The notes: generated by a model from the letters alone, not told the origin. Shown: positions 1 to 64,000, counted from the first letter of the stretch. The stretch: DNA of 64,000 bases from Candidatus Blackburnbacteria bacterium RIFCSPLOWO2_01_FULL_40_20 (GCA_001816475.1 MHCC01000027.1:11312-75311), one strand, 5' to 3'. Program-made: numbers and translations.

Positions 1-115
1 AATTAAAACAAAATGAAAAATATGAAAATTACAGAAGGAGATATGAAGAAATTATTAAAAACTCTTCTTTTTGGCAAAATTATGTTGAGCAATTTCAGTT
101 GGCAAACATTAAATA

Positions 116-619
116 ATGAAGTTTATGTCAATTATAAGCGTAACCAAGACATTGAACAAATATATTCAAAACCCATGCGTAGGCTTACCAGATAAAGTAT
201 TCTATTTCATAAGCAGATTAACACCCTTAGTTAATGTTGATCTCTTAATAAGGGATGAAAAAGGACGTACACTTTTATCTTGGAGAGATGACAAATACAC
301 AGGTAAAGGGTGGCATATTCCAAGCGGTATTGTAAGATTCAAAGAAACCCTAGAGACAAGAGTTAAAAAAGTAGCCAAAACTGAAGCGGACATGGATGTT
401 AAATTTGAGAAAACTCCCATAACAATCAAACAATGTATCCATAACGATCGAGACACCAGAGGTCACTTTATATCAATTTTGTACAAATGTTACTTGCCTA
501 GTACTTTTATACCCCTTAACAAAAATTTATCAAAAAAACAACCACGCTATTTGAAATGGCACATTTCTTGTCCAAAAGATTTGATAAAAGCGCATGATAT
601 GTACAAGGAATTCATATGA
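116..619 (+). CDS. NUDIX hydrolase (GDP-mannose mannosyl hydrolase-like)
   Basis: Nudix-box-like segment GWHIPSGIVRFKETLETRVKKVAKTEAD; first gene of a sugar-modification operon, stop overlaps next start. Confidence 0.55.
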   Translation: MKFMSIISVTKTLNKYIQNPCVGLPDKVFYFISRLTPLVNVDLLIRDEKGRTLLSWRDDKYTGKGWHIPSGIVRFKETLETRVKKVAKTEADMDVKFEKTPITIKQCIHNDRDTRGHFISILYKCYLPSTFIPLNKNLSKKQPRYLKWHISCPKDLIKAHDMYKEFI

Positions 620-1653
620 GTAAAGAAAAAATCATTAGCGGACAGTCTCCAGGTGGAGAAAGAGTAAGACTTGCTGAAATCCTCCCTCTGGAAACCCCTT
701 ATGTAGTGCAAATTTTTCCAATTTATGCATGTAATTTAAAATGCAATTATTGCATTTTTCAGTTAAAAAAAACTGGAAGAGGTTTTATCTCCGACAAAGT
801 GAGCATGGGTATCGATTTATACAAGAAATGTATTGAAGACATGACAAAGTTTCCTCAGAAAATCAAAGTGCTTCGTTTCGTTGGAATTGGAGAACCACTC
901 TTGCATAAGAATATTACGGAAATGGTAGAATATGCAGCGTCAAAACGCATCGCAAACACAATTGAAATTATAACTAACGCATCTCTTTTAACTCCTAGAA
1001 TGTCAGATTCGCTTATTAAAGCAGGGCTCACGAGACTAGTCGTATCCATGCAAGGAACTTCTGCAGAAAAATATCAAGAAGTGTGTGGAACTAAAGTAGA
1101 TTTTGACGAGTTACTAAAAAACCTGCTTTATTTCTATAGCAACAAGACCTCAACACATGTATATGTCAAAATTGTAAATAGTGCGATAGAGGGAGAAGAA
1201 GACCAACAGAGATTCTACGATCTTTTTGGAAATCTCTGCGACTCAATGGCTATTGAGCATACCGTGCCTATTCACTCAGGCATAAACTACGAAAAAATAT
1301 TAAGCGGTAACGACGCACAATTTACACAATTCGGTTTACCAGTCTCAGAAGTCAAAATTTGCCCTCAACCTTTTTTTACAATGCAAATTAATCCCGACGG
1401 CAAAGTTGTTCCCTGTTATTCTTTTGAATATCCAAAAATAGTGGGTAATTGCAATATGCAAACGCCTACAGATATCTGGCAAAGCGAGCAATTCCAAAAT
1501 TTCAGAAGAACTATGTTTGAAGGGATCAAAAACGCCAGTGATGTTTGTGCAAATTGCAACATCATCAAATACAGACTTTTCCCAGAAGATGATTTAAGTA
1601 ATGACGCAGAACGACTTAAAAAGTATTATTACAAAGTGCCGCAAAATGAATAG
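616..1653 (+). CDS. radical SAM protein with SPASM-like C-terminal Cys cluster
   Basis: CNLKCNYC (CxxxCxxC) at N-term; C-terminal cysteines CPQP..PCYSF..CANCN resemble auxiliary cluster of SPASM domain; ATGA overlap with upstream gene. Confidence 0.8.
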   Translation: MSKEKIISGQSPGGERVRLAEILPLETPYVVQIFPIYACNLKCNYCIFQLKKTGRGFISDKVSMGIDLYKKCIEDMTKFPQKIKVLRFVGIGEPLLHKNITEMVEYAASKRIANTIEIITNASLLTPRMSDSLIKAGLTRLVVSMQGTSAEKYQEVCGTKVDFDELLKNLLYFYSNKTSTHVYVKIVNSAIEGEEDQQRFYDLFGNLCDSMAIEHTVPIHSGINYEKILSGNDAQFTQFGLPVSEVKICPQPFFTMQINPDGKVVPCYSFEYPKIVGNCNMQTPTDIWQSEQFQNFRRTMFEGIKNASDVCANCNIIKYRLFPEDDLSNDAERLKKYYYKVPQNE

Positions 1654-1737
1654 CTTTTGTTATTTAATTTGGATTGCAAGAAGCAAGTAACCACTCTCGG
1701 CCAAAACTTTAAAAATATTAATAGATAAAATGCAGGA

Positions 1738-2673
1738 ATGAAACGTCAAATAGCCATTTTAGGTTCTAGCTCTCATATAGCAAAAGGGTTAATAAACAAC
1801 TTTCTGCGTTATAGGGGCTACAATTTACACCTTTACACACGATCGGCAAACAAAGTTTACTACTTTTTAGGGGGAAGAGGGGAAGATTACAGAATTCACC
1901 AAAGGTACGATGTCTTGATGAATTATAAATATAACGTTTTAATAAACTGTGTCGGGGTCGGAACAGCAAGTAAATTGCAAGGTGATTACACAAAGTATTT
2001 TACAGTTAACGAAGAATATGACAACCTGGCAATTGGCTATTTATGTAAGTATCCCAATGCACTTTATATTAGTTTCAGTAGTGGGGTAGTTTATGGAAAG
2101 GACTATACAAAGCCAGCAAACAAAAATACAACAAATAAAATTCCCGTGAACCAAATTGTCAAGGAAAATTATTACTCGATAGTTAAACTTAATTCTGAAG
2201 CAAAACACAGGTCTTTTGAAAATCTGAGAATTGTGGACCTTAGAATATTCTCTTACTTTAGTAGATTTATCGATCTAACGGACAATTACTTTGTTTGCGA
2301 AATAATAAACTGTATTCTTAATAAGAAAACCTTTATAACTAATGATGCAAACATAACAAGGGACTATATTCACCCCAAGGACCTTTTTTTAATAATCAAG
2401 AAGTGCATAGAAATTGGAAATCTTAATACTGCATTTGATGTGACAAGCGCCAAGTCTGTCAAAAAAAGAGAAATACTTGACTATTTTTCAGAAAATTACG
2501 GTTTGAAGTACAAGATTGTACCTTCTGTAGAAAATGCCAGTCCGACAGGACAGAAGAATATATATTATTCAAAATATAATAAACTAGCCCAATTTGGGTA
2601 TAAACCAGCACTTACCTCAATGGAAACGATTAAACAGGAATCAAGATATATATTGAACAACAGAAAGTCTTAA
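1738..2673 (+). CDS. extended-SDR NAD(P)-dependent sugar epimerase/reductase (ColC/RfbJ-like)
   Basis: N-terminal Rossmann-like [19 protein letters not shown] and YSIVK (YxxxK) motifs; 311 aa. Confidence 0.5.
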
Positions 2674-2678
2674 TAAAA

Positions 2679-4010
2679 ATGGAAAAACCAATCACCCTTA
2701 AGCTTCAAATTCTGGATTTAGTCAAACAATATTCTGAAGTTACATGGCCTGAAAAAAAGTTTGTTGCCGGCAAAACTCCAGTCCCCGTCTCGGGACGTGT
2801 TTTTGATTTTGATGACGTCTCTAGTCTTGCTGATGCCACATTAGACTTTTGGTTAACTACTGGGCGTTTTGCCGCACAATTTGAACAGGATTTTGCAAAA
2901 TTATTGAAGGCAAAATATGCTATTCTTTGCAATTCCGGTTCCTCAGCAAATTTGCTAGCCGTATCATGTTTAACTTCCCAAAAGCTTGGCAAACAACAAC
3001 TCAAAGAAGGAGATGAGATCATTACGCTTGCTGCTGGATTTCCAACAACAGTTAATCCAATTATTCAAAACAGACTAGTCCCGGTCTTTGTTGATATCGA
3101 CATACCGTCATATAACATTAAAGTTGATCTAATCGAAAAAGCCATTGGCGCAAGAACTCGTGCAATAATGATTGCCCACACATTAGGTAACCCGTTTGAT
3201 GTTGATAAAGTCCTGGCAATTGCCAAAAAAAACAATCTTTGGTTAATTGAAGACAATTGTGATGCGTTGGGCTCAACTTACAAGGATCGCCTTACCGGAA
3301 CCTTTGGCGATCTCTCGACCGTCAGTTTTTATCCAGCACACCATATTACGATGGGTGAAGGAGGATGTGTTGTAACAAATCAGCCAAAATTAAAAATCTT
3401 AGTCGAATCTTTCCGTGACTGGGGTAGAAGTTGCTGGTGTAATCCTGGAAAAGATAATACTTGCGGAAAAAGATTTGAGTGGGAACTTGGAACTCTCCCC
3501 TGCGGGTACGATCACAAATATACATACGACCATGTTGGCTATAACCTCAAGTTAACCGATCTTCAAGCAGCAGTTGGAGTAGCTCAACTTAAAAAACTTC
3601 CAAACTTCATAAAAATTCGTAAAGAAAACTGGCAATATCTACGCAAGGGTCTTGAAAATTTACAGGAGTACTTTATTTTACCTGAGCCAACACCTAAAAG
3701 CGATCCAAGCTGGTTTGGATTTGCCATTACTGTTAGACCAGACGCTCCATTCACCAGAAACCAACTAATTCAATACCTTGACAGCAGAAAAATTGGGACA
3801 CGTCTTCTGTTTGGTGGAAATCTAACTCGCCAACCAGCTTATCAAGGACTTAAATATCGAGTCACAGGAAATCTTACAAATACCGATTTTATAGCGAACC
3901 AGACATTCTGGATTGGTGTTTATCCTGGACTCGGGCACAAGCACCTTAATTATGTTCTAGAAATAATTAATAAAATCTGTCTAAAACCCAGTTTCGCATT
4001 ACGCAAATAA
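2679..4010 (+). CDS. PLP-dependent sugar 3-dehydratase of DegT family (RfbH/DdhC E1- or ColD-type)
   Basis: DegT/DnrJ/EryC1 fold; [13 protein letters not shown] has His where aminotransferases carry the Schiff-base Lys, the hallmark of E1/ColD 3-dehydratases; 443 aa. Confidence 0.75.
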
Positions 4011-4063
4011 TAGGAACTCGTAAATATTGTCGCACAACCTTATTTGTGCTAATAAAGTTATAG

Positions 4064-5788
4064 TTGCTTTTTGCAATGCGCGTAAATACAATAAGTACCT
4101 GCACGGGGTTTGTAATAATGGAAAAAATATTATTTGTTATACCACCATATGTCAGTTTTGACAGTTTTGTAAATCCTGCCTTCAACGACGGAACAACAAC
4201 AAAAAAATCTGGAAAATACAGAAATATTGTTGCCGATTTTCCTATGGGAGTGTTATCTTTAAGCGCTTATTTAAAGAAAAACGCAAACGTAGAAGTAAAA
4301 CTTATCGACTTTAATATTGTTCTAAACAAGCTTGAAAGTTTCGAATATAAATCTTTTTCTGAACTATTCAACGACATCCTTTCGTCAAAAAAATATGTCG
4401 AGTTTGTACCAACCATAATCGGAATATCAACATTATTTACTCCGGCATACTACAACATGTTAGACATTGCAAAAGTTTGCAAAAAGTTATTCTCAAACTC
4501 TTTAATAGTAGCTGGTGGTGGCGTACCTACAAACATGTATAGGGAAATATTTAAGGTTAGCAAAAGTTTTGATGCGCTATGTTTTGGCGAAGGAGAAAAA
4601 CCCATGTTAGACCTAATACAGACAAAGAACAAGTATCTGCATATTAATAATAATCCTTCTTGGATTACTTACAAGAAGATTCGCACCAAAAAATCGTTTC
4701 GACATAATTTTATCATTGATCTTGACGAGATACCATTTTTTGACCTAGATATTATCAAAATAGACGACTATCGATTGACCTCTGTTTTATCAACATTCCC
4801 GCTGGCGAAAGAAAGGATGAAAGGTATGTCTTTTATGACTTCAAGGGGCTGTGTGCATCGTTGTTGCTTCTGTGCATCTCACTCAGTCCATGGGAGACAA
4901 ATGCGATTCCATAGTATTGTCCGAATAGAAAACGATTTAAGAAAATTGAAACGGGACTACGGAATCAAGCTCGTTGTTTTTTTTGACGATCATTTTATGG
5001 CAAACAGAGAGAGGGTTTTTAAGATTGTCAATATTATGAAAAATTTACAGTTGACCGCTTTTTTCCCTGCCTCGCTAACACTTTATGCATTAGATAGAAA
5101 AATGTTAGAAGCTTTAAAAAGCATTGGTCTAAACGAACTCGTTTTGTCAGTAGAATCAGGAAGCGATAAAGTTTTAAGAGAAGTTATGCACAAACCTCTC
5201 AACCTATCTATAGTAAAGCGTGTTATCAAAGATTGCCAAGAATTAGGTATAGATACTGACGTGGCTATTTTAATTGGTCTTCCTGGCGAGACGAAAAAAG
5301 ATATCGAAGACACACGATCGTTCTTAAAAACACTCAATGCAACATGGTTTAGAATTAACATCGCTACACCTCTTGCTGGAAGTGAAATGCTTGAAATATG
5401 CTTAAGAAAAAATTATTTAAAAGGCGATTATATCAGTTGTGATTTTAAAAGACCTGTTATTGGAACCGAAGACTTCACCCCAGAATATATACAAGAAAAA
5501 GCTTATGCGCTAAATCTAGAACTCAATTTCGTAGAAAACAGCGACTTTAAACTTGGAAATTACAAAAAAGCATTAAGGGGATTTGAAAATACAATAAGAG
5601 TAAAAAATGATCATGCATTTGCATATTACTTTGCAGCAAGATGTTGCAAATCGCTGAAGCAAAATAAAAAATATATGGAGTACAAAAACAACTATAAAAA
5701 AATTATAAAAGACTCAGAATTTTGGAGAAACTACTTCAGGCAATTTAACCTGGAACCATTGAGGTATGACCTAACATATCTTAACTAA
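4064..5788 (+). CDS. B12-binding radical SAM protein (class B, methyltransferase-like)
   Basis: N-terminal B12-binding Rossmann region then GCVHRCCFC (CxxxCxxC); likely true start ATG at 4118 (MEKILFVIPP). Confidence 0.8.
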   Translation: MLFAMRVNTISTCTGFVIMEKILFVIPPYVSFDSFVNPAFNDGTTTKKSGKYRNIVADFPMGVLSLSAYLKKNANVEVKLIDFNIVLNKLESFEYKSFSELFNDILSSKKYVEFVPTIIGISTLFTPAYYNMLDIAKVCKKLFSNSLIVAGGGVPTNMYREIFKVSKSFDALCFGEGEKPMLDLIQTKNKYLHINNNPSWITYKKIRTKKSFRHNFIIDLDEIPFFDLDIIKIDDYRLTSVLSTFPLAKERMKGMSFMTSRGCVHRCCFCASHSVHGRQMRFHSIVRIENDLRKLKRDYGIKLVVFFDDHFMANRERVFKIVNIMKNLQLTAFFPASLTLYALDRKMLEALKSIGLNELVLSVESGSDKVLREVMHKPLNLSIVKRVIKDCQELGIDTDVAILIGLPGETKKDIEDTRSFLKTLNATWFRINIATPLAGSEMLEICLRKNYLKGDYISCDFKRPVIGTEDFTPEYIQEKAYALNLELNFVENSDFKLGNYKKALRGFENTIRVKNDHAFAYYFAARCCKSLKQNKKYMEYKNNYKKIIKDSEFWRNYFRQFNLEPLRYDLTYLN

Positions 5789-5789
5789 A

Positions 5790-6719
5790 ATGAAATTAAT
5801 CAGCATAGTGACTCCTTGCTATAACGAAGAAGGCAATATTAAAGAAGTTTATTGTCAGGTAAAAGAAGTTTTTAGTAAATTGAAAGCTTATAAATATGAA
5901 CACATTTTTATCGACAATGTATCAAAAGACAAAACATTATCAATTTTAAAAAATATTGCAAATAAAGACAGAAACGTAAAAATAATTGTAAATGCAAAAA
6001 ATTTCGGTGTCTTACGTTCTGGAAATCACGCACTTCTTCAAGCACAAGGCGACGCAGTAATAACAATGGTCGCTGACTTGCAAGATCCGCCTTGGATGAT
6101 TGAGAATTTTATCAAAAAATGGGAAGATGGATACAAAATTGTCGTTGGTATTAAAAAAAAGAGTGAAGAGAATGTGCTAATGTTCCAAGCAAGAAAGCTG
6201 TATTATAGTTTTGTAAGCCGGATTGCCGAAACCGAACACATAAAAAACTTCACAGGATTCGGACTTTATGATAAATCCTTCATAAATATCTTAAGAGGAC
6301 TGAATGATCCATATCCTTACTTCAGAGGGCTTGTTTCAGAATTGGGCTATGAAAGATTTGAGATCAAATACGAACAACCCGTAAGAAAAAGAGGAAAGAC
6401 AAATAATAACATTTATGTCTTATTCGACACCGCAATGCTTGGACTAACTAATCATTCAAAAGTTCCTCTCCGGCTTGCCACGATGACCGGATTCTTCGTA
6501 GCATCACTGTGTCTTCTGACAGCTCTTGGGTATTTTATCTACAAACTCGCATTTTGGAATAGTTTTTCCGTCGGTATGGCGCCACTCGTAATTGGATTAT
6601 TTTTCTTTGCTTCAATTCAACTGTTTTTCCTGGGGATAATAGGGGAATATATCGGGTCAATTCATACGCGAATACTCAATAGACCGCTGGTTATTGAAAA
6701 AGAACGCATAAATTTCTAA
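5790..6719 (+). CDS. GT2 polyprenyl-phosphate sugar transferase (GtrB/ArnC/DPM1-like)
   Basis: LISIVTPCYNEEGNI N-terminus, D..D region, two C-terminal TM helices typical of GtrB family; 309 aa. Confidence 0.8.
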   Translation: MKLISIVTPCYNEEGNIKEVYCQVKEVFSKLKAYKYEHIFIDNVSKDKTLSILKNIANKDRNVKIIVNAKNFGVLRSGNHALLQAQGDAVITMVADLQDPPWMIENFIKKWEDGYKIVVGIKKKSEENVLMFQARKLYYSFVSRIAETEHIKNFTGFGLYDKSFINILRGLNDPYPYFRGLVSELGYERFEIKYEQPVRKRGKTNNNIYVLFDTAMLGLTNHSKVPLRLATMTGFFVASLCLLTALGYFIYKLAFWNSFSVGMAPLVIGLFFFASIQLFFLGIIGEYIGSIHTRILNRPLVIEKERINF

Positions 6720-6778
6720 AAATCTTCGTTCATCGTTCTTCATTTCCATGATTAAATCGATTAAAATAAACAAGGCTT

Positions 6779-8254
6779 ATGAAAAAGATTATTTTCCAGA
6801 TACTCTTGTTTTTTATATCAATCTCCCCTTTTATTTTATCCAATTATCTTCTGTTCCTTAAAGACCCTCCTATTTGGCCAGATGAGCCTGTTTTTCTCAA
6901 TATGGCCAATAATTTGGTAACAATTGGAAAATTGGCTATGAATATAGTTGGCGACCCCAACGCGGAACAAAGTGGAGGCGGATACCCCCCACTCTATTTT
7001 TATATACTTGGTGTTTGGACTAGCACTTTTGGAAATTCGATAGAAACAGTAAGATCAATGTCGCTTCTCTTAGCCTTTTTTTCACTTCTTGTCTTTTTTC
7101 TACTTGCCAACAAAATATTCAACAATTTTCGTTTGGCTGCAATTGGAACATTTATACTTTCTTTAGATGTCCATTTTTCCCGATCGTCAAGAACCGGCAG
7201 GATGGAAATCCTAACATTTTTTTTCTTTTTACTGTCAATTCTTTTATTACTGTGCGCTCAAAAAAGTAAGAAATTTTTCTGGTATTTGTTTTCTGGATTT
7301 GCCGCGGCACTGGCTACATTGTCACATGCTGCAGGTTTTGTAGCACCCATTGTTTTAATGGTTGGAGAACTAACTGTCCCGGAAAATAACCGCAAAAAAC
7401 TTTGCAAAATATTAATACTTATTATACCAACTGTGCTATTAAATTTAATTTGGATAGTTAGCAAAAAAGGGTCAGTCGATTTTATTGCCTCTGCGTTTTC
7501 AATACAATTCCAAGACAAAGCCTCAAAGATCCCTTATATTTTTGTGCTTTTTCAATCAGATTTTTCTTGGTGTTTGTTGTTTTTGGCTTATGCGACAATA
7601 ATTGCCACATCTTTAATTTTGCTAATAAAATTTTTCAAGCGAGAACATTTATTTATCCTTACTGGATCAATAGTATCAGCAATGTTTGTAATCTTTGGAA
7701 AAGAAGGTGGATATATTATTTATTTACAACCTTTCATTGTTCTAAATATTATCTATGTCCTCACTAAGAGGGTCGAACTAATAAATGAGACTGCAAAAAT
7801 AGGAATAGTTTGCCTTGCTTTAATTGTAATAGTCTCTTATATAAACATACAGTTTTTCAACAACGACAACATCGGTATAACAAGATCTGGTGTCAATTCA
7901 ATTTGGGACAGTAAAAACTACAACTACCACCAGTTTAGCAACGAAATTGCAGAAAAACTACCTAAAAACAAGAATTTAACACTTTTTCTTTCTGCCGCGC
8001 CTGACCCTTATTTTGATTTAGTAAAAAACAGTCAATATAGAATTTACGAAATGGTTTCCCCGTCTGCTCCTCTATCTGATAGCTTATATAAAAAGCTTTT
8101 GGATTCCACAGACTACATCATATTCACCTGGATCCCGCATCAATATTTGGCAGATTATATAAATAAAAACAAAGAAGAGTTCATTCATGTTGGACAAGAA
8201 GATACTTATCAAGCAACAATTGTAAAACTCAAACCGCTAAAAGATCGTATCTAA
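6779..8254 (+). CDS. GT-C fold membrane glycosyltransferase (GT39/GT83 ArnT/PMT-like)
   Basis: Polytopic membrane protein, N-terminal loop PDEPVF motif, ~12 predicted TM helices, follows GtrB-like GT2. Confidence 0.55.
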   Translation: MKKIIFQILLFFISISPFILSNYLLFLKDPPIWPDEPVFLNMANNLVTIGKLAMNIVGDPNAEQSGGGYPPLYFYILGVWTSTFGNSIETVRSMSLLLAFFSLLVFFLLANKIFNNFRLAAIGTFILSLDVHFSRSSRTGRMEILTFFFFLLSILLLLCAQKSKKFFWYLFSGFAAALATLSHAAGFVAPIVLMVGELTVPENNRKKLCKILILIIPTVLLNLIWIVSKKGSVDFIASAFSIQFQDKASKIPYIFVLFQSDFSWCLLFLAYATIIATSLILLIKFFKREHLFILTGSIVSAMFVIFGKEGGYIIYLQPFIVLNIIYVLTKRVELINETAKIGIVCLALIVIVSYINIQFFNNDNIGITRSGVNSIWDSKNYNYHQFSNEIAEKLPKNKNLTLFLSAAPDPYFDLVKNSQYRIYEMVSPSAPLSDSLYKKLLDSTDYIIFTWIPHQYLADYINKNKEEFIHVGQEDTYQATIVKLKPLKDRI

Positions 8255-8296
8255 GCTTCCTTCGAAAACTCAATTCTGGTAAAATTAACAAGCTAC

Positions 8297-8728
8297 ATGA
8301 ATAAAACACTTACTAACAGAATAATTTTTTTGTTGTCAATTTCAGGACTTCTTGTTAGTCTGTATTTGCTCAAGACCTACACTTCCCAATCTGCAATTGC
8401 CTGTTTTAGTGGCGAAGGTTGTGACATTGTCAGAAAAAGTACTTATGCATATCCCCTTGGAATTCCAATGCCAGCAATAGGAATTTTTGGATTTGGCATA
8501 ACGGCTATGTTAAGTTTTTTGATAACTCTAAAACACAAGTTTCACGCGCAATTTGTGCGTGTCCTTTTGTTAATTTCTTTCCTTGGATTCTCGTTCGTGG
8601 TATACTTAACTTCCTTAGAAATTTGGGTAATTAAGGCATTTTGTTCCTGGTGTTTAACTGCGGCAGGTTTACAGTTGCTAATATTCTCACTTTCAATATA
8701 CCTTTTTCTAAATGAATCAAGAAACTAA
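8297..8728 (+). CDS. vitamin K epoxide reductase (VKOR) family protein
   Basis: 4-5 TM protein with loop Cys pair CFSGEGC and CSWC redox motif in last TM; directly upstream of DsbA. Confidence 0.75.
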   Translation: MNKTLTNRIIFLLSISGLLVSLYLLKTYTSQSAIACFSGEGCDIVRKSTYAYPLGIPMPAIGIFGFGITAMLSFLITLKHKFHAQFVRVLLLISFLGFSFVVYLTSLEIWVIKAFCSWCLTAAGLQLLIFSLSIYLFLNESRN

Positions 8729-9332
8729 AGTTTTTATTGGTATCGGCGTAATCACTGTGGCTATATTAATAGGCGCAGTTTTTCTTTTTAGTAAACCACA
8801 AAGTGTACCGCAAGCAGCAGACACAAGGGTTGTACTGGGTGCCCAACAACAATCGGTGGGCCCTGAAAATTCACAGGTTACACTTATTGAGTTTTCAGAC
8901 TTCCAGTGTCCGGCTTGCAAAGCGGCTTGGCCAACAGTTGAAGCGCTTACCAAAGCCTATCCAAACCAACTCAGATTTGTATATCGCCACTTCCCTCTTC
9001 CCCAACACAAATTTGCAAAAGACGCGGCCTACGCCGCAGAAGCTGCGGGGAAACAAGGTAAGTTTTGGGAAATGTCCAACCTTCTTTTTGAAAACCAAGA
9101 AAGTATTTCCCCCGAGCTTTTCCCTAAATTGGCAGACGAACTTAGATTAGACCTAGAGCAATTCAAAAAAGACATGGAAAGTCAAGAAATTAAAGACAAA
9201 GTTGAGGCAGATTTGAATGATGCTCGTACATTAGGTGTAAACTCTACACCCACATTTTATTTGAATGGTACAAAAGTAAACTTGGCAAATTTTGACGACT
9301 TAAAAACACAAGTTGAAAAGTCACTCCGATAA
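8712..9332 (+). CDS. DsbA-family thiol:disulfide oxidoreductase
   Basis: N-terminal TM anchor, thioredoxin CPAC active site (FSDFQCPACK), DsbA-length. Confidence 0.8.
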   Translation: MNQETKVFIGIGVITVAILIGAVFLFSKPQSVPQAADTRVVLGAQQQSVGPENSQVTLIEFSDFQCPACKAAWPTVEALTKAYPNQLRFVYRHFPLPQHKFAKDAAYAAEAAGKQGKFWEMSNLLFENQESISPELFPKLADELRLDLEQFKKDMESQEIKDKVEADLNDARTLGVNSTPTFYLNGTKVNLANFDDLKTQVEKSLR

Positions 9333-10563
9333 GTTGGTATTAAATATGTCCCCAAAAATATTAGTACTAGGTGGAGGTTTTGCAGGGGTAAGAGCAGCAC
9401 TTGACCTTTCAAAACTTTTGCCCAATGGCGACATCACCTTAATTTCCAAATCAAGCTACCACTGTTTTGTGCCAGATTTATACGAAATAGCAACAGCAAT
9501 AATTAAAAATGAACATCGTGCGGATTTCAAAAACTTAAGAGGAACTGTAAATATACCCTTGGACGAAATATTTGGAAAAACAAAAGTAAAAGTTATCATA
9601 GATGAGATCAAAAATATTGACTTAGTACGACAGGTTGTAAACACAACAAAAGAAAATCTTGAGTATAACTATTTGGTAATCTGCTTGGGTAGTACAACAA
9701 ACTATAAAAACATCGAGGGTGCACAAAATTTTTCCCATCCCTTTAAAACCACAGAAGATGCTTTAAATATTCGAAACGACATTGATGAGCTGGTTTCCAA
9801 ATCTCCAAGACCAATCGAAGTTGTTATCGCAGGTGGCGGTTTTACTGGTTGTGAGCTATCTGCGGAACTTTCAGGGTTTTTGTCCAAACTCTCAACAACA
9901 CACAAAAAAGGGTTAGGAAAAATAGCAGTCCTTCAATCTAAAGATGCAATTCTATCTGGAATGTCAAAATGGGCGCAAGATGAAGCTTTAAAAAGACTTA
10001 AAAAACTAAAGGTGATAATTTTAACCAATCACAAAATACAAAAAATTACCCAAGCTGAGATTGTTTGCGAGAATCAAGAACGTCTAACTTTTGACTATTT
10101 GATTTGGACAACAGGAATTAAGAGTGCTTTTACCAATATTAATGGAATCAAGTTAAACAATCGTGGACAAATAAAAGTATCCAAAACATTGAATATAGAA
10201 AATTTTCCAGATGTCTTTGCTGTAGGTGATATTGCAGAATTCTGGGATGAAAAAGGAAATGCTCTTGTTCCACAAACAGCCTGGGTAGCAATCGGTCAGG
10301 CAAAAATAGCAGCTCGCAATATAGCTTCTTCATACAACAATCTTAAGTTGAAAAAATATTCGCCACTCAGCCCGGTGTTTATAGTGCCTGTTGGACAAAA
10401 ATTTGCCATATCAAACATGTTTGGTCTAAATACCAAGGGCTTGTTTGTTTGGTTTGCAAGAAGACTTGTCTCGTTAAAGTATCTTACATCTGTGCTCTCA
10501 CCCAACAAGGCGTTATTACTTTGGCTACAAGGTGCAAGAATTTACATTAAAAACGACACTTGA
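9313..10563 (+). CDS. FAD/NAD(P)-dependent oxidoreductase, type II NADH dehydrogenase (NDH-2)-like
   Basis: Two dinucleotide-binding motifs LVLGGGFAGV and VIAGGGFTGCE; 416 aa pyridine nucleotide-disulfide oxidoreductase fold. Confidence 0.7.
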   Translation: MKSHSDKLVLNMSPKILVLGGGFAGVRAALDLSKLLPNGDITLISKSSYHCFVPDLYEIATAIIKNEHRADFKNLRGTVNIPLDEIFGKTKVKVIIDEIKNIDLVRQVVNTTKENLEYNYLVICLGSTTNYKNIEGAQNFSHPFKTTEDALNIRNDIDELVSKSPRPIEVVIAGGGFTGCELSAELSGFLSKLSTTHKKGLGKIAVLQSKDAILSGMSKWAQDEALKRLKKLKVIILTNHKIQKITQAEIVCENQERLTFDYLIWTTGIKSAFTNINGIKLNNRGQIKVSKTLNIENFPDVFAVGDIAEFWDEKGNALVPQTAWVAIGQAKIAARNIASSYNNLKLKKYSPLSPVFIVPVGQKFAISNMFGLNTKGLFVWFARRLVSLKYLTSVLSPNKALLLWLQGARIYIKNDT

Positions 10564-10589
10564 CATGAAGCAACTATATCTAATAGACT
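10560..10589 (+). promoter_or_regulatory. candidate sigma70-like promoter (TTGACA-N18-TAGACT)
   Basis: TTGACA at 10560-10565 overlapping NDH-2 stop, TAGACT at 10584-10589; faces the ORF-poor GC-rich island. Confidence 0.3.
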
Positions 10590-10599
10590 ATAAGTGGTT

Positions 10600-11045
10600 A
10601 GTCTTTTGTTCAAGCCTTGGTTCAAAGGCGCATTAAGGTTTGTACAGAGACTCCAACGCACCCTTTGGGGACTTGAGCCCCAGGGAAGTAGGAGAATCGG
10701 GATTGTCGACAGTGTTGCTTAACAGAGCTCCCGTTGACCAGGACACAGAGTCCTTCCCACCAGTTCTCCGCAGGTTAAGCTTGGAGGAAGAAAATCTAAG
10801 ACGATGGGGCTGCATAACCCGTAAACACTTGCGAGTCGGTGTCAAGGTTAGCTCGTGCAGATTCCCAGACGAAACCATGACAATGACGATTGTCAAGATT
10901 GATTGGGATGGGTACGTCTACCTGGAAGGTCGAAGTGTGCCGTTTGATCCTATCTTCCTCGAGCTTGTAGTAGTAGAGTCTTGATCGCTGCTTGGGGCAA
11001 GGAAAAATCGTCCACTCGGACACCCTTGCCTCAAGTCAATTCTCA
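10600..11045. ncRNA. candidate structured ncRNA (identity unresolved: RNase P RNA / tmRNA / other)
   Basis: ~440 nt island between convergent genes, GC clearly above flanks, open frames of similar length on both strands (typical of non-coding GC-rich RNA), nested hairpin GGCAAGG..GUCC-acuc-GGAC..CCUUGCC at 11005-11039. Confidence 0.35.
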
Positions 11046-11064
11046 ATTCAAAACTACGTAGAAG

Positions 11065-12036
11065 CTAATCGGCAAAATCCTGTGTTACCATTTTGCCGTA
11101 AATTCCACCGTCAATTATTCCAACACCAACTCTTCTAAAGCTCGGATCCAAAATATTTCGTTTGTGTCCAGGGGAATTCATCAAACCTTGATGTGCCAGC
11201 TCTAAAGTTGGAGCAAGAGCAAGGTTCTCGCCAGCTGTCCCAAAACGCACTCCACCCTCTTTCATCCTTTGAAATGGGTCCTTACCATCCGGATTAATAT
11301 GCGCGAAATAACTTCTTTCCCACATGTCCTTTGAGTGAGTCCTGGCAACTTCTGTTAATAATTTATCAGCAACCAGTGGCGAAACACCAATTCTTACACG
11401 TTCTTGATTTACTAACTCAAGCATCTTCGCTTCCGACTCTTGGTCCACCGTCAACGTTTTTGGCTTAAAATTTAAATCTATTTTTTCATCACTTTCCGGC
11501 CTAACAGTCAAAAAAGTTAAAGTGTCGTTTATTGCTCCCCCAAACACATCTACCAACTGTCTTTCAACAAAAGTGGTTTTATCAACCAATAACCCACCAA
11601 TCTTTGAGTTGGTGATATCGGATTTTACTTCACCAGAAATTGGGGCAGAAATAATAAAAGTCAAAATAATTGCACTTACAATTGCTCCATCAATTAGGGC
11701 CGGAACCACGGAGGCAACTTTATTTACCCAATTGTTCCAGAGTTTCTCGGGCAGATGCTTAAGTATTTTAGATACCACAGTATCAATTACAAGTTGCGCA
11801 ACAATAATTACAACAACAAAACCAATGACTTTGGCAAAAGAAGAAGGGAGAGTAAAATTTGCAATTAAAAACTTGGCAACCAACCCATACGTTCTAAAAG
11901 CAATAAATAGAGAACCAATAAAAGAAACAAGGTCGCCAGCGAGTGCCCAAAATCCACGTTGAACTCCATTTGCAATGTAAAGCGCCAAAACTATGACAAT
12001 AATTAAATCGATATAGTTTCCGTTCAGCGCTGGCAT
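11065..12036 (-). CDS. membrane protein: CvpA-like N-terminal TM domain fused to CAP/SCP/PR-1 domain
   Basis: Four N-terminal TM helices (CvpA-like) then CAP-domain motifs HSKDMWERSYFAHINPDG and GHKRNILDPSFRRVGVG. Confidence 0.65.
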   Translation of the reverse strand: MPALNGNYIDLIIVIVLALYIANGVQRGFWALAGDLVSFIGSLFIAFRTYGLVAKFLIANFTLPSSFAKVIGFVVVIIVAQLVIDTVVSKILKHLPEKLWNNWVNKVASVVPALIDGAIVSAIILTFIISAPISGEVKSDITNSKIGGLLVDKTTFVERQLVDVFGGAINDTLTFLTVRPESDEKIDLNFKPKTLTVDQESEAKMLELVNQERVRIGVSPLVADKLLTEVARTHSKDMWERSYFAHINPDGKDPFQRMKEGGVRFGTAGENLALAPTLELAHQGLMNSPGHKRNILDPSFRRVGVGIIDGGIYGKMVTQDFAD

Positions 12037-12039
12037 AGA

Positions 12040-12366
12040 CTATTTAGCTTTTTGCTCTTTTTTCAACTGACCCAATTTCCACATGAATAGCCTGCCGCGA
12101 TTGTTAACATTTCCAGCATCTTTGACAAAATATCGAGCATGTTCAAGCAAATGACGAGGGGTGTTCTTGGCCAATTTCATGTACAGACTTTTGTGTTCTA
12201 AATCTCCCAACTCCTGCGCCAAATCATATGCATACTTTTGGAATTCGCGAGAAATATAGCGGTCCTCTCTGGGGTCAAACTTTTTAAGTACTTTTTTGAT
12301 ATCAGAAAAATCAGACATACAAATAAAAATTCGAAATCCAAAATCCCAAATCCGAAACAAATTCAA
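12040..12366 (-). CDS. hypothetical protein
   Basis: ORF only; probable start at internal ATG (MSDFSDIKK). Confidence 0.3.
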   Translation of the reverse strand: MNLFRIWDFGFRIFICMSDFSDIKKVLKKFDPREDRYISREFQKYAYDLAQELGDLEHKSLYMKLAKNTPRHLLEHARYFVKDAGNVNNRGRLFMWKLGQLKKEQKAK

Positions 12367-12426
12367 ATACTATAAATCAAAAATTCAAAACATTCTGAAA
12401 ATTTGATATTTGAATTTAGATATTGT

Positions 12427-12984
12427 TTAGGATTTCGTGCTTCGTGCTTCGAATTTAAACCCGTATATAATTTTCGCTATTACTTGATCGATTATTTCCT
12501 TTTCTTCGTTTTCGAAATCCTCAAGCACATATTGCTCGCCTGAGATTCTGTTTTCCGGTTTTCTATTGTCGACTCCGACTCTGATTCTCCAAAAATCGGC
12601 TGTTCCAAGTTTTTCTTCAATTGACAAAAGCCCATTGTGGACCTTTGGCCCTTTGCCTTTTTGAATTTTATATTCCCCAAGCTTAATATCAAGATCGTCA
12701 TGGATTACATACAAATCGTCGTACTTAACTTTAAACCAGTCAACAAGTTTTTTTACTGCCTCACCAGAATTATTCATGAACGTATGTGGCTGGGCAAGAA
12801 GTACGTCTACCGTCTTCAGTCCACAGACTACCGATAATAAATTACTCTTTTCTTCCCACTTGCTGTAGTCTGTAGTCGGTAGACAGTAGTCTTGTCCAAT
12901 TCGATTCACCACCATAAATCCTACACTATGCCTTGTGTTTTTATATTTTTCTCCAGGGTTCCCTAAGCCAACAATTAGCTTCAT
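12427..12984 (-). CDS. pth: peptidyl-tRNA hydrolase
   Basis: MKLIVGLGNPGEKYKNTRHSVGF signature, 185 aa. Confidence 0.9.
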   Translation of the reverse strand: MKLIVGLGNPGEKYKNTRHSVGFMVVNRIGQDYCLPTTDYSKWEEKSNLLSVVCGLKTVDVLLAQPHTFMNNSGEAVKKLVDWFKVKYDDLYVIHDDLDIKLGEYKIQKGKGPKVHNGLLSIEEKLGTADFWRIRVGVDNRKPENRISGEQYVLEDFENEEKEIIDQVIAKIIYGFKFEARSTKS

Positions 12985-13205
12985 TTAAGTTCTCCTGTCT
13001 CCTCTTCTGTTAATTCCGCTTGGGCAATTATTCTTCTTAATGTACCAACAGGAACAGGTCCTGGGTGAATTGCAACTTGTGTCCACCGACCATCAGAATG
13101 TTTAAGTCTGATATGGCTTCCACGTCCTCCAACTTCTTGGAAACCCATCTTTGTAAGAAATTTTACCAACTTTTGAGGTTTGACATTACGGGGCAATCTG
13201 CTCAT
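12981..13205 (-). CDS. hicA: HicA-family toxin (YcfA-like mRNA interferase)
   Basis: 74 aa, KPQKLVKFLTKMGFQEVGGRGSHIRL..DGRWTQVAIHPGPVPVGTLRRI matches HicA dsRBD-like fold; overlaps hicB stop. Confidence 0.75.
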   Translation of the reverse strand: MSRLPRNVKPQKLVKFLTKMGFQEVGGRGSHIRLKHSDGRWTQVAIHPGPVPVGTLRRIIAQAELTEEETGELK

Positions 13206-13474
13206 AAATAGCCTAATTTTGCACCGGCCGGAACTTTAACTTGAGCTGTGGTTACCATTTGTAATTCAGTGTTTTCTATTGGAACTTCTTTTCCCTCTTT
13301 TACCAAAGACTCCAAAGCAAGTTCTATACCATCATTTATGCTTTCTAAAACCTCGTCGATGGAATCACCATAGTCAGCAACACCTAATACCGGACAATAG
13401 GCATTGTATACAGTCTTTTTGCCCATCTTTTCAGGCTCAACAATAATTCGATAGTTTAATACTCTTGCTTGCAT
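13202..13474 (-). CDS. hicB: HicB-family antitoxin (UPF0150)
   Basis: 90 aa, YRIIVEPEKMGKKTVYNAYCPVLGVADYGDSIDEVLESINDGIEL typical HicB N-domain; 4-nt overlap with hicA. Confidence 0.7.
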   Translation of the reverse strand: MQARVLNYRIIVEPEKMGKKTVYNAYCPVLGVADYGDSIDEVLESINDGIELALESLVKEGKEVPIENTELQMVTTAQVKVPAGAKLGYL

Positions 13475-13534
13475 ACACCCATTTTACCACACGCTTTCCA
13501 GTTGATCTGGGCTTTTTTCCCAAAATATGGAAAA

Positions 13535-14188
13535 TTATTCCTTGCTGTTAATAAGTTTATTTTCAAGAAGACAACTTTTTGCTAACTCAAATATTTTTTG
13601 ATGTCCCCTTGAATTCGGATGTAAACCATCTGCCAACAAGTTTTTAAAATTAGCTTTCAAAAAGGCCTCGTAAACTTCAACAAAATTTAAATTTTGCTCA
13701 TCACAGAGCTGTTTTATTGAATTATTATATTCTTTTAGGCTTTCGTTCGTATATGCAAAACCCTGCATGTGTGGAGTGGGGTTCATTTTATCCTCATCAA
13801 CAGGAGGCAACCCAACAAAAACAATCCTTGCTTGATATTTTCTTGCGGCCAAAATTAACTCTTCAAGATTCTTCTTAAAAACATTTAAAGGAGTTGCATT
13901 TGTTCCGTCTTTTAAGGACATAAGCGAGTCGTTTGTTCCAACTTCAAATAAAACTACCGTTTCGACTCCTTCGTCACACCGCGCGTCCATCTCTTGCTCG
14001 ACTCTTTCCAAAAGTGTGGTTGAACTGTCGCCAGGTATGCCCAAGGGGTAAGTCCAATTAAAATCAAACGAGCCAAGATGTTTTATATTATTCTCGTCAA
14101 CATATTGCTTTAATCGTTGTGCCCACCCGCCTTGGGTATCCCATGCTCCCCAAGCGATACTTGCACCAAAAATTAATATCTGAGCCAT
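13535..14188 (-). CDS. SGNH/GDSL hydrolase
   Basis: Block I FGASIAWG (Ser nucleophile), GTND block III, DGLHPN block V. Confidence 0.75.
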   Translation of the reverse strand: MAQILIFGASIAWGAWDTQGGWAQRLKQYVDENNIKHLGSFDFNWTYPLGIPGDSSTTLLERVEQEMDARCDEGVETVVLFEVGTNDSLMSLKDGTNATPLNVFKKNLEELILAARKYQARIVFVGLPPVDEDKMNPTPHMQGFAYTNESLKEYNNSIKQLCDEQNLNFVEVYEAFLKANFKNLLADGLHPNSRGHQKIFELAKSCLLENKLINSKE

Positions 14189-14249
14189 GTTACAATTCTA
14201 GCAAATATAAACAAAATTGACATAGTAACTATAATTAAAGTTAAAGAAC

Positions 14250-14741
14250 ATGAAGGAATTTCAACCGAGACCCGGCGATAACTCATTAGAACTTATGCAT
14301 TCTATTAAACAGTTATTAAATACTGGTTTTACTCAAGAACAATGTGTACTTTATTTGGTCTGGCGAAACAGTTATGGAAAAGATGCGAGTGTTTTTAAAG
14401 GTCCAATTGATATTGTTTCATGGCTTAAGAAAAGTGGTAAAATCGGAGAACAAGAACCAACCGAAAACTTGGATCAAAAAGTTGCAAGTTTGACAGAAGG
14501 TAATATAATAGTAAATACTATGGACTCAGAAAAAGAACAATCGCCATCATTCGCCGATTTGCCCTACGACGATCAAGTTAAGGAGTTGATTAGGATAGGA
14601 TTTAGCGAGCAACAAATAAACAATTTGGATCGAATCAGAAAAAATAAAGCTTCGCATGAACTAACTCTAGAAACAAGGCGCTTGGAATTTGGAAGATGGC
14701 TAAAAGAACAAGGGCTGGTCACCGACTGGCCAGCAGTGTAA
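14250..14741 (+). CDS. hypothetical protein
   Basis: ORF only. Confidence 0.3.
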   Translation: MKEFQPRPGDNSLELMHSIKQLLNTGFTQEQCVLYLVWRNSYGKDASVFKGPIDIVSWLKKSGKIGEQEPTENLDQKVASLTEGNIIVNTMDSEKEQSPSFADLPYDDQVKELIRIGFSEQQINNLDRIRKNKASHELTLETRRLEFGRWLKEQGLVTDWPAV

Positions 14742-14745
14742 AACA

Positions 14746-16482
14746 CTAGCCTTTTTGGATTTTATATAGTTTTGCAATCTCTCCAACTGAAGTTGCTTGA
14801 TCAGGGTTTTTATCGTCTCGAACTCTAATCAGTCGCGGAAACCGCAGTGAATACCCCCTACTTTTGTCTCGTCCCGCAGTGTGTCTTGGAGACAAACTGA
14901 TCTCATCTGCCAATATTTCCAAAACCAACTGAGGACGCACCCAAACGTCCGGCTCTGCTTCTTTGTCAACTTCATAAGTATTAGGCTTATCCTCAACTTT
15001 TAACTTTTCTACCTCTTTGTACATTTGCCGAAATTGCTCATCAGACAACCCTGTGCCGAGCCGGGAAATTGAGTAGTACTTTTCGCCTTTACCGGGAACT
15101 CCTATTAAAAAGGCTCCCAGTCCAAATTGTGCCCTTTTTCCACGCCCGCGATATGCTCCCATCAAAACACAGTCGATTGTGTCGGTTATTTTTCCTTCAG
15201 TGGTTTTTTTGAACTTTACCCAGTGGTACCCTCTTCCGCCAGCCCGATAAGGTGCATCTAGTTTCTTAGCTACTATCCCTTCCAATCCGTCTTTAATACA
15301 ATTGTTAAAAAGCTCACGCAGCTTGTCCGCTTCTGTAACGATATGGTGTTGTGCCAAAACAATATCACCTTTTTCGCCACCCAACTCTTTTTCCATCAAT
15401 TCACGTCGTTCCCGGAAGGGAACAGTCAGCAAAGTTTTTCCATTCAAAAACAACGAATCAAAAACAAAAACTTTAAGAGGGATCGATTTTGCCATTTCTT
15501 CAATTCCATATTTTCTTTTGCGTTGCACAGTTTCTTGAAAAGGAACAAACTTTCCTGTTTTTGAGTTGTAGCCAATTGCCTCTCCGTCAAAAATTCCAGA
15601 CTTTACATGAAGTTTTGAGGCCGCGTCAACAAGGTCGGGGTACATATGCGTTACGTTCTCTAAGTTTCTTGAGAAAATCTTTACTTCCCTTTTATCACTT
15701 GACCCCCAAACATGCAGTTGCACCCGAAAACCATCCAATTTTGGCTCAACTGCAAATCTTCCATCCATCTTTTCAACTATTTTTTCAGCTGATGGCAACC
15801 TTTCGGCCAAAGATGGCCTTATCGGAACCCCAGGCTCCGCATCAACTTTTTCAACGCCTGTTAGACCTTCTTTTTTTATTCTTTGGGCGATTTTACCAAT
15901 ATCAACAAAAACATTGTATGCAGCCTCAATTTTCTTCCTTGCCGACTTGTCCCCAACTTCCATAACTGATAAGGCGTCCATCATACTTACGTCAGAGAAT
16001 CCTAGTCGTAGTTTTCCAACAGGAATTCTTGCAATATACCGAGCCGACAGGGGATCTACCTCTGAAAGCAGTTCTGCAATCAAAGTAAGCTTCCTCTCTT
16101 GGCTCTTTTCCCCACCCTCTGCAGCAACCTTACGCAGCAGATCATAAACCTCACTCACACTCGTCTTAGACTTAAACTTAGACTGTTCTGCAAACTTCTC
16201 AGCAACGTCACCCAAGTCTCCAATATTTTTAAACTTCTCTGTCACTGTCTCTATCTCTTTCTTGTAAGCATAACCAATAGCTCTGATCATCATCTTCTCA
16301 GCAAAGTTAAATTCTATGCCTGTATATTGAGGCGCTACTCGACCTAAAACCAGATAGCAAATCTTATCAATTTCGCCAGAACTGGCATCCTTAAACAACC
16401 CTGCCAAGATTTGGGTAATTTCGTTTCTTGAGGCAGTTTTTTCAAGTTTTTGAAGATATTCGGAAAGTTTACTAAACGTCAT
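14746..16482 (-). CDS. lig: ATP-dependent DNA ligase (Lig1/archaeal-eukaryal type)
   Basis: Motif I EPKLDGFRVQ (KxDGxR), 578 aa with DNA-binding, adenylation and OB domains. Confidence 0.85.
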   Translation of the reverse strand: MTFSKLSEYLQKLEKTASRNEITQILAGLFKDASSGEIDKICYLVLGRVAPQYTGIEFNFAEKMMIRAIGYAYKKEIETVTEKFKNIGDLGDVAEKFAEQSKFKSKTSVSEVYDLLRKVAAEGGEKSQERKLTLIAELLSEVDPLSARYIARIPVGKLRLGFSDVSMMDALSVMEVGDKSARKKIEAAYNVFVDIGKIAQRIKKEGLTGVEKVDAEPGVPIRPSLAERLPSAEKIVEKMDGRFAVEPKLDGFRVQLHVWGSSDKREVKIFSRNLENVTHMYPDLVDAASKLHVKSGIFDGEAIGYNSKTGKFVPFQETVQRKRKYGIEEMAKSIPLKVFVFDSLFLNGKTLLTVPFRERRELMEKELGGEKGDIVLAQHHIVTEADKLRELFNNCIKDGLEGIVAKKLDAPYRAGGRGYHWVKFKKTTEGKITDTIDCVLMGAYRGRGKRAQFGLGAFLIGVPGKGEKYYSISRLGTGLSDEQFRQMYKEVEKLKVEDKPNTYEVDKEAEPDVWVRPQLVLEILADEISLSPRHTAGRDKSRGYSLRFPRLIRVRDDKNPDQATSVGEIAKLYKIQKG

Positions 16483-16676
16483 TGAAGCAATAATATCACA
16501 ACTCCCATTGTCAACAAAAACACAATTCCACTAAACAAACTAATCCATCCACAATTTTTCTCATGTAAAATTTTAGCTATCCCGTCCGCTACCAAAGTAA
16601 CTCCAAACATAATTGGCAATGAAACTAAAATATAGATAAAACGTGGGTCAGAAAAGGACATAAAACTAATTTTCAA
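16479..16676 (-). CDS. small membrane protein
   Basis: 65 aa, two hydrophobic helices; 4-nt overlap with ligase start, 9 nt after Fic stop (operon). Confidence 0.3.
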   Translation of the reverse strand: MKISFMSFSDPRFIYILVSLPIMFGVTLVADGIAKILHEKNCGWISLFSGIVFLLTMGVVILLLQ

Positions 16677-16684
16677 TTTTCAAT

Positions 16685-17800
16685 TTATTTTACGAGCTCA
16701 TAATAGCTTCCCTTGGTTTTTCCTTTTTTACGGATTACATTACTTTTTACTAAAGCTTGAAATTCGCGCAAAACTGTATCCTCAGAAACCATTGGGAAAA
16801 GCGGCCTGATCTCTCCCATTCCTCCTCTTTCGTTTTCAGATAAATATTCAATTATTTTAATCTGCCGCTCGGAAAGAGCAACCTGCTGACCTCTTTTTGC
16901 TCTAATTTTTGTATCAATTGACAACTTTTTAACTTTCTCGCGAACACGTGTTAATTCAACTGCCAAACCTTGAGTAAAATATCCAATCCAAGCCGTCAAA
17001 TCGCGATCTCCAAGCTCTTTCGACTGACCTGAGGTTGCAATTAGCGCTCCGTAATAAGCCTCCGCATCCCGATCAAAATATTCTTCTAAAGAAAACAGTC
17101 GCTTAATATCATAATCTTCAACAAACATAACTAGAGTTGCAAAAGCCCGTGCTGTTCTCCCGTTCCCCTCAACAAACGGATGGATAGCAGCAAGCACATA
17201 GTGCGCAACTGCCGCACGTATTACGGGGTGAACTTCCCTGCCTACTTTTGAATTCATGAAAACTACCAAGTCTTCCATCAGGTAGGGAACCTCAACTGAT
17301 GGTGGTGGCCTAAAGGTTATCTCTCCCGTTCTTGAGTCGCGCAATACTACTTGGCTTTTTCTATAAACTCCTTGATTTTCCTCAGAAACCAACCTGTTTA
17401 CAACAAGTTTGTGGATTTGTTTTATCAAATTTTCAGAGAAACGAAAAATGTCGTTTTTTTGGCTTGTATTGTATTGTTTGTCTAAAAACTCCATAACGGT
17501 TCTGTAGTTGATAACCTCTTGTATATCTCTTTCTCGTGCTGTAATCCCAACTTTTTCCACAGCTTTTTCTGCGTTTGTTTCTCCAAATGACCCTCGAATT
17601 ACTTTCCCTGCTTGTTCAAAGGATAAATCGTTGCCCTCAATGTGAGTTCCGTGATGGACTGTTCGAATCATTGCTTCTTCTTGGAACTGCCTTTCATACG
17701 CCGGAATAAGAGGTGCTTCTTGAATAATTTCCTTACAAGCTTCAATCGTGCCAATATTTTTCAAAATGCTATTAGTGATGGTATACTTGGGAGAATACAT
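16685..17800 (-). CDS. Fic/DOC family protein
   Basis: HPFVEGNGRTAR = canonical Fic motif HPFx[DE]GNGR; C-terminal winged-helix-like tail. Confidence 0.85.
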   Translation of the reverse strand: MYSPKYTITNSILKNIGTIEACKEIIQEAPLIPAYERQFQEEAMIRTVHHGTHIEGNDLSFEQAGKVIRGSFGETNAEKAVEKVGITARERDIQEVINYRTVMEFLDKQYNTSQKNDIFRFSENLIKQIHKLVVNRLVSEENQGVYRKSQVVLRDSRTGEITFRPPPSVEVPYLMEDLVVFMNSKVGREVHPVIRAAVAHYVLAAIHPFVEGNGRTARAFATLVMFVEDYDIKRLFSLEEYFDRDAEAYYGALIATSGQSKELGDRDLTAWIGYFTQGLAVELTRVREKVKKLSIDTKIRAKRGQQVALSERQIKIIEYLSENERGGMGEIRPLFPMVSEDTVLREFQALVKSNVIRKKGKTKGSYYELVK

Positions 17801-17860
17801 CGTTAATTCAGTTTACGTTAATAATGCGGTATAAATCAAGGCGTAATTATTTTAAAACTT

Positions 17861-18142
17861 ATGGCTAAAATCAACCCAGATGACAGTCTTCCAGCAGCCT
17901 TTGCTAAGCAGCTTTTGCAACTTGCAACAGCCGGGTTTGGATTGGTTGCAGCACTTGCTTGGAATGACGCAATTAAGAATGCTATCGAAGAATACATAAA
18001 GCCGCGCGTTGCCAACGGAACTGGCATCATCTCTCAACTAATTTACGCTCTAATTATTACTGCCCTGGCAGTATTAATTACTTATCAACTAACAAAAATC
18101 ACAAGAAGGTTTGAGAGGAAGAAGAAAAATAATAAGAATTAA
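17861..18142 (+). CDS. small membrane protein (2 TM)
   Basis: 93 aa, two TM helices, basic C-terminus KITRRFERKKKNNKN whose coding sequence is repeated at 19836-19872. Confidence 0.4.
   Translation: MAKINPDDSLPAAFAKQLLQLATAGFGLVAALAWNDAIKNAIEEYIKPRVANGTGIISQLIYALIITALAVLITYQLTKITRRFERKKKNNKN
18095..18131 (+). repeat. direct repeat copy 1 (37 bp, 2 mismatches to copy at 19836-19872)
   Basis: aaaaatcacaagaaggtttgagaggaagaagaaaaa vs aaaaataacaagaagatttgagaggaagaagaaaaa. Confidence 0.8.
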
Positions 18143-18341
18143 TCTCATTGGCAACCTCAAATTAATACTTGCGCCATAACTATCAATTAAGATATAACAT
18201 TAATGTTGCAACTTTTGTGCAGCAACTTGTTTTGTTTCTTGGCTTATATCAACTAGCGACAGTCTCCAAGAAAATCACAACAATTGAAAAGGTAGTAGTC
18301 GAAGTAAAGTGTGCTGGCTAGCAAAGGACAAGGAGGGCATT

Positions 18342-18446
18342 GTGGGAATAGACGCAAGACCAGGGTCTAACGGCAGTCGTCAGGGACCAGGCAGCGGTGG
18401 AGGTCATCCGGGAAATCCCGGCAAACCAGCAGGCGGCGGAAAGTAG
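18342..18446 (+). CDS. candidate sORF, 34-aa Gly/Pro-rich peptide MGIDARPGSNGSRQGPGSGGGHPGNPGKPAGGGK
   Basis: GTG start 6 nt after AAGGAGG, followed by strong intrinsic terminator; lies in GC-rich island; below the 60-aa cutoff of the ORF track. Confidence 0.3.
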   Translation: MGIDARPGSNGSRQGPGSGGGHPGNPGKPAGGGK

Positions 18447-18483
18447 CAAGCTCAGCACGCAGCAACGACTACTTCTTTTATTG

Positions 18484-18535
18484 GCAGGTGATCTAACTCA
18501 AATTAGACAAGGTCACCTGCTTTTCATTTCTCTTC
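18484..18535. terminator. intrinsic terminator hairpin (bidirectional position)
   Basis: GCAGGTGATC-17nt loop-GGTCACCTGC then TTTTCATTTCTCTTC; sits between the convergent sORF and M16 peptidase gene. Confidence 0.55.
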
Positions 18536-19846
18536 AAGTGATTTTCCCAATTTTTCTGCATCAGTAGGCCCAATCGCAGCAATGTAGAAATTATTCTTTT
18601 GAAAATACTTTGAAGCAACTTCAAATACTTCTTGCGACGATATTTTCTTATACATATTTTCTTGTTCATTCGGAGAAATTGACTTGCCTCGCATTGATTC
18701 TTGAAATCCATACCACCGGGCAAAATCTGTTACCGTTTCCATGTTCGAAATCAAACTGCCTGTAATGTGTCCTTTAGCTAACTTCATGTCACTATCGCTT
18801 AACTTTTTATTTGATAACTTTTCAAATTCCTCCTTTACCAACGATGTAATTTTGTATTGGTTTTCTTTTGATGCTGACGCACTAAAAAAAAGATATCCTG
18901 TCTCGTCCAAGTTGTCCTGCCACATATTCCAATTGTATATTAGTCCACCTTCGTCTCTTAATCTTTGTGGCAAACGCGCTCCAAAATATCCACCCAAACA
19001 ATCTGTAATAAAATCCAGAACGTGCCTGTCTTGGTGGGCATACGGTATTGTTTTTACACCAAACATTATAGCCGTTTGATCTGAATCGATAAAATTGACT
19101 TTTACCCTCTCGCCTGAGTTTGATACCTCATTTTGACTATGAAGAAAAGATTTTCTGTTATAGATTGTCGAATATTCATCAAACAATTTCACTGAACTCT
19201 CAAGGTCAACATCCCCCGCTACAATAAAGACTGTTGAGTCGGCCAAAAAATGATCACTAATGAAATTCCCAACATCGCGAGTCGATATATTTTTAACATC
19301 TTTTTCAACACCAGTACAAGGATGAGACAAGCATGTTCCTTTAAAAAACAGAGGGTTCCATGCAAAATCCCATATCGCTGTTTCAGGATTTTCCCGACGC
19401 TTCAAGATTTCTTCTTTTACAACACCCTTCTCCTGTTCCAAACCTTCGTTGTTTATAATTGGATTTACGAGTGTTTCAAAAAGTATTTCAATTCCTTTTT
19501 TAAGTTGTAGTTTTGGTAAATGAATCATGTGCCTTTGGTATTCAATCCAAGTAAAGGCATCGTGCCACCCTCCATGTTGATTTATGGATTGTGAAAGTAA
19601 TGCTGAAGAAGGGTAGTTTTTTGTTCCGTTAAAAAGCATGTGCTCCGTAAAGTGAGCAAGTCCTGGCCGATTTGATGGATCATGCCGAAACCCGGCCTTT
19701 ATGTAGGCTGAAATTGTAACAGGAAATGCACCAGGAATTTTTATAACACCCAAAGTTGATCCATTGTTTAGTCTGGTCTTTTGATAAAAAGTTTGCTTGC
19801 GCATGATGTAATTATATGACAAAAGGCTTGGCAATAAAAATAACAA
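18524..19846 (-). CDS. M16 family zinc metallopeptidase (insulinase/pitrilysin-like)
   Basis: Inverted zincin motif HFTEH (GLAHFTEHMLFNG); more likely start at ATG 19804 (MRKQTFYQ), track start is TTG. Confidence 0.8.
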   Translation of the reverse strand: MLFLLPSLLSYNYIMRKQTFYQKTRLNNGSTLGVIKIPGAFPVTISAYIKAGFRHDPSNRPGLAHFTEHMLFNGTKNYPSSALLSQSINQHGGWHDAFTWIEYQRHMIHLPKLQLKKGIEILFETLVNPIINNEGLEQEKGVVKEEILKRRENPETAIWDFAWNPLFFKGTCLSHPCTGVEKDVKNISTRDVGNFISDHFLADSTVFIVAGDVDLESSVKLFDEYSTIYNRKSFLHSQNEVSNSGERVKVNFIDSDQTAIMFGVKTIPYAHQDRHVLDFITDCLGGYFGARLPQRLRDEGGLIYNWNMWQDNLDETGYLFFSASASKENQYKITSLVKEEFEKLSNKKLSDSDMKLAKGHITGSLISNMETVTDFARWYGFQESMRGKSISPNEQENMYKKISSQEVFEVASKYFQKNNFYIAAIGPTDAEKLGKSLEEK

Positions 19847-19872
19847 GAAGATTTGAGAGGAAGAAGAAAAAG
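19836..19872 (+). repeat. direct repeat copy 2 (orphan copy of 3' end of small membrane protein gene)
   Basis: See 18095-18131; would encode KITRRFERKKKK*. Confidence 0.8.
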
Positions 19873-19879
19873 TAAACTA

Positions 19880-20320
19880 TTAAATTTGCACTTTTTCCTG
19901 AACAAGTTTGTGCGTTTCTTTTTTAAAATACTCCTTTACATCGTCCCAATTTACCTCGATTAGCATATTGGGCATTTGACTTTCTTTTTCAGCATCATCA
20001 AAATAATCCAGAGAGCGCATAGTCGAATAAAGGTGATCTTCTAAAACAGAGTACTTTTTTTGATAAAACATTAACATTTCCTCAAGCGTGTATTTTTGAG
20101 AAAGAAAATAAACATCTACAAAATCTCTCTTCGTCCCACGTTGTTCAATTGCGTGAATTTTCATAGCAGCAATGTCAGCAAAGCTCGCCAATTGAATGCC
20201 CTCGAACAGGATGATCGGTTCAATTAGTGGAAACTTATAATGGAATATTGAAAACTTTGTTTGATTTATTTTTCCCCACACAGTCCACTTGGCAGTTCCT
20301 TCTTGAGTAAATTCAGGCAT
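19880..20320 (-). CDS. nucleotidyltransferase AbiEii/AbiGii-toxin-like protein, probably N-terminally truncated
   Basis: MKIHAIEQRGTKRDFVDVYFL resembles K..A...R...RD.YD.y.l motif of AbiEii family; only 146 aa. Confidence 0.4.
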   Translation of the reverse strand: MPEFTQEGTAKWTVWGKINQTKFSIFHYKFPLIEPIILFEGIQLASFADIAAMKIHAIEQRGTKRDFVDVYFLSQKYTLEEMLMFYQKKYSVLEDHLYSTMRSLDYFDDAEKESQMPNMLIEVNWDDVKEYFKKETHKLVQEKVQI

Positions 20321-20466
20321 GGAAGTAAGTTTTGCGGAAAGCTCAACTTAGTTAAACTCACGCTGAGTAAAAAAGTCAAGGTCAATAGAAATCCTGTGTC
20401 TAATCTGTATGGCTAAGGCTGTTCCTCCGGCAAGATATCCCTCTTTAATTTCAGTAATGTTTGAAA

Positions 20467-20781
20467 CTAACTGGATAGCCCGAAGTGTATCGGGGAGTAA
20501 GGTTTTTGTAAACATGGCACCTGTTTTTTATCCAAGCCAAGTATGTCGGCCCAAAAATTCCCTGTTAGCCTATCAAGATCGCGCGTACCTAAAACTACTT
20601 TTTTTATTACTTCGATCCCGTATGTTTTTATCAGCCAACGTATATCGCTAAAATTGCCCCTATCTAAAATCCGTTTTGTAATAAAAAAAATGTCCTTTTG
20701 AACCTCTAATTTTTCAAATTCTATGTCCCAAAAATATGGCCTAAAATTTTCGGGAACTCTCGTTTCTCCGCCTTGTTTCAT
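20467..20781 (-). CDS. hypothetical small protein (possible partner or N-terminal remnant of nucleotidyltransferase gene)
   Basis: 104 aa ORF immediately upstream of AbiEii-like fragment. Confidence 0.25.
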   Translation of the reverse strand: MKQGGETRVPENFRPYFWDIEFEKLEVQKDIFFITKRILDRGNFSDIRWLIKTYGIEVIKKVVLGTRDLDRLTGNFWADILGLDKKQVPCLQKPYSPIHFGLSS

Positions 20782-20813
20782 ACCTACATTATCGCATATT
20801 TTGGATCAGAAAT

Positions 20814-21224
20814 CTAGGAATAATCTGCCAAATTTTTAACAAAAGGTAGGTTAACTAAAGATACAAATTTTGCGTCAGCCGTATATAATTTACACTTCTT
20901 TTCCTTTGCCAAAACAACGTATGACGCGCCGTAAACTGAAACTTCGTACTTTTTAGAAATTTCTACTGCTTTATTTGCTCGTTTGAAGTTAATAGGCTCA
21001 AAACTAATCCCAATTTTTTGCAGGTTTTTTAAGTTTAACTTAATCTTTTCAAAAGGAAGTGCACTTTTTGTCGCCCAAGCATTCGTTAATTTGTAAAGAA
21101 GTAAGTCTGGAACACAAATCGTTTCCTTTTCGCTTAAATGCGATTCAAGAATTTTCAGCGCAGTTGAGGACTCAGCTTCGTCACTATACCATTTGAATAT
21201 CACTGAAGTATCAACAACTATCAT
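20814..21224 (-). CDS. vapC: PIN-domain ribonuclease, VapC-like toxin
   Basis: MIVVDTSVIFKWY N-terminus with conserved acidic residue, 136 aa, overlaps upstream antitoxin gene by 4 nt. Confidence 0.8.
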   Translation of the reverse strand: MIVVDTSVIFKWYSDEAESSTALKILESHLSEKETICVPDLLLYKLTNAWATKSALPFEKIKLNLKNLQKIGISFEPINFKRANKAVEISKKYEVSVYGASYVVLAKEKKCKLYTADAKFVSLVNLPFVKNLADYS

Positions 21225-21475
21225 TTTGCTTCTTTGTATCTCATCTCTCGCAACGTCCCAACCACATCGAAATCTTTTAAATACTTGGCATTTTGTTGGG
21301 CTAATTTTTTAGTCTGAGCTATTAGTTTCTTTTTTGAAGCAAGGGATTTTCCTCCTTTTCGAGCTAATTTTTCCCGAATTATAGCAGACAGGCTCTTTCG
21401 CTTTTTAGCAGCCTCTTCCTTGAGTCTTAAATAATCTTCCTCAGAAATTCGAATGTTAGTGGTTACATAATCCAT
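21221..21475 (-). CDS. vapB: RHH/CopG-like antitoxin (VapB-like)
   Basis: 84 aa, NIRISEEDYLRLKEEAAKKRKSLSAIIREKL ribbon-helix-helix signature; ATGA overlap with vapC. Confidence 0.65.
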   Translation of the reverse strand: MDYVTTNIRISEEDYLRLKEEAAKKRKSLSAIIREKLARKGGKSLASKKKLIAQTKKLAQQNAKYLKDFDVVGTLREMRYKEAK

Positions 21476-21530
21476 AAAACCTGTTTCAAAACTCGCCTTG
21501 CGAGCTCGTTTTGAGAGATTCGCTAGGTTG

Positions 21531-21580
21531 TATGAACTAGTTTTGAAACCAGTTCATAATACAATTATACAATTGTATTA
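21531..21580. promoter_or_regulatory. operator-like inverted repeats upstream of vapB
   Basis: ATGAACTAGTT-ttg-AAACCAGTTCAT and perfect AATACAATT-atac-AATTGTATT palindromes 56-105 nt upstream of vapB start. Confidence 0.4.
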
Positions 21581-21918
21581 GTAAAAGTCAAGATCAATTA
21601 GCAAACTTGATCATATAAGTCATATTGGAAATTGACCTTAGAAATGATCCCCGAAATGCAGGAAAAGTTCTACAAAAAATACTGGACGAGTACAATAAAT
21701 TGAAATAAATTTCAACTGATTTCAACTGATTCTTGACTGATTTAGACGTTTGAATTAGAATACAAACTATAGACAGGAGGTGTTTAACTTGAAATTGGTA
21801 ATTAAAAGAAAAAAATCTCGTATTGTGATATTCTGTTCCCCTGAAGATAGATAATATTTAAATGCACTAACCGTACCGCCTCTGGTTCCACGTCGTTGGA
21901 GTAAGTGTAGTATGTATT

Positions 21919-23007
21919 ATGGGTAGTAAACAAAAATTTAAATTAAATCTAAATTGGATAGTTAAAGAAGAAAAAGACCAAATTAGCCTCAATTCACCCT
22001 ATGGAGAGAAGAAAAAATATACACCTTCAAAACATCTGTTAGAATTTTTAATAATCAAAAGTTGTATCAATCAGCCAAAAAGTTTAAAACTAATAACTCA
22101 AGATATACAAAACGTGCTCAACGTGTCGCAAAAGGAAGTGGAAAACAAGATAAGTGAATTATTAAAAGCTAAAATATTCAGCTATAATACAACATCTGGG
22201 AATACTTTCTCCACAAATGAATTAGACAGGTATAAATGGCAACTGGAATTTTTTACTTCATTTGAATCGTTAAAAAACTCTAAATATGACATACAAAATA
22301 ATTTAAAAAACAGTCACATCGCCATCATCGGCATAGGAGGCCAAGGAAGTATCATCGCTCAAATACTCGTAGCTATGGGGATAGGAAAACTAACAATAGT
22401 AGATGGTGATACCATTGAAAGAAGTAATTTGACTAGACAACTGGCATATAATGATAGCGATATTGGTAAATACAAAGTAGAAGTGCTCAAATCAAGGCTG
22501 AAACTACAAAATCCATATACCAAAATAACTCCAATGAGGCAATATGTAACCTCAAAAAAAGATTTTATGGATATTATAAATGGTAAAGATTTTGTAATTT
22601 TGTGTGCAGATAAACCTCTCGTTAAGTTAGGGAGGTGGTTAAACAAAGTAGCCCTATCTGAAAGAATACCTTATTTAGGGGTTAGTGGAAATTGGATAGG
22701 CCCTATCTGTATACCCTTTAAAACACCCTGTTTTGAATGCGTATTGTCCCACCAAATAAATAAGGACAAAGATTTTGAAAAATATCTAAAGACATTGGAA
22801 AAACTCAAAGAAATTCCTAGGCCATCTTTTGGAGTTAGACCGATTTTATCAGGAACGTTAATGGCTTTACAAGTAATTAAATATCTCACAAAGGTTATGG
22901 ACGTTGAGATTTTAGAAGGTAGATTTAGAGTCAACATAGATTTAACTACAGAGTTTGAAAAGATAAAACTAGATAACAATTGTAAGGCATGCGGAAATAC
23001 AAAATGA
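21919..23007 (+). CDS. E1-like (ThiF/MoeB/HesA) enzyme with N-terminal RRE/winged-helix-like extension (TOMM C-protein-like)
   Basis: IAIIGIGGQGSIIAQILVAMGIGKLTIVDGDTIERSNLTRQ ThiF nucleotide-binding signature starting ~aa 135; ~130-aa N-terminal extension; 19-nt overlap with YcaO gene. Confidence 0.8.
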   Translation: MGSKQKFKLNLNWIVKEEKDQISLNSPYGEKKKYTPSKHLLEFLIIKSCINQPKSLKLITQDIQNVLNVSQKEVENKISELLKAKIFSYNTTSGNTFSTNELDRYKWQLEFFTSFESLKNSKYDIQNNLKNSHIAIIGIGGQGSIIAQILVAMGIGKLTIVDGDTIERSNLTRQLAYNDSDIGKYKVEVLKSRLKLQNPYTKITPMRQYVTSKKDFMDIINGKDFVILCADKPLVKLGRWLNKVALSERIPYLGVSGNWIGPICIPFKTPCFECVLSHQINKDKDFEKYLKTLEKLKEIPRPSFGVRPILSGTLMALQVIKYLTKVMDVEILEGRFRVNIDLTTEFEKIKLDNNCKACGNTK

Positions 23008-24227
23008 AATTCTCTGCTTATCCACTAGATTATCCCCTAGGAGTTCCCAAGCTCCCTGGTTATGTGGTTAAGGCTCCTCGAATATCACAATCATCATCTG
23101 ATGCAAAAAAAATAAGCAACATTGTAGGCGCGAGTGTAGGTCTTGAAAATAATAATGCACTACAAAGAGCCTATGGCGAAGCAATTGAAAGATATTGTTT
23201 GTATCAATACAATGAAACTAATTTTCAACAACATCATACAAACAAGACAGACGTTACAAAAATATTTAGTAAATTTATTCTCTATGACGATAATCAATAT
23301 TGTGATAAAAATTTTCCCTACAGGAAACCGTGCGACACCAAGAAGTTTTTTGTTGTTCTAGGAGAAAGTTTGCTTAATGGCTCACAAAAATATTTACCTG
23401 TAGATCTGGTTTATCCCCGGCATAAGAAAGATCATCAGAGGATTGATTCAATGAATCCCAGTGGGTCTGCTTCTGGCAACACCAACCAACTAGCTATTCT
23501 AAATGGTTTGTGTGAAGTTATTGAAAGAGATTCTTTGATGTGTGCTTGGTTAACTTCTTCACATTTTTATCAGCTGCCATTGCGATTTGTCAAAGATGCA
23601 AGCGTCAATAAATTATTAAATATAATTAAAAACTCTAAACTTAATTTAGTCATCTATTTAGTGGTTAATGATATGAACATGGTTACTGTTGTTGCAGTAT
23701 TGACTTCTAAAACCGCACCTTATATGTCTTTTGGATCGGCAATGACTCTTGAGATTATCCAATCAATAAAAAAAGCGATTGAGGAGTCAATTATGATTAG
23801 AAGGTCGCAACTAATCCTGTATGAACAAGACAATAACAAGCGCCAAAACAGAAAGGAAATATTAGAGTTAAGTGATCATATTATGGTTCCTACTAATAAA
23901 ACTAACGTAGCAGAAATAAAGAGAACAATGGGTAATAAATTATTAAGCTTTAATCAATATAGAAAAATTTTGTCTAAGGCGCCAGTGAGTTTATACGATC
24001 TATTAATGCGATTAGATCAAAAATATTTTGAACCTTGGTGTGTTGATATTGCCCCTAAAGAAATTAAGGAAAGTGGGTTTTCTGTTTGTAAAATTTTAAT
24101 ACCCGGACTACATCCTTTAGAAATAAATCAGAACTATTTACATAATGATCCTAGAAGATTACAATCTTTTATAAATACGAGCGTTGCCGTGACAAGAGTA
24201 AATAAGTTTCCACATCCGTTTGGATAA
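22989..24227 (+). CDS. YcaO-domain protein (ATP-dependent peptide backbone-modifying enzyme)
   Basis: GASVGLENNNALQRAYGEAIERY and NPSGSASGNTNQLAILNGLCEVIERDSLMCAW YcaO ATP-binding motifs; C-terminus KFPHPFG (Pro-rich YcaO tail). Confidence 0.85.
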   Translation: MRKYKMKFSAYPLDYPLGVPKLPGYVVKAPRISQSSSDAKKISNIVGASVGLENNNALQRAYGEAIERYCLYQYNETNFQQHHTNKTDVTKIFSKFILYDDNQYCDKNFPYRKPCDTKKFFVVLGESLLNGSQKYLPVDLVYPRHKKDHQRIDSMNPSGSASGNTNQLAILNGLCEVIERDSLMCAWLTSSHFYQLPLRFVKDASVNKLLNIIKNSKLNLVIYLVVNDMNMVTVVAVLTSKTAPYMSFGSAMTLEIIQSIKKAIEESIMIRRSQLILYEQDNNKRQNRKEILELSDHIMVPTNKTNVAEIKRTMGNKLLSFNQYRKILSKAPVSLYDLLMRLDQKYFEPWCVDIAPKEIKESGFSVCKILIPGLHPLEINQNYLHNDPRRLQSFINTSVAVTRVNKFPHPFG

Positions 24228-24229
24228 TC

Positions 24230-25567
24230 ATGAGAATTTATAATAGTCTTACAAGAAAAACTGATATTTTTAAGCCTATAAATCCTCCTAAAGTAGGAAT
24301 GTATACATGCGGCCCAACAGTACACGACTATCAGCATATTGGTAACTTTAGAACCATGATACTGTCTGATTTTTTGTACAGAACACTTGTTGCCAATAAT
24401 TATCAAGTCAAGTCTGTAAGAAACATCACTGATATTGATGACAAGATAATAAAAAAGGCAAAAGAAAAAAACTTGCCGATAGAAATATTTACCAAAGAAT
24501 ACACTCAGGCTTTTATAGAAGATTTAGGCAAGCTTAATATTTTGCCTACGAGCATTTCCCCTAAAGCTACAAAGTACATAGAGCAAATGATTAAATATAT
24601 TGAGGAACTGGTTAAGAAGGGTTTGGCCTATGTAGAAAGGGATGGCTCCGTTTATTTTGATATTTCTAAATTCCCCTGTTACGGCAAACTATCGGACCTT
24701 AATGGCCGAACGCTCAAAACAGGTACCAGAATTTTATCTGATGAATATTCAAAAGACGATGCTCAAGATTTTGCTCTCTGGAAAGCAGCGGCTCAAGATG
24801 AGGTTGGTTGGAGCAGTCCGTGGGGAAAAGGTAGACCAGGGTGGCACATTGAGTGTTCAGTAATGAGCCAACAACACCTAGGGGATACTTTTGACATACA
24901 TGTTGGAGGAATAGACCTGCTTTTCCCTCACCATGAAAATGAGATTGCCCAGTCCGAAGGAAAAACCGGCAAACCCTTTGTAAAGTACTTTATACACGGT
25001 GAACATCTGTTGGTAAATGGCACAAAGATGAGTAAATCCTTAAACAACTTCTATACCCTAAAAGATTTAGTTGGGAAAGGATTTGACCCACTTGCTTTTA
25101 GATATTTGGTGCTAACAGCACACTACAGAGATAAGCTTAATTTTACCTGGGAATCACTTACGGCGGCCCAGAATGCACTTGAGAACTTGAGAGAAAAAAT
25201 TAGAGGATGGAAACACGCAGGAAACGGATTATGTGGATACTATCACGAGTTTATCGAAGCTGTAAATAATGATTTAAATACACCACAAGCCGTAGCGGTA
25301 ATGTGGAAGATGGTTAAGGCGAAAAAACCAGTCTCTGCCAAAGCAGCAACTTTGCTCCAAATGGATCAAATTTTAGGGTTAAATATAGAAAAATATTTAG
25401 ACAGAAAATTAAACATTCCACCCGAAATTCAAGAATTAATTAGGCAAAGGGATGTGGCTAGAAAAAATAAAAATTTCAGACTGGCGGATCAGTTTAGGAT
25501 AAAAATCCAAAAGCAAGGATATCGGGTGACAGATTTAGAAGATAAGACTCGAGTAGTAAAAAGGTGA
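24230..25567 (+). CDS. cysS: cysteine--tRNA ligase
   Basis: Class I HIGH (YQHIGN) and KMSKS motifs, CGPTVHD zinc-binding region; starts 2 nt after YcaO stop. Confidence 0.9.
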
Positions 25568-25590
25568 ATATTTTGTAAATCCAATCTCTA

Positions 25591-25665
25591 GTTAAGGTTT
25601 GGCCACCAACTGATCCTTGCACTTTGATTTTTAGTGGTATAATTATTCACAAAGCATTTAGCTTC
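25591..25665. repeat. intergenic repeat element copy A (~75 bp)
   Basis: Shares gttaaggttt..agtggtataattattcacaaagcattt with copy C (31874-31943) and ccaccaactgat(c/t)cttgcact with copy B (27837-27927). Confidence 0.7.
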
Positions 25666-25715
25666 AAATAACGACAAAAGCATAAGCAGTCGTAACCGTA
25701 TCAACATTTTGCCCG

Positions 25716-27350
25716 TTAGTTCACTTTAATATTGTTGGTCTGCAGAAAATATTCCAACTCTAGTACATTCAGAAGAAAACTCATTGCGTCGCCTTCGAAA
25801 TATTCCTCAACTTTACCTTTTTTAATATCGTGCACAATTTCCTCTGCCTTTATCCAACCTTTTTCTCCCAATCTAGAATTTTTTAATATGGAAAGCACAA
25901 CCTTTGGTCTTTCTGTTAAATAGCGCCCCACATGTTCCTCTGCACCCTGTTTTTGCCTAAATTGTTCTGTAATGAATATATCTGTTCTCATGCGAAAAAT
26001 TTCTTGTTTTGACGGAGTCGAACCTAAGCTGCGTGGCATGCCCATCGCCACACCAATTAAACCAGGATCAATAAAAGGTGTTATTGGCCAAACCCCTGTT
26101 TCCCAATTAATTAAAAAAGAATCATGCCCAACACCGATAGCAGAAGGCGAAAAAAGAGAGTCTTGTATGTTTTTCTCTTGGAACCTTGTTTTATCGAGAA
26201 ATATCTCTAATCCCTTATTACTTAATATTTTACCGATACCATATTTGAGTTTCCATATGGAATAAAAATATTCTTGTTGCAAAGAATAACGAAGATTTAT
26301 ATCAACTGCATTCTTGTTTGACCATAACACTTCATCACCGCCAACTCCCTGAAAATAAACATTGTTACCGTCACTTTTTAATACTAATAAATACTCGTAC
26401 AATTCAGACTTGTTTGTTTGATTTGGATCTAACTTCAGCCATTTGTTATAACTAAGAGTTGAAAATGGGAAGATATTTTCAATAGAAACGAGTTTTGATA
26501 CCAAGTCATGTTTCTTCACAAATTGATTAACCACGACAGGGTCAGTGTCTTCCAACATTGTGCTGGCTACACGTGAGTAACAATTAAATTGTCTATTCGT
26601 ACTATTTTTGAGCAAATAACAAACAAGGCTGCTATCAAATCCTGATGTTAAATCCGCGGCAAACTTGATATCTTTTAAAACAACCAATCTTTCCCTTACC
26701 CTTTCACAAAGTGAAGCAATAAAAGCATTTGTAAAATCACTTAAAGAACTGTGTTGAACAGTTTGAATATTTCTCTCGTACCAATTAATATCAACAGTAT
26801 TATTAAGCCGATATGAATCGCCATATCTATATTCAAACAAAACTGCTGGCGGAATTTGTCCAATCTCTTTTATTACAGTCCTGTCAGTAATAAATATGTT
26901 ACGCGAGATGTAATCTAGCGCGCTATTGTTGTCCATGCTTGGAGATTCAATTTCCTTCAAAACATTATGAAAGCTGGTTGATAAAACAATAGAATCACCA
27001 GCCATTGAAAAGAAACAGGGAAATTTCCCTGTTTGGTCAGTTAAGACTAATAATCGTTGTTGATCAAAATCACAAAAAAGTATAAGGAAATCCCCAACCA
27101 GACTTCCCAATTCGTTCCACTTCTCCGATTTGCAAAGTCTCAATAATTGCCTCGCGCTGATTTTCTTGCCATAGTCAATAAAATAACCTGCGCATAAACA
27201 ACCGTCGGCTTCCTCGCGAAAATCCGGAGGAAACTTATTCGCAGGAAGTTTGAGATTTTTCCTTATGGAATTTTTAAAAGTCAGCTTGTCAGAAAAACCC
27301 GACTTGCTTAGTTTCAAGAAAAAATGTTCTCTAAGTTTCATATTCTGCAA
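25716..27350 (-). CDS. asparagine synthetase-like adenylating enzyme lacking glutaminase nucleophile (lasso-cyclase-like), paralog 1
   Basis: 544 aa, PP-loop-like LTSGFDSSLV, no N-terminal Cys2; ~50% identical paralog at 36631-38247; start overlaps PqqD-like gene by 20 nt. Confidence 0.7.
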   Translation of the reverse strand: MQNMKLREHFFLKLSKSGFSDKLTFKNSIRKNLKLPANKFPPDFREEADGCLCAGYFIDYGKKISARQLLRLCKSEKWNELGSLVGDFLILFCDFDQQRLLVLTDQTGKFPCFFSMAGDSIVLSTSFHNVLKEIESPSMDNNSALDYISRNIFITDRTVIKEIGQIPPAVLFEYRYGDSYRLNNTVDINWYERNIQTVQHSSLSDFTNAFIASLCERVRERLVVLKDIKFAADLTSGFDSSLVCYLLKNSTNRQFNCYSRVASTMLEDTDPVVVNQFVKKHDLVSKLVSIENIFPFSTLSYNKWLKLDPNQTNKSELYEYLLVLKSDGNNVYFQGVGGDEVLWSNKNAVDINLRYSLQQEYFYSIWKLKYGIGKILSNKGLEIFLDKTRFQEKNIQDSLFSPSAIGVGHDSFLINWETGVWPITPFIDPGLIGVAMGMPRSLGSTPSKQEIFRMRTDIFITEQFRQKQGAEEHVGRYLTERPKVVLSILKNSRLGEKGWIKAEEIVHDIKKGKVEEYFEGDAMSFLLNVLELEYFLQTNNIKVN

Positions 27351-27606
27351 TTATCCCTTCTTCCAACATCTGTTTTATGAAAACCTTAACTGCAGAAATT
27401 TTTTGGCCAAGTTCTTTTGCAAGTTCAATAATTTGTATCCCAGGGTGAGAATTAATTTTAAAGAGGATCCAGTAGCCGCTAGAATTAACTTTAATATATC
27501 TTTTACTTTTCCAACTAAAAACGATGGTTGAATAACCGTTCCTTTTATCAATGGCGGGGTTAAAAATGACGGATAAAGGATTAACAATAAAACCTGTTTT
27601 CTCCAT
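27331..27606 (-). CDS. PqqD-like small protein (RiPP recognition element-like), paralog 1
   Basis: 91 aa; TIVFSWKSKRYIKVNSSGYWILFKINSHPGIQIIELAKELGQ matches PqqD/RRE pattern; translationally coupled to downstream AsnB-like gene. Confidence 0.6.
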   Translation of the reverse strand: MEKTGFIVNPLSVIFNPAIDKRNGYSTIVFSWKSKRYIKVNSSGYWILFKINSHPGIQIIELAKELGQKISAVKVFIKQMLEEGIIAEYET

Positions 27607-27616
27607 TCTGAATTAA

Positions 27617-27769
27617 TTAACTAGGGGTAGCCTTAGGATATCGGGTTATATCTATCAGCACACTCTTGACGTTGCCTAATTCGATCATCCCGCCTAGTAT
27701 TTCTGCGGTAGGTTCCTCTTCTACTTCAAGTTTTAATTCAGACATCTTCTCAAACTTATTTTCTACCAA
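27617..27769 (-). CDS. candidate precursor peptide (50 aa) with double-glycine-type leader
   Basis: TTG start 5 nt after GGAGGTGA; MVENKFEKMSELKLEVEEEPTAEILGG | MIELGNVKSVLIDITRYPKATPS; first gene of operon; the longer 63-aa track ORF starts upstream of the -10 box so is not credible. Confidence 0.35.
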   Translation of the reverse strand: MVENKFEKMSELKLEVEEEPTAEILGGMIELGNVKSVLIDITRYPKATPS

Positions 27770-27796
27770 GGTCCTCACCTCCAATTCCCAAGCTTT

Positions 27797-27826
27797 ATTA
27801 TACCGCAAGTCGTCAATTTGTGACTA
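27797..27826 (-). promoter_or_regulatory. candidate promoter (TAGTCA-N18-TATAAT) for precursor/PqqD-like/AsnB-like operon
   Basis: Perfect TATAAT at 27797-27802 (minus strand), -35-like TAGTCA at 27821-27826. Confidence 0.4.
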
Positions 27827-27836
27827 AAAAAGTCGA

Positions 27837-27927
27837 CCACCAACTGATTCTTGCACTTCCATTATTGGTGATATATAACTTATTCACAAAAAGTATTTTT
27901 TGCTTCGCAAAACTTGACAAATAACTG
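27837..27927. repeat. intergenic repeat element copy B (~90 bp) with TTGACA box
   Basis: ccaccaactgattcttgcact shared with copy A; ttattcacaaa..ttttgcttcgcaaaacttgacaaataact shared with copy C. Confidence 0.7.
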
Positions 27928-27951
27928 CTCCGAAATAGTTTACTCGCCTTT

Positions 27952-28302
27952 TTGAAGGAAAATAAATTTATGAAAAATAACAAGAGAATGGGAAAAAAAT
28001 TTGCCCGAACACCTGAAAATTTTACTTGTGTAGTATGTGGACAGGAAATTAAAGGTACAGGCTATACCGATCATTGCCCAAGCTGTCTTTGGAGTCGGCA
28101 TGTGGACATAAACCCAGGAGACAGAAAATCCTCATGTCAAGGTCTAATGGAACCACTAGGCGTGACCCAAAAAAAGGGCGATTGGCGTATTTATTATAAA
28201 TGCCAGTCGTGCGGCTATAAACATTTCAATAAAACAGCTGATGACGACAACACGGAATTAATTATCCAGCTATCAAGCCGCCCAATAAAAATGAAAACTT
28301 AG
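27952..28302 (+). CDS. RNHCP-domain zinc-ribbon protein
   Basis: CVVCG..HCPSC and CQSCGYKHF Cys pairs, 116 aa. Confidence 0.55.
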   Translation: MKENKFMKNNKRMGKKFARTPENFTCVVCGQEIKGTGYTDHCPSCLWSRHVDINPGDRKSSCQGLMEPLGVTQKKGDWRIYYKCQSCGYKHFNKTADDDNTELIIQLSSRPIKMKT

Positions 28303-28420
28303 AATGAAAGCGGTATGCCGCAATAATCATTGTTTGTACAGAAAACAACTTAATTCAAGCATGTTGTGATATACTCTTAACGAACAAGAAACGGCGCATT
28401 GAAATCAACTGGAGGTAAGC

Positions 28421-28630
28421 GTGTCTGACGACTATCCTGGTCGTATTGCCGTCACACATTTGGGCAAAAATGGCCTACCAGACCACACGGTCTACTCGTA
28501 CGGCGGCCTTAGACGGAGTTTCGATTCGAACAAAGGCCAAAACATCCGCAACGAGCATTACACTGAAAATGGAGTAAAGGGGTCTGCTGTTACCCCAACC
28601 CCACCTCCTCCCACCAAAAAGGACAAGTAA
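28421..28630 (+). CDS. small hypothetical protein (69 aa)
   Basis: GTG start 6 nt after GGAGGTAAG; followed by a very strong terminator. Confidence 0.4.
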   Translation: MSDDYPGRIAVTHLGKNGLPDHTVYSYGGLRRSFDSNKGQNIRNEHYTENGVKGSAVTPTPPPPTKKDK

Positions 28631-28669
28631 CAAATCAACCGACTGTCGCACCGTTTTCTTGTTCACAGA

Positions 28670-28720
28670 GGAAAGATTGTTTGATCTACAAACAATCGAA
28701 CAATCTTTCCTTACTTTTTA
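28670..28720 (+). terminator. rho-independent terminator
   Basis: Perfect 12-bp stem GGAAAGATTGTT/AACAATCTTTCC with 17-nt loop, then TTACTTTTTA. Confidence 0.7.
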
Positions 28721-28723
28721 TAA

Positions 28724-29101
28724 ATGAAACAACAAAATATTAAAGAGGATAAAACCATTAGAATTATATTTCCTACAAAAAAGTTCAAGAAATATCTTGA
28801 AAAATCAGGCGTAAGTTCAACAAAAGAATTAAGTTTAGACTTAATTCATAACGTTTTTGTCGAAACGATAGGAGATTTTAGAAAAGGAGAGCTTTCCTTA
28901 GATGAACTTTCTGGAATATCTAACCATCTTTGGTCAGATGGAATTAGCGACAAAGACAAATTTAATAGTGATTTAGCAAAAACGCTATACTCGGCCGCAG
29001 AGCTGTCTTTTTACGTTAGAAACGTCCAAGATAAGGATGCCGCAAAAAGATTTATTGAGTTTTTGCGTGAAGTTTTAAGCTATACAAGCTCCAACATATA
29101 A
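28724..29101 (+). CDS. hypothetical protein
   Basis: ORF only. Confidence 0.3.
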   Translation: MKQQNIKEDKTIRIIFPTKKFKKYLEKSGVSSTKELSLDLIHNVFVETIGDFRKGELSLDELSGISNHLWSDGISDKDKFNSDLAKTLYSAAELSFYVRNVQDKDAAKRFIEFLREVLSYTSSNI

Positions 29102-29179
29102 AATCTTTCCAAAATTTAATCAAACAATCTCGACATGCTTTATCTCGTTTAAAACCACACTCTCTGTTGACTACCCATA

Positions 29180-29557
29180 ACACAAGTAGTACCCTGTATT
29201 AGGCTGGGTTAGGAATTAGTCGAGAGTGGGTGTTTCGTAACAATTTACGCAATGGAGGGTTCGCCATACCAAGCGGAGACATTTTTACAAGCGGACTTCG
29301 GGCCATAGTGAAATCCCTGGAAGGCAAAGTGGATTTTCCAACAGGCCATCAGACCCAGACCTACCCTGATCGTTATCACGCCAGTCGGGATAGACACGGA
29401 CCTTGGCACTGGACAGACCACGACAAGAAGAAAAACGATCAGACTACCACAATCCGCCTCCCGACTCGAGAACCTAACCAAAGCCAGCTTAGGGAGAGTG
29501 TCCAACTTTAACCTTCACGAGCTAACCACTCTTTTCTCTCCCTAAGCCCTTATTTAT
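29180..29557 (+). ncRNA. candidate structured ncRNA or cis-regulatory leader ending in strong terminator hairpin
   Basis: GC-rich island with overlapping ORFs on both strands (29230-29511 + and 29245-29505 -), ends with perfect 12-bp stem GCTTAGGGAGAG/CTCTCCCTAAGC (29487-29547) plus U-tract running into ATG 29558. Confidence 0.35.
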
Positions 29558-29929
29558 ATGCAAAACAACACAGATTATTTATTAGCCAAATTTTCTCAAG
29601 ATGATGAGTCCGTAAGACTTTTGGCTAAATATTTTGACAAAAATAACATCCAATTATCCGCGCGAAAGCTCAACGAAAAAGATCTTGAAGTTATTTTTGC
29701 TTCTTTAGTGGAGGATTATTTGGAATATAGGATAGATCCCGATACATTGGGATACCTTTGCGGAAAAATCGTTTATTGTCTGATTCAAGACGACAAATAT
29801 TTATGTAATACTCATATAGGAGGTTTGCTAAGTAGAATAGGTGATTGGGATATAGACCTAAGACATAATCCGGAAAGTGTGGGCGAAGTTTTGCAAACGA
29901 TTTTAGATGAATATAAAAGAATTAAATAA
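29558..29929 (+). CDS. hypothetical protein
   Basis: ORF only; start codon sits inside the U-tract of the upstream terminator. Confidence 0.3.
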   Translation: MQNNTDYLLAKFSQDDESVRLLAKYFDKNNIQLSARKLNEKDLEVIFASLVEDYLEYRIDPDTLGYLCGKIVYCLIQDDKYLCNTHIGGLLSRIGDWDIDLRHNPESVGEVLQTILDEYKRIK

Positions 29930-29936
29930 CTCCGTT

Positions 29937-30713
29937 TTATTTTTTAAATTCAATTGTTTCTATGTCTTCTTTACAACTTATTAGAAAATCGTCGATATTT
30001 TGATTTTTTGTTTTATACATTAGGTATTTTTTCCTAAAATAGCCTTGAATAGATATGTCCGTTTGGTTTTTGGAATATGCTTGATAATTGTATTCGGGAT
30101 AACCAAATGTCTCAGCATCGGGTATAAGTCTCAATAAAACAGGATCAGCATTCAAGATTGAAACTAATATTTCACTCAGATGCCAATAATCATGGGGGGG
30201 CTTCGAAAGTATCTTCTATACTATTTGGGAAAAGCTCCCTCCACTTCTTGAAATATATAAAATGAGTAACTTCGTGGAGTATTGTTGCCAATGATCGAAA
30301 TATGTAATCTTTGAAGTAAATCTGGAAACTTAGGGATTGCAAATCTCTTGGATATAATCGAACTATACCCATATAACAAACTATGCTCTCCAGTCCTTTC
30401 AAATCGGTATTCAACAACTCAGAAAGTCTTTGAAAAACTTTCTTTTCCAGTTTAGTCCAAACACTGTGAATGTTCCCATTGTAAGCCTCTAACTCGTCCT
30501 TGTGTTTCTGAAAATATTCATCAACATAATCCTTTATTGCCTTCTTTTGAAAATTGATATTCTTATTTTTAGAAATTATTTTTTTTAGGGTAAGATGGTC
30601 TTCCTGTAAAAATTTTTACCGTTTCCTTTTTAAACGGATTATCCTCTAAAAGAAAAAAATAGAGAGATTCGGTTACCGCTTGTGGTTCTGTCTTAAAATA
30701 TAAATTAGTCATA
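29937..30713 (-). pseudogene. fragmented HExxH (putative zinc metallopeptidase) gene with at least two frameshifts
   Basis: Three consecutive minus-strand pieces read through as one ~255-aa protein (..ILHEVTHFIY..); frame breaks coincide with the G7 run at 30195-30202 and the T8 run near 30578-30585. Confidence 0.45.
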
Positions 30714-30802
30714 GCACCTCATTAAATCAATCAAAAAAATGCAAATATTGGGTAAATTATAGCAGGTTTAGAAAACACTTTAAGGGTTGCAAATCTAATC
30801 TC

Positions 30803-31866
30803 TCGTAAGTTCTAAATCGAATCGCAACCCCCTTAGGTAGAATATCTAGTAAGGGGGTGAGAAAGCATAAAACACAAGAAGATTACTGATATTGAACGCG
30901 ATTCAATAGCCCTTTGGCATTCTCAAGGTGATTCAAACAGTGAGATTGCAAAGAGGCTGGGAAAGCATATCTCAAATATAGGACGGGAGATAAAGAGAAA
31001 CTCTTTTGAGGGTAGATATTACGTGGCAATTCATGCCCAGGCAAAAAGTAGTACCAGAAAATCACAAGCTGGTAAAAGACACCCTTTGAAAAATAAGGAA
31101 GTTTTCAGGTGGGTCATTACCAGGTTAATGCGTGGCTGGAGTCCTGAACAGATATCAGGCAGGATGAAGCTGGTTTTTCCTCGCAACCTAAGGATAAGAA
31201 TTACTCCCGAGACCATTTACTCATTCATCTATTCAGAGGAATATAAACACAGAAAGTTCTGGGAATACCTGCCTTGGGGAAGAAAGAAAAGGAGACACAA
31301 AGCCGGCAGGCATGTCCACAGAGGTAGAATCCCAGATAGAATCAGCATTCACAATAGACCGGTTCTGATAGATCAGAGAGTGGAGTTTGGTCACTTTGAG
31401 GGTGATACGGTTGAAGGGAAGGGGCATAAAGATGGGGTACATACCGAGGTTGAAAGAGTTTCCAGAAAGTTCTTTGCCAAACTTGTTGCCAGGATTAGCT
31501 CAGAAGAAGCAATTAAAGCTCAAAGTGAGATCTTCTCCCCTCTCCCTGCCCTTGCCCGTAAGTCAACAACCTTGGACAATGGGAGAGAAAACCATCTGCA
31601 CATACAGCTTAAAGAGCTGGGAATGGATACCTTCTTTTGTGACCCATATTCCTCTTGGCAAAGAGGATCAAATGAGTACCACAACGGACTATTAAGAAGG
31701 TACTTTCCCAAGGGAACTGATTTTAAAACCATATCCCAGCAGGAGATTGATGAGTGTGTGGAAGAGATAAACAATAGGCCTAGAAAATGTCTTGGATTTT
31801 ACACCCCTAATGAGGTATTCTTAAGAGAGCTACAAAAGGGAGGGGTTGCGATTCAACCTTGAATGT
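30803..31866 (+). mobile_element. IS30-family insertion sequence, copy 1 (1064 bp), start of transposase frameshifted
   Basis: Ends conserved with copy 2 (tcgtaagttctaaatcgaatcgcaacccc ... ggggttgcgattcaa..ttgaatgt), inverted core gaatcgcaacccc. Confidence 0.7.
31023..31862 (+). CDS. IS30-family transposase (N-terminal HTH region out of frame)
   Basis: ~70% identical to transposase at 60934-61938; the HTH-encoding N-terminal part (from 30861) is in frame with this body, but the upstream GTG start is shifted +1 by a single extra base, so the track ORF begins at a downstream GTG. Confidence 0.75.
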   Translation: MAIHAQAKSSTRKSQAGKRHPLKNKEVFRWVITRLMRGWSPEQISGRMKLVFPRNLRIRITPETIYSFIYSEEYKHRKFWEYLPWGRKKRRHKAGRHVHRGRIPDRISIHNRPVLIDQRVEFGHFEGDTVEGKGHKDGVHTEVERVSRKFFAKLVARISSEEAIKAQSEIFSPLPALARKSTTLDNGRENHLHIQLKELGMDTFFCDPYSSWQRGSNEYHNGLLRRYFPKGTDFKTISQQEIDECVEEINNRPRKCLGFYTPNEVFLRELQKGGVAIQP

Positions 31867-31873
31867 AAGTCTT

Positions 31874-31943
31874 GTTAAGGTTTTTACTCAAGTGGTATAA
31901 TTATTCACAAAGCATTTTGCTTCGCAAAACTTGACAAATAACT
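31874..31943. repeat. intergenic repeat element copy C with TTGACA box, upstream of 31984 gene
   Basis: gttaaggttt..agtggtataattattcacaaagcattttgcttcgcaaaacttgacaaataact. Confidence 0.7.
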
Positions 31944-31983
31944 ACAGGGCATGGTAATCTAACCTATATTATTGGTTTAAAGC

Positions 31984-33735
31984 ATGTCAAGAAAAGAGTA
32001 CCTGCCATACGGCAGAATATTCAATAGGCTTGCTCAAGGAAGCGAGGCTCGCAACGCTCAAAGGGACCATTTGAGCCTAGAGCCTCAACAAAAGGTGCCT
32101 GAACCGGCGCCCGGTGAGATGTCCCCCGAAACCGCCCCCGCCTTTACCCCCTCTGCCCCAACCACCACTCTTGAGTCACCCGCCCCTTTCACCCTTACTA
32201 CCCTTACCCAAGAAATCACAACAACCACAGCTTCCGAAAAACCGGCTCAGGCGCAAATAATAGAAAACATCGCCGCTCCAGAAACAAAAACTCCAGGAGT
32301 ATTAGGATTTTATAAGAAGCTTAAAACCCCAATTCACATTGCTGCTGTAGTAATTACTATGACAGCCGGACAACTATTAGGTCGCAGCCCAAGCGAAGGC
32401 AAAGCAAAGGAAGGAATAAAACCAGGACAAGGCATAACAGAAATCCAAGACGCCGGCATGCCCTCAAAACAAGCTATTGAAGGAACAAGAAAAGAGCTGG
32501 CAATAAACCCTGAGATTAAAACATATACGGACTACAAAGTAATTGATTTGAAAAGCAACGGCAATGAGCTGGTGACGATTTCAGAGGTTGGGGGAAAAAG
32601 GTATGTGAGCACTAACTCTAAAGATAGTATAGGTAACGATATTATAAAGAGTGTTGGAACCCCACCTTTTTATGCACTTTCAGCCGCAAGATCTGGAAAT
32701 AATATTGTTGTTGTGGGAGACAAAGAAGCCCGATCCAACCAAGGCAGAGCATGGTTCACAACTGACGCGGGCAAGAACTGGAGATTAATTGAAAGTAGTG
32801 TTGGAACAATGTGGGCAGTGCAGCTTACCCCGGACAATAAATATGCCTATATTTCAGCTTCAAGCGTGAATCTTGAAAATGGAGTGCTTGTTTCGCGTTT
32901 AGACCTTGCAAATTCAACAGTAACAAACTTTACGGTATCGGGTACTCCTTCGGGAGAATCTATACGCATTCTGACCCCATTAGTGGCGGTAGAGGGTTCA
33001 TATAAAAGTTATGCTGCCATACCTCTCAACACGGGGTATTACGAGATCACCCATTTAGCAGATAGAATAGATGCTGTCAGGTTTAATATTGATGAAGGTT
33101 ACGCCAGAGGAGAAATTACTAATTTTACAAACAGCCAAGGAGAGCAAGAAGTTTGGCTGATTAATAACGATGTTGGAGGTTATCCTCCAAATAATTCAAG
33201 CCGGAGAACTGGAACCATTTATCGCAACATCGATAACGTTTTAAGTAGCGTTATACAACCAAAAACTTCCTTCCATCCAGAAGCTGGAACAAATAGCGGC
33301 ATAGTAGTATCGACAGCTGCAGCTGAAGTTCACCTAGATCTGGGCTTTATGGCTGTTGGAGCCGAAATCGGCGATGGCGGGTTAAGTACTAAAATCGAAA
33401 CATTCCCGATATCTGATCCTGTTAACTTAGAAAAAAGAGAACTAGTCCCTCAAGACGGAGATTGGCCTCAGATTTTATCAAACAAAGAACGAGTGGAGGT
33501 CAGATCCTTGAAAGTTTTGAGCGTAGAAGGGAAAAAGGTTTTAGTTGCGAACATTCAAAAATGGGAATATGTTTACGACTCTTCCACAAACACTGAAAAG
33601 CTTGTTTTCCAAACGGGGGGGCTACTAGAAAGGGATATTACCCAGGGAGTTTCATCAGAAAAACAATGGAGGAAAGCTTCTTCAATTGAAGAAATAATAA
33701 AACATCAAGTCTATATACCAAATGTGGTTAGGTAA
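31984..33735 (+). CDS. membrane-anchored protein with Pro/Thr-rich linker and BNR/Asp-box beta-propeller-like domain
   Basis: PT-rich region aa 35-85, TM helix IHIAAVVITMTAG, Asp-box-like TTDAGKNW. Confidence 0.45.
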   Translation: MSRKEYLPYGRIFNRLAQGSEARNAQRDHLSLEPQQKVPEPAPGEMSPETAPAFTPSAPTTTLESPAPFTLTTLTQEITTTTASEKPAQAQIIENIAAPETKTPGVLGFYKKLKTPIHIAAVVITMTAGQLLGRSPSEGKAKEGIKPGQGITEIQDAGMPSKQAIEGTRKELAINPEIKTYTDYKVIDLKSNGNELVTISEVGGKRYVSTNSKDSIGNDIIKSVGTPPFYALSAARSGNNIVVVGDKEARSNQGRAWFTTDAGKNWRLIESSVGTMWAVQLTPDNKYAYISASSVNLENGVLVSRLDLANSTVTNFTVSGTPSGESIRILTPLVAVEGSYKSYAAIPLNTGYYEITHLADRIDAVRFNIDEGYARGEITNFTNSQGEQEVWLINNDVGGYPPNNSSRRTGTIYRNIDNVLSSVIQPKTSFHPEAGTNSGIVVSTAAAEVHLDLGFMAVGAEIGDGGLSTKIETFPISDPVNLEKRELVPQDGDWPQILSNKERVEVRSLKVLSVEGKKVLVANIQKWEYVYDSSTNTEKLVFQTGGLLERDITQGVSSEKQWRKASSIEEIIKHQVYIPNVVR

Positions 33736-33743
33736 TAATTTAC

Positions 33744-35498
33744 TTAAGGAGTAATTAATTTACAACCATCCGTATCTGGGTTTGAGGTTTGACAATCAGG
33801 AATAAGGACCTTTTGAACGGGAGTTGAGCCGTCTTCCAAATAAGCAGCAGTGTACATGTTTTTACTACTAAAAGCGTCACTAAACCGAATTTCCCAACTG
33901 ACCTTATTTCCTTCCACACCCCTCCCCCAAACAACATACATCTCCGTATCAGAATCATTTTTTACCGGCCTTCCATCACTCGGAATCGAACTCCAAAGTG
34001 TTTTGTTCCATACATAAAAAGTTCCGTCTGAGTCGTATCTAAGTAAAATTCCATTTTGGGGGTTTGCTACCCTACTTGAAGCATCCGTAACAAACGTGTT
34101 TGCGTCTGTCAGTTTTGCACCCAGCGTTGAGTTGCTGTTATACATTGCCACATAATATTTATTAACAGAACTACTTCCTGGAGTGACTGTCAGCGAAACT
34201 TTCATCGGATTAACCCAACTTGAGCCGTTGGGAGCAATCTTGCCGGAATGAGTCGTAACTCCACTAAAGGTAGTTTGACTAGCTGTGGCGTTTGCAATTT
34301 TGAGAGTGCTGATTTTTGGGGCCGAATTGCCAACGGTCAATGAAGCATAACTCCCATCTCCGCAAGGCCAAAAGCCGCTATAAGACCAAGACGTAACGTA
34401 GGGGTTGCCAGCACAATTAAGATTATTTTCTCCATTATGGACTGTAGTACCAAAATAATAAGTTCCTGTAGATTTTGGGGTCCATTCTGCTCTCCTAATA
34501 TTTCCACCCATGACATAAAAAGTGTCAATCGTTCCTCCTCCTATCCGGCACCAAGGAGACCCTGCGTTCGCTGGAACTCCTCCATTTTCAGAGCATTCGG
34601 AAGGAAGGCTGGCGGATCCACCATTGTCCTTTGTAACGAAAATGTATGCGTTAGACACATAGCCGGTTTGTCCAGCCATCCCTAATAAGCTACCAATATA
34701 TTCGGTATACACCAGAGTATCTACTAAATCGCCTACTAAAGCAGCGCAACTACTTGCGCTTTTACATGTCACATATCCCGTGGGGGGATAATTGGCATTA
34801 ACAACTGCTCTGTCCAACTCTGTATCTCCCGCAAAAAGAACAAAGAGTTTTCCAGGAAAGTTTATCCAATTTATATCATCTGATCCACTAGGATTACCGT
34901 TTACCGGACTTCCATTTGTTCTACTTACCGTTGTACTCGACGAGCTTAAAGTTGTGTTTGTTCCATCGCTGCCCCAATTATATAAATTACCAGAGTGTGA
35001 AGTTAAATCGAATGCATACAATCCCACGTTGCTCGCATTTGAAGTGGTGAAGCTTACATTTGGCAGGGGAATAGTAACACCAGTCGAACTACGACAGAGG
35101 TTGTTGTTATGGTTTAGAACACAAGGGTTGTTTGACGTTGTGATTGATCCTGTCGGGTCGCTGGGGGCGGGGGCAGACTCTCCTCCTCCTCCACCAGATG
35201 GGACTCCTGGAGTGTAACAATATCCGCATTCCCCTGAGCAAACAGCACCCGTCACACAACCAACACCTTGAATCCCGCTGCCCGAACAATTACCACTTTG
35301 ATTACAAACGTAAGTCGTTACTGCAGGATTACAGGTTCTGCTATCTCCGCTGCCGTCACTACACCATTGAGTTCCGTCGCACCCTTCAGTGCTACAACTA
35401 CAATCACCCCAAGACTCACAAGCATTTGCAATGCTTGTTTTTGGTAAAAATAAAAAATAGAACGTTGCAGCAACTGAAAGGAAGATTAACTTAAACAT
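33744..35498 (-). CDS. secreted Cys-rich protein with long Asn/Ser/Thr/Gly-rich domain
   Basis: Signal peptide MFKLIFLSVAATFYFLFLPKTSIANA; ~90-aa block with >20 Cys (CESWGDCSCSTEGCDG..), 584 aa. Confidence 0.5.
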   Translation of the reverse strand: MFKLIFLSVAATFYFLFLPKTSIANACESWGDCSCSTEGCDGTQWCSDGSGDSRTCNPAVTTYVCNQSGNCSGSGIQGVGCVTGAVCSGECGYCYTPGVPSGGGGGESAPAPSDPTGSITTSNNPCVLNHNNNLCRSSTGVTIPLPNVSFTTSNASNVGLYAFDLTSHSGNLYNWGSDGTNTTLSSSSTTVSRTNGSPVNGNPSGSDDINWINFPGKLFVLFAGDTELDRAVVNANYPPTGYVTCKSASSCAALVGDLVDTLVYTEYIGSLLGMAGQTGYVSNAYIFVTKDNGGSASLPSECSENGGVPANAGSPWCRIGGGTIDTFYVMGGNIRRAEWTPKSTGTYYFGTTVHNGENNLNCAGNPYVTSWSYSGFWPCGDGSYASLTVGNSAPKISTLKIANATASQTTFSGVTTHSGKIAPNGSSWVNPMKVSLTVTPGSSSVNKYYVAMYNSNSTLGAKLTDANTFVTDASSRVANPQNGILLRYDSDGTFYVWNKTLWSSIPSDGRPVKNDSDTEMYVVWGRGVEGNKVSWEIRFSDAFSSKNMYTAAYLEDGSTPVQKVLIPDCQTSNPDTDGCKLITP

Positions 35499-36059
35499 TT
35501 ATTTTTCTACGATTGCAAGCCTTGTAATTTTTCCTTCTTCCGGCTTACTCATATCAAAAGAATAGTCCATCAATATTTGATCGCCCGCTTTTATTTCTGA
35601 AGCTGTAAATTCAGACTGTTTGCCCTGCGAATCTACTTTCACAACTAGATCTTTCGAAGATTTAGGTAGAAAAAATTTCCTTCCCAAATCTTGTCCAACC
35701 GGACTATACATCTCCAATTCAAATCCTTCATTATTGTTTGTGGGCGAAATACTCTTTATATTGCCTTGAAGTTGATATGAAACCATCACTCTTTTAATTG
35801 TCGATTTCTCAATTGCAAAAAGTGGACTACTAGGGGAAAGGAAAGGAGCAATAGAAGGAGAGGGGGAAGTAACAGGCTGTTGGGATACTTTGTTGTCTTT
35901 TTTAAGAGCTATCGATTGCAACAAATCTTTTTTGTAAGCCACTCCAATTGCGGCGAGTATAAGAAGAAAGACAACTCCGACTATTATGTAAATCAATTTT
36001 GGACCGAGAGGTGTGGCAACTTTTTTTTCAGGAACTTGTTGGGGTAATTGGGATTCCAT
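35499..36059 (-). CDS. membrane-anchored hypothetical protein
   Basis: One N-terminal TM helix, 186 aa; abuts Cys-rich protein gene. Confidence 0.35.
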   Translation of the reverse strand: MESQLPQQVPEKKVATPLGPKLIYIIVGVVFLLILAAIGVAYKKDLLQSIALKKDNKVSQQPVTSPSPSIAPFLSPSSPLFAIEKSTIKRVMVSYQLQGNIKSISPTNNNEGFELEMYSPVGQDLGRKFFLPKSSKDLVVKVDSQGKQSEFTASEIKAGDQILMDYSFDMSKPEEGKITRLAIVEK

Positions 36060-36202
36060 ACTTTACATAACTTGGAAAAGCAAGTTACTATCATCTAATC
36101 ATCTTACAGCCCTCTTGTCAATGCCTGGGTTCTATTGATACAGTTCTATTGATACAAATAGATCTAATTGAATTTTGACAACTTTAGCTTTAATATAAAC
36201 TC

Positions 36203-36442
36203 ATGACAAAGAAACAAAAAGAAGAGTTTATGGGATTGTTGGTACAATTTTTCCATGAGGTAATTGCGCCTGTTTTGAAAGAAAATAAGACAGAATTAAA
36301 AGAAGAAATGAAGGATCTGAGGCATACGGTTGATAGAATAGAAAGAAGGCTGGAAACATACGACGACAGGTTTGATAGACATGATGAAAGACTTACAAAA
36401 CTTGAAAAAATCCATCCTCAAAACAAACACGTTCTCGATTAA
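36203..36442 (+). CDS. small coiled-coil protein
   Basis: 79 aa, charged heptad-like sequence. Confidence 0.3.
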   Translation: MTKKQKEEFMGLLVQFFHEVIAPVLKENKTELKEEMKDLRHTVDRIERRLETYDDRFDRHDERLTKLEKIHPQNKHVLD

Positions 36443-36630
36443 AGTTAAAGTTTAGCAATCTGTGCAGTACATTATCATGTAATCATCTTCTTTTCATCTT
36501 GTCAACACCTCGACACCACATGGAGAATGTATTCATTACTTGTCATATTTTCTGTTGTTTATTAATAAATCTGCTACTTTCTCCTAATTTTTAATCCTAC
36601 CTGCTTTGAGAAAAATAACAGTGTAACATC

Positions 36631-38247
36631 TCAGTCAGAAATCTTAATATTATTTTGCTGAATGAAATACTCCAATTGTAGGGTAGCAAGTAAAAAACTA
36701 AGAGCATCTCCTTCAAGATATTTATGGGTGTCCCCCTTTTTCATATCATCGATAATCTCGCTAGCTTTTATCCATCCTTTTTGCGCCAAAATGGATTTCT
36801 TGAGAACTGAGATTATAAAATCTTGTTTCTTATCCAAAAAAAGTTGGACATGACCTACCGGGCCTTCTTTTGGTCTAAACTGGCTAGGAGCAAAAATCTC
36901 TTCGCGTGTTTTCCAAATTTCTTGTTTTGATAAAGCCTTAGAACCTTTACGGGGAATCATACGCGCTAGTTGCACCAACCGGGGATCGATAAAGGGAGTC
37001 ATTGGCCAAATCCCAGTTTCCCAGTAAACGGGAAAAAGACCGGAATTTACCAATATGGCCGATGGTGAAATAATTGAAGGGAATATTTTTTTTCTTTGAA
37101 AACGCTCTTTGTCTAGTAACGCTTGTATACCTTTGTCTGTAAAAATCTTATCGAGACCAAATTTTAATTTTTTAACGGTCCAAAAATATTCTTCCTGGAC
37201 AGGGAAAGGGGAAAGTACATCCATCGCATGGGCTTTATATATCTCGTCTCCTCCCTCGCCGGTAAATTCGATTTTTATTCCTTCTTTAGCTGGATAGGAG
37301 TAAAAGTGGAATAGTAACCCTTCAGCAATCTGATTAGGGATTTTTGCTGCCCGCTTTAAATCGTTCTTGCTCGCAAAAGGATAGAAAGGATCTTCGTTGA
37401 TATATTTAATAATCAAGCCGTATTTTTGCGCTAATTCTTCCACTATTTTGGGGTGTGTATCACCAAGTGTATATTTAGAGATACCACAGTAGCACTTAAA
37501 ACTTTTTTTTGTCTGTTTTTTGAGTAAATATACGACAAGAGAGCTGTCGAAGCCGGATGATATGTCCCCCGCGAAAGGAAGGTGCTCTATCGAAGAAAGC
37601 CGCTCGGCTATAGTTCGCTTCAATGATAAAAGAAAGTCATTCGAAAATTTTTCAGCGGATGCGTAAGGTTGCTGTCGTTGCTCGAGAAATTTGTCCAAAT
37701 CCACTAATGGTGTCAAGGAGTACGAGAAGTCGTTCTTAATCTTCAAAAGAGTTGCTGGCGGGACCTGATTAATCTCAGCAACAACTGTTTGATCACTTAC
37801 TAGTATTTGTCGGGAAATGAGTCCAAAAGCAGCTCCAATGTTAAGAGTAAGAGAGGACAATTTATCCTTCACTGTTTCAAAATCTGTTGACAGAACGAAT
37901 TTATCGTCCTCAACTGAGAAAAAACAAGGGAATTTCCCCGTTTGATCGGTGAGAAGAAAAATTTCGTTTTTTGCGAAATCACAATATATAATTAAAAAAT
38001 CTCCAACCAAATTTCCCAAGAGATCCCAGCCGCCTTCTTTACAAAGCTCAACGATTTCTTCGAACGTTACTTTCTTGTTGTAACAAACGAAATAACCAGC
38101 ACAAAAGAAACCTTTACCTGTCAAATGGAAGCTAGGCGGAAATGTTCTTTCGGGTAATACAAATCCTTTCGCTACTATCTCCGACAACAGTCCATCTTTT
38201 AATAATTTTTTAGGAATTTCTAAATAAAGGTGGGAGAGTTTCTTCAT
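36631..38247 (-). CDS. asparagine synthetase-like adenylating enzyme (lasso-cyclase-like), paralog 2
   Basis: 538 aa, DISSGFDSSLVVYLLK PP-loop-like, no N-terminal Cys; paralog of 25716-27350; ATGA overlap with PqqD-like gene. Confidence 0.7.
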   Translation of the reverse strand: MKKLSHLYLEIPKKLLKDGLLSEIVAKGFVLPERTFPPSFHLTGKGFFCAGYFVCYNKKVTFEEIVELCKEGGWDLLGNLVGDFLIIYCDFAKNEIFLLTDQTGKFPCFFSVEDDKFVLSTDFETVKDKLSSLTLNIGAAFGLISRQILVSDQTVVAEINQVPPATLLKIKNDFSYSLTPLVDLDKFLEQRQQPYASAEKFSNDFLLSLKRTIAERLSSIEHLPFAGDISSGFDSSLVVYLLKKQTKKSFKCYCGISKYTLGDTHPKIVEELAQKYGLIIKYINEDPFYPFASKNDLKRAAKIPNQIAEGLLFHFYSYPAKEGIKIEFTGEGGDEIYKAHAMDVLSPFPVQEEYFWTVKKLKFGLDKIFTDKGIQALLDKERFQRKKIFPSIISPSAILVNSGLFPVYWETGIWPMTPFIDPRLVQLARMIPRKGSKALSKQEIWKTREEIFAPSQFRPKEGPVGHVQLFLDKKQDFIISVLKKSILAQKGWIKASEIIDDMKKGDTHKYLEGDALSFLLATLQLEYFIQQNNIKISD

Positions 38248-38507
38248 TTTTCAATAATAATATTCTCTTTACTCATGGTCCCTAAAAACTTCCCAATTTT
38301 GGACACATCTACTTTAAGAAGCTGGTAAATCTCTTCTATGCCTATTCCAGGATTTTCATCAATTGTCCTCAGAATATTATACCCAAACTTATTAACTTTG
38401 ATAATTTCTTCCGTCACAGAATTAAAAACAATTGTTTTATAATTATTTTTCTGGTCAAGTTGAGGACAAAATAGAACCGCAAGAGAATTTATAAAATACT
38501 TCATCAA
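38244..38507 (-). CDS. PqqD-like small protein (RRE-like), paralog 2
   Basis: 87 aa, TIVFNSVTEEIIKVNKFGYNILRTIDENPGIGIEEIYQLL parallels paralog 1. Confidence 0.6.
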   Translation of the reverse strand: MMKYFINSLAVLFCPQLDQKNNYKTIVFNSVTEEIIKVNKFGYNILRTIDENPGIGIEEIYQLLKVDVSKIGKFLGTMSKENIIIEK

Positions 38508-38543
38508 AAAAACAGCAGGAAACTCTATTAACTTCTAAGGTGC

Positions 38544-40205
38544 TTAATCCAATGGGACATACCTAGTCCTGTCTATGTTCATTCTTTTACCAACATTCAA
38601 TTCTCTTATCTTACCTAACATTTCTACGGTTGGTTCAACATCCGCAATCAATTCTCTCTCAATTTCCTTTGGACTCGCCTTACCTACTAACCCTAAATAC
38701 CAGTTATTAGCTGTAAAATATTTTTTTGCTACTTTCGCGACGGAGTCGATTGTAATTTCTTTATATATTTTTGCTATTTCTTGTGGAGTGTAACTTTTAC
38801 CCGAGAGAAACTCTTGTTCACCGTACCATCCATTATAATCCGCAGTTGTTTCCATATTTAAAAGAAGTTCACCTATTGTTTGACTTTGCGCTATTTCAAA
38901 TTCTTCCTTCGAAAATTTACCTTTAGCAACTCTCTTAAATGAATAACATATCTGTTTAATTGTCTCGTTTAAAAATTTTCTACCTGTGGACGTTTTGAAA
39001 TAAATATATCCTTCCTCCTGGAGTAAATCCTGATCTAATACCCAATCATAGATAAACCCCTTCTCTCTTAATTCATTAACCAATATGCCAGAAAAGGATC
39101 CTCCAAGTAATCGACTAATTAAACGTAAAGCGTGTGTGTCGTTGTGGTCTTTTTTTATAGTTTTGAAACCAAACATTAGATAAGTATTATCTGTATTATT
39201 TGGTAATATTTTCAAAGAACCGCCCTTATGTGGCGCAATTTTTTGTGCGGCATTTTTCCCTTTATTCTTTATATCACCAAAGTATTTTTCTACAATGTTT
39301 AAAGCGTAATTTGTATCGAAGTTTCCGGCTATACAAAGAACTCCTTTGTTGAAAGATATTTCATCTATAAATTTTTGTACATCAGTTATTGATATATCAT
39401 TTAGATCATTAACATTTCCTGTGTATGGTCTTGCGAGTGAACTCCCCCTCCAAAACGCTTCATTCCAAGCATAATCCCAAACTGCTATGTTTGGCTCAAA
39501 TCTGTCCTTGTTAATTTCCTCTATCACAGATTGTTTCTCTTTTTGTAATTCAACGTTTTTTAATAGCGGGTAACGTATAGTTTGTTGTAAAACGTCAATT
39601 CCATGTATGTCCAAGAGTTTATTAAACTCTTCGTCGACAAAACCACCAATCGCACAACATTTTAATCTCATTGCTTCGGAAATTAAATACAAATTTTGAG
39701 CTACATGTCCACATTCCATCAATATAAACCTATAACCTCGCTCTTCATATTTTATTCTGGTTCTATCCAGAACGGCGGATAATATTATCACACACGACGA
39801 GTCCCCAACAAAAGATTGTCCGGTATTGTCAACTAGAAAATTTTTGTTAGATCCTTTTCTTAATTGTTCAATTGAGTTGTTTTTAACATTAAAATGATAT
39901 ACTCCTTTTTTTAATGTCTTAACATTATTTACCTTTCTTGGCTTTCCCGACTCAATCAACATTAAAAACCAATGAACAGTCACCATAGTAATTTTTTTAT
40001 TCGCATCATTTTTAACTTCGTAAGTAAACTCACCAAGATATTCAACCGGTTTTGCCCTAAATCCGGTTTCTTCCAATACTTCCCTTATTGCAGTTTGCTG
40101 AAGACTTTCTCCTGGTTCTTGATGTCCTTTTGGTAAAGATGTGTCCTTAACTGCTACGCGATCAATGGCTACAACACTAGCAATGCCATTTTCAACAGTC
40201 ACCAC
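38544..40205 (-). CDS. fusion protein: NUDIX hydrolase + nitroreductase-fold (SagB-type-like) fragment + M16-peptidase C-terminal (non-catalytic) domain
   Basis: Perfect Nudix box GHQEPGESLQQTAIREVLEETGF; nitroreductase C-terminal signature YRFILMECGHVAQNLYLISEAMRLKCCAIGGFVDEEF; last ~330 aa align to the C-terminal part of the M16 protein at 18524-19846 without HxxEH. Confidence 0.65.
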   Translation of the reverse strand: MVTVENGIASVVAIDRVAVKDTSLPKGHQEPGESLQQTAIREVLEETGFRAKPVEYLGEFTYEVKNDANKKITMVTVHWFLMLIESGKPRKVNNVKTLKKGVYHFNVKNNSIEQLRKGSNKNFLVDNTGQSFVGDSSCVIILSAVLDRTRIKYEERGYRFILMECGHVAQNLYLISEAMRLKCCAIGGFVDEEFNKLLDIHGIDVLQQTIRYPLLKNVELQKEKQSVIEEINKDRFEPNIAVWDYAWNEAFWRGSSLARPYTGNVNDLNDISITDVQKFIDEISFNKGVLCIAGNFDTNYALNIVEKYFGDIKNKGKNAAQKIAPHKGGSLKILPNNTDNTYLMFGFKTIKKDHNDTHALRLISRLLGGSFSGILVNELREKGFIYDWVLDQDLLQEEGYIYFKTSTGRKFLNETIKQICYSFKRVAKGKFSKEEFEIAQSQTIGELLLNMETTADYNGWYGEQEFLSGKSYTPQEIAKIYKEITIDSVAKVAKKYFTANNWYLGLVGKASPKEIERELIADVEPTVEMLGKIRELNVGKRMNIDRTRYVPLD

Positions 40206-40282
40206 TACCCCGACACGTCTTGATAAAGTTGGTAGTCTAAATCCTTATTGTCATTACTCATAAATTTATTCTGTCAAGCTAT

Positions 40283-41356
40283 TTAATAGCTATTCATCAG
40301 TTGTATTACTTGCATATTCTCAAATCCTTCAATCGTATGCGGATCTGCAGTCGTTATAATTGTTTGCTGCTTACCCACAATTGAAATTACAACATCTCTG
40401 TGTTTGTGGTCTAATTCTGAAAATATGTCGTCCAATAAAAGCACTGGCCTAACCTTAGTCTTTTCTTCAATAAATGAAAGTTCTGCAAGCTTCAACCAAA
40501 GCACTCCCATCCGCTGTTCTCCCCGTGAACCAAAAATTGCCAAATCTCTTTTGTCACTCGTAGTTTGTCGTTTATCGTATGTCGTAAACTTCATGTCGTC
40601 GCGGTGTGGCCCAACCAATGTTTTTGCAGCTGCTACTTCTTCGTTTGCATATTTCTCAAGACGCATAGGCGAAATTATACTTTTGTCGTATTCTAAAGAA
40701 AAAGATTGGTCATTTAGGGCGGGTGTGTTATTAACAAATTCAATAAATTCTTCCCGTTTTGAAGTCAGATATTCACCATTTTTAATCAACAATTGGTCCC
40801 AAAATAAAAGTTGAGACCTTGATACTTCACTATCTCTTATTCTCTCTAATAGTTTATTTCTTTGCCGCAGTCCTTTTTCGTAAGATAACAAGGACCTTGT
40901 ATATTCGCGATCCGTTTGGACTAAAACACTGTCTAAAAATCTACGACGTAGTGATGGAGACTCTGTAACCAGCTCCATGTCCCATGGTCCAAAAAGTACG
41001 ACTTTTAAAATACCTGCAAAGTTGTAAAGCCGTTTTGCAACTCCGTTTACAAAAAACCTTTTCTTATTTCCACTGGAGTTGTTTTTCACAATCACAATTT
41101 CTAGCGCATCTTTGTCTTTATCTGTATCTGTATCTATAATGCCATTCGCCCTTCCCACTTCTTCTCCCTCTTGGACCATTTCGTCCTCACGTCGTGCTTT
41201 AAAAGACCTGCCTGTTGCTAACAAATTTATCGCCTCAAGGATGTTTGTCTTCCCAACAGCGTTAGACCCCACAATAATCGTCATAAGATTCTCAAAATCC
41301 AACTTCTTTTCTTTGAAGTTTCGAAAGTTCCCTAAATGAAGTGCTGATATTTGCAT
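40283..41356 (-). CDS. recF: DNA replication and repair protein RecF
   Basis: Walker A GSNAVGKTN, SMC-like RecF architecture, 357 aa. Confidence 0.85.
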   Translation of the reverse strand: MQISALHLGNFRNFKEKKLDFENLMTIIVGSNAVGKTNILEAINLLATGRSFKARREDEMVQEGEEVGRANGIIDTDTDKDKDALEIVIVKNNSSGNKKRFFVNGVAKRLYNFAGILKVVLFGPWDMELVTESPSLRRRFLDSVLVQTDREYTRSLLSYEKGLRQRNKLLERIRDSEVSRSQLLFWDQLLIKNGEYLTSKREEFIEFVNNTPALNDQSFSLEYDKSIISPMRLEKYANEEVAAAKTLVGPHRDDMKFTTYDKRQTTSDKRDLAIFGSRGEQRMGVLWLKLAELSFIEEKTKVRPVLLLDDIFSELDHKHRDVVISIVGKQQTIITTADPHTIEGFENMQVIQLMNSY

Positions 41357-42253
41357 TTACTTTTGGCAATTGGGGCAATAATATGTTCCGCGCCCTCCCA
41401 AACGAATTTTTAGAATTATTCCCCCACAATTATTTGGACAAGGTTTGCCTTCGCGGCCGTAAACCAGAAAATGCTCTTGATAGCCACCCCCTTGTCCCAA
41501 GACATTTACAAAGTTCATTTCTGTTGCCCCACCATATTTTAGCCCTTGTTTTAATACTTCAATGATTGATTCATATAACTTAGACTGTTCTCTTAGACTT
41601 AGACTGTTTGCTTTTCTTGTTGGGTCTATCCCCGATAAAAACAACGCGTCATTTGCATAAATATTTCCAACCCCGCCGATTTTTTTCTGATCCATTAATA
41701 AAACTTTGATTTTTTGCAGAGTTCCACTAACAATCCCCCTAAAAACATCAAGGGTCAAGAAGGCTTGCCCTGAGCGAGTGTTAGCGAGTCGAATGGGTTC
41801 AGGTCCTAACTCGTGGATAAAAGGAAAATCTACGACACTTTCGGTAGGCAAAATCCTAATCCAACTAAACTGCCTTATATCGTTGTAATATAAATTTCCT
41901 CCTTTATCTAAATTGAGGATAAGATGCGTGTGTTTGCCTGGCAATGGCCCAGTAAGTTCACTTGATAATATGGATTCTTTTGGCCTATTGGGACCCAAGT
42001 AAATGAACTGTCCTGTTAATTTTATATGAGCAACTAAAGAAAAATTATTGTCTAAATCCAAACTCAACACCTTGCCAAAACGCCTTGCCCCAATTATTTT
42101 TCCACCAGTCAATTTTTCCGTATCGCCTTCTTTAACAATCTTTGGAAGCCGTACATCAACACCAACCACTTCGTGACCTACAATGTACTTCTCCATTCCC
42201 ATTCTTATGGTTTCAACTTCAGGAAGTTCTGGCATCTTGCAATACTGAAGCAC
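41357..42253 (-). CDS. mutM: formamidopyrimidine-DNA glycosylase
   Basis: N-terminal MPELPEVE catalytic Pro2/Glu3, C-terminal zinc finger CPNCQK. Confidence 0.85.
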   Translation of the reverse strand: MLQYCKMPELPEVETIRMGMEKYIVGHEVVGVDVRLPKIVKEGDTEKLTGGKIIGARRFGKVLSLDLDNNFSLVAHIKLTGQFIYLGPNRPKESILSSELTGPLPGKHTHLILNLDKGGNLYYNDIRQFSWIRILPTESVVDFPFIHELGPEPIRLANTRSGQAFLTLDVFRGIVSGTLQKIKVLLMDQKKIGGVGNIYANDALFLSGIDPTRKANSLSLREQSKLYESIIEVLKQGLKYGGATEMNFVNVLGQGGGYQEHFLVYGREGKPCPNNCGGIILKIRLGGRGTYYCPNCQK

Positions 42254-42294
42254 GGAGAATCCACTGAAATCACAGAAAATTACCGTGCCTCAAC

Positions 42295-42663
42295 TTATAA
42301 TATCACTCGTTTTATTTCAAGCTTGCTCTTTCCAAAATTCAAAATTAAACCCAAACGTAAACCAGTGGCCTTCAAATAACCAATTACTTGTTTTTTGTGC
42401 ACATCCATTATTTCCCTCACAGATTTTAACTCTACAATTACTTTTTCTTCCACTTTAAAGTCTACTACTTCGAAACCTACATCTTTACCTTCATATAAGA
42501 CCCTAAAAGTATCTTCTCTTTTGCAATTTAATTCCTGTTTTCTAAATTCCTCCAACAAGGATCTTTGGTAGATCTTTTCAGGGTATCCTGGGCCAAGTTC
42601 TTTATGTACTTTAATTGCAGCGCCAATTATCTTAGCAGTCAACTCGCTGTGCAAATAATCCAT
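42295..42663 (-). CDS. GxxExxY family protein
   Basis: GPGYPEKIY (GxxExxY) motif, ~120 aa. Confidence 0.5.
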   Translation of the reverse strand: MDYLHSELTAKIIGAAIKVHKELGPGYPEKIYQRSLLEEFRKQELNCKREDTFRVLYEGKDVGFEVVDFKVEEKVIVELKSVREIMDVHKKQVIGYLKATGLRLGLILNFGKSKLEIKRVIL

Positions 42664-42665
42664 CT

Positions 42666-43829
42666 TCAGTGTTTCTGTGAACTTCCCTGTGATCTCTGTG
42701 AATGCACGCTTTCTACATATTCCTTAATCTCTCTCTTAAATCTTTCCCTTGAAAACTTCTCTCCTTGTTTTTTACAATCCTGCGGCTTAATTTTTGTTTT
42801 GCCTAATTTTTGAATGGCATTATACAACCCCTCGGTCGTGTAGTCATCAAAAAATATTCCAGTTTTTCCTTCTATTACTGTTTCTTTATAACCCCCACCA
42901 TTAAACGCTACAACTGGTGTTCCTGCAAGCATGGCCTCGACTGGAGTTATGCCAAAATCCTCGTCTCGCGACAGGGCTAAAAATGCTTTTGCGCCAAAAT
43001 ACAAATCCTCCAACCTGTCATCGTCAACAAATCCCAAAAACTCTACATTTTTTCCAGCTTTTTGCTTTAAGCTTTCTAAAAGTTTTGAAAACCCAGAAGG
43101 CCCACCGACCACTTTTAATGGAAAACCATATTTGTTTGCAGTTTCTACAGCCAACTCCAACCCCTTACCGCCAACAACCCTGGCCACAGTCAAATAATAT
43201 TCTCGTGATACCCGTGGTGCTTGTGATACCCGTGATACTTCCACCGGGGGATAAATCACCTTCGCATCTCTATTGTAAAATCTCTTAATGCGATTCTTTA
43301 CTTCTTCAGAATTTGCAATAAAATAATCAACTTTTTGAGCAGATTCAAAATCATACTTCCTCATAAAAGGATTAACAACTGAAGAATATATTTTTGTGAG
43401 CCAATTTGGAGTTACTGAAGTATGGTAGCCATAAAGATATCTTGGCGGTGTATGGCAATAGCAAAACTCGACTGGTTTACCAGTCGTCCCTAACGTAGCC
43501 TTGGGCGAAGTGTGACCTCTCTGTCCAAACCCCTTTGTCACATACCAACTTGCTGAAGAAATAACAACATCATAGTCGCGAAAATCAAAACTTCCCCAAA
43601 TAAGTGGAGCCAAAATTCGCAAGGGGCTGTGAAGTTTGGTTGAAAAACCAGGAATATTTTGAACCCAAGAAGGCCTTACATCTTTCCCTTTTAACATTTC
43701 TAGCGTTCGTCCATTTTTGTAAAACGCGGTATAGATTGGCGCGTCCGGCCAAATTTCAGACAAAGCCAAGAGTACTCTTTCTGCACCACCAAACTCACTA
43801 ATGTAATCATGAACCAAAGCAACGCGCAT
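42666..43829 (-). CDS. GT4 family glycosyltransferase
   Basis: GT-B fold, C-terminal EDFGITPVEAMLAGTPVVA (E-x7-E region), 387 aa. Confidence 0.8.
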   Translation of the reverse strand: MRVALVHDYISEFGGAERVLLALSEIWPDAPIYTAFYKNGRTLEMLKGKDVRPSWVQNIPGFSTKLHSPLRILAPLIWGSFDFRDYDVVISSASWYVTKGFGQRGHTSPKATLGTTGKPVEFCYCHTPPRYLYGYHTSVTPNWLTKIYSSVVNPFMRKYDFESAQKVDYFIANSEEVKNRIKRFYNRDAKVIYPPVEVSRVSQAPRVSREYYLTVARVVGGKGLELAVETANKYGFPLKVVGGPSGFSKLLESLKQKAGKNVEFLGFVDDDRLEDLYFGAKAFLALSRDEDFGITPVEAMLAGTPVVAFNGGGYKETVIEGKTGIFFDDYTTEGLYNAIQKLGKTKIKPQDCKKQGEKFSRERFKREIKEYVESVHSQRSQGSSQKH

Positions 43830-43831
43830 AA

Positions 43832-44755
43832 TTAAAACAGGCTTGTCTGCCCTCCTTCTTTATCTTTATCTGCATCTGTATCTTTATCAGTTACACCCCG
43901 CACTCTTGCCAACAAACTCTTAAATCCTAATTCTTTAAGTTTATCTATAAATTTTTCATTTGTTTTTAAATCTGCCAATTTTGCTTTTTCCAAATCTAAC
44001 TCCACTGGTACTCTTGCCGAGATTTGTGCTAATTTTTGTGACATTAATGCGCTCTCTTTGCCCTCTTTTAATTTTTTCTTTATGTTCTCCTTTACCCCTT
44101 CAACATTTCTGTACAACTTTTCCAAATTTCCAAACTCTTTTAACAGTTCCACTGCCGTCTTTGGTCCAATCCCGGGCACTCCTGGATAGTTGTCAGATGA
44201 GTCACCAGTTAGAGCTTTGTAATCGACAATCTGTTCAGGCGAAATTCCCAAATACTCCTTAACTTGTTTCTTATCAAATACTCGTCCTTCAGACATTCCT
44301 CGAGTCAACATGTAAACTTTCACCCCATCATCCACCAATTGAAAAATGTCTCGATCGCCAGTAACAATTATTACCTCGGACTTACCTTTGCACTGTCTGG
44401 CTAATGTTGCAATCACGTCATCCGCCTCAAACCCCGGAGCCGTAAAAATTGGAATTCTAGCCGACTCAACCACTTCTTTCACTAGAACTATTTGTCCTTT
44501 TAACCCGTCATCCATGTGGGGCCTGGTTGCTTGGTACGCGATATAAGTTTCGTGTCTGAATGTCGGGATTGGCAGATCAAATGCCACAACCAAATAATCT
44601 GGTTTAAGGTCTTGGTATACCTTTAGAAGCATCAAAACAAAACCGTAAACTGCATTAACTAGTTGGCCATTAGATGAGGTAAGTGGAGGAAGTGCGTGAA
44701 ACGCCCTGTACAATACAGCATGTCCATCTATCAAAACCAGTCTTTTCATCTGCAC
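43832..44755 (-). CDS. 5'-3' exonuclease (Pol I N-terminal domain/FEN-like, standalone)
   Basis: LVLIDGHAVLYRAFHALP, acidic metal-binding residues and H3TH region, 307 aa with no polymerase domain. Confidence 0.85.
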   Translation of the reverse strand: MQMKRLVLIDGHAVLYRAFHALPPLTSSNGQLVNAVYGFVLMLLKVYQDLKPDYLVVAFDLPIPTFRHETYIAYQATRPHMDDGLKGQIVLVKEVVESARIPIFTAPGFEADDVIATLARQCKGKSEVIIVTGDRDIFQLVDDGVKVYMLTRGMSEGRVFDKKQVKEYLGISPEQIVDYKALTGDSSDNYPGVPGIGPKTAVELLKEFGNLEKLYRNVEGVKENIKKKLKEGKESALMSQKLAQISARVPVELDLEKAKLADLKTNEKFIDKLKELGFKSLLARVRGVTDKDTDADKDKEGGQTSLF

Positions 44756-44848
44756 CCCCTGTCCACCTGCCCCGTAGCAAGCGAAGCGAGCTTTACGGGG
44801 TCAATTAAAACCAACTTGCTCATGTGGAAATTGTAACATGAAGACTGA

Positions 44849-46750
44849 TTATTCCGCTCTTACCTTCGCGAGAACTTTTTTTAGTCCCACTATTTTTTCA
44901 AATTCGTCCCGATCCAAAGTTTCTTCCTTAATCAACGCCTTCGCAACGTTGTTAAGTTTTGCTCTAGTCTTTTTCAATACCTCCATGGCAGAGCTATAAC
45001 AGCCTTCCATGATTTTACTTATCTCATTGTCAATCTTTTCCTGCATACCTTGACTCACAGGTGTAGACTCTCCAAGTCTTCCTCGCCAAGCCTCGTCGTC
45101 ATTAATAGCCCCCCAATTTACAGGGCCCAACTCACTCATTCCAAAATCAACAACCATGCGACGAGCAAGATGTGTCGCGTTCTCAATATCGTTTGCTGCC
45201 CCTGCGGTCATCTCGTTAAACATAAGGTTTTCTGCTGCTCGTCCACCAAGCATCATCGTTATCATTTCTAAAAGTCTTGTTTTTGTTTCATGGGTGCGAT
45301 CAAACTCCGGAGGAATATAAGTATGCCCCAAGCTCATTCCACGAGCAACAATTGAAATTCTGTGAACTGGGTCCATGTGGGGAAGTATGTGCGCGACAAG
45401 GGCGTGACCAGCCTCGTGGTAGGCTGTAATTTCTTTATCTTCTTTTGATTGAAGCCTACGTTTCGCCGGACCTAGTTTAACTTTTGTCGCTGCTTCTTCA
45501 ACGTCTTCCATGTTTATTTCATCTTTATTGTCTCGTGCTGCCAAAATAGCTGCTTCGTTAAGCATGTTTTCCAAATCCGCACCAGAAAATCCAACCGTAC
45601 GTGAGGCAACCCGATCCCAATCGATTCCCAAAGCAAACTTCTTACCCTTAGCGTGAATTTTTAGGATAGCGACTCGTCCTTCTTTGTCAGGAAGGTCGAG
45701 TGCAACTCGTCTGTCAAACCTACCGGGGCGAAGAAGTGCGGGGTCAAGTAAATCTCCTCTGTTTGTTGCTGCTAAAACAACAACGTTATCGTTTGGAGTA
45801 AATCCGTCCATCTCAACCAAGATTTGGTTAAGTGTTTGTTCACGCTCGTCGTGACCTCCGGCAAGCCCAAATCCACGCTGCCTTCCGATAGCGTCAATTT
45901 CATCAATAAAGATAATTGCAGGGGACGCCTTTTTGGCAGTTGAGAAAAGATCTCGGACGCGTGAGGCACCAACTCCAACCAACATCTCCATAAATTCAGA
46001 TCCTGCCATTGAGAAAAATGGGACTCCAGCTTCGCCCGCTACAGCTCGTGCAAGCAAAGTTTTTCCAACACCTGCCGGACCAACCAACAACACACCCTTT
46101 GGCGTGCGAGCTCCAATCGCTTTATACTTTCCAGGGTTCTTCAAGAAATCGACAACCTCCTCAAGTTCTTTTTTAGCCTCATCAACTCCAGCCACATCTT
46201 TGAAGGTTGTGTTTTGTTTACCTTTAGCAAAAAGCCGGGCTCCGGATTTCCCAAAAGAAAATAAATTATCTTGTGCTCCTCGTGCTTGGCGGAAAATAAA
46301 CAAGAAGAATATTGCCATTAATCCAACTGGAAGAATTATTCCCAAAAGGTCGATTATTGTGCGTGATAACACTCTGTCCTCAACTGAATACTGAACTGCT
46401 GATGGCTCGATATTGGCGTTTTTAAGAAGCTGGGCAAAGCTTTCTGAAGGTTCTTTCGTAGAGTATTTAACTCCACCATCCTTGTATGTCACATCAAGTT
46501 TTTCGCTTGAGACTTTTACGTTCTCAACTTTGTTTTCTTTAATATCATTCAAGACTTGCGACACGGGGACGCTTTCTTGTCCTGGTCGCACACCTAATGA
46601 AAGTAAAAATGGTCCGATAAAAAGAAGCGCCAAAACAAATAGTAGAATATTTTGAAGCTTTATTTGGAACTTAAACTGGAAACCCTTTTTAGGAAGTTTC
46701 CCGTTTGTTCCATTCCCATTTTTTATCTGTTTGTTGTTAGTGTTTGCCAT
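44849..46750 (-). CDS. ftsH: ATP-dependent zinc metalloprotease FtsH
   Basis: N-terminal TMs, AAA Walker [22 protein letters not shown] zinc motif. Confidence 0.95.
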
Positions 46751-46797
46751 AACCTGAAAAATTTTAAATTTGAAAATTGAAAATTGTAAATTGAAAA

Positions 46798-47205
46798 TTA
46801 CTTGATTGTGTCTCCTTCCATTGCACCTTCTGGTGCTTCAATCGGTTTTTGTGTATCCCCGCAGCCTGCTGCTAATATCATCCCCTGGCTTTCCAAACCC
46901 ATCATTTTCTTGGGTTCAAGATTGTAAACAAAGATATATTTATTATCTTTAAAACCTTCTGGTTTTAGATATTGAGCCAGTCCTGCAAGAACTGTCCTTT
47001 GTTCCTTCCCAAAGTCTACAGAAAGCTTAATAAGCTTTTGGCTACCTTCAACAGAGGCTGCATCAACCACCTTACCAACCCTTAATTCAAGTTTTAAAAA
47101 ATCTTCGTATGTAATCACTTTGCCGAATATGAAAAACTTCTCCATCCTACAAACGTGGGGTGAAGGAGAGCTCATTGAGGCTAAATTATAACACTTTTCG
47201 GCCAA
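46798..47205 (-). CDS. tRNA-binding domain protein (CsaA/Trbp111/EMAP-like)
   Basis: LELRVGKVVDAASVEGSQKLIKLSVDFG OB-fold tRNA-binding signature. Confidence 0.65.
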   Translation of the reverse strand: MAEKCYNLASMSSPSPHVCRMEKFFIFGKVITYEDFLKLELRVGKVVDAASVEGSQKLIKLSVDFGKEQRTVLAGLAQYLKPEGFKDNKYIFVYNLEPKKMMGLESQGMILAAGCGDTQKPIEAPEGAMEGDTIK

Positions 47206-47317
47206 TAATGGAAGAAGGGTGTATTCACAAGATAGATCAAAAAGCAGCCATTCAAAGACAAAAGGGCACGTTCCCAGGCGGAATTCATCCGTCTAAAAAC
47301 GTGCCCCTACTCTGTGG

Positions 47318-48346
47318 CTAGGCAAGGCGTGTGTGCATCTTCTGCAGCCTGTAAATACCCCAACACACCATTAGTACGCCAGCTACACGCACTAGCCAAA
47401 CCAACGTATCAGTCGGTACACTTCCAAACAGTCCCGGCCAAACCACTTCACCAGCAAGGGTAATTGGAACAGCCAAGATTGCCTGGACCGAAAACCCAAG
47501 TAAAAAAACGTACGATACCGCAACCCCCAATGTTTTCTTGGCAACCATCCTTAGGCTGATCGCCAGATAGACGAAAAGCATCGTAGCAACTACAAATGCC
47601 ATCGTCTCGACAGTTGTAACCGCCTTATGCGTAACCTCTCCAAGGAGACCTGTTTGCCCTCTTACAACGGCAATCAAAATCACCGTCACAGTTCCTACAC
47701 TGGCCAGCCAAACAAACCTCCAGATAAAGAAGTTCGCCCCATCGCTTGTACGCGCCCCCCGTTGCTCGAGAACCTCGTTAAAGGCGTTCAAGGGATTTGA
47801 GATCAGTATCATCGAGACGACAACAACCATTATCCCTGAGAACGACCCTCCGAACGCAACCAGCCCACACCCAATGACAGAAATTACTGCTGGAATCAAG
47901 AACTCGCGAAACTTCAGCTGCTTTTGCACTACATCATAGATGGCGGTCAGTACGAAGACCATTCCGCCAAAGACCACAAGGACGCTCGGATCAGCTTCTT
48001 GGTTGCCACGCAGGTTTGCAAGCGTGCTTAAGGCTGATATGCCTCCTGTCAGTGCTGCAAAAATGTGCATCCTCTTGTTTCGAAAAATAAACCCTGAGAA
48101 ATCAGGATCTATTAGTCTTCTTCCAAGAAAGAACGAGAACACCACACCGCAGAGAACTCCAACCCATCCCCCAACAATGAGGTATGCAGACGCCGCAGTT
48201 GCCTTATCTTCCGACAGTATGTAGTTGTGCACGACTATGTTGTCCAGTGCTTTATACCCTGCAGTAAAAGCACCCGACAAAACGCAGAGTGCAAAAACCG
48301 ATCGCCATGTCCCACTCTGTTTGAGCGCGATAGAAAAAGTGCTCAC
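47318..48346 (-). CDS. polytopic membrane protein, unknown function
   Basis: ~9 predicted TM helices. Confidence 0.35.
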   Translation of the reverse strand: MSTFSIALKQSGTWRSVFALCVLSGAFTAGYKALDNIVVHNYILSEDKATAASAYLIVGGWVGVLCGVVFSFFLGRRLIDPDFSGFIFRNKRMHIFAALTGGISALSTLANLRGNQEADPSVLVVFGGMVFVLTAIYDVVQKQLKFREFLIPAVISVIGCGLVAFGGSFSGIMVVVVSMILISNPLNAFNEVLEQRGARTSDGANFFIWRFVWLASVGTVTVILIAVVRGQTGLLGEVTHKAVTTVETMAFVVATMLFVYLAISLRMVAKKTLGVAVSYVFLLGFSVQAILAVPITLAGEVVWPGLFGSVPTDTLVWLVRVAGVLMVCWGIYRLQKMHTRLA

Positions 48347-48355
48347 GTCTCCTCC

Positions 48356-49417
48356 CTATCCACCGGGATATGACAGATGCATCAACTCACGTACTCTCTC
48401 AACTACCGGCTGACACGCTTTTCTTGCCGCCCACGTTCCTTCCTCAAGAATCCCTCGAACGTCAACGGATTCATATTGGAGACGTCGCTGCCTGATTGGA
48501 TCAAGAAAGTCATTCAAGGCCTTGGCAAGTTTTCTCTTGACCTCTACGTCTCCCACCCTACCTGCTCGATACAGTCTTCCAAGATCTCGGACTTGTGCCT
48601 TGTCTGCGTTGAACGCCCTGTGGTAGATGAACACCGGATTGTTGCGTGTATCGCCTGGTATATCTGCCCTTACCCTCTTCGGGTCGGTGAACATGCGCCT
48701 TACACTTTCTTCAACCGTCTTGCGATCATCAGAAAGGTTAATTGCATTGTTCAAGCTTTTTGACATCTTTGTCATGCCATCGATTCCAACCAACCTGCCC
48801 AACTTCCCGACAAGAGCCGTACACGGCACAAACACCAGTCCGTACTTCTTGTTGAATCGACGAGCAAGAGAATTGGCAAACTCAAGATGTGGAGACTGAT
48901 CGCGTCCGACTGGAACCAACAGCTCGCTTTCTGATCCTGGCTGAGGAGATACCATATAGATATCTGCCGCCTGATCTACCGGGTAAGCCATGAAACCAAC
49001 TGTGGCATCCTGTTGAGTCCGCAACTCCGTCTTGAGTGTAGGATTTCTCAAAACCTCCTTGTACCGAGCAATCATGCTCAAGAGAACAGACAACTCGTGC
49101 CGCTCTGGAACCTGGCTTTGCAACACGAAGTGGACATGTGGCAGGTTAGGGTCAAGCCCCACTGATAACCAGTCAAGAACCACTTCGCGCACGGACTTTG
49201 TCAAAAGTTCCGGGTGATCAGCATGCGTTGTCAGTGCTTGCACATCAGCAAGCAAGAAGAAACACTCATATTCTCCTGTATCTTGAATCTCCTTCCACTG
49301 TTTCAATGCTCCAACGTAGTGCCCCAAATGCAACGAACCGGTTGTCCTCATTCCTGTCAAAACGCGTTTTAGATACACTTTCTGCTCCTTTGGAGTTATT
49401 TGATGTCGACAACCCAT
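48356..49417 (-). CDS. trpS: tryptophan--tRNA ligase paralog (divergent, TrpRS II-like)
   Basis: TGSLHLGHYVGAL HIGH region, KMSKS ([11 protein letters not shown]); divergent from second TrpRS at 54957-55955; tRNA-Trp lies 1.5 kb away. Confidence 0.75.
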   Translation of the reverse strand: MGCRHQITPKEQKVYLKRVLTGMRTTGSLHLGHYVGALKQWKEIQDTGEYECFFLLADVQALTTHADHPELLTKSVREVVLDWLSVGLDPNLPHVHFVLQSQVPERHELSVLLSMIARYKEVLRNPTLKTELRTQQDATVGFMAYPVDQAADIYMVSPQPGSESELLVPVGRDQSPHLEFANSLARRFNKKYGLVFVPCTALVGKLGRLVGIDGMTKMSKSLNNAINLSDDRKTVEESVRRMFTDPKRVRADIPGDTRNNPVFIYHRAFNADKAQVRDLGRLYRAGRVGDVEVKRKLAKALNDFLDPIRQRRLQYESVDVRGILEEGTWAARKACQPVVERVRELMHLSYPGG

Positions 49418-49594
49418 TGTCCATCAATTTCTATAGAAAAAGTTTGCACGAGGAATCTGAAGGCCAAGGAGCTATCGACATCAATGTTAATGTGCGATAA
49501 ATCTAGAAGATATTGCTAAAACAGTTCAATATCCTTTAGTTGACTGATTATAACAACAGAAAAAACAAATGCAAATAGCAAATTGTAAAGGTCG

Positions 49595-50290
49595 TCAAAT
49601 TTTTCCAACAATGAATACAGAATCTCTTTCTCCAACGTGCTCATCAAAAAAACGATTAATAACTAAGTCAGTTGTGCAAGGTCTGTTCGCACTTAACGGA
49701 CATGGGAAAGAATCTCTTTCGATTAGCAACTCTTCTTCAAAAATTTTTGTAAGTCCTTTTTCTCCTCTTACAGCATTAACTATTTTAATAACCAACGGCG
49801 TCGGCGGTGCCGAAATCGGATAAACTTCTTGACAATAGTTCATGCGCGACTTTGCAACAGCAGGATTTTGTGTTTTGCCAGCAATGAAATCAATTTTTAA
49901 TCCTTTTTTGCAAGCAATGGAGAATGCGGATTCAACTAGTTTTGTCGCTACACCACCCCCTTGATAACTATTTTTTACAGCCATTCCTTCAACATATAAA
50001 ACTCCCACAGATTCAACTTCAAAAAAATTTGTGCTAATAAATGCGAATGGTCGATCTCCTTTTAACAAGAAAACAACAAAATGATTTTGCAGAACGGCCA
50101 AAACACTCTTCCGAAATTCAACAGCATCCTTTCTGCCAAAAGCATCAAGTGCAATCTCAGTTGCCCAAGTTATAAATTTTCGTCGTTCTTCGGACGGCAA
50201 TCCTCTGTGATAAAAAACATCAATAAACGTAGTAGCAGGCAAGGTGGATTCTTTGGAGCCAGTCACAACGCGACTTTCCTTAATATTCAT
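49595..50290 (-). CDS. GNAT-family acetyltransferase-like protein
   Basis: YVEGMAVKNSYQGGGVATKLVE resembles acetyl-CoA binding Q/RxxGxG/A. Confidence 0.45.
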   Translation of the reverse strand: MNIKESRVVTGSKESTLPATTFIDVFYHRGLPSEERRKFITWATEIALDAFGRKDAVEFRKSVLAVLQNHFVVFLLKGDRPFAFISTNFFEVESVGVLYVEGMAVKNSYQGGGVATKLVESAFSIACKKGLKIDFIAGKTQNPAVAKSRMNYCQEVYPISAPPTPLVIKIVNAVRGEKGLTKIFEEELLIERDSFPCPLSANRPCTTDLVINRFFDEHVGERDSVFIVGKI

Positions 50291-50359
50291 AAGCCCTGTG
50301 TTATTAACATATATTCTTTATTGCTGGGTTATTCAATATACAAAAACAAAAAGGAGAGA

Positions 50360-50791
50360 TTAAAGAAGCGACCAAAAGTATTCTTTAAAGGTATTTACCA
50401 ACGGACTGTATGAACTTTGATAAAAATTTCCATCAATTCCAAAAAACAACATCCTGTCGTCAACAATAATCATTCGTTGATATTTCTTGCAATCAACGCA
50501 TAATTTGAAATCATATCCGCCAGTGTTGAATTGATACATTTCTTGAACCTTGCCAAACTCTTCCTCACTTCCGAAACCCAATCGCAAAAGAGCAACCCCT
50601 TGTTTTATTTTTTCAGAAAGTAAACTATGATACGAAGTTGGCAATGGAGAATCAATTTCTTCAGCTAACAACATGGTCGCGATTATATATTTTTGCACAC
50701 TACCTACGTTTTCGGATACTAATCGCACAATTTCTGTTCTTTCAACTTTTTGGATAATTCCTTCAAAATTTTTACTTTCTGCTTCGACCAT
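50360..50791 (-). CDS. hypothetical protein
   Basis: ORF only. Confidence 0.3.
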   Translation of the reverse strand: MVEAESKNFEGIIQKVERTEIVRLVSENVGSVQKYIIATMLLAEEIDSPLPTSYHSLLSEKIKQGVALLRLGFGSEEEFGKVQEMYQFNTGGYDFKLCVDCKKYQRMIIVDDRMLFFGIDGNFYQSSYSPLVNTFKEYFWSLL

Positions 50792-50931
50792 ATTTTTAAT
50801 TGGTTAAACGAATAACCCACAGGTTTTATGAATTGCTTTTTAAACAATTCCCTGTGGGTGATTTAGTCTGCTAAGCTTCAACAAAGACGCTCGTGTCTCG
50901 TGAAATTTGGCAAACTGTTTAAAGAACTTGA

Positions 50932-51005
50932 GTGGCACAGGTGAAGGGAGTCGAACCCTTATCTGTGGTTTTGGAGACCACCATCCTGCCGTTGAACGAC
51001 ACCTG
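50932..51005 (-). tRNA. tRNA-Trp (anticodon CCA)
   Basis: Hand-folded: acceptor GCAGGTG/CACCTGT, anticodon stem GTGGT/ACCAC with loop CTCCAAA, T-arm AAGGG-TTCGACT-CCCTT, G73 discriminator, CCA encoded. Confidence 0.85.
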
Positions 51006-51060
51006 CAACTGACACCACCACTCAAAACTGACCAGATTGTAGTCTTGCGACTCAGAAAAG

Positions 51061-51897
51061 TCAAGTTGATTTTTTTGCACTAATTTTAAACTTATCAACA
51101 AAATTTCTGGTCTTTGCAGCATCTATTCTCTGGTCATAATTTTTAATATTCACCAGCCTTTGGTCGTTGTTACCAGTTTTTAAAGAAGTACTTACTATCA
51201 CACCATCTACATATTCAAGCAAGAGTTTAATATTCTCCTGGTCTGCACCACTTCCTACAATAATTGGAAAATCACCCACAGAGCTTCTGACTTTCTCAAG
51301 ATCATCAACGTTTGGAGCATCAGCAGTCCATTTGCCAGTTACGACTAAAGCACCAGACCCGTTCTCAATTGCTTTTTTTGCCGATTCCTCGATTGAGTCT
51401 TTACTTAATATTTTTGCATGCTTAACATGAATATCAGTAAGCAAGAGAATGTCTTTTGCATCTATCTTATTTTGAAAAGAAACAACTGGTTTTGGGCTTC
51501 CCAAAACTTGGCCATAATTAGTCTCTACCTCATCAACAAAAACAGGTATCCTAATAAACTTTCCTCCGCAAACTTTTGCAATGGATAACGCAGCTTCGTA
51601 ATCGTTCCACAACACAGAAACACCTATTGGAAGTCTTGTTCTTTTGATAATTTCTGAGGTCAATAATGTCATAGCTGCTACAGTTTCTGGGCCAACCTTT
51701 ATCTTGTGCGGCACATCATAATTGTTTTCGACAATTACTCCGTCCACTCCGTTTTGTTCAAGTACTTGAAGGTCATAAAGCGCGTTTTCTAGAATTTTAT
51801 CTATTCCGGGATAACCCTCGTATCCCAATAAAGGCATGAAATGCAGTACACCAATAATGGGATTTCTTGTCTTGAAGATTTTTTCAAACTTATCCAT
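51061..51897 (-). CDS. BtpA/SgcQ family TIM-barrel protein
   Basis: GVLHFMPLLGYEGYPG ... GVDGVIVENNYDVP resembles BtpA family. Confidence 0.55.
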   Translation of the reverse strand: MDKFEKIFKTRNPIIGVLHFMPLLGYEGYPGIDKILENALYDLQVLEQNGVDGVIVENNYDVPHKIKVGPETVAAMTLLTSEIIKRTRLPIGVSVLWNDYEAALSIAKVCGGKFIRIPVFVDEVETNYGQVLGSPKPVVSFQNKIDAKDILLLTDIHVKHAKILSKDSIEESAKKAIENGSGALVVTGKWTADAPNVDDLEKVRSSVGDFPIIVGSGADQENIKLLLEYVDGVIVSTSLKTGNNDQRLVNIKNYDQRIDAAKTRNFVDKFKISAKKST

Positions 51898-53422
51898 TTA
51901 GCCCTCTACCAGCAAAACGTTTTGTTGATTCAACATAGTCGGCTAGCTTCCTTGCCGCTTTCCCCTGTCTTATGATTTCTAACGCACGATTTGTACATTC
52001 TCTCAAATAAGACTTATTAACTCTTCTCGTTTGTAAATCAAGGGCGTCAGGTAAAACCAAAACATGGCGCACAAACAACGCAAGCCCAACCGTCATTGCA
52101 AGATAGTAAGATTTGGCAGGATCTCTCATTGTCAGCGCTTCAATATTTGAGCAATGAATGCTTTCTGTAGTGTTTGGAACAAGCAAATTGTCCAAAGAAA
52201 ATTGTGAAAGAATTTCCTCTGGGTAAAAATCCTCAGGCTTTATTTGAAATGTCCCCATGTTTACTCCATTAACTAAAAATGCAGCCAATGTCGTGTATGG
52301 AGGAGGTGCAATTTCGTCGATTAATATGTGAGTTTTTGCGTCACAGGGAAACGCATCCGCTTCTTTCAAATCAGTTCCACAAAATACTACAGAATTTGTG
52401 TATTTTTGGAATCCTTTTTTGTGCAATATTCGCAGTGTATCAATGATTGTTTCCGGGGGTATTTTTTCATTGACTCCAACAAACGCGTGAATTGGAGTTT
52501 CTTTGTCTATTGTAAAAGCCAATGGGCCAATTACATGATTTACAGTTTCTCCTCGCAGCAAATGAGAGAGTGTGTGGAGAGTTCTTGTGTCGTGACAACT
52601 TGTCATAATAAGTCCAGTTTCTTTAAGAACTTTTTCAAAAGCGGAGATGGAGTGGAAATCTGACCTTGCACCACATGCTTCTATAGCACTTTGACCTGCC
52701 ACTTTTGAGGTGTTGGGGTAAGAATGGTGTTTATGAACAGGTGTCTCAACAGCAAGTGCAATTGATGAGAGCGTAGATAAACTAAATAATTTTGATCTGT
52801 CACCATTTAAAGGATATCCTTTATCCCCACCCATTCCACCAAATCCAAATATTGGCTCATTGCTTTTAATACGCGCAATTGTATCAAGCGTAATTGTTGC
52901 TGCTACCATCCCTGCAATCTCGTCTGAAGTTAATCCTCTATAGCTTTCTTTTCCAGACATGGTAGCCAACAATGCTGTTGCTTGTAAAAGATGCGTTTCT
53001 CGAGGTGGTATATTTTTGATTCTTGAAGCAATTAATGAATTTAAGGGTTGGTTTAATGAAGCACAAACAAATGTGATTAAACTAAATGCTTCATTGAAAG
53101 TTAAATCTTCACCTTGTTTAAGTTTTCTGTCGATTCCATAATAACCCTGGCCTTCAAACAGCTCGCCTAAGCAACCCTCAACAGTCTTTACATCCTGTTT
53201 TAACCTGTCATTGTAATTACTGTCTGATGCTAAATTTTCCAAAGTCAAACTGCAATCAACATTCTCCTGTCCGTGCACACCTTCAATACACCTTTGGTAA
53301 GGCTCACCTTTTAATCTTATAAAAGCTACTTGTCTGGATTGTGGAGCTTGCTCTAGTTCTTTAACCTGCATATTTTTACAATAAAAAACTCGTCGCTGCT
53401 CACCACAAAAAGTGATGAACAA
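51890..53422 (-). CDS. glycosyl transferase family 3 protein (TrpD / nucleoside phosphorylase-like) with long N-terminal extension
   Basis: GGMGGDKG and KHHSYPNTSKVAGQSAIEACG parallel TrpD GTGGD and KHGNRA.SSKSG.AD.LEALG. Confidence 0.5.
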   Translation of the reverse strand: MFITFCGEQRRVFYCKNMQVKELEQAPQSRQVAFIRLKGEPYQRCIEGVHGQENVDCSLTLENLASDSNYNDRLKQDVKTVEGCLGELFEGQGYYGIDRKLKQGEDLTFNEAFSLITFVCASLNQPLNSLIASRIKNIPPRETHLLQATALLATMSGKESYRGLTSDEIAGMVAATITLDTIARIKSNEPIFGFGGMGGDKGYPLNGDRSKLFSLSTLSSIALAVETPVHKHHSYPNTSKVAGQSAIEACGARSDFHSISAFEKVLKETGLIMTSCHDTRTLHTLSHLLRGETVNHVIGPLAFTIDKETPIHAFVGVNEKIPPETIIDTLRILHKKGFQKYTNSVVFCGTDLKEADAFPCDAKTHILIDEIAPPPYTTLAAFLVNGVNMGTFQIKPEDFYPEEILSQFSLDNLLVPNTTESIHCSNIEALTMRDPAKSYYLAMTVGLALFVRHVLVLPDALDLQTRRVNKSYLRECTNRALEIIRQGKAARKLADYVESTKRFAGRGLNG

Positions 53423-53461
53423 GGACGAGTCAGTCTCGTGGTGCCACCTTGTTTTATTGAC

Positions 53462-53705
53462 TCATTAAAAAATCCCCATCGCTGGGGACTGTCAAATGAA
53501 TGAGTCAACCTCATTTATTGACATGCTCCACTTGCGCGACACATGTTGCAGACTTTAACGGTTTCGCCTCCGTAGCATACTTTTGCTCAGCGCGCCCTTC
53601 GACTTTGCTCAGGGCTTTAACCCTTTTGCTCTGCTCAGGACGATCGGCTCCATCCTTCCGAATCAACGCTTTTATCTGCAACTATTATTGCACACTTGTC
53701 AAGCC
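53462..53705 (-). ncRNA. candidate minus-strand ncRNA with intrinsic terminator; possible SRP RNA (ffs)
   Basis: GC-rich ORF-poor island; minus strand ends with CCCCAGCGATGGGG hairpin then AUUUUUU (53462-53487); contains UUCGGAAGGAUGGAGCC resembling SRP domain IV GUCCGGAAGGAAGCAGCC; extended hairpin UGUCAAUAAAUGAGGUUGACUCAUUCAUUUGACA. Confidence 0.35.
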
Positions 53706-53806
53706 CTCTGCAACCAGAGTGGTTAATGTAAATTTTTGAGCATAATTTTAAAGTTATGAGCCTCGCGACTAATTTCATTTTTTTCTTTGGCGGTGTATAA
53801 TCAATT

Positions 53807-54475
53807 ATGTCAAGTGAGTATTTGTTTGCAGAAATTGCCGCTTATCTTCGAGACCACCGTTCGTATGTAGCACATAAATCCTTAGAAGATGCATTAACTC
53901 CAGAATTTATTACCTCTAAAGCCATTGAATGCGCCCGCCTTGAAAACAAGTTAGTTGAATTCTTAAAAAACGCAGAAACAACAGCAAGCAATGATGTTAC
54001 AGGGTGTTTCATTTTGAAAATATCCTACGAAGGGCAAGTGGAAAAAATGTGTATTGGGCTACTTGGCAAACAAGTAATGCCCATGCCTGTGGATAGCATA
54101 CGGTTCCACACATATAACCCGACTTCAAAAGACCACCCTCTTTCCTTGTTGCTCAAAAAACTTGGAATACGCTCGTCTAACCTCTTACTACTTGGCACAC
54201 ACATGGATGAAGCCACTGATCAACAAGTAAGAGACCTGCTTGAAAAGAAACAAATACTTGCTAGCTCGCCTGAAACTTTATACCTTTTCGACAGTTCGGG
54301 AAAGTACGCTAAAGTCTCTGCTTTTCCAAGAACGGTCATTGATCCGAGAGAAGATGTGGGAATTGACGATGTTGCAATAAAGCATGTGTTGTCGAAAATG
54401 ACAACTAAAGATTTTATGTTCGTATTTCAGGCCCTAACGCAACTTCAGGAGAAAACAAAACAGTTTGGAATTTAA
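53807..54475 (+). CDS. hypothetical protein
   Basis: ORF only; TATAAT at 53787-53792 close to ATG suggests short or leaderless 5' UTR. Confidence 0.3.
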   Translation: MSSEYLFAEIAAYLRDHRSYVAHKSLEDALTPEFITSKAIECARLENKLVEFLKNAETTASNDVTGCFILKISYEGQVEKMCIGLLGKQVMPMPVDSIRFHTYNPTSKDHPLSLLLKKLGIRSSNLLLLGTHMDEATDQQVRDLLEKKQILASSPETLYLFDSSGKYAKVSAFPRTVIDPREDVGIDDVAIKHVLSKMTTKDFMFVFQALTQLQEKTKQFGI

Positions 54476-54957
54476 TCGCCTTGCAAGCAAATATCTCTAC
54501 AAATTCCTTCGCTTATCTTAACTAAGTCGCGAGGTTTTATAACAAGAGTTTGAGTCGGCTCGCCGGCGCTGCAAAAAACTGTCCTATTTTCAAGGATCGC
54601 CCTATCAAAAACCACCTTGAATTTTTCCGGATCGTGTCCAAACGGCCTTAAGCCTCCAAAAGGCAGTCCAATAACCTGCTCTACGCGTTCTCGTGGTACA
54701 AGCAAGACGTCTCCGCGCTCCGCTTCGAGTGCTCGCGCAAGCTTGCTTCTGTCAATCTTGTCATTTCCTCTTAATGCAACAAGCACATATTGTCCTGTAT
54801 CCGCCCTTTGGAATAGAAGAGTTTTCACCATAACTCTGCGCGAAACGCCTAATTTTTTTTCTACATCATTAAGAGTGACAACCGGATCGTGCCGTACAAG
54901 ATAGTGTGGAACAGTAATACGCTCAACACAACTGGAAGATGTGGGTATTTTTTCCAT
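54472..54957 (-). CDS. YbaK/ProX-like aminoacyl-tRNA deacylase
   Basis: 161 aa, VLVALRGNDKIDRSKLARALEA..GLPFGGLRPFG pattern resembles YbaK; ATGA overlap with trpS. Confidence 0.5.
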   Translation of the reverse strand: MEKIPTSSSCVERITVPHYLVRHDPVVTLNDVEKKLGVSRRVMVKTLLFQRADTGQYVLVALRGNDKIDRSKLARALEAERGDVLLVPRERVEQVIGLPFGGLRPFGHDPEKFKVVFDRAILENRTVFCSAGEPTQTLVIKPRDLVKISEGICRDICLQGD

Positions 54958-55955
54958 TAAAGTAAGCCCATTTCTTTTTTTGTCTGGCTTAACACCTTAC
55001 TCGCGACATTTGTTGCTTTAGCTTGACCCATTTTTAATACTTTTTCCACGTACTCAGGATCTGCCTGAATTTCCTGCCTCTTTTTTTGTATTGGCTGCAA
55101 CTCTTTAAAAATTGCCTCTGAAAGATAGTCTTTTAATACAACAAACTTAAGTGTTCCATTTTTATAATCCGTAGAATATTTTGATACATCCTCGGGAGCA
55201 AAAAGCTCAAGGAGCTTAAATAATGTTTTGACTCCAGGCGACATTTCTCCCCCAACATTGCTTGAAGTAGGAACTGCTCTAATCTTCTTTTTTATTTCAT
55301 CTTGTGTATCCGTTAGATTAATATAACTCCCTTCAACTGATTTACTCATCTTACCTTCGCCACTAAGCGATGGAACAGACTCTCCTTTTGTAGCAAAACG
55401 CTGGGGTTCAGGAAAATCAAGGCCATATTTTTCGTTCATCTTCCGAGCAATTTCTCGAGAAATTTCCAAGTGTGGCTCCTGGTCAATACCCACAGGAACA
55501 GCTTCAGCTTTATAGACTAAAATATCTGCAGCCATCAAAATGGGGTAGTTTAAAAGCGCCATAGTCACATTTTCCGGGTGTTGTTTAACCTTTTCTTTAA
55601 ACGTTGGCAAGTGTTGCATCCGAGCAACTGTTTCGACTGTTGAAAAAAGATAAGCTAATTCGGTATGTTCGCGAACATGTGATTGGACAAAAATTGTGCT
55701 TTTTTCTGGGTCAAGACCTGCAGATAAATAATCCAACACAACTTCTTTAATGTTTCTTCTTAACTGCTCAGGATCGAATGGGGTTGTAATTGAATGAAGA
55801 TCGGCAACCATGTAAAAGGTCTCGTATTCGGGATTTTTTTGAAGCTCGAGCATTCCCTTAACCGCACCAAGGTAATTTCCCAAATGCAAACGCCCAGTCG
55901 CTCTGATTCCTGATAAAACTCTTTTTTTATCCATATGGGACCCATTATATCTCAT
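54957..55955 (-). CDS. trpS: tryptophan--tRNA ligase (canonical)
   Basis: VLSGIRATGRLHLGNYLGA N-terminal signature, KMSKS (GKMSKSVEGS), 332 aa. Confidence 0.85.
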   Translation of the reverse strand: MRYNGSHMDKKRVLSGIRATGRLHLGNYLGAVKGMLELQKNPEYETFYMVADLHSITTPFDPEQLRRNIKEVVLDYLSAGLDPEKSTIFVQSHVREHTELAYLFSTVETVARMQHLPTFKEKVKQHPENVTMALLNYPILMAADILVYKAEAVPVGIDQEPHLEISREIARKMNEKYGLDFPEPQRFATKGESVPSLSGEGKMSKSVEGSYINLTDTQDEIKKKIRAVPTSSNVGGEMSPGVKTLFKLLELFAPEDVSKYSTDYKNGTLKFVVLKDYLSEAIFKELQPIQKKRQEIQADPEYVEKVLKMGQAKATNVASKVLSQTKKEMGLL

Positions 55956-56146
55956 TTTTCACTTCCATTTCTAAGACTCTTTAAAAGACGATCAAGCTCT
56001 TCTTGTGACATATTTGCCAAAATGTCCATACCTTGTTTTATTGCATCCAAATCTACAGGCTGTTTACTTCTATTAGCCTTGTGTATTGCATTTAAACCCA
56101 CGGCTGCCTCTATTAATTCTTCTTTACTCATTCTTTCTTTCAACAT
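55952..56146 (-). CDS. small hypothetical protein (65 aa)
   Basis: Start at ATG 56146 is preceded by GAGGAGGTGA; longer track ORF (to 56233) would read through a terminator hairpin. Confidence 0.35.
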   Translation of the reverse strand: MLKERMSKEELIEAAVGLNAIHKANRSKQPVDLDAIKQGMDILANMSQEELDRLLKSLRNGSEK

Positions 56147-56169
56147 TTTTATCACCTCCTCAGGGCAAC

Positions 56170-56210
56170 AAAAAAACTCGCCTTTGAAGCGAGTTTTGTT
56201 CTTTTTTTTG
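56170..56210. terminator. bidirectional intrinsic terminator
   Basis: AAAAAAACTCGC-CTTTGAA-GCGAGTTTTGTTCTTTTTTTT; A-tract 5' and T-tract 3' allow function on both strands; lies downstream of tRNA-Met on the minus strand. Confidence 0.55.
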
Positions 56211-56346
56211 TTCCTTTCAAAGCTAATTTTCAAAAGCCACCAAAACCCGCTCGCCTAGACGAGATAAGTAAAGGTAAACCAATATGAATTAGCTCTCAAC
56301 ATAACTTGATTTAATTATTTCACAAATAAGAACAGTATGCAATAAG

Positions 56347-56419
56347 TAGCTGGGGTGGGGGTCGAACCCACGATCGCCGGTTTATGAATCCGGTGCTCTA
56401 CCAACTGAGCTACCCAGCC
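56347..56419 (-). tRNA. tRNA-Met (anticodon CAT; could also be tRNA-Ile2)
   Basis: Hand-folded: acceptor GGCTGGG/CCCAGCT, D-arm GCTC-AGTTGGTA-GAGC, anticodon loop TTCATAA, T-arm GTGGG-TTCGACC-CCCAC; CCA not encoded. Confidence 0.85.
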
Positions 56420-56472
56420 ACAATACATACATATTTTACCAAACTTGGACAAATTAAGAAAGTTTTTAACAA

Positions 56473-57651
56473 TTACTTAAAAAACGGAGACTGTAGAAGA
56501 TAATCGACTTCATATTGCAAGAAGCCAACTGTTGGATAATCTCCATGCCACTTCATAATACTTGGTTGTGCATACAAGACAGGATCGGGATGGCCTAACC
56601 CAAAGGCATGGCCCAACTCGTGCGCCGGAGTGCCTTTTGGTACACCACCGGAACATTGCCATCCATCGCTATACTTACAAGGAATGCCCCAGTCGTTTAC
56701 TACACCTGATATAGGCTCAAGCACCCAATCTCCAACTATTGCCCATCCTGCATAATTTGGATACAAATTTGCTCCTGCATATCCTCCACCACCTGCGCTG
56801 AAGACCAAAGCCGCGGTTTGTTCATCCCAATGCTCAACCCCGTCATGAATGGCTTGGTTCATGTACATTCCCCAGTTCCCGTCCAGTCTTCGAGGATCGC
56901 TCAAACACTCCGCAGAAGGAGGAGTTGAATCAAGAGGGCCTGGATCACATCTCATTGTGTCGTAATTGTATTTGCTGCGCACGACAACCAACGGTTGCAT
57001 GAAAAATGTTGCACCAACCTTCTCTTTGTACCAATTTTGGAGCTCTACCATGTAGTTTTTAACTGCTGTCTCGTATTCTGGGTACATTGACTTGTCGGCC
57101 GGATAAACAAGATACGGCCTAACCCAAAAGAATGCACGAGGTGAAGGAGTTGGAGACGGGCTCGGAGGGCTTGGAGACGCAACGGGCGAAGGGAACGGGT
57201 CTGGGGAAGCCAGAGTGCTAGAAGCAACACAGTCAACCACTGCACTTTGTGTTTGGCCTTTGTGTCTGCGATCTGCTGTTAAAACACGCCAATACACTGT
57301 TGCACCACATTTGTATTTATCCCATTTAGATTGAGGGTCTGCAACTAATATTGGACTTGACGCACCACTCCCAAAACCCTCATTTTCATTCTTATTCATT
57401 CGAGCGGATGTGGACACATCAACAACATAAGCACTGTTAAGTTCTGAGTATACAAAGTTAAATGTTGCTGTCTGAGATGTTAGGGTAGCAGACAGACTGC
57501 CAAAAACATTTGTGTTGGGTTTGGCAAGTATCGAAGTTGGAGTAAGTTTAACTTCTTTTTTCTGTGCAACTAAAAGTAGTCCTAGAGTTGCGACACCAAC
57601 AATTAAAACAAGAGGTAAGAAATGAATTACACCCTGAGCAGAATTACGCAT
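56473..57651 (-). CDS. secreted metzincin-type zinc metalloprotease
   Basis: N-terminal TM/signal, Pro/Ser linker PSPVASPSPPSPSPTPSP, HELGHAFGLGH (HExxHxxGxxH). Confidence 0.7.
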   Translation of the reverse strand: MRNSAQGVIHFLPLVLIVGVATLGLLLVAQKKEVKLTPTSILAKPNTNVFGSLSATLTSQTATFNFVYSELNSAYVVDVSTSARMNKNENEGFGSGASSPILVADPQSKWDKYKCGATVYWRVLTADRRHKGQTQSAVVDCVASSTLASPDPFPSPVASPSPPSPSPTPSPRAFFWVRPYLVYPADKSMYPEYETAVKNYMVELQNWYKEKVGATFFMQPLVVVRSKYNYDTMRCDPGPLDSTPPSAECLSDPRRLDGNWGMYMNQAIHDGVEHWDEQTAALVFSAGGGGYAGANLYPNYAGWAIVGDWVLEPISGVVNDWGIPCKYSDGWQCSGGVPKGTPAHELGHAFGLGHPDPVLYAQPSIMKWHGDYPTVGFLQYEVDYLLQSPFFK

Positions 57652-57707
57652 CTGTGTTTACTATAGAGATATCCAAACAATGATGTCAACGGGTAAAAAT
57701 ATCTTCG

Positions 57708-58250
57708 CTATTGTTGAATTTTGGCAATATAATATGAGTCTGGAAGACTAAAGCGGGGCAACAGTGCAGAAAGGTGGGTTTTGTGTTTGTGGGCGCGCAT
57801 CACTGCTTCTTCTAAAGTTTCGCCTTTCCGGACTTTACCAAACCAAAAATCAACACCAAAATGTTTGTGATATGGCACCGATTTACGAAAATTACTCATT
57901 GCAGTATAAACCGCAGGTCTTCCACCTTGCCATTGCGAAATTTTCTTGGACTTTTCGAGTGAAAATATTACAACGCTCAACCAAAGTTTGGCGTCATCTG
58001 TGTACTTTTCAAAAACTATTCCCCGCACCTCTTCACAACTCACAACTTCGTCCAAAAAAGCTTCTACCGGCTTTTGGAGGTTTGAGAATTCGAAAGAACT
58101 TGCAACTTGACTTGCTACTTCTGGGGCTTGAGCCGGAATTGTAAAATCGCACACCCTACTATTAAGGGTTCTTTCGTATTCCCTTGCAACTCTTCGACGA
58201 TCCAAGCTCCCGGAAATTAAATCATATCTACTTTCTCTCTCAGCAACCAT
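57708..58250 (-). CDS. hypothetical protein
   Basis: ORF only. Confidence 0.3.
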   Translation of the reverse strand: MVAERESRYDLISGSLDRRRVAREYERTLNSRVCDFTIPAQAPEVASQVASSFEFSNLQKPVEAFLDEVVSCEEVRGIVFEKYTDDAKLWLSVVIFSLEKSKKISQWQGGRPAVYTAMSNFRKSVPYHKHFGVDFWFGKVRKGETLEEAVMRAHKHKTHLSALLPRFSLPDSYYIAKIQQ

Positions 58251-58309
58251 TTGCTTTGATAATAACCAAGAAGTTTCAAGAAAGCAACAAAAAAGAGGGA
58301 GTCATTTCG

Positions 58310-58621
58310 TCAGAAAATAATATTTAGGACTTTAATTTTTTTGTCCCTGCTCCAACCCTTAATTTGACTTTCTCTCTTTAAAGCCTCGGATTGGGTCAGT
58401 AATTGTTCTGAATAAACCAATTTCACGGGTTTGTGGGATCTTGTGTAGTGTCCGCCTTTCCCATCTTTGTGATCAGAAAAGCGCCTTTGAACATTGCTGG
58501 AATAACCCGTATACAAGCTTCCGTCTTCACAAAGAAGGATATAAACAAACCACACAAGTCTATTAAAGCACTTAGGCAAGCTCCGTGCACTTCGACTCGC
58601 CAACAAAAAAACTCGCTTCAT
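58310..58621 (-). CDS. GIY-YIG nuclease family protein
   Basis: WFVYILLCEDGSLYTGYSSNVQRRFSDH; true start probably downstream (GTG before WFVYIL) because the first codons overlap a long hairpin. Confidence 0.65.
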   Translation of the reverse strand: MKRVFLLASRSARSLPKCFNRLVWFVYILLCEDGSLYTGYSSNVQRRFSDHKDGKGGHYTRSHKPVKLVYSEQLLTQSEALKRESQIKGWSRDKKIKVLNIIF

Positions 58622-58801
58622 TCGCTGAGTGGTTTACACTGAGCGAGCGAAGCGAGTCGAAGTGTTGCGGGGCTTGGAAGAAATAAGAACCTACTTCCTA
58701 GCCACACCGGACGTTGTATTTATACCAGATTTAAGATGAAAAGTAAGCCCCCCATACACACCTTTGTACTAAATCTCTCTATCTGATAGAATTCGTGAGA
58801 A

Positions 58802-59691
58802 ATGAAAAATTTCACAGCTAACTTACAGGACGAACTCCAGAATATATCTGATACACACAATGTCCTACTGTTAAGTTTTATTGCTCCCGACAAAATAGTA
58901 AGAACTTCACCAGTGACTTACGACTATGCAAGTATATCGGTAAATGACTTTTACAGAGTTGAAGAGATTGTGGAAAACTTGAGAGAAGCTGGACAATTGC
59001 CCAGTAAGCTTCATTTGGTCATACAAACACCTGGCGGACAGCTGGGCGTGTCTACAAAAATAGCTAAATATCTACGCTCTTCTTTCCGTGATATTGTCGT
59101 CTTTGTTCCTTACGAAGCGGCCAGCGGCGGAACCATGATGTGCCTTGCGGCCAATTCTATCGTTATGGGTATAACTTCGAATATCACTCCGATTGACCCT
59201 CAGGTTCCTTATAAAGGACAACGAATAGCTGCCACTAGTACGACCAAGCTATCGAGGAAATGAGGAAAAAATACGCCAAACATCGACCGGATGAAATACC
59301 AAGCCCCGACCAACAATTATGTTCACAGTTCGACCCTATTATACAAACTGAAATGAGTAAAATTGTTTTTGACACATTAATCGTTGCAATTGATTTATTA
59401 ACAAAATCACAAAAACCCAAGGACGAAAGAGGGACGGGAAAAATCCTTTCCACAGCGCTTGCTTTGGGGAAAAATGCTTACCCGCACTCACATGTGATTG
59501 ACAGAGAGGAAGCCAGAAAAATAGGGTTGAACGTCACAAAAGACCCTGCTATGATTTTATTACTTAAGTCTTACAAAAAATGGGTATCATTTAGACTAGC
59601 AGAAGAGGTAAACTTCCATATAATTGAACAGTTTTCACCCAATAAGACAGATGACAAAAACGAAAAAACAGAAGACAAAATTAAAGAATAA
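58802..59691 (+). pseudogene. ClpP-class serine protease (SDH/S49-like) split by a frameshift near 59238
   Basis: ORFs 58802-59263 and 59260-59691 are contiguous in adjacent frames; combined ~296 aa; HLVIQTPGGQ..EAASGGTMMCLAANSIVMG..IDPQ resembles serine dehydrogenase proteinase family. Confidence 0.5.
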
Positions 59692-59879
59692 GATAGGTAA
59701 GGTTTATAGCTCGAGAATTAAAACCATACAAGATTTGTACTCGGGTACTCCTTTTAGAGGTGAAGAAGAAATAAAAAAGAAGCTTGATATTATCTAACTG
59801 GCCGCGTCATGTAGCTCTCAGGAAATGTTAATTAAGCCAAAAAAGGGGTTGATGTAAGACCATTGTCCAATACAAAAGA

Positions 59880-60425
59880 TCAATTATTAGTTTTCTTAAG
59901 CAGTTCCTTAAAATTTTTCTCTATTTCTTCGGCTTTAACCGATTCTTCTGACCTGACAATATAATTGTTGTAAAAACTATAACCGTCCCACTCTATGGGA
60001 CCATTCCACAGCACCCGAGAAGACTCATCGACTGCATATTTAGAATATTCACACAAATCTTCTGCAACATTAGTTAACATCTTTTTATCATGCCGAACCT
60101 TTGCTTTAATCTTAATATACAAACCGAATAAGTAATCTAATTTATTTTCTATTTCTATAATTTGTCGGCGCTGCAATTCTCTTCTTCTGTCTTTCAAATA
60201 TTTGCCATCTTTGACAACCAATTCGAAATGATCACTCACTTTTTTTCGGTTATCTGCGAATAACTTTTCTAAATTTTTTACCCTAGAACCCGGATGGAAT
60301 TTAATCAATAACAAATACGTCACAAAACCAAAAAGGGTAACATAAAATACCCACCTCAATGGTTCAATCAACCAAGATATAAAAAGTACGATCAACCACC
60401 ACGATTCTTTTAGCCACTCCTTCAT
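59880..60425 (-). CDS. membrane protein, unknown function
   Basis: Two N-terminal TM helices then charged cytoplasmic domain. Confidence 0.35.
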   Translation of the reverse strand: MKEWLKESWWLIVLFISWLIEPLRWVFYVTLFGFVTYLLLIKFHPGSRVKNLEKLFADNRKKVSDHFELVVKDGKYLKDRRRELQRRQIIEIENKLDYLFGLYIKIKAKVRHDKKMLTNVAEDLCEYSKYAVDESSRVLWNGPIEWDGYSFYNNYIVRSEESVKAEEIEKNFKELLKKTNN

Positions 60426-60500
60426 TTCTAGATTGAGTATATGGCTAGTAATTGGCTATAGTCAATACTATTTAGTTGCTTGCCTGGCTATAATCTAGTT

Positions 60501-60641
60501 TTGACCGCAGTAACGGAAAAACTTGGCAAGAGAATACAAATAATACGAAAAGGCAAAAAGATGACTCAAGAAGAATTGGCTTATCAGGCAAAGATCGACT
60601 ACTCTTTCCTAAATCAGGTTGAAGCAGGGAAAAGGGGATAA
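60501..60641 (+). CDS. truncated XRE-family HTH protein (46 aa)
   Basis: MTQEELAYQAKIDYSFLNQVEAGKRG is a classic Cro/C1 HTH; ends right after the recognition helix; IS30 copy 2 lies ~240 bp downstream. Confidence 0.4.
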   Translation: MTAVTEKLGKRIQIIRKGKKMTQEELAYQAKIDYSFLNQVEAGKRG

Positions 60642-60645
60642 ATTT

Positions 60646-60789
60646 TTATCGATCTTCGGAGTTTACTTCGGATGAGTTTACAAGAGCTTCACAAATATGA
60701 CAAAGCCCATTGTCGCTGGAAGGAGGATTGGGGCAATTTTTGCCTTCGTGATGAGGGTGGTTAGGATCTGTACAATTACAGGTTTTCAT
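60646..60789 (-). CDS. candidate leaderless sORF, 47-aa Cys/His-rich peptide MKTCNCTDPNHPHHEGKNCPNPPSSDNGLCHICEALVNSSEVNSEDR
   Basis: TTGACC-N15-TATAAT promoter (60798-60824, minus) with ATG 8 nt after -10; no SD; below ORF-track cutoff. Confidence 0.3.
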   Translation of the reverse strand: MKTCNCTDPNHPHHEGKNCPNPPSSDNGLCHICEALVNSSEVNSEDR

Positions 60790-60878
60790 TTAATTACATT
60801 ATAATACTTTTTCCACTAGGTCAACGAACACGCTTGACACTCTTGAAATTATATCACAACTAAGATGTTAACTTTTGT

Positions 60879-61942
60879 TCGTAAGTTCTAAATCGAATCG
60901 CAACCCCTAAGTTAAAATATTAGCTTTGAGGGGGTGAAGACTATTAAACACAAAAAGATAAATGGGTTTGAACGCGATTCGATATCTGTTTGGCATTCAC
61001 AGGGAGTCCCAAATGGTGAAATTGGGAGAAGGCTTGGCAAGCATGCCTCAACCATAGGAAGAGAAATAAAAAGAAACTCTTTTAAGGGTGAATATTATGT
61101 GGCTATTCATGCACAAAATATTTCTGCCGAGAGAAAGTCAAATGCAGGTAAAAGACACCCTTTAAAGAATAGGGAAGTTTTCAGGTGGACCATTGCCAGA
61201 CTAATGCGTGGCTGGAGTCCTGAGCAGATATCGGGAAGGATGAAACTGGTATTTAAGAATAATATCCAGATGAGAATCTCTTCCGAGACTATCTACTCCT
61301 TCATCTACTCACAGGAGTATAAAGAGAGAAAGTTTTGGGAGTATCTGCCCTGGAAGAGAAAGACACGAAGAAAAAAGCTTGGCAGGAAGGTACACAGAGG
61401 AAGGATTCCAGATAGAGTTTCAATCCACCTTCGGCCGGAGGTTGTTGCAGCCAGGGAGGAGTTTGGGCATTGGGAGGGTGATACTGTTGAGGGAAAAGCA
61501 CATCAGAATGGAATACATACTGAGGTTGAAAGAAAGTCAAGGTTTTTGACAGCCCGGAAGGTAGCAAAGATTGATTCACCAGAGGCAGTTAAAGCACAAA
61601 TTCAGATATTCTCACCCCTGCCTGCCCATGCCAGAAAAACAGTGACACTGGACAATGGACGAGAAAACCATTTGCACAGAAAGCTTAAAGGGCTTGGGAT
61701 AAGCACATTTTTCTGTGATCCATACTCTTCCTGGCAAAGAGGCACTAATGAGCATCATAACGGATTAATAAGACGCTACCTGCCCAAAAAGACTGACTTT
61801 TCCACTCTTACCCAGCAGGATTTGGATGAGATAGTAGAGGAGATAAACGATAGACCAAGAAAATGCCTTGGATTTTACACACCTAATGAGGTATTCTTGA
61901 GGGAGTTAAATAACCAAAGGGTTGCGATTCAATATTGAATGT
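60879..61942 (+). mobile_element. IS30-family insertion sequence, copy 2 (1064 bp, apparently intact)
   Basis: Same terminal sequences as copy 1; intact transposase starts at GTG 60934 after GAGGGGG. Confidence 0.75.
60934..61938 (+). CDS. IS30-family transposase (HTH + DDE/rve)
   Basis: N-terminal HTH ERDSISVWHSQGVPNGEIGRRLGKHASTIGREIKRN, DDE-domain residues (HWEGDTV..D..E), 334 aa. Confidence 0.85.
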   Translation: MKTIKHKKINGFERDSISVWHSQGVPNGEIGRRLGKHASTIGREIKRNSFKGEYYVAIHAQNISAERKSNAGKRHPLKNREVFRWTIARLMRGWSPEQISGRMKLVFKNNIQMRISSETIYSFIYSQEYKERKFWEYLPWKRKTRRKKLGRKVHRGRIPDRVSIHLRPEVVAAREEFGHWEGDTVEGKAHQNGIHTEVERKSRFLTARKVAKIDSPEAVKAQIQIFSPLPAHARKTVTLDNGRENHLHRKLKGLGISTFFCDPYSSWQRGTNEHHNGLIRRYLPKKTDFSTLTQQDLDEIVEEINDRPRKCLGFYTPNEVFLRELNNQRVAIQY

Positions 61943-62234
61943 CGCAACTCTTGCATCTAAAAAACAAGCCATTGTCTTTTTCGCCGTTGATCTCTACTCC
62001 CTTTAAAACCATTAGATCTCTAGAATAACACTCGATGCATTCCGCTTCATCTCTTTTTTTAAATACATTAACTAACATTCTTTTTCACCTCCTTCCACAA
62101 AAAAAGGGAACAGTAACGTTCCCCTTCTCTTTTGACTCAGTTGCGAGGATTGGAAGAAACAATAATCCGCTTCCTAACCCCACAAGATTCCATGTTAGTT
62201 ATACCAGATTTACGCTGAAATTGCCAATTTGTAG

Positions 62235-62477
62235 TTAATAACCCAGAAGATACCTGCGATTATTATATCTACTTGAATCTGGGCGAGTTTTCAAATGTGG
62301 TTGAACATATGTTCCATTACTTTTCGAATATCCACGCTGGTAGTACAGACTACCCCCTCGTGAATAATTGCGATAACCGTTGCCGTAAAGACTTCTTGCT
62401 TGAGCAGGCTTCGGCAAAAATGTCAAAACAGAAGATATCGCTAGAACGAGCGTCATCAAGAAAAACAGCTTGCTCAT
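62235..62477 (-). CDS. small secreted Tyr/Gly/Arg-rich protein
   Basis: Signal peptide MSKLFFLMTLVLAISSVLTFLPKPAQA, then low-complexity YGNGYRNYSRGGSLYYQRGY. Confidence 0.35.
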   Translation of the reverse strand: MSKLFFLMTLVLAISSVLTFLPKPAQARSLYGNGYRNYSRGGSLYYQRGYSKSNGTYVQPHLKTRPDSSRYNNRRYLLGY

Positions 62478-62640
62478 ACATACTCATTATAACTACCATG
62501 TCAATTAAATATTCTTAGCTTTGCCTAACCATATACTTACCGTAGATTCAACTTAAGATATTATTATGCATAGGATGCCTAATATTTACAATCTATACAG
62601 ACACTTGATTTTCGGAGTATCATTATAGAAAGGGGTAAAA

Positions 62641-63183
62641 ATGAGTAACTTTAAATTTACAGCAAGCGATTACATATTATACATACTCAACAAACTAAGA
62701 CCCGAGACTAGTAGCAAAATTAGGCTGAACAAAGTAGCCTTTCTGGTGGAATTCGGATACAAGTTTAAAACTGGCAAGGAGTTATCATTGGTTCAGTATG
62801 CAGGTATTAATCTCGGACCTGTAATAGACGACTACACCGAAATTCTCCAAAAGATGGAGAAGGCAAAAAAAATAAAGATGGATGGACACGTAATTCGACC
62901 TTTACAAAATGTTAATGTTGAAGTACCCAAGGAAGTTTCTGCAGTGGTAGATCCTCTTATAAACAAATATTCTTTGTTCACAAACAATGAACTTATTGCT
63001 TTAACTCACGACACTGACTCTTACAAGATTACGACTACTAACGAAAAACACATGGGCAGGATTATCGACAAAGAACTAGCTGCCCTTGAGAGTTTTTTTG
63101 TAGACGATATTGTGCCAGAGATACCTGAGTCCGATTTGCCAAAACTAGATGAGAAGGATCTAGAAAAATATGAATTGGGATAG
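62641..63183 (+). CDS. Panacea-domain (DUF4065, SocA/PanA-like) antitoxin candidate
   Basis: ILYILNKLRPETSSKIRLNKVAFLVEFGY matches the N-terminal Panacea pattern; 14-nt overlap with downstream toxin-like gene. Confidence 0.55.
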   Translation: MSNFKFTASDYILYILNKLRPETSSKIRLNKVAFLVEFGYKFKTGKELSLVQYAGINLGPVIDDYTEILQKMEKAKKIKMDGHVIRPLQNVNVEVPKEVSAVVDPLINKYSLFTNNELIALTHDTDSYKITTTNEKHMGRIIDKELAALESFFVDDIVPEIPESDLPKLDEKDLEKYELG

Positions 63184-63487
63184 TTCTTATGAAATATTCA
63201 TTGACAAGAAACTGCCCAAGATTATAAAAAGGAACTTACCACAAAATCTCAAGAAAGTTCTGGACAGAAAGTTAAAGTATCTTGCCACTAATCCCAACCA
63301 CCCAAGTCTAAATACCAAATCATACGACGTAAGTAAACAGACACTTGGAAGACTAGAAGTAGACGCTATTTTCGAATTTTATATAAATATGAGTTTCCGT
63401 TGTGTTTTTTATGTTAGACAAAAGGAAAAAAGGTTAATAATTGCTTTTGTGGGCAACCATGAAGCAGTAAAAAATAGATATAGTTAA
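63170..63487 (+). CDS. RelE/YafQ-family toxin-like protein
   Basis: 105 aa; NPNHPSLNTKSYDVS...RLIIAFVGNHEAV parallels YafQ KDHPLQGSWKGYRDAHVEPDWILIY..FERTGTHAALF. Confidence 0.5.
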   Translation: MNWDSSYEIFIDKKLPKIIKRNLPQNLKKVLDRKLKYLATNPNHPSLNTKSYDVSKQTLGRLEVDAIFEFYINMSFRCVFYVRQKEKRLIIAFVGNHEAVKNRYS

Positions 63488-63588
63488 TTATCCAACTCTA
63501 CTACATCAAAAAGGAAAAATATCTTTAACTTTTACATCTAATGCGCGGGCAATTTTGTAAAACATTCGACTAATTGATTTATCATTTG

Positions 63589-63960
63589 CTACCTTACAAC
63601 AAATTCTTGCTCCAACTTTTCTGCCTTTCTAAGTGTCATCTCATAAACTAGAATTAACGGAATAGTTGTAAGTAAAATTTGACTCAATTCCTCTTCTCTT
63701 AAACATGCAATCTTTTTATCGTAAATTAGTTCACCATGATCGACTCGCCAATATACTTGTAAAGCAAGATAATTAGGATGCGTAAATTCAGATAAAAAGT
63801 CATAACTTTCCAAAATATAGTCCTTGTTTTCAGAGCCTATTCTATCCAATTCAATATTAAGCAATTTATTAATTTCTCTCACATAATCCGCTGTATGAAT
63901 ACTTTGAGGAGCATTAGAAAAAGTTATTTTACCCGACATTGTTTTTGTGTTTTGTCCCAT
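63589..63960 (-). CDS. hypothetical protein
   Basis: ORF only. Confidence 0.3.
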   Translation of the reverse strand: MGQNTKTMSGKITFSNAPQSIHTADYVREINKLLNIELDRIGSENKDYILESYDFLSEFTHPNYLALQVYWRVDHGELIYDKKIACLREEELSQILLTTIPLILVYEMTLRKAEKLEQEFVVR

Positions 63961-64000
63961 TGTTGCTACATAAAGTAGCTCCCAAATAAACTCATAATCC

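Follow-up and report, generated by a model that had tools for sequence, protein, structure and literature searches.

The 553-aa open reading frame (ORF) at 38544-40205 on the minus strand of the window, the whole 64,000-nucleotide stretch that we analysed, is very probably a chimera made by recent deletions and not a multidomain enzyme, and we presume that the functional unit at this locus is a three-gene cassette. Two further minus-strand ORFs complete the locus: one for an RRE protein (PqqD-like, lasso-B1-like) at 38244-38507 (87 aa; the protein itself is taken as 86 aa, at 38244-38504) and one for a predicted AsnB-like ATP-dependent amide-forming enzyme at 36631-38247 (538 aa). The sequence-only reading had placed all three ORFs correctly. 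In that reading, the 553-aa protein was a fusion of Nudix, nitroreductase-like and M16C domains.

The domain matches themselves were borne out. The quoted Nudix box (GHQEPGESLQQTAIREVLEETGF; consensus GX5EX7REUXEEXGU) is present in the ORF, and Pfam searches match NUDIX (PF00293; E = 2.4e-12, profile positions 17-93 of 134), Nitroreductase (E = 9.6e-12, positions 64-156 of 167) and Peptidase_M16_C (PF05193; E = 4.3e-30, positions 2-180 of 181). The nitroreductase part also matches the SagB family in NCBIfam (TIGR03605; 92 bits against a cut-off of 78.4, positions 47-160 of 173). Residues 202-519 have 35% identity (E = 1e-63) to the M16 peptidase at 18524-19846 on the minus strand, as had been claimed; this paralogue, which matters here only as context, is intact, with Pfam Peptidase_M16 and M16_C matches and an HFTEH motif. 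Within the 553-aa ORF, M16_C is the sole Pfam match that is not partial, and the catalytic Peptidase_M16 domain is represented by its tail alone (positions 88-144 of 149, E = 0.044).

Comparison with relatives divides the ORF into a Nudix fragment, a SagB fragment, an M16 remnant and a precursor peptide, all on the minus strand. Residues 1-91 (39933-40205) align to approximately residues 8-100 of the Nudix part of protein P0016; the box is intact but the fold, which takes about 130 residues when full, is incomplete, its C-terminal part being replaced by SagB sequence from residue 92. Residues 92-202 (39600-39932) are only the C-terminal part of a SagB-type dehydrogenase; they match residues 129-239 of a 252-aa SagB, that of locus L003, at 86% identity, and the 128 N-terminal residues of that protein, its FMN-binding half, have no counterpart in the ORF. 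Residues 203-512 (38670-39599) comprise the tail of the M16 catalytic domain plus M16_C, and share 98% identity with residues ~100-416 of P0002, an intact M16 peptidase of 421 aa; the ORF does not contain the HxxEH zinc-binding motif. The remainder (38544-38669) encodes the precursor-derived tail KEIERELIADVEPTVEMLGKIRELNVGKRMNIDRTRYVPLD and the stop codon. Because each enzyme domain lacks essential parts, the Nudix, SagB and M16 remnants, judged by their sequences, cannot be catalytic.

A near-identical relative shows how the parts were joined. Locus L001, which is 99.8% identical to the window, has three separate genes where the window has one ORF–a 215-aa ORF of truncated Nudix and SagB sequence, an intact 421-aa M16 gene, and a 42-aa peptide ORF that has a promoter-like sequence, an RBS and an ATG to itself. 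BLAST alignment blocks and junction sequences show that 338 bp and 126 bp of L001 are missing from the window, both deletions being in frame. The first (L001 positions 2607-2944) connects the 3' end of SagB to about codon 100 of M16, at a junction at 39600-39604 (minus strand) that is shared by loci L055 and L058; the HISEH motif of P0002 falls inside it. The second involves the 11-bp sequence AAGGAAATTGA, which codes for K-E-I-E and occurs twice in L001 at a distance of 126 bp, once in the C-terminal codons of M16 (PKEIEE) and once where the precursor gene begins (MKEIERE). One copy is left in the window, at 38659-38669 (minus strand), and the M16 stop codon has been lost together with the promoter-like sequence, RBS and ATG of the precursor. 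What had been taken for an evolved architecture is in substance a joining of separate genes by indels, namely two real deletions, which is the kind of outcome that the sequence-only reading had named as refuting it.

Independent assemblies supply all four allele states at the DNA level: no deletion in L001, the first alone in L058, the second alone in L059 (whose M16 also has an independent frameshift), and the two together in the window and L055. The two deletions segregate independently among near-identical strains, and the allele with both is the one met most often. Because L001, at 99.8% identity, keeps as separate genes what the deletions join, and because the deletions segregate independently, the fusion is not a designed architecture. 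Polymorphism concentrates in the chimera: between the window and L055 it has 11 changed codons, 7 of them nonsynonymous (counts too small to serve as proof of neutrality), compared to none in recF, the RRE gene or the AsnB-like gene, and all 15 differences between the window and L001 lie within the last 1.7 kb.

The sequence is metagenome-derived and one junction has short repeats, features that would be expected of an assembly or sequencing artefact, but we give this explanation almost no credence because the same chimera (552-574 aa) is found in at least 9 distinct Candidatus Blackburnbacteria sequences from independent assemblies. The same junctions recur in NCBI (three Rifle MAGs and one TPA MAG), ENA, JGI and Logan data. 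Moreover, assemblers use k-mers far longer than the 11-bp repeat, and loss of the sequence between direct repeats is a well-known type of genuine mutation. Recurrence in many assemblies, a long unbroken ORF, three significant domain matches and adjacent RRE and cyclase-like genes might also suggest a true multidomain enzyme or scaffold that combines Nudix activity, SagB-like oxidation and M16-like substrate binding in a hybrid RiPP pathway. We regard this as very unlikely: SagB is missing residues 1-128, M16 is missing HxxEH, the Nudix match stops at position 93 of 134, the genes are separate in L001, there is no YcaO at the locus, and among 5.8 billion proteins the Nudix-SagB-M16C-peptide architecture has no homologue beyond its own 90%-identity cluster.

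The enzyme remnants appear to be what is left of an eroded azole-peptide (TOMM/LAP-type) cluster, because remoter relatives have the full set of a Cys-rich precursor, YcaO, SagB and M16. Relatives whose M16 proteins are 88% and 66% identical keep YcaO, a full 252-aa SagB and M16; in L002 and L003 the set is complete, with Cys-rich precursors upstream of YcaO and proteins that are 66-88% identical. A SagB dehydrogenase needs a YcaO partner. There is no YcaO from recF to the cassette in the window, whose only YcaO (22989-24227) is elsewhere and is 26-27% identical to those of L002 and L003, and there is no Cys/Ser/Thr-rich precursor at the locus. With its domains truncated and YcaO absent, the locus does not sustain the hybrid of azoline oxidation and macrolactam formation that had been proposed.

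We envisage an ancestral order, downstream of recF, of a Nudix gene, a TOMM/LAP-type cluster (Cys-rich precursor, YcaO, SagB dehydrogenase and M16 peptidase) and a separate three-gene cassette. An older deletion would have run from the middle of Nudix to the middle of SagB and taken the TOMM precursor and YcaO with it. In the window strain, the 338-bp deletion then connected what was left of SagB with M16 at codon ~100, eliminating the zinc site, and the 126-bp deletion between the two direct repeats fused the M16 C-terminus in frame with the cassette precursor gene while taking away the promoter-like sequence, RBS and ATG of that gene. A 7-nt frameshift severed the native Nudix start, which persists in the window as a stub on the minus strand (40205-40261; ATG at 40261, MSNDNKDLDYQLYQDVSG, TAG at 40207-40205) that is out of frame with the 553-aa ORF and whose TAG shares one base with the GTG at 40205. 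L055 has 7 extra nucleotides (GGCTGGA) that hold the native ATG in frame, making a 574-aa ORF that is open through to the precursor stop; the window and L001 both lack them. Three in-frame joints have a chance of about 1 in 27 if neutral, in a window that was picked for its long ORF.

The last 37-41 residues of the 553-aa ORF are a precursor peptide, homologous to the one at the other copy of the cassette in the window (locus 1). The fusion protein had been thought to stand in place of a small peptide; in fact the peptide is within the tail of the ORF, and the suggestion that a small ORF had been missed was the right lead. Initiator Met aside, the tail differs from the free-standing 42-aa gene of L001 by one residue (P for S), and in L058 a sequence identical to the window's tail is a free-standing gene. 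All other cassette precursors are also free-standing genes, of ~42-70 codons. From the sequence, the locus-2 precursor could now be made only as the chimera's tail or from an internal TTG, and for this reason the locus-2 copy may be dying or tolerated.

An earlier suggestion that the fusion is a scaffold acting as substrate was right in that the ORF ends in a precursor peptide, but the fusion is a by-product of direct-repeat deletion and not a conserved design. It is possible, though we lean against it, that the chimera works as a precursor with a giant leader, its dead N-terminal ~510 residues being an extension and its tail still being modified by the RRE and AsnB-like proteins. In its favour, the tail preserves both leader motif and core, fused alleles have undamaged RRE and AsnB-like genes with 100% identity to one another, most of the alleles are fused ones, the L055 frame runs unbroken from its native ATG to the precursor stop, and a Lys side chain acting as nucleophile would need no free N-terminus. 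Against this, the native start is frameshifted in the window, the N-terminal part shows raised diversity, and the fusion is limited to one species-level population in which it is polymorphic. A giant leader fits the deletion origin, and differs from our preferred explanation solely on whether the tail is still used. Because the joints are in frame, the doubly deleted allele is the commonest and the RRE and AsnB-like genes are intact, selection may keep the chimera translated, whether to serve as a precursor with a giant leader or to spare the genes that follow a polar effect.

Under the preferred explanation, a deletion-made chimera beside a functional cassette, the functional unit is likely to be a precursor, a lasso-B1-like RRE and an AsnB-like enzyme, which occur twice in the window. 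At locus 1, the paralogous pair (25716-27606, minus strand) consists of a 544-aa AsnB-like enzyme (25716-27350) and a 91-aa RRE-like protein (27331-27606), and the precursor peptide (27617-27769, minus strand; ..EPTAEILGGMIELGNVKSVLIDITRYPKATPS) has a probable TTG start after GGAGGTGA. The sequence-only reading had identified the two loci as paralogous, which holds, at ~50% identity, which was too high: the AsnB-like proteins are 42% and the RRE-like proteins 39% identical. The AF2 model of the locus-2 RRE (pLDDT 86) has its best PDB matches among lasso B1 proteins (TbiB1, 5v1v/5v1u, TM 0.75-0.76; TfuB1, 6jx3, TM 0.72); PqqD is the commonest Pfam match for the RRE family (20 of 25 members, each of them scoring below the gathering threshold). 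The locus-2 AsnB-like enzyme matches Pfam Asn_synthase (E = 7e-7) and its AF2 model (pLDDT 93) has a full AsnB fold, with Foldseek matches to TsnB9, AsnB, beta-lactam synthetase and carbapenam synthetase (E = 5e-18 to 1e-12) at 11-16% sequence identity. It has a PP-loop (SSGFDS) and invariant residues S231, G232, D234, G330, G332, D334 and E335, and no N-terminal catalytic Cys for glutamine hydrolysis. The enzyme family forms ~80 clusters, whose named members are from Microgenomates. Among 20 loci, the AsnB-like gene is a conserved neighbour in all and the RRE gene in 16, with no conserved third gene and no B2 leader protease within +/-6 kb of any; nor did the scanned ORFs of the window include a Pfam family of transglutaminase-like leader peptidases.

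The precursors share an EPxxExLG motif and have an invariant Lys (26 of 26), followed in 24 of 26 by Asp or Glu at K+5 or K+6; the other two end four residues past the Lys. The window's tail carries the motif, the Lys and an Asp at K+5. The C-termini are highly variable, with tails rich in R, Y, W and F. From these sequences we infer that the RRE binds the EPxxExLG leader motif, and that the AsnB-like enzyme activates the conserved acid by adenylation (in the two short relatives, the C-terminal carboxylate instead) and links it with the Lys that precedes it by 5-6 residues, which would yield a macrolactam of lasso-ring size while the leader stays uncut. Such a macrolactam would form without leader cleavage, and so the cassette would have no need of a leader protease. 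By our own count of ring atoms, a ring through Lys N-zeta would have 23-27 atoms; known lasso rings have 22-29. A Glu four residues after the LG anchor, conserved in ~22 of the 26 precursors, could be the Lys partner instead of the K+5/K+6 acid. We tentatively raise the possibility, short of an even chance, that the cassette represents an undescribed class of RiPP from candidate-phyla (Microgenomates) bacteria in which a relative of lasso cyclases links the epsilon-amine of the Lys with the side chain of Asp/Glu, or with the C-terminus, while the leader is retained. Its products would then be lasso-ring-sized macrolactams, perhaps even threaded ones, and the fusion alleles, with a carrier of ~510 residues or a near-complete M16, would show that the RRE/AsnB-like pair tolerates enormous N-terminal extensions.

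It is unlikely, in our estimation, that the cassette makes an ordinary lasso peptide or plain macrolactam, the leader being cut by an unlinked protease (a housekeeping enzyme, such as one that cleaves at the invariant Lys, or an M16 peptidase) and the alpha-amine being joined to Asp/Glu. The RRE is closest to lasso B1 proteins, the AsnB-like enzymes have weak matches to the lasso cyclase model, the R/Y/W/F-rich tails resemble lasso plugs, and both the window and L009 have M16 peptidases close to the cassette. However, these are the only 2 of the 20 loci with an M16 linkage, none of the 20 has B2, and the 26 precursors have no Thr at -2, no conserved G/A/S/C first residue, and no conserved small residue 7-9 positions ahead of the acid; alpha-amine rings would have 5-7 residues (19 atoms for K1 to D6), under the known lasso range in most members. 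Asparagine-synthetase-like RiPP enzymes with amidating or nitrilating activities are known, and ~300 RiPP-associated ones are uncharacterised (PMC13060819). By this precedent, and with two precursors ending soon after the Lys, the AsnB-like enzyme might amidate or nitrilate an Asp/Glu side chain or the C-terminus without cyclisation, like TsrC, ScdTA and PesC. We consider this decidedly improbable, as it leaves the invariant Lys and its fixed spacing from the acid unexplained, the enzyme has no Cys for glutamine hydrolysis, and the precursor C-termini are so variable.

Among known systems, the locus has a TIGR03605 fragment in common with TOMM/LAP clusters of the SagBCD/McbBCD type, but having lost its precursor, YcaO, half of SagB and the M16 zinc site, it is a relic of such a cluster, not a working one. 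Large-leader and enzyme-fused precursors (NHLP, Nif11 and borosin OphMA-type) likewise carry a core peptide as the C-terminal end of a large protein of enzyme-fold origin; in those, the large part is functional and conserved across a family, whereas the window's fusion is polymorphic within one population and came from a mapped repeat-mediated deletion. The cassette is most like split-B lasso systems (precursor A, RRE B1, leader peptidase B2 and AsnB-like cyclase C): both have a small precursor gene, a ~90-aa RRE (superposing on TbiB1/TfuB1) and, in translational coupling, an AsnB-fold enzyme that keeps its PP-loop and lacks the glutaminase Cys, and the cassette leader has a conserved Pro-containing motif ending in LG. 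It differs in the absence of a B2 transglutaminase-type peptidase (0 of 20 loci), in scores against the curated NCBIfam lasso cyclase model NF033535 (34 bits at locus 2 and 47 at locus 1, cut-off 525), in its leader (EPxxExLG, compared to YxxPxLx3G with Thr at -2) and in its core (an invariant Lys with an acid at +5/+6, compared to an N-terminal Gly/Ala/Ser/Cys with an acid at 7-9). Finally, the AsnB-like enzyme resembles the amide formers and amidases of the AsnB superfamily (beta-lactam synthetase, carbapenam synthetase, TsnB9 and TsrC/ScdTA/PesC) in whole-protein fold and in the chemistry of ATP-dependent carboxylate activation; it differs from them in its low identity and in its substrate, which is presumably a ribosomal peptide presented by the RRE.

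Locus 2 consists of three consecutive ORFs on the minus strand: a 553-aa ORF with a GTG start (38544-40205), which we call the chimera, an 87-aa gene of the ~90-aa RRE (PqqD-like) type (38244-38507), and a gene for a 538-aa AsnB-like enzyme (36631-38247). Both recF (40283-41356) and fpg lie upstream of the chimera. Several MAGs carry the chimera in databases as a 'Nudix hydrolase domain-containing protein'. The sequence-only reading had assigned it Nudix, nitroreductase and M16_C domains, and these calls are correct, as seen from Pfam (NUDIX, E = 2.4e-12; Nitroreductase, 9.6e-12; Peptidase_M16_C, 4.3e-30), from NCBIfam, which places the nitroreductase part in the SagB family TIGR03605 (92 bits vs. 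a cut-off of 78.4), and from the alignment of residues 202-519 to the intact M16 peptidase encoded at 18524-19846 (35% identity). M16_C is the sole complete Pfam match. The others are partial, comprising positions 17-93 of the 134 in the NUDIX profile, positions 64-156 of the 167 in the Nitroreductase profile, and only the last third of the catalytic Peptidase_M16 domain.

By searching 5.8 billion proteins we found full-length homologs of the chimera only inside its own 90%-identity cluster. The next-best matches are ordinary M16 peptidases of 421-430 aa, which align to the C-terminal 57% of the query with 98%, 88% and 66% identity. The contig encoding the 98% match (L001) is 99.8% identical in DNA sequence to the window, and in it recF is followed by a 215-aa Nudix+SagB ORF, an intact 421-aa M16 gene with HISEH, an intergenic stretch carrying both a promoter-like sequence and a ribosome-binding site (GGGGGTGA), and a 42-aa ORF (MKEIERELIADVEPTVEMLGKIRELNVGKRMNIDRTRYVSLD). 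Relative to L001, the window lacks positions 2607-2944 (deletion 1; 338 bp, junction at window 39600-39604) and positions 3891-4016 (deletion 2; 126 bp). Deletion 2 spans exactly from one copy of the 11-mer AAGGAAATTGA to the other. The 11-mer codes for KEIE in two places, the M16 C-terminus and the beginning of the 42-aa precursor, and a single repeat copy is left at 38659-38669. Between them the two deletions restore a single reading frame. The proposal of a new multidomain architecture is therefore not supported: genes that are separate in L001 were joined by two mapped deletions in real DNA, and not by a sequencing error. The flagged ORF is a well-documented deletion-driven gene fusion, formed as a RiPP cluster decayed in a genome from the candidate phyla.

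Contigs from relatives carry every combination of the deletions at the DNA level: L001 has neither, L055 has both, L058 has only deletion 1, and L059 has only deletion 2. In L058 the ORF has 523 aa and ends in KEIEETVNLSL; downstream come the precursor as a separate gene, the RRE gene and the AsnB-like gene. L059 (ENA ERZ27254759 k141_1471083, region 1-120) keeps the M16 N-terminus and has the M16-precursor fusion. A 1-nt frameshift near codon 27 of its M16 gene has inactivated this peptidase independently. L055 contains 7 nt (GGCTGGA) that are absent from the window and L001, and with them its ORF runs for 574 aa from a proper ATG (MSNDNKDLDYQLYQDVSAGGVVV...). Without them, the frame opened by the ATG at window 40261 closes at a TAG 18 codons on, and the GTG annotated as the start, at 40205, is simply the first start-like codon past that stop. 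Chimeric forms of 552-574 aa occur as at least nine distinct sequences, in Rifle Candidatus Blackburnbacteria MAGs (OGY12491.1, OGY07327.1, OGY08413.1), a TPA MAG (HBL52127.1), and ENA, JGI and Logan contigs; this recurrence rules out an assembly error and shows that the chimera is real DNA. One 385-aa JGI protein in the chimera cluster (P0033) has, past ..KEIEREL, a different tail (PHKVEEELLGITLEEKMKAKGIVVSEK...) where the precursor would be, which is a further rearrangement at the same spot.

Divergence between alleles is uneven. Comparing the window (38496-42205) with L001, there are no differences over 2.5 kb (fpg, recF and the first part of the Nudix+SagB stub), and all 15 differences fall within the remaining 1.7 kb. 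This mosaic pattern and the existence of all four deletion combinations point to either recombination among co-occurring strains or recurrent repeat-mediated deletion. Against L055, the window differs at 11 codons of the chimera, with seven nonsynonymous changes, and at no codon of recF, the RRE gene or the AsnB-like gene; these counts are too small to tell neutrality from weak constraint. Together with the two independent lesions in M16 (deletion 1 and the L059 frameshift) they are supportive, rather than conclusive, of relaxed constraint on the chimera.

Where the remnants may have come from is indicated by L003, the contig whose M16 is 88% identical. Its gene order is a Cys-rich 53-aa ORF, YcaO (437 aa), a separate SagB-type nitroreductase (252 aa) and M16. 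On the contig of the 66% relative (L002), YcaO, SagB and M16 are arranged likewise, and a Cys-rich peptide homologous to that of L003 lies upstream. The SagB piece in the window corresponds to residues 129-239 of the L003 protein (86% identity), so the N-terminal 128 residues are missing, and there is no other SagB in the window. The sole YcaO of the window (22989-24227) is an unrelated paralog, with 26-27% identity to those of L002 and L003. The simplest history would be that a TOMM/LAP-type cluster beside a Nudix gene was eroded stepwise. The locus would then capture this erosion with all intermediate alleles still segregating, including a repeat-mediated deletion that captured the neighboring peptide gene.

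The window YcaO (SagD-type TIGR03604, 175 bits, under the cut-off of 219) overlaps a ThiF/E1-like gene that precedes it (PF00899, 3e-43; weak match to SagC-type TIGR03603). This pair (21919-24227, plus strand) sits between a toxin-antitoxin pair and cysS, with no SagB alongside and no precursor identified there, and could represent an azoline or thioamide peptide system of its own.

As a new protein the chimera has little importance, and it is instructive mainly for annotation: despite its length, its clean reading frame and three significant domain matches, it is a chain of pseudogene fragments, and without a near-identical comparator it would pass for a new architecture. Corresponding caution is called for when function is predicted from gene fusions in reduced genomes of candidate phyla.

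The sequence-only reading also had the chimera standing in place of a small peptide and suggested looking for a missed small ORF. The peptide is not missing: the chimera ends in ..DVEPTVEMLGKIRELNVGKRMNIDRTRYVPLD, which matches the C-terminus of the locus 1 peptide (..EEEPTAEILGGMIELGNVKSVLIDITRYPKATPS), and by this match the tail is the locus 2 precursor, which in L001 is the free-standing 42-aa ORF. In the window the promoter-like sequence, ribosome-binding site and ATG of the precursor are lost and the native start of the chimera is frameshifted; the RRE and AsnB-like genes are intact. That leaves two routes to the precursor: as the C-terminal part of the chimera, or through initiation at an internal TTG (codon ELIAD..) preceded by a purine-rich stretch. 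A scan of 36.4-41.5 kb for promoters and terminators gave no more sites than shuffled controls. It is conceivable, if doubtful, that the chimera works as a precursor with a giant leader, its tail still being modified despite the long dead N-terminal extension; we allow this reading some weight because, with a Lys side chain as the nucleophile, such an extension need not block the reaction.

The paralogy of locus 2 with locus 1 (25716-27808) stands, at 42% identity for the AsnB-like enzymes and 39% for the RRE-like proteins rather than the ~50% first put forward. At E <= 1e-30, the AsnB-like family comprises 79 clusters (50% identity) among 1.84 billion representatives; nearly all members are 530-545 aa long, and those named by organism come from Blackburnbacteria, Woesebacteria, Amesbacteria and 'Microgenomates'. 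A scan of genome contigs gave only 7 loci. Around the AsnB-like gene, conserved neighbors in 20 loci are limited to the ~90-aa gene (16 of 20) and a small ORF of ~42-70 codons upstream of it, and no protease or transporter recurs beside the cassette in these 20. In one of them (L009) a 433-aa M16 peptidase (95-1396, minus strand) adjoins the cassette on an unrelated contig, the only other such neighborhood in the set. Remoter AsnB-like relatives (L056 and L057) have no recognizable cassette and give no functional hint.

Fold comparison was required for both proteins: profile searches of the PDB gave only generic MarR-type winged-helix matches for the RRE family and weak Asn synthetase matches for the AsnB-like family. 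The 87-aa RRE found only itself in a homolog search. The curated lasso cyclase model NF033535 scored 34-47 bits vs. a cut-off of 525. The AF2 model of the AsnB-like enzyme (pLDDT 93) has a complete two-domain AsnB fold, closest to TsnB9, AsnB, beta-lactam synthetase and carbapenam synthetase. The family has an invariant PP-loop, SSGFDS, and an invariant GEGGDE motif, and the enzyme has no N-terminal Cys. The RRE model (pLDDT 86, from a 3-row alignment) is closest to the lasso B1 RREs TbiB1 (TM 0.75-0.76) and TfuB1 (TM 0.72), followed by the RRE domains of TigE, SuiB, McbB and MccB.

Across 26 precursors (24 distinct) we found a common motif P-x-x-E-x-[LIV]-G, usually EPxxExLG, usually with a Glu four residues past this anchor. 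A Lys lies 8-10 residues past the anchor in all 26, and 24 have an Asp/Glu at Lys +5 or +6. The two exceptions, L009 (3179-3404; K-MVSF) and L042 (~430-601; K-LVGH), end four residues past the Lys, with no downstream Asp/Glu and an acidic residue just ahead of the Lys; they may be a sub-type using the C-terminal carboxylate or the upstream acid. An amide from Lys N-zeta to Asp/Glu(i+5/6) would close a ring of 23-27 atoms; known lasso rings have 22-29 (G1-D7 to G1-E9). Because this ring size falls within the lasso range and no leader peptidase recurs beside the cassette, the most economical mechanism would be for the enzyme to close a macrolactam between the Lys and Asp/Glu side chains while the precursor is still uncleaved. 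As a rival, a protease could act in trans and the alpha-amine could then be cyclized; we ranked the alpha-amine of an N-terminal Lys lower as a nucleophile because most members would form 19-atom rings (K1-D6). The upstream conserved Glu was also considered as acyl donor and is disfavored: L035 lacks it, and in L011 and L012 its position is shifted. Alternatively, the AsnB-like enzyme could amidate or nitrilate a carboxylate, both activities being known among asparagine-synthetase-like RiPP enzymes. About 300 RiPP-associated enzymes of this kind have uncharacterized functions (PMC13060819), and the cassette enzyme is probably among them.

Several other features of the window bear mention. Near locus 1 there is a DUF6922/AbiEii-type toxin-antitoxin pair (19880-20781, minus strand), which is also found flanking the cassettes of L005, L015 and L016. 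The AbiEii homolog of the window is apparently split into ORFs of 55 aa (20348-20515) and 146 aa (19880-20320), pointing to a further frameshifted gene. Just downstream of locus 2 (31984-35498), two ORFs of ~583 aa converge; their products are Cys/Gly/Ser/Thr-rich and apparently secreted, with no Pfam match. A 345-aa radical SAM/SPASM protein (616-1653, plus strand), which follows a 167-aa ORF without a Pfam match, could be another peptide maturase; a 574-aa B12-binding radical SAM protein (4064-5788, plus strand) lies inside a sugar-modification gene set. In a single ORF at 11065-12036 (minus strand), a Colicin V production (CvpA) membrane domain occurs together with a CAP/cysteine-rich secretory domain.

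The observation that led to this locus was largely right. Literature searches found no description of the cassette or of lasso-like systems in candidate phyla. As far as those searches reach, it is an undescribed variation on the lasso theme, and its prediction is sharp and open to test. It comprises three small genes, bears a very clear conserved Lys...Asp/Glu signature, and has its named members in Microgenomates. We rejected its assignment to the class V lasso peptides (gelatinamin/triculamin), in which a clostripain-like transpeptidase links Lys to the C-terminus and the canonical B1/B2/C set is present; the cassette is instead a compact, protease-less relative of lasso systems.
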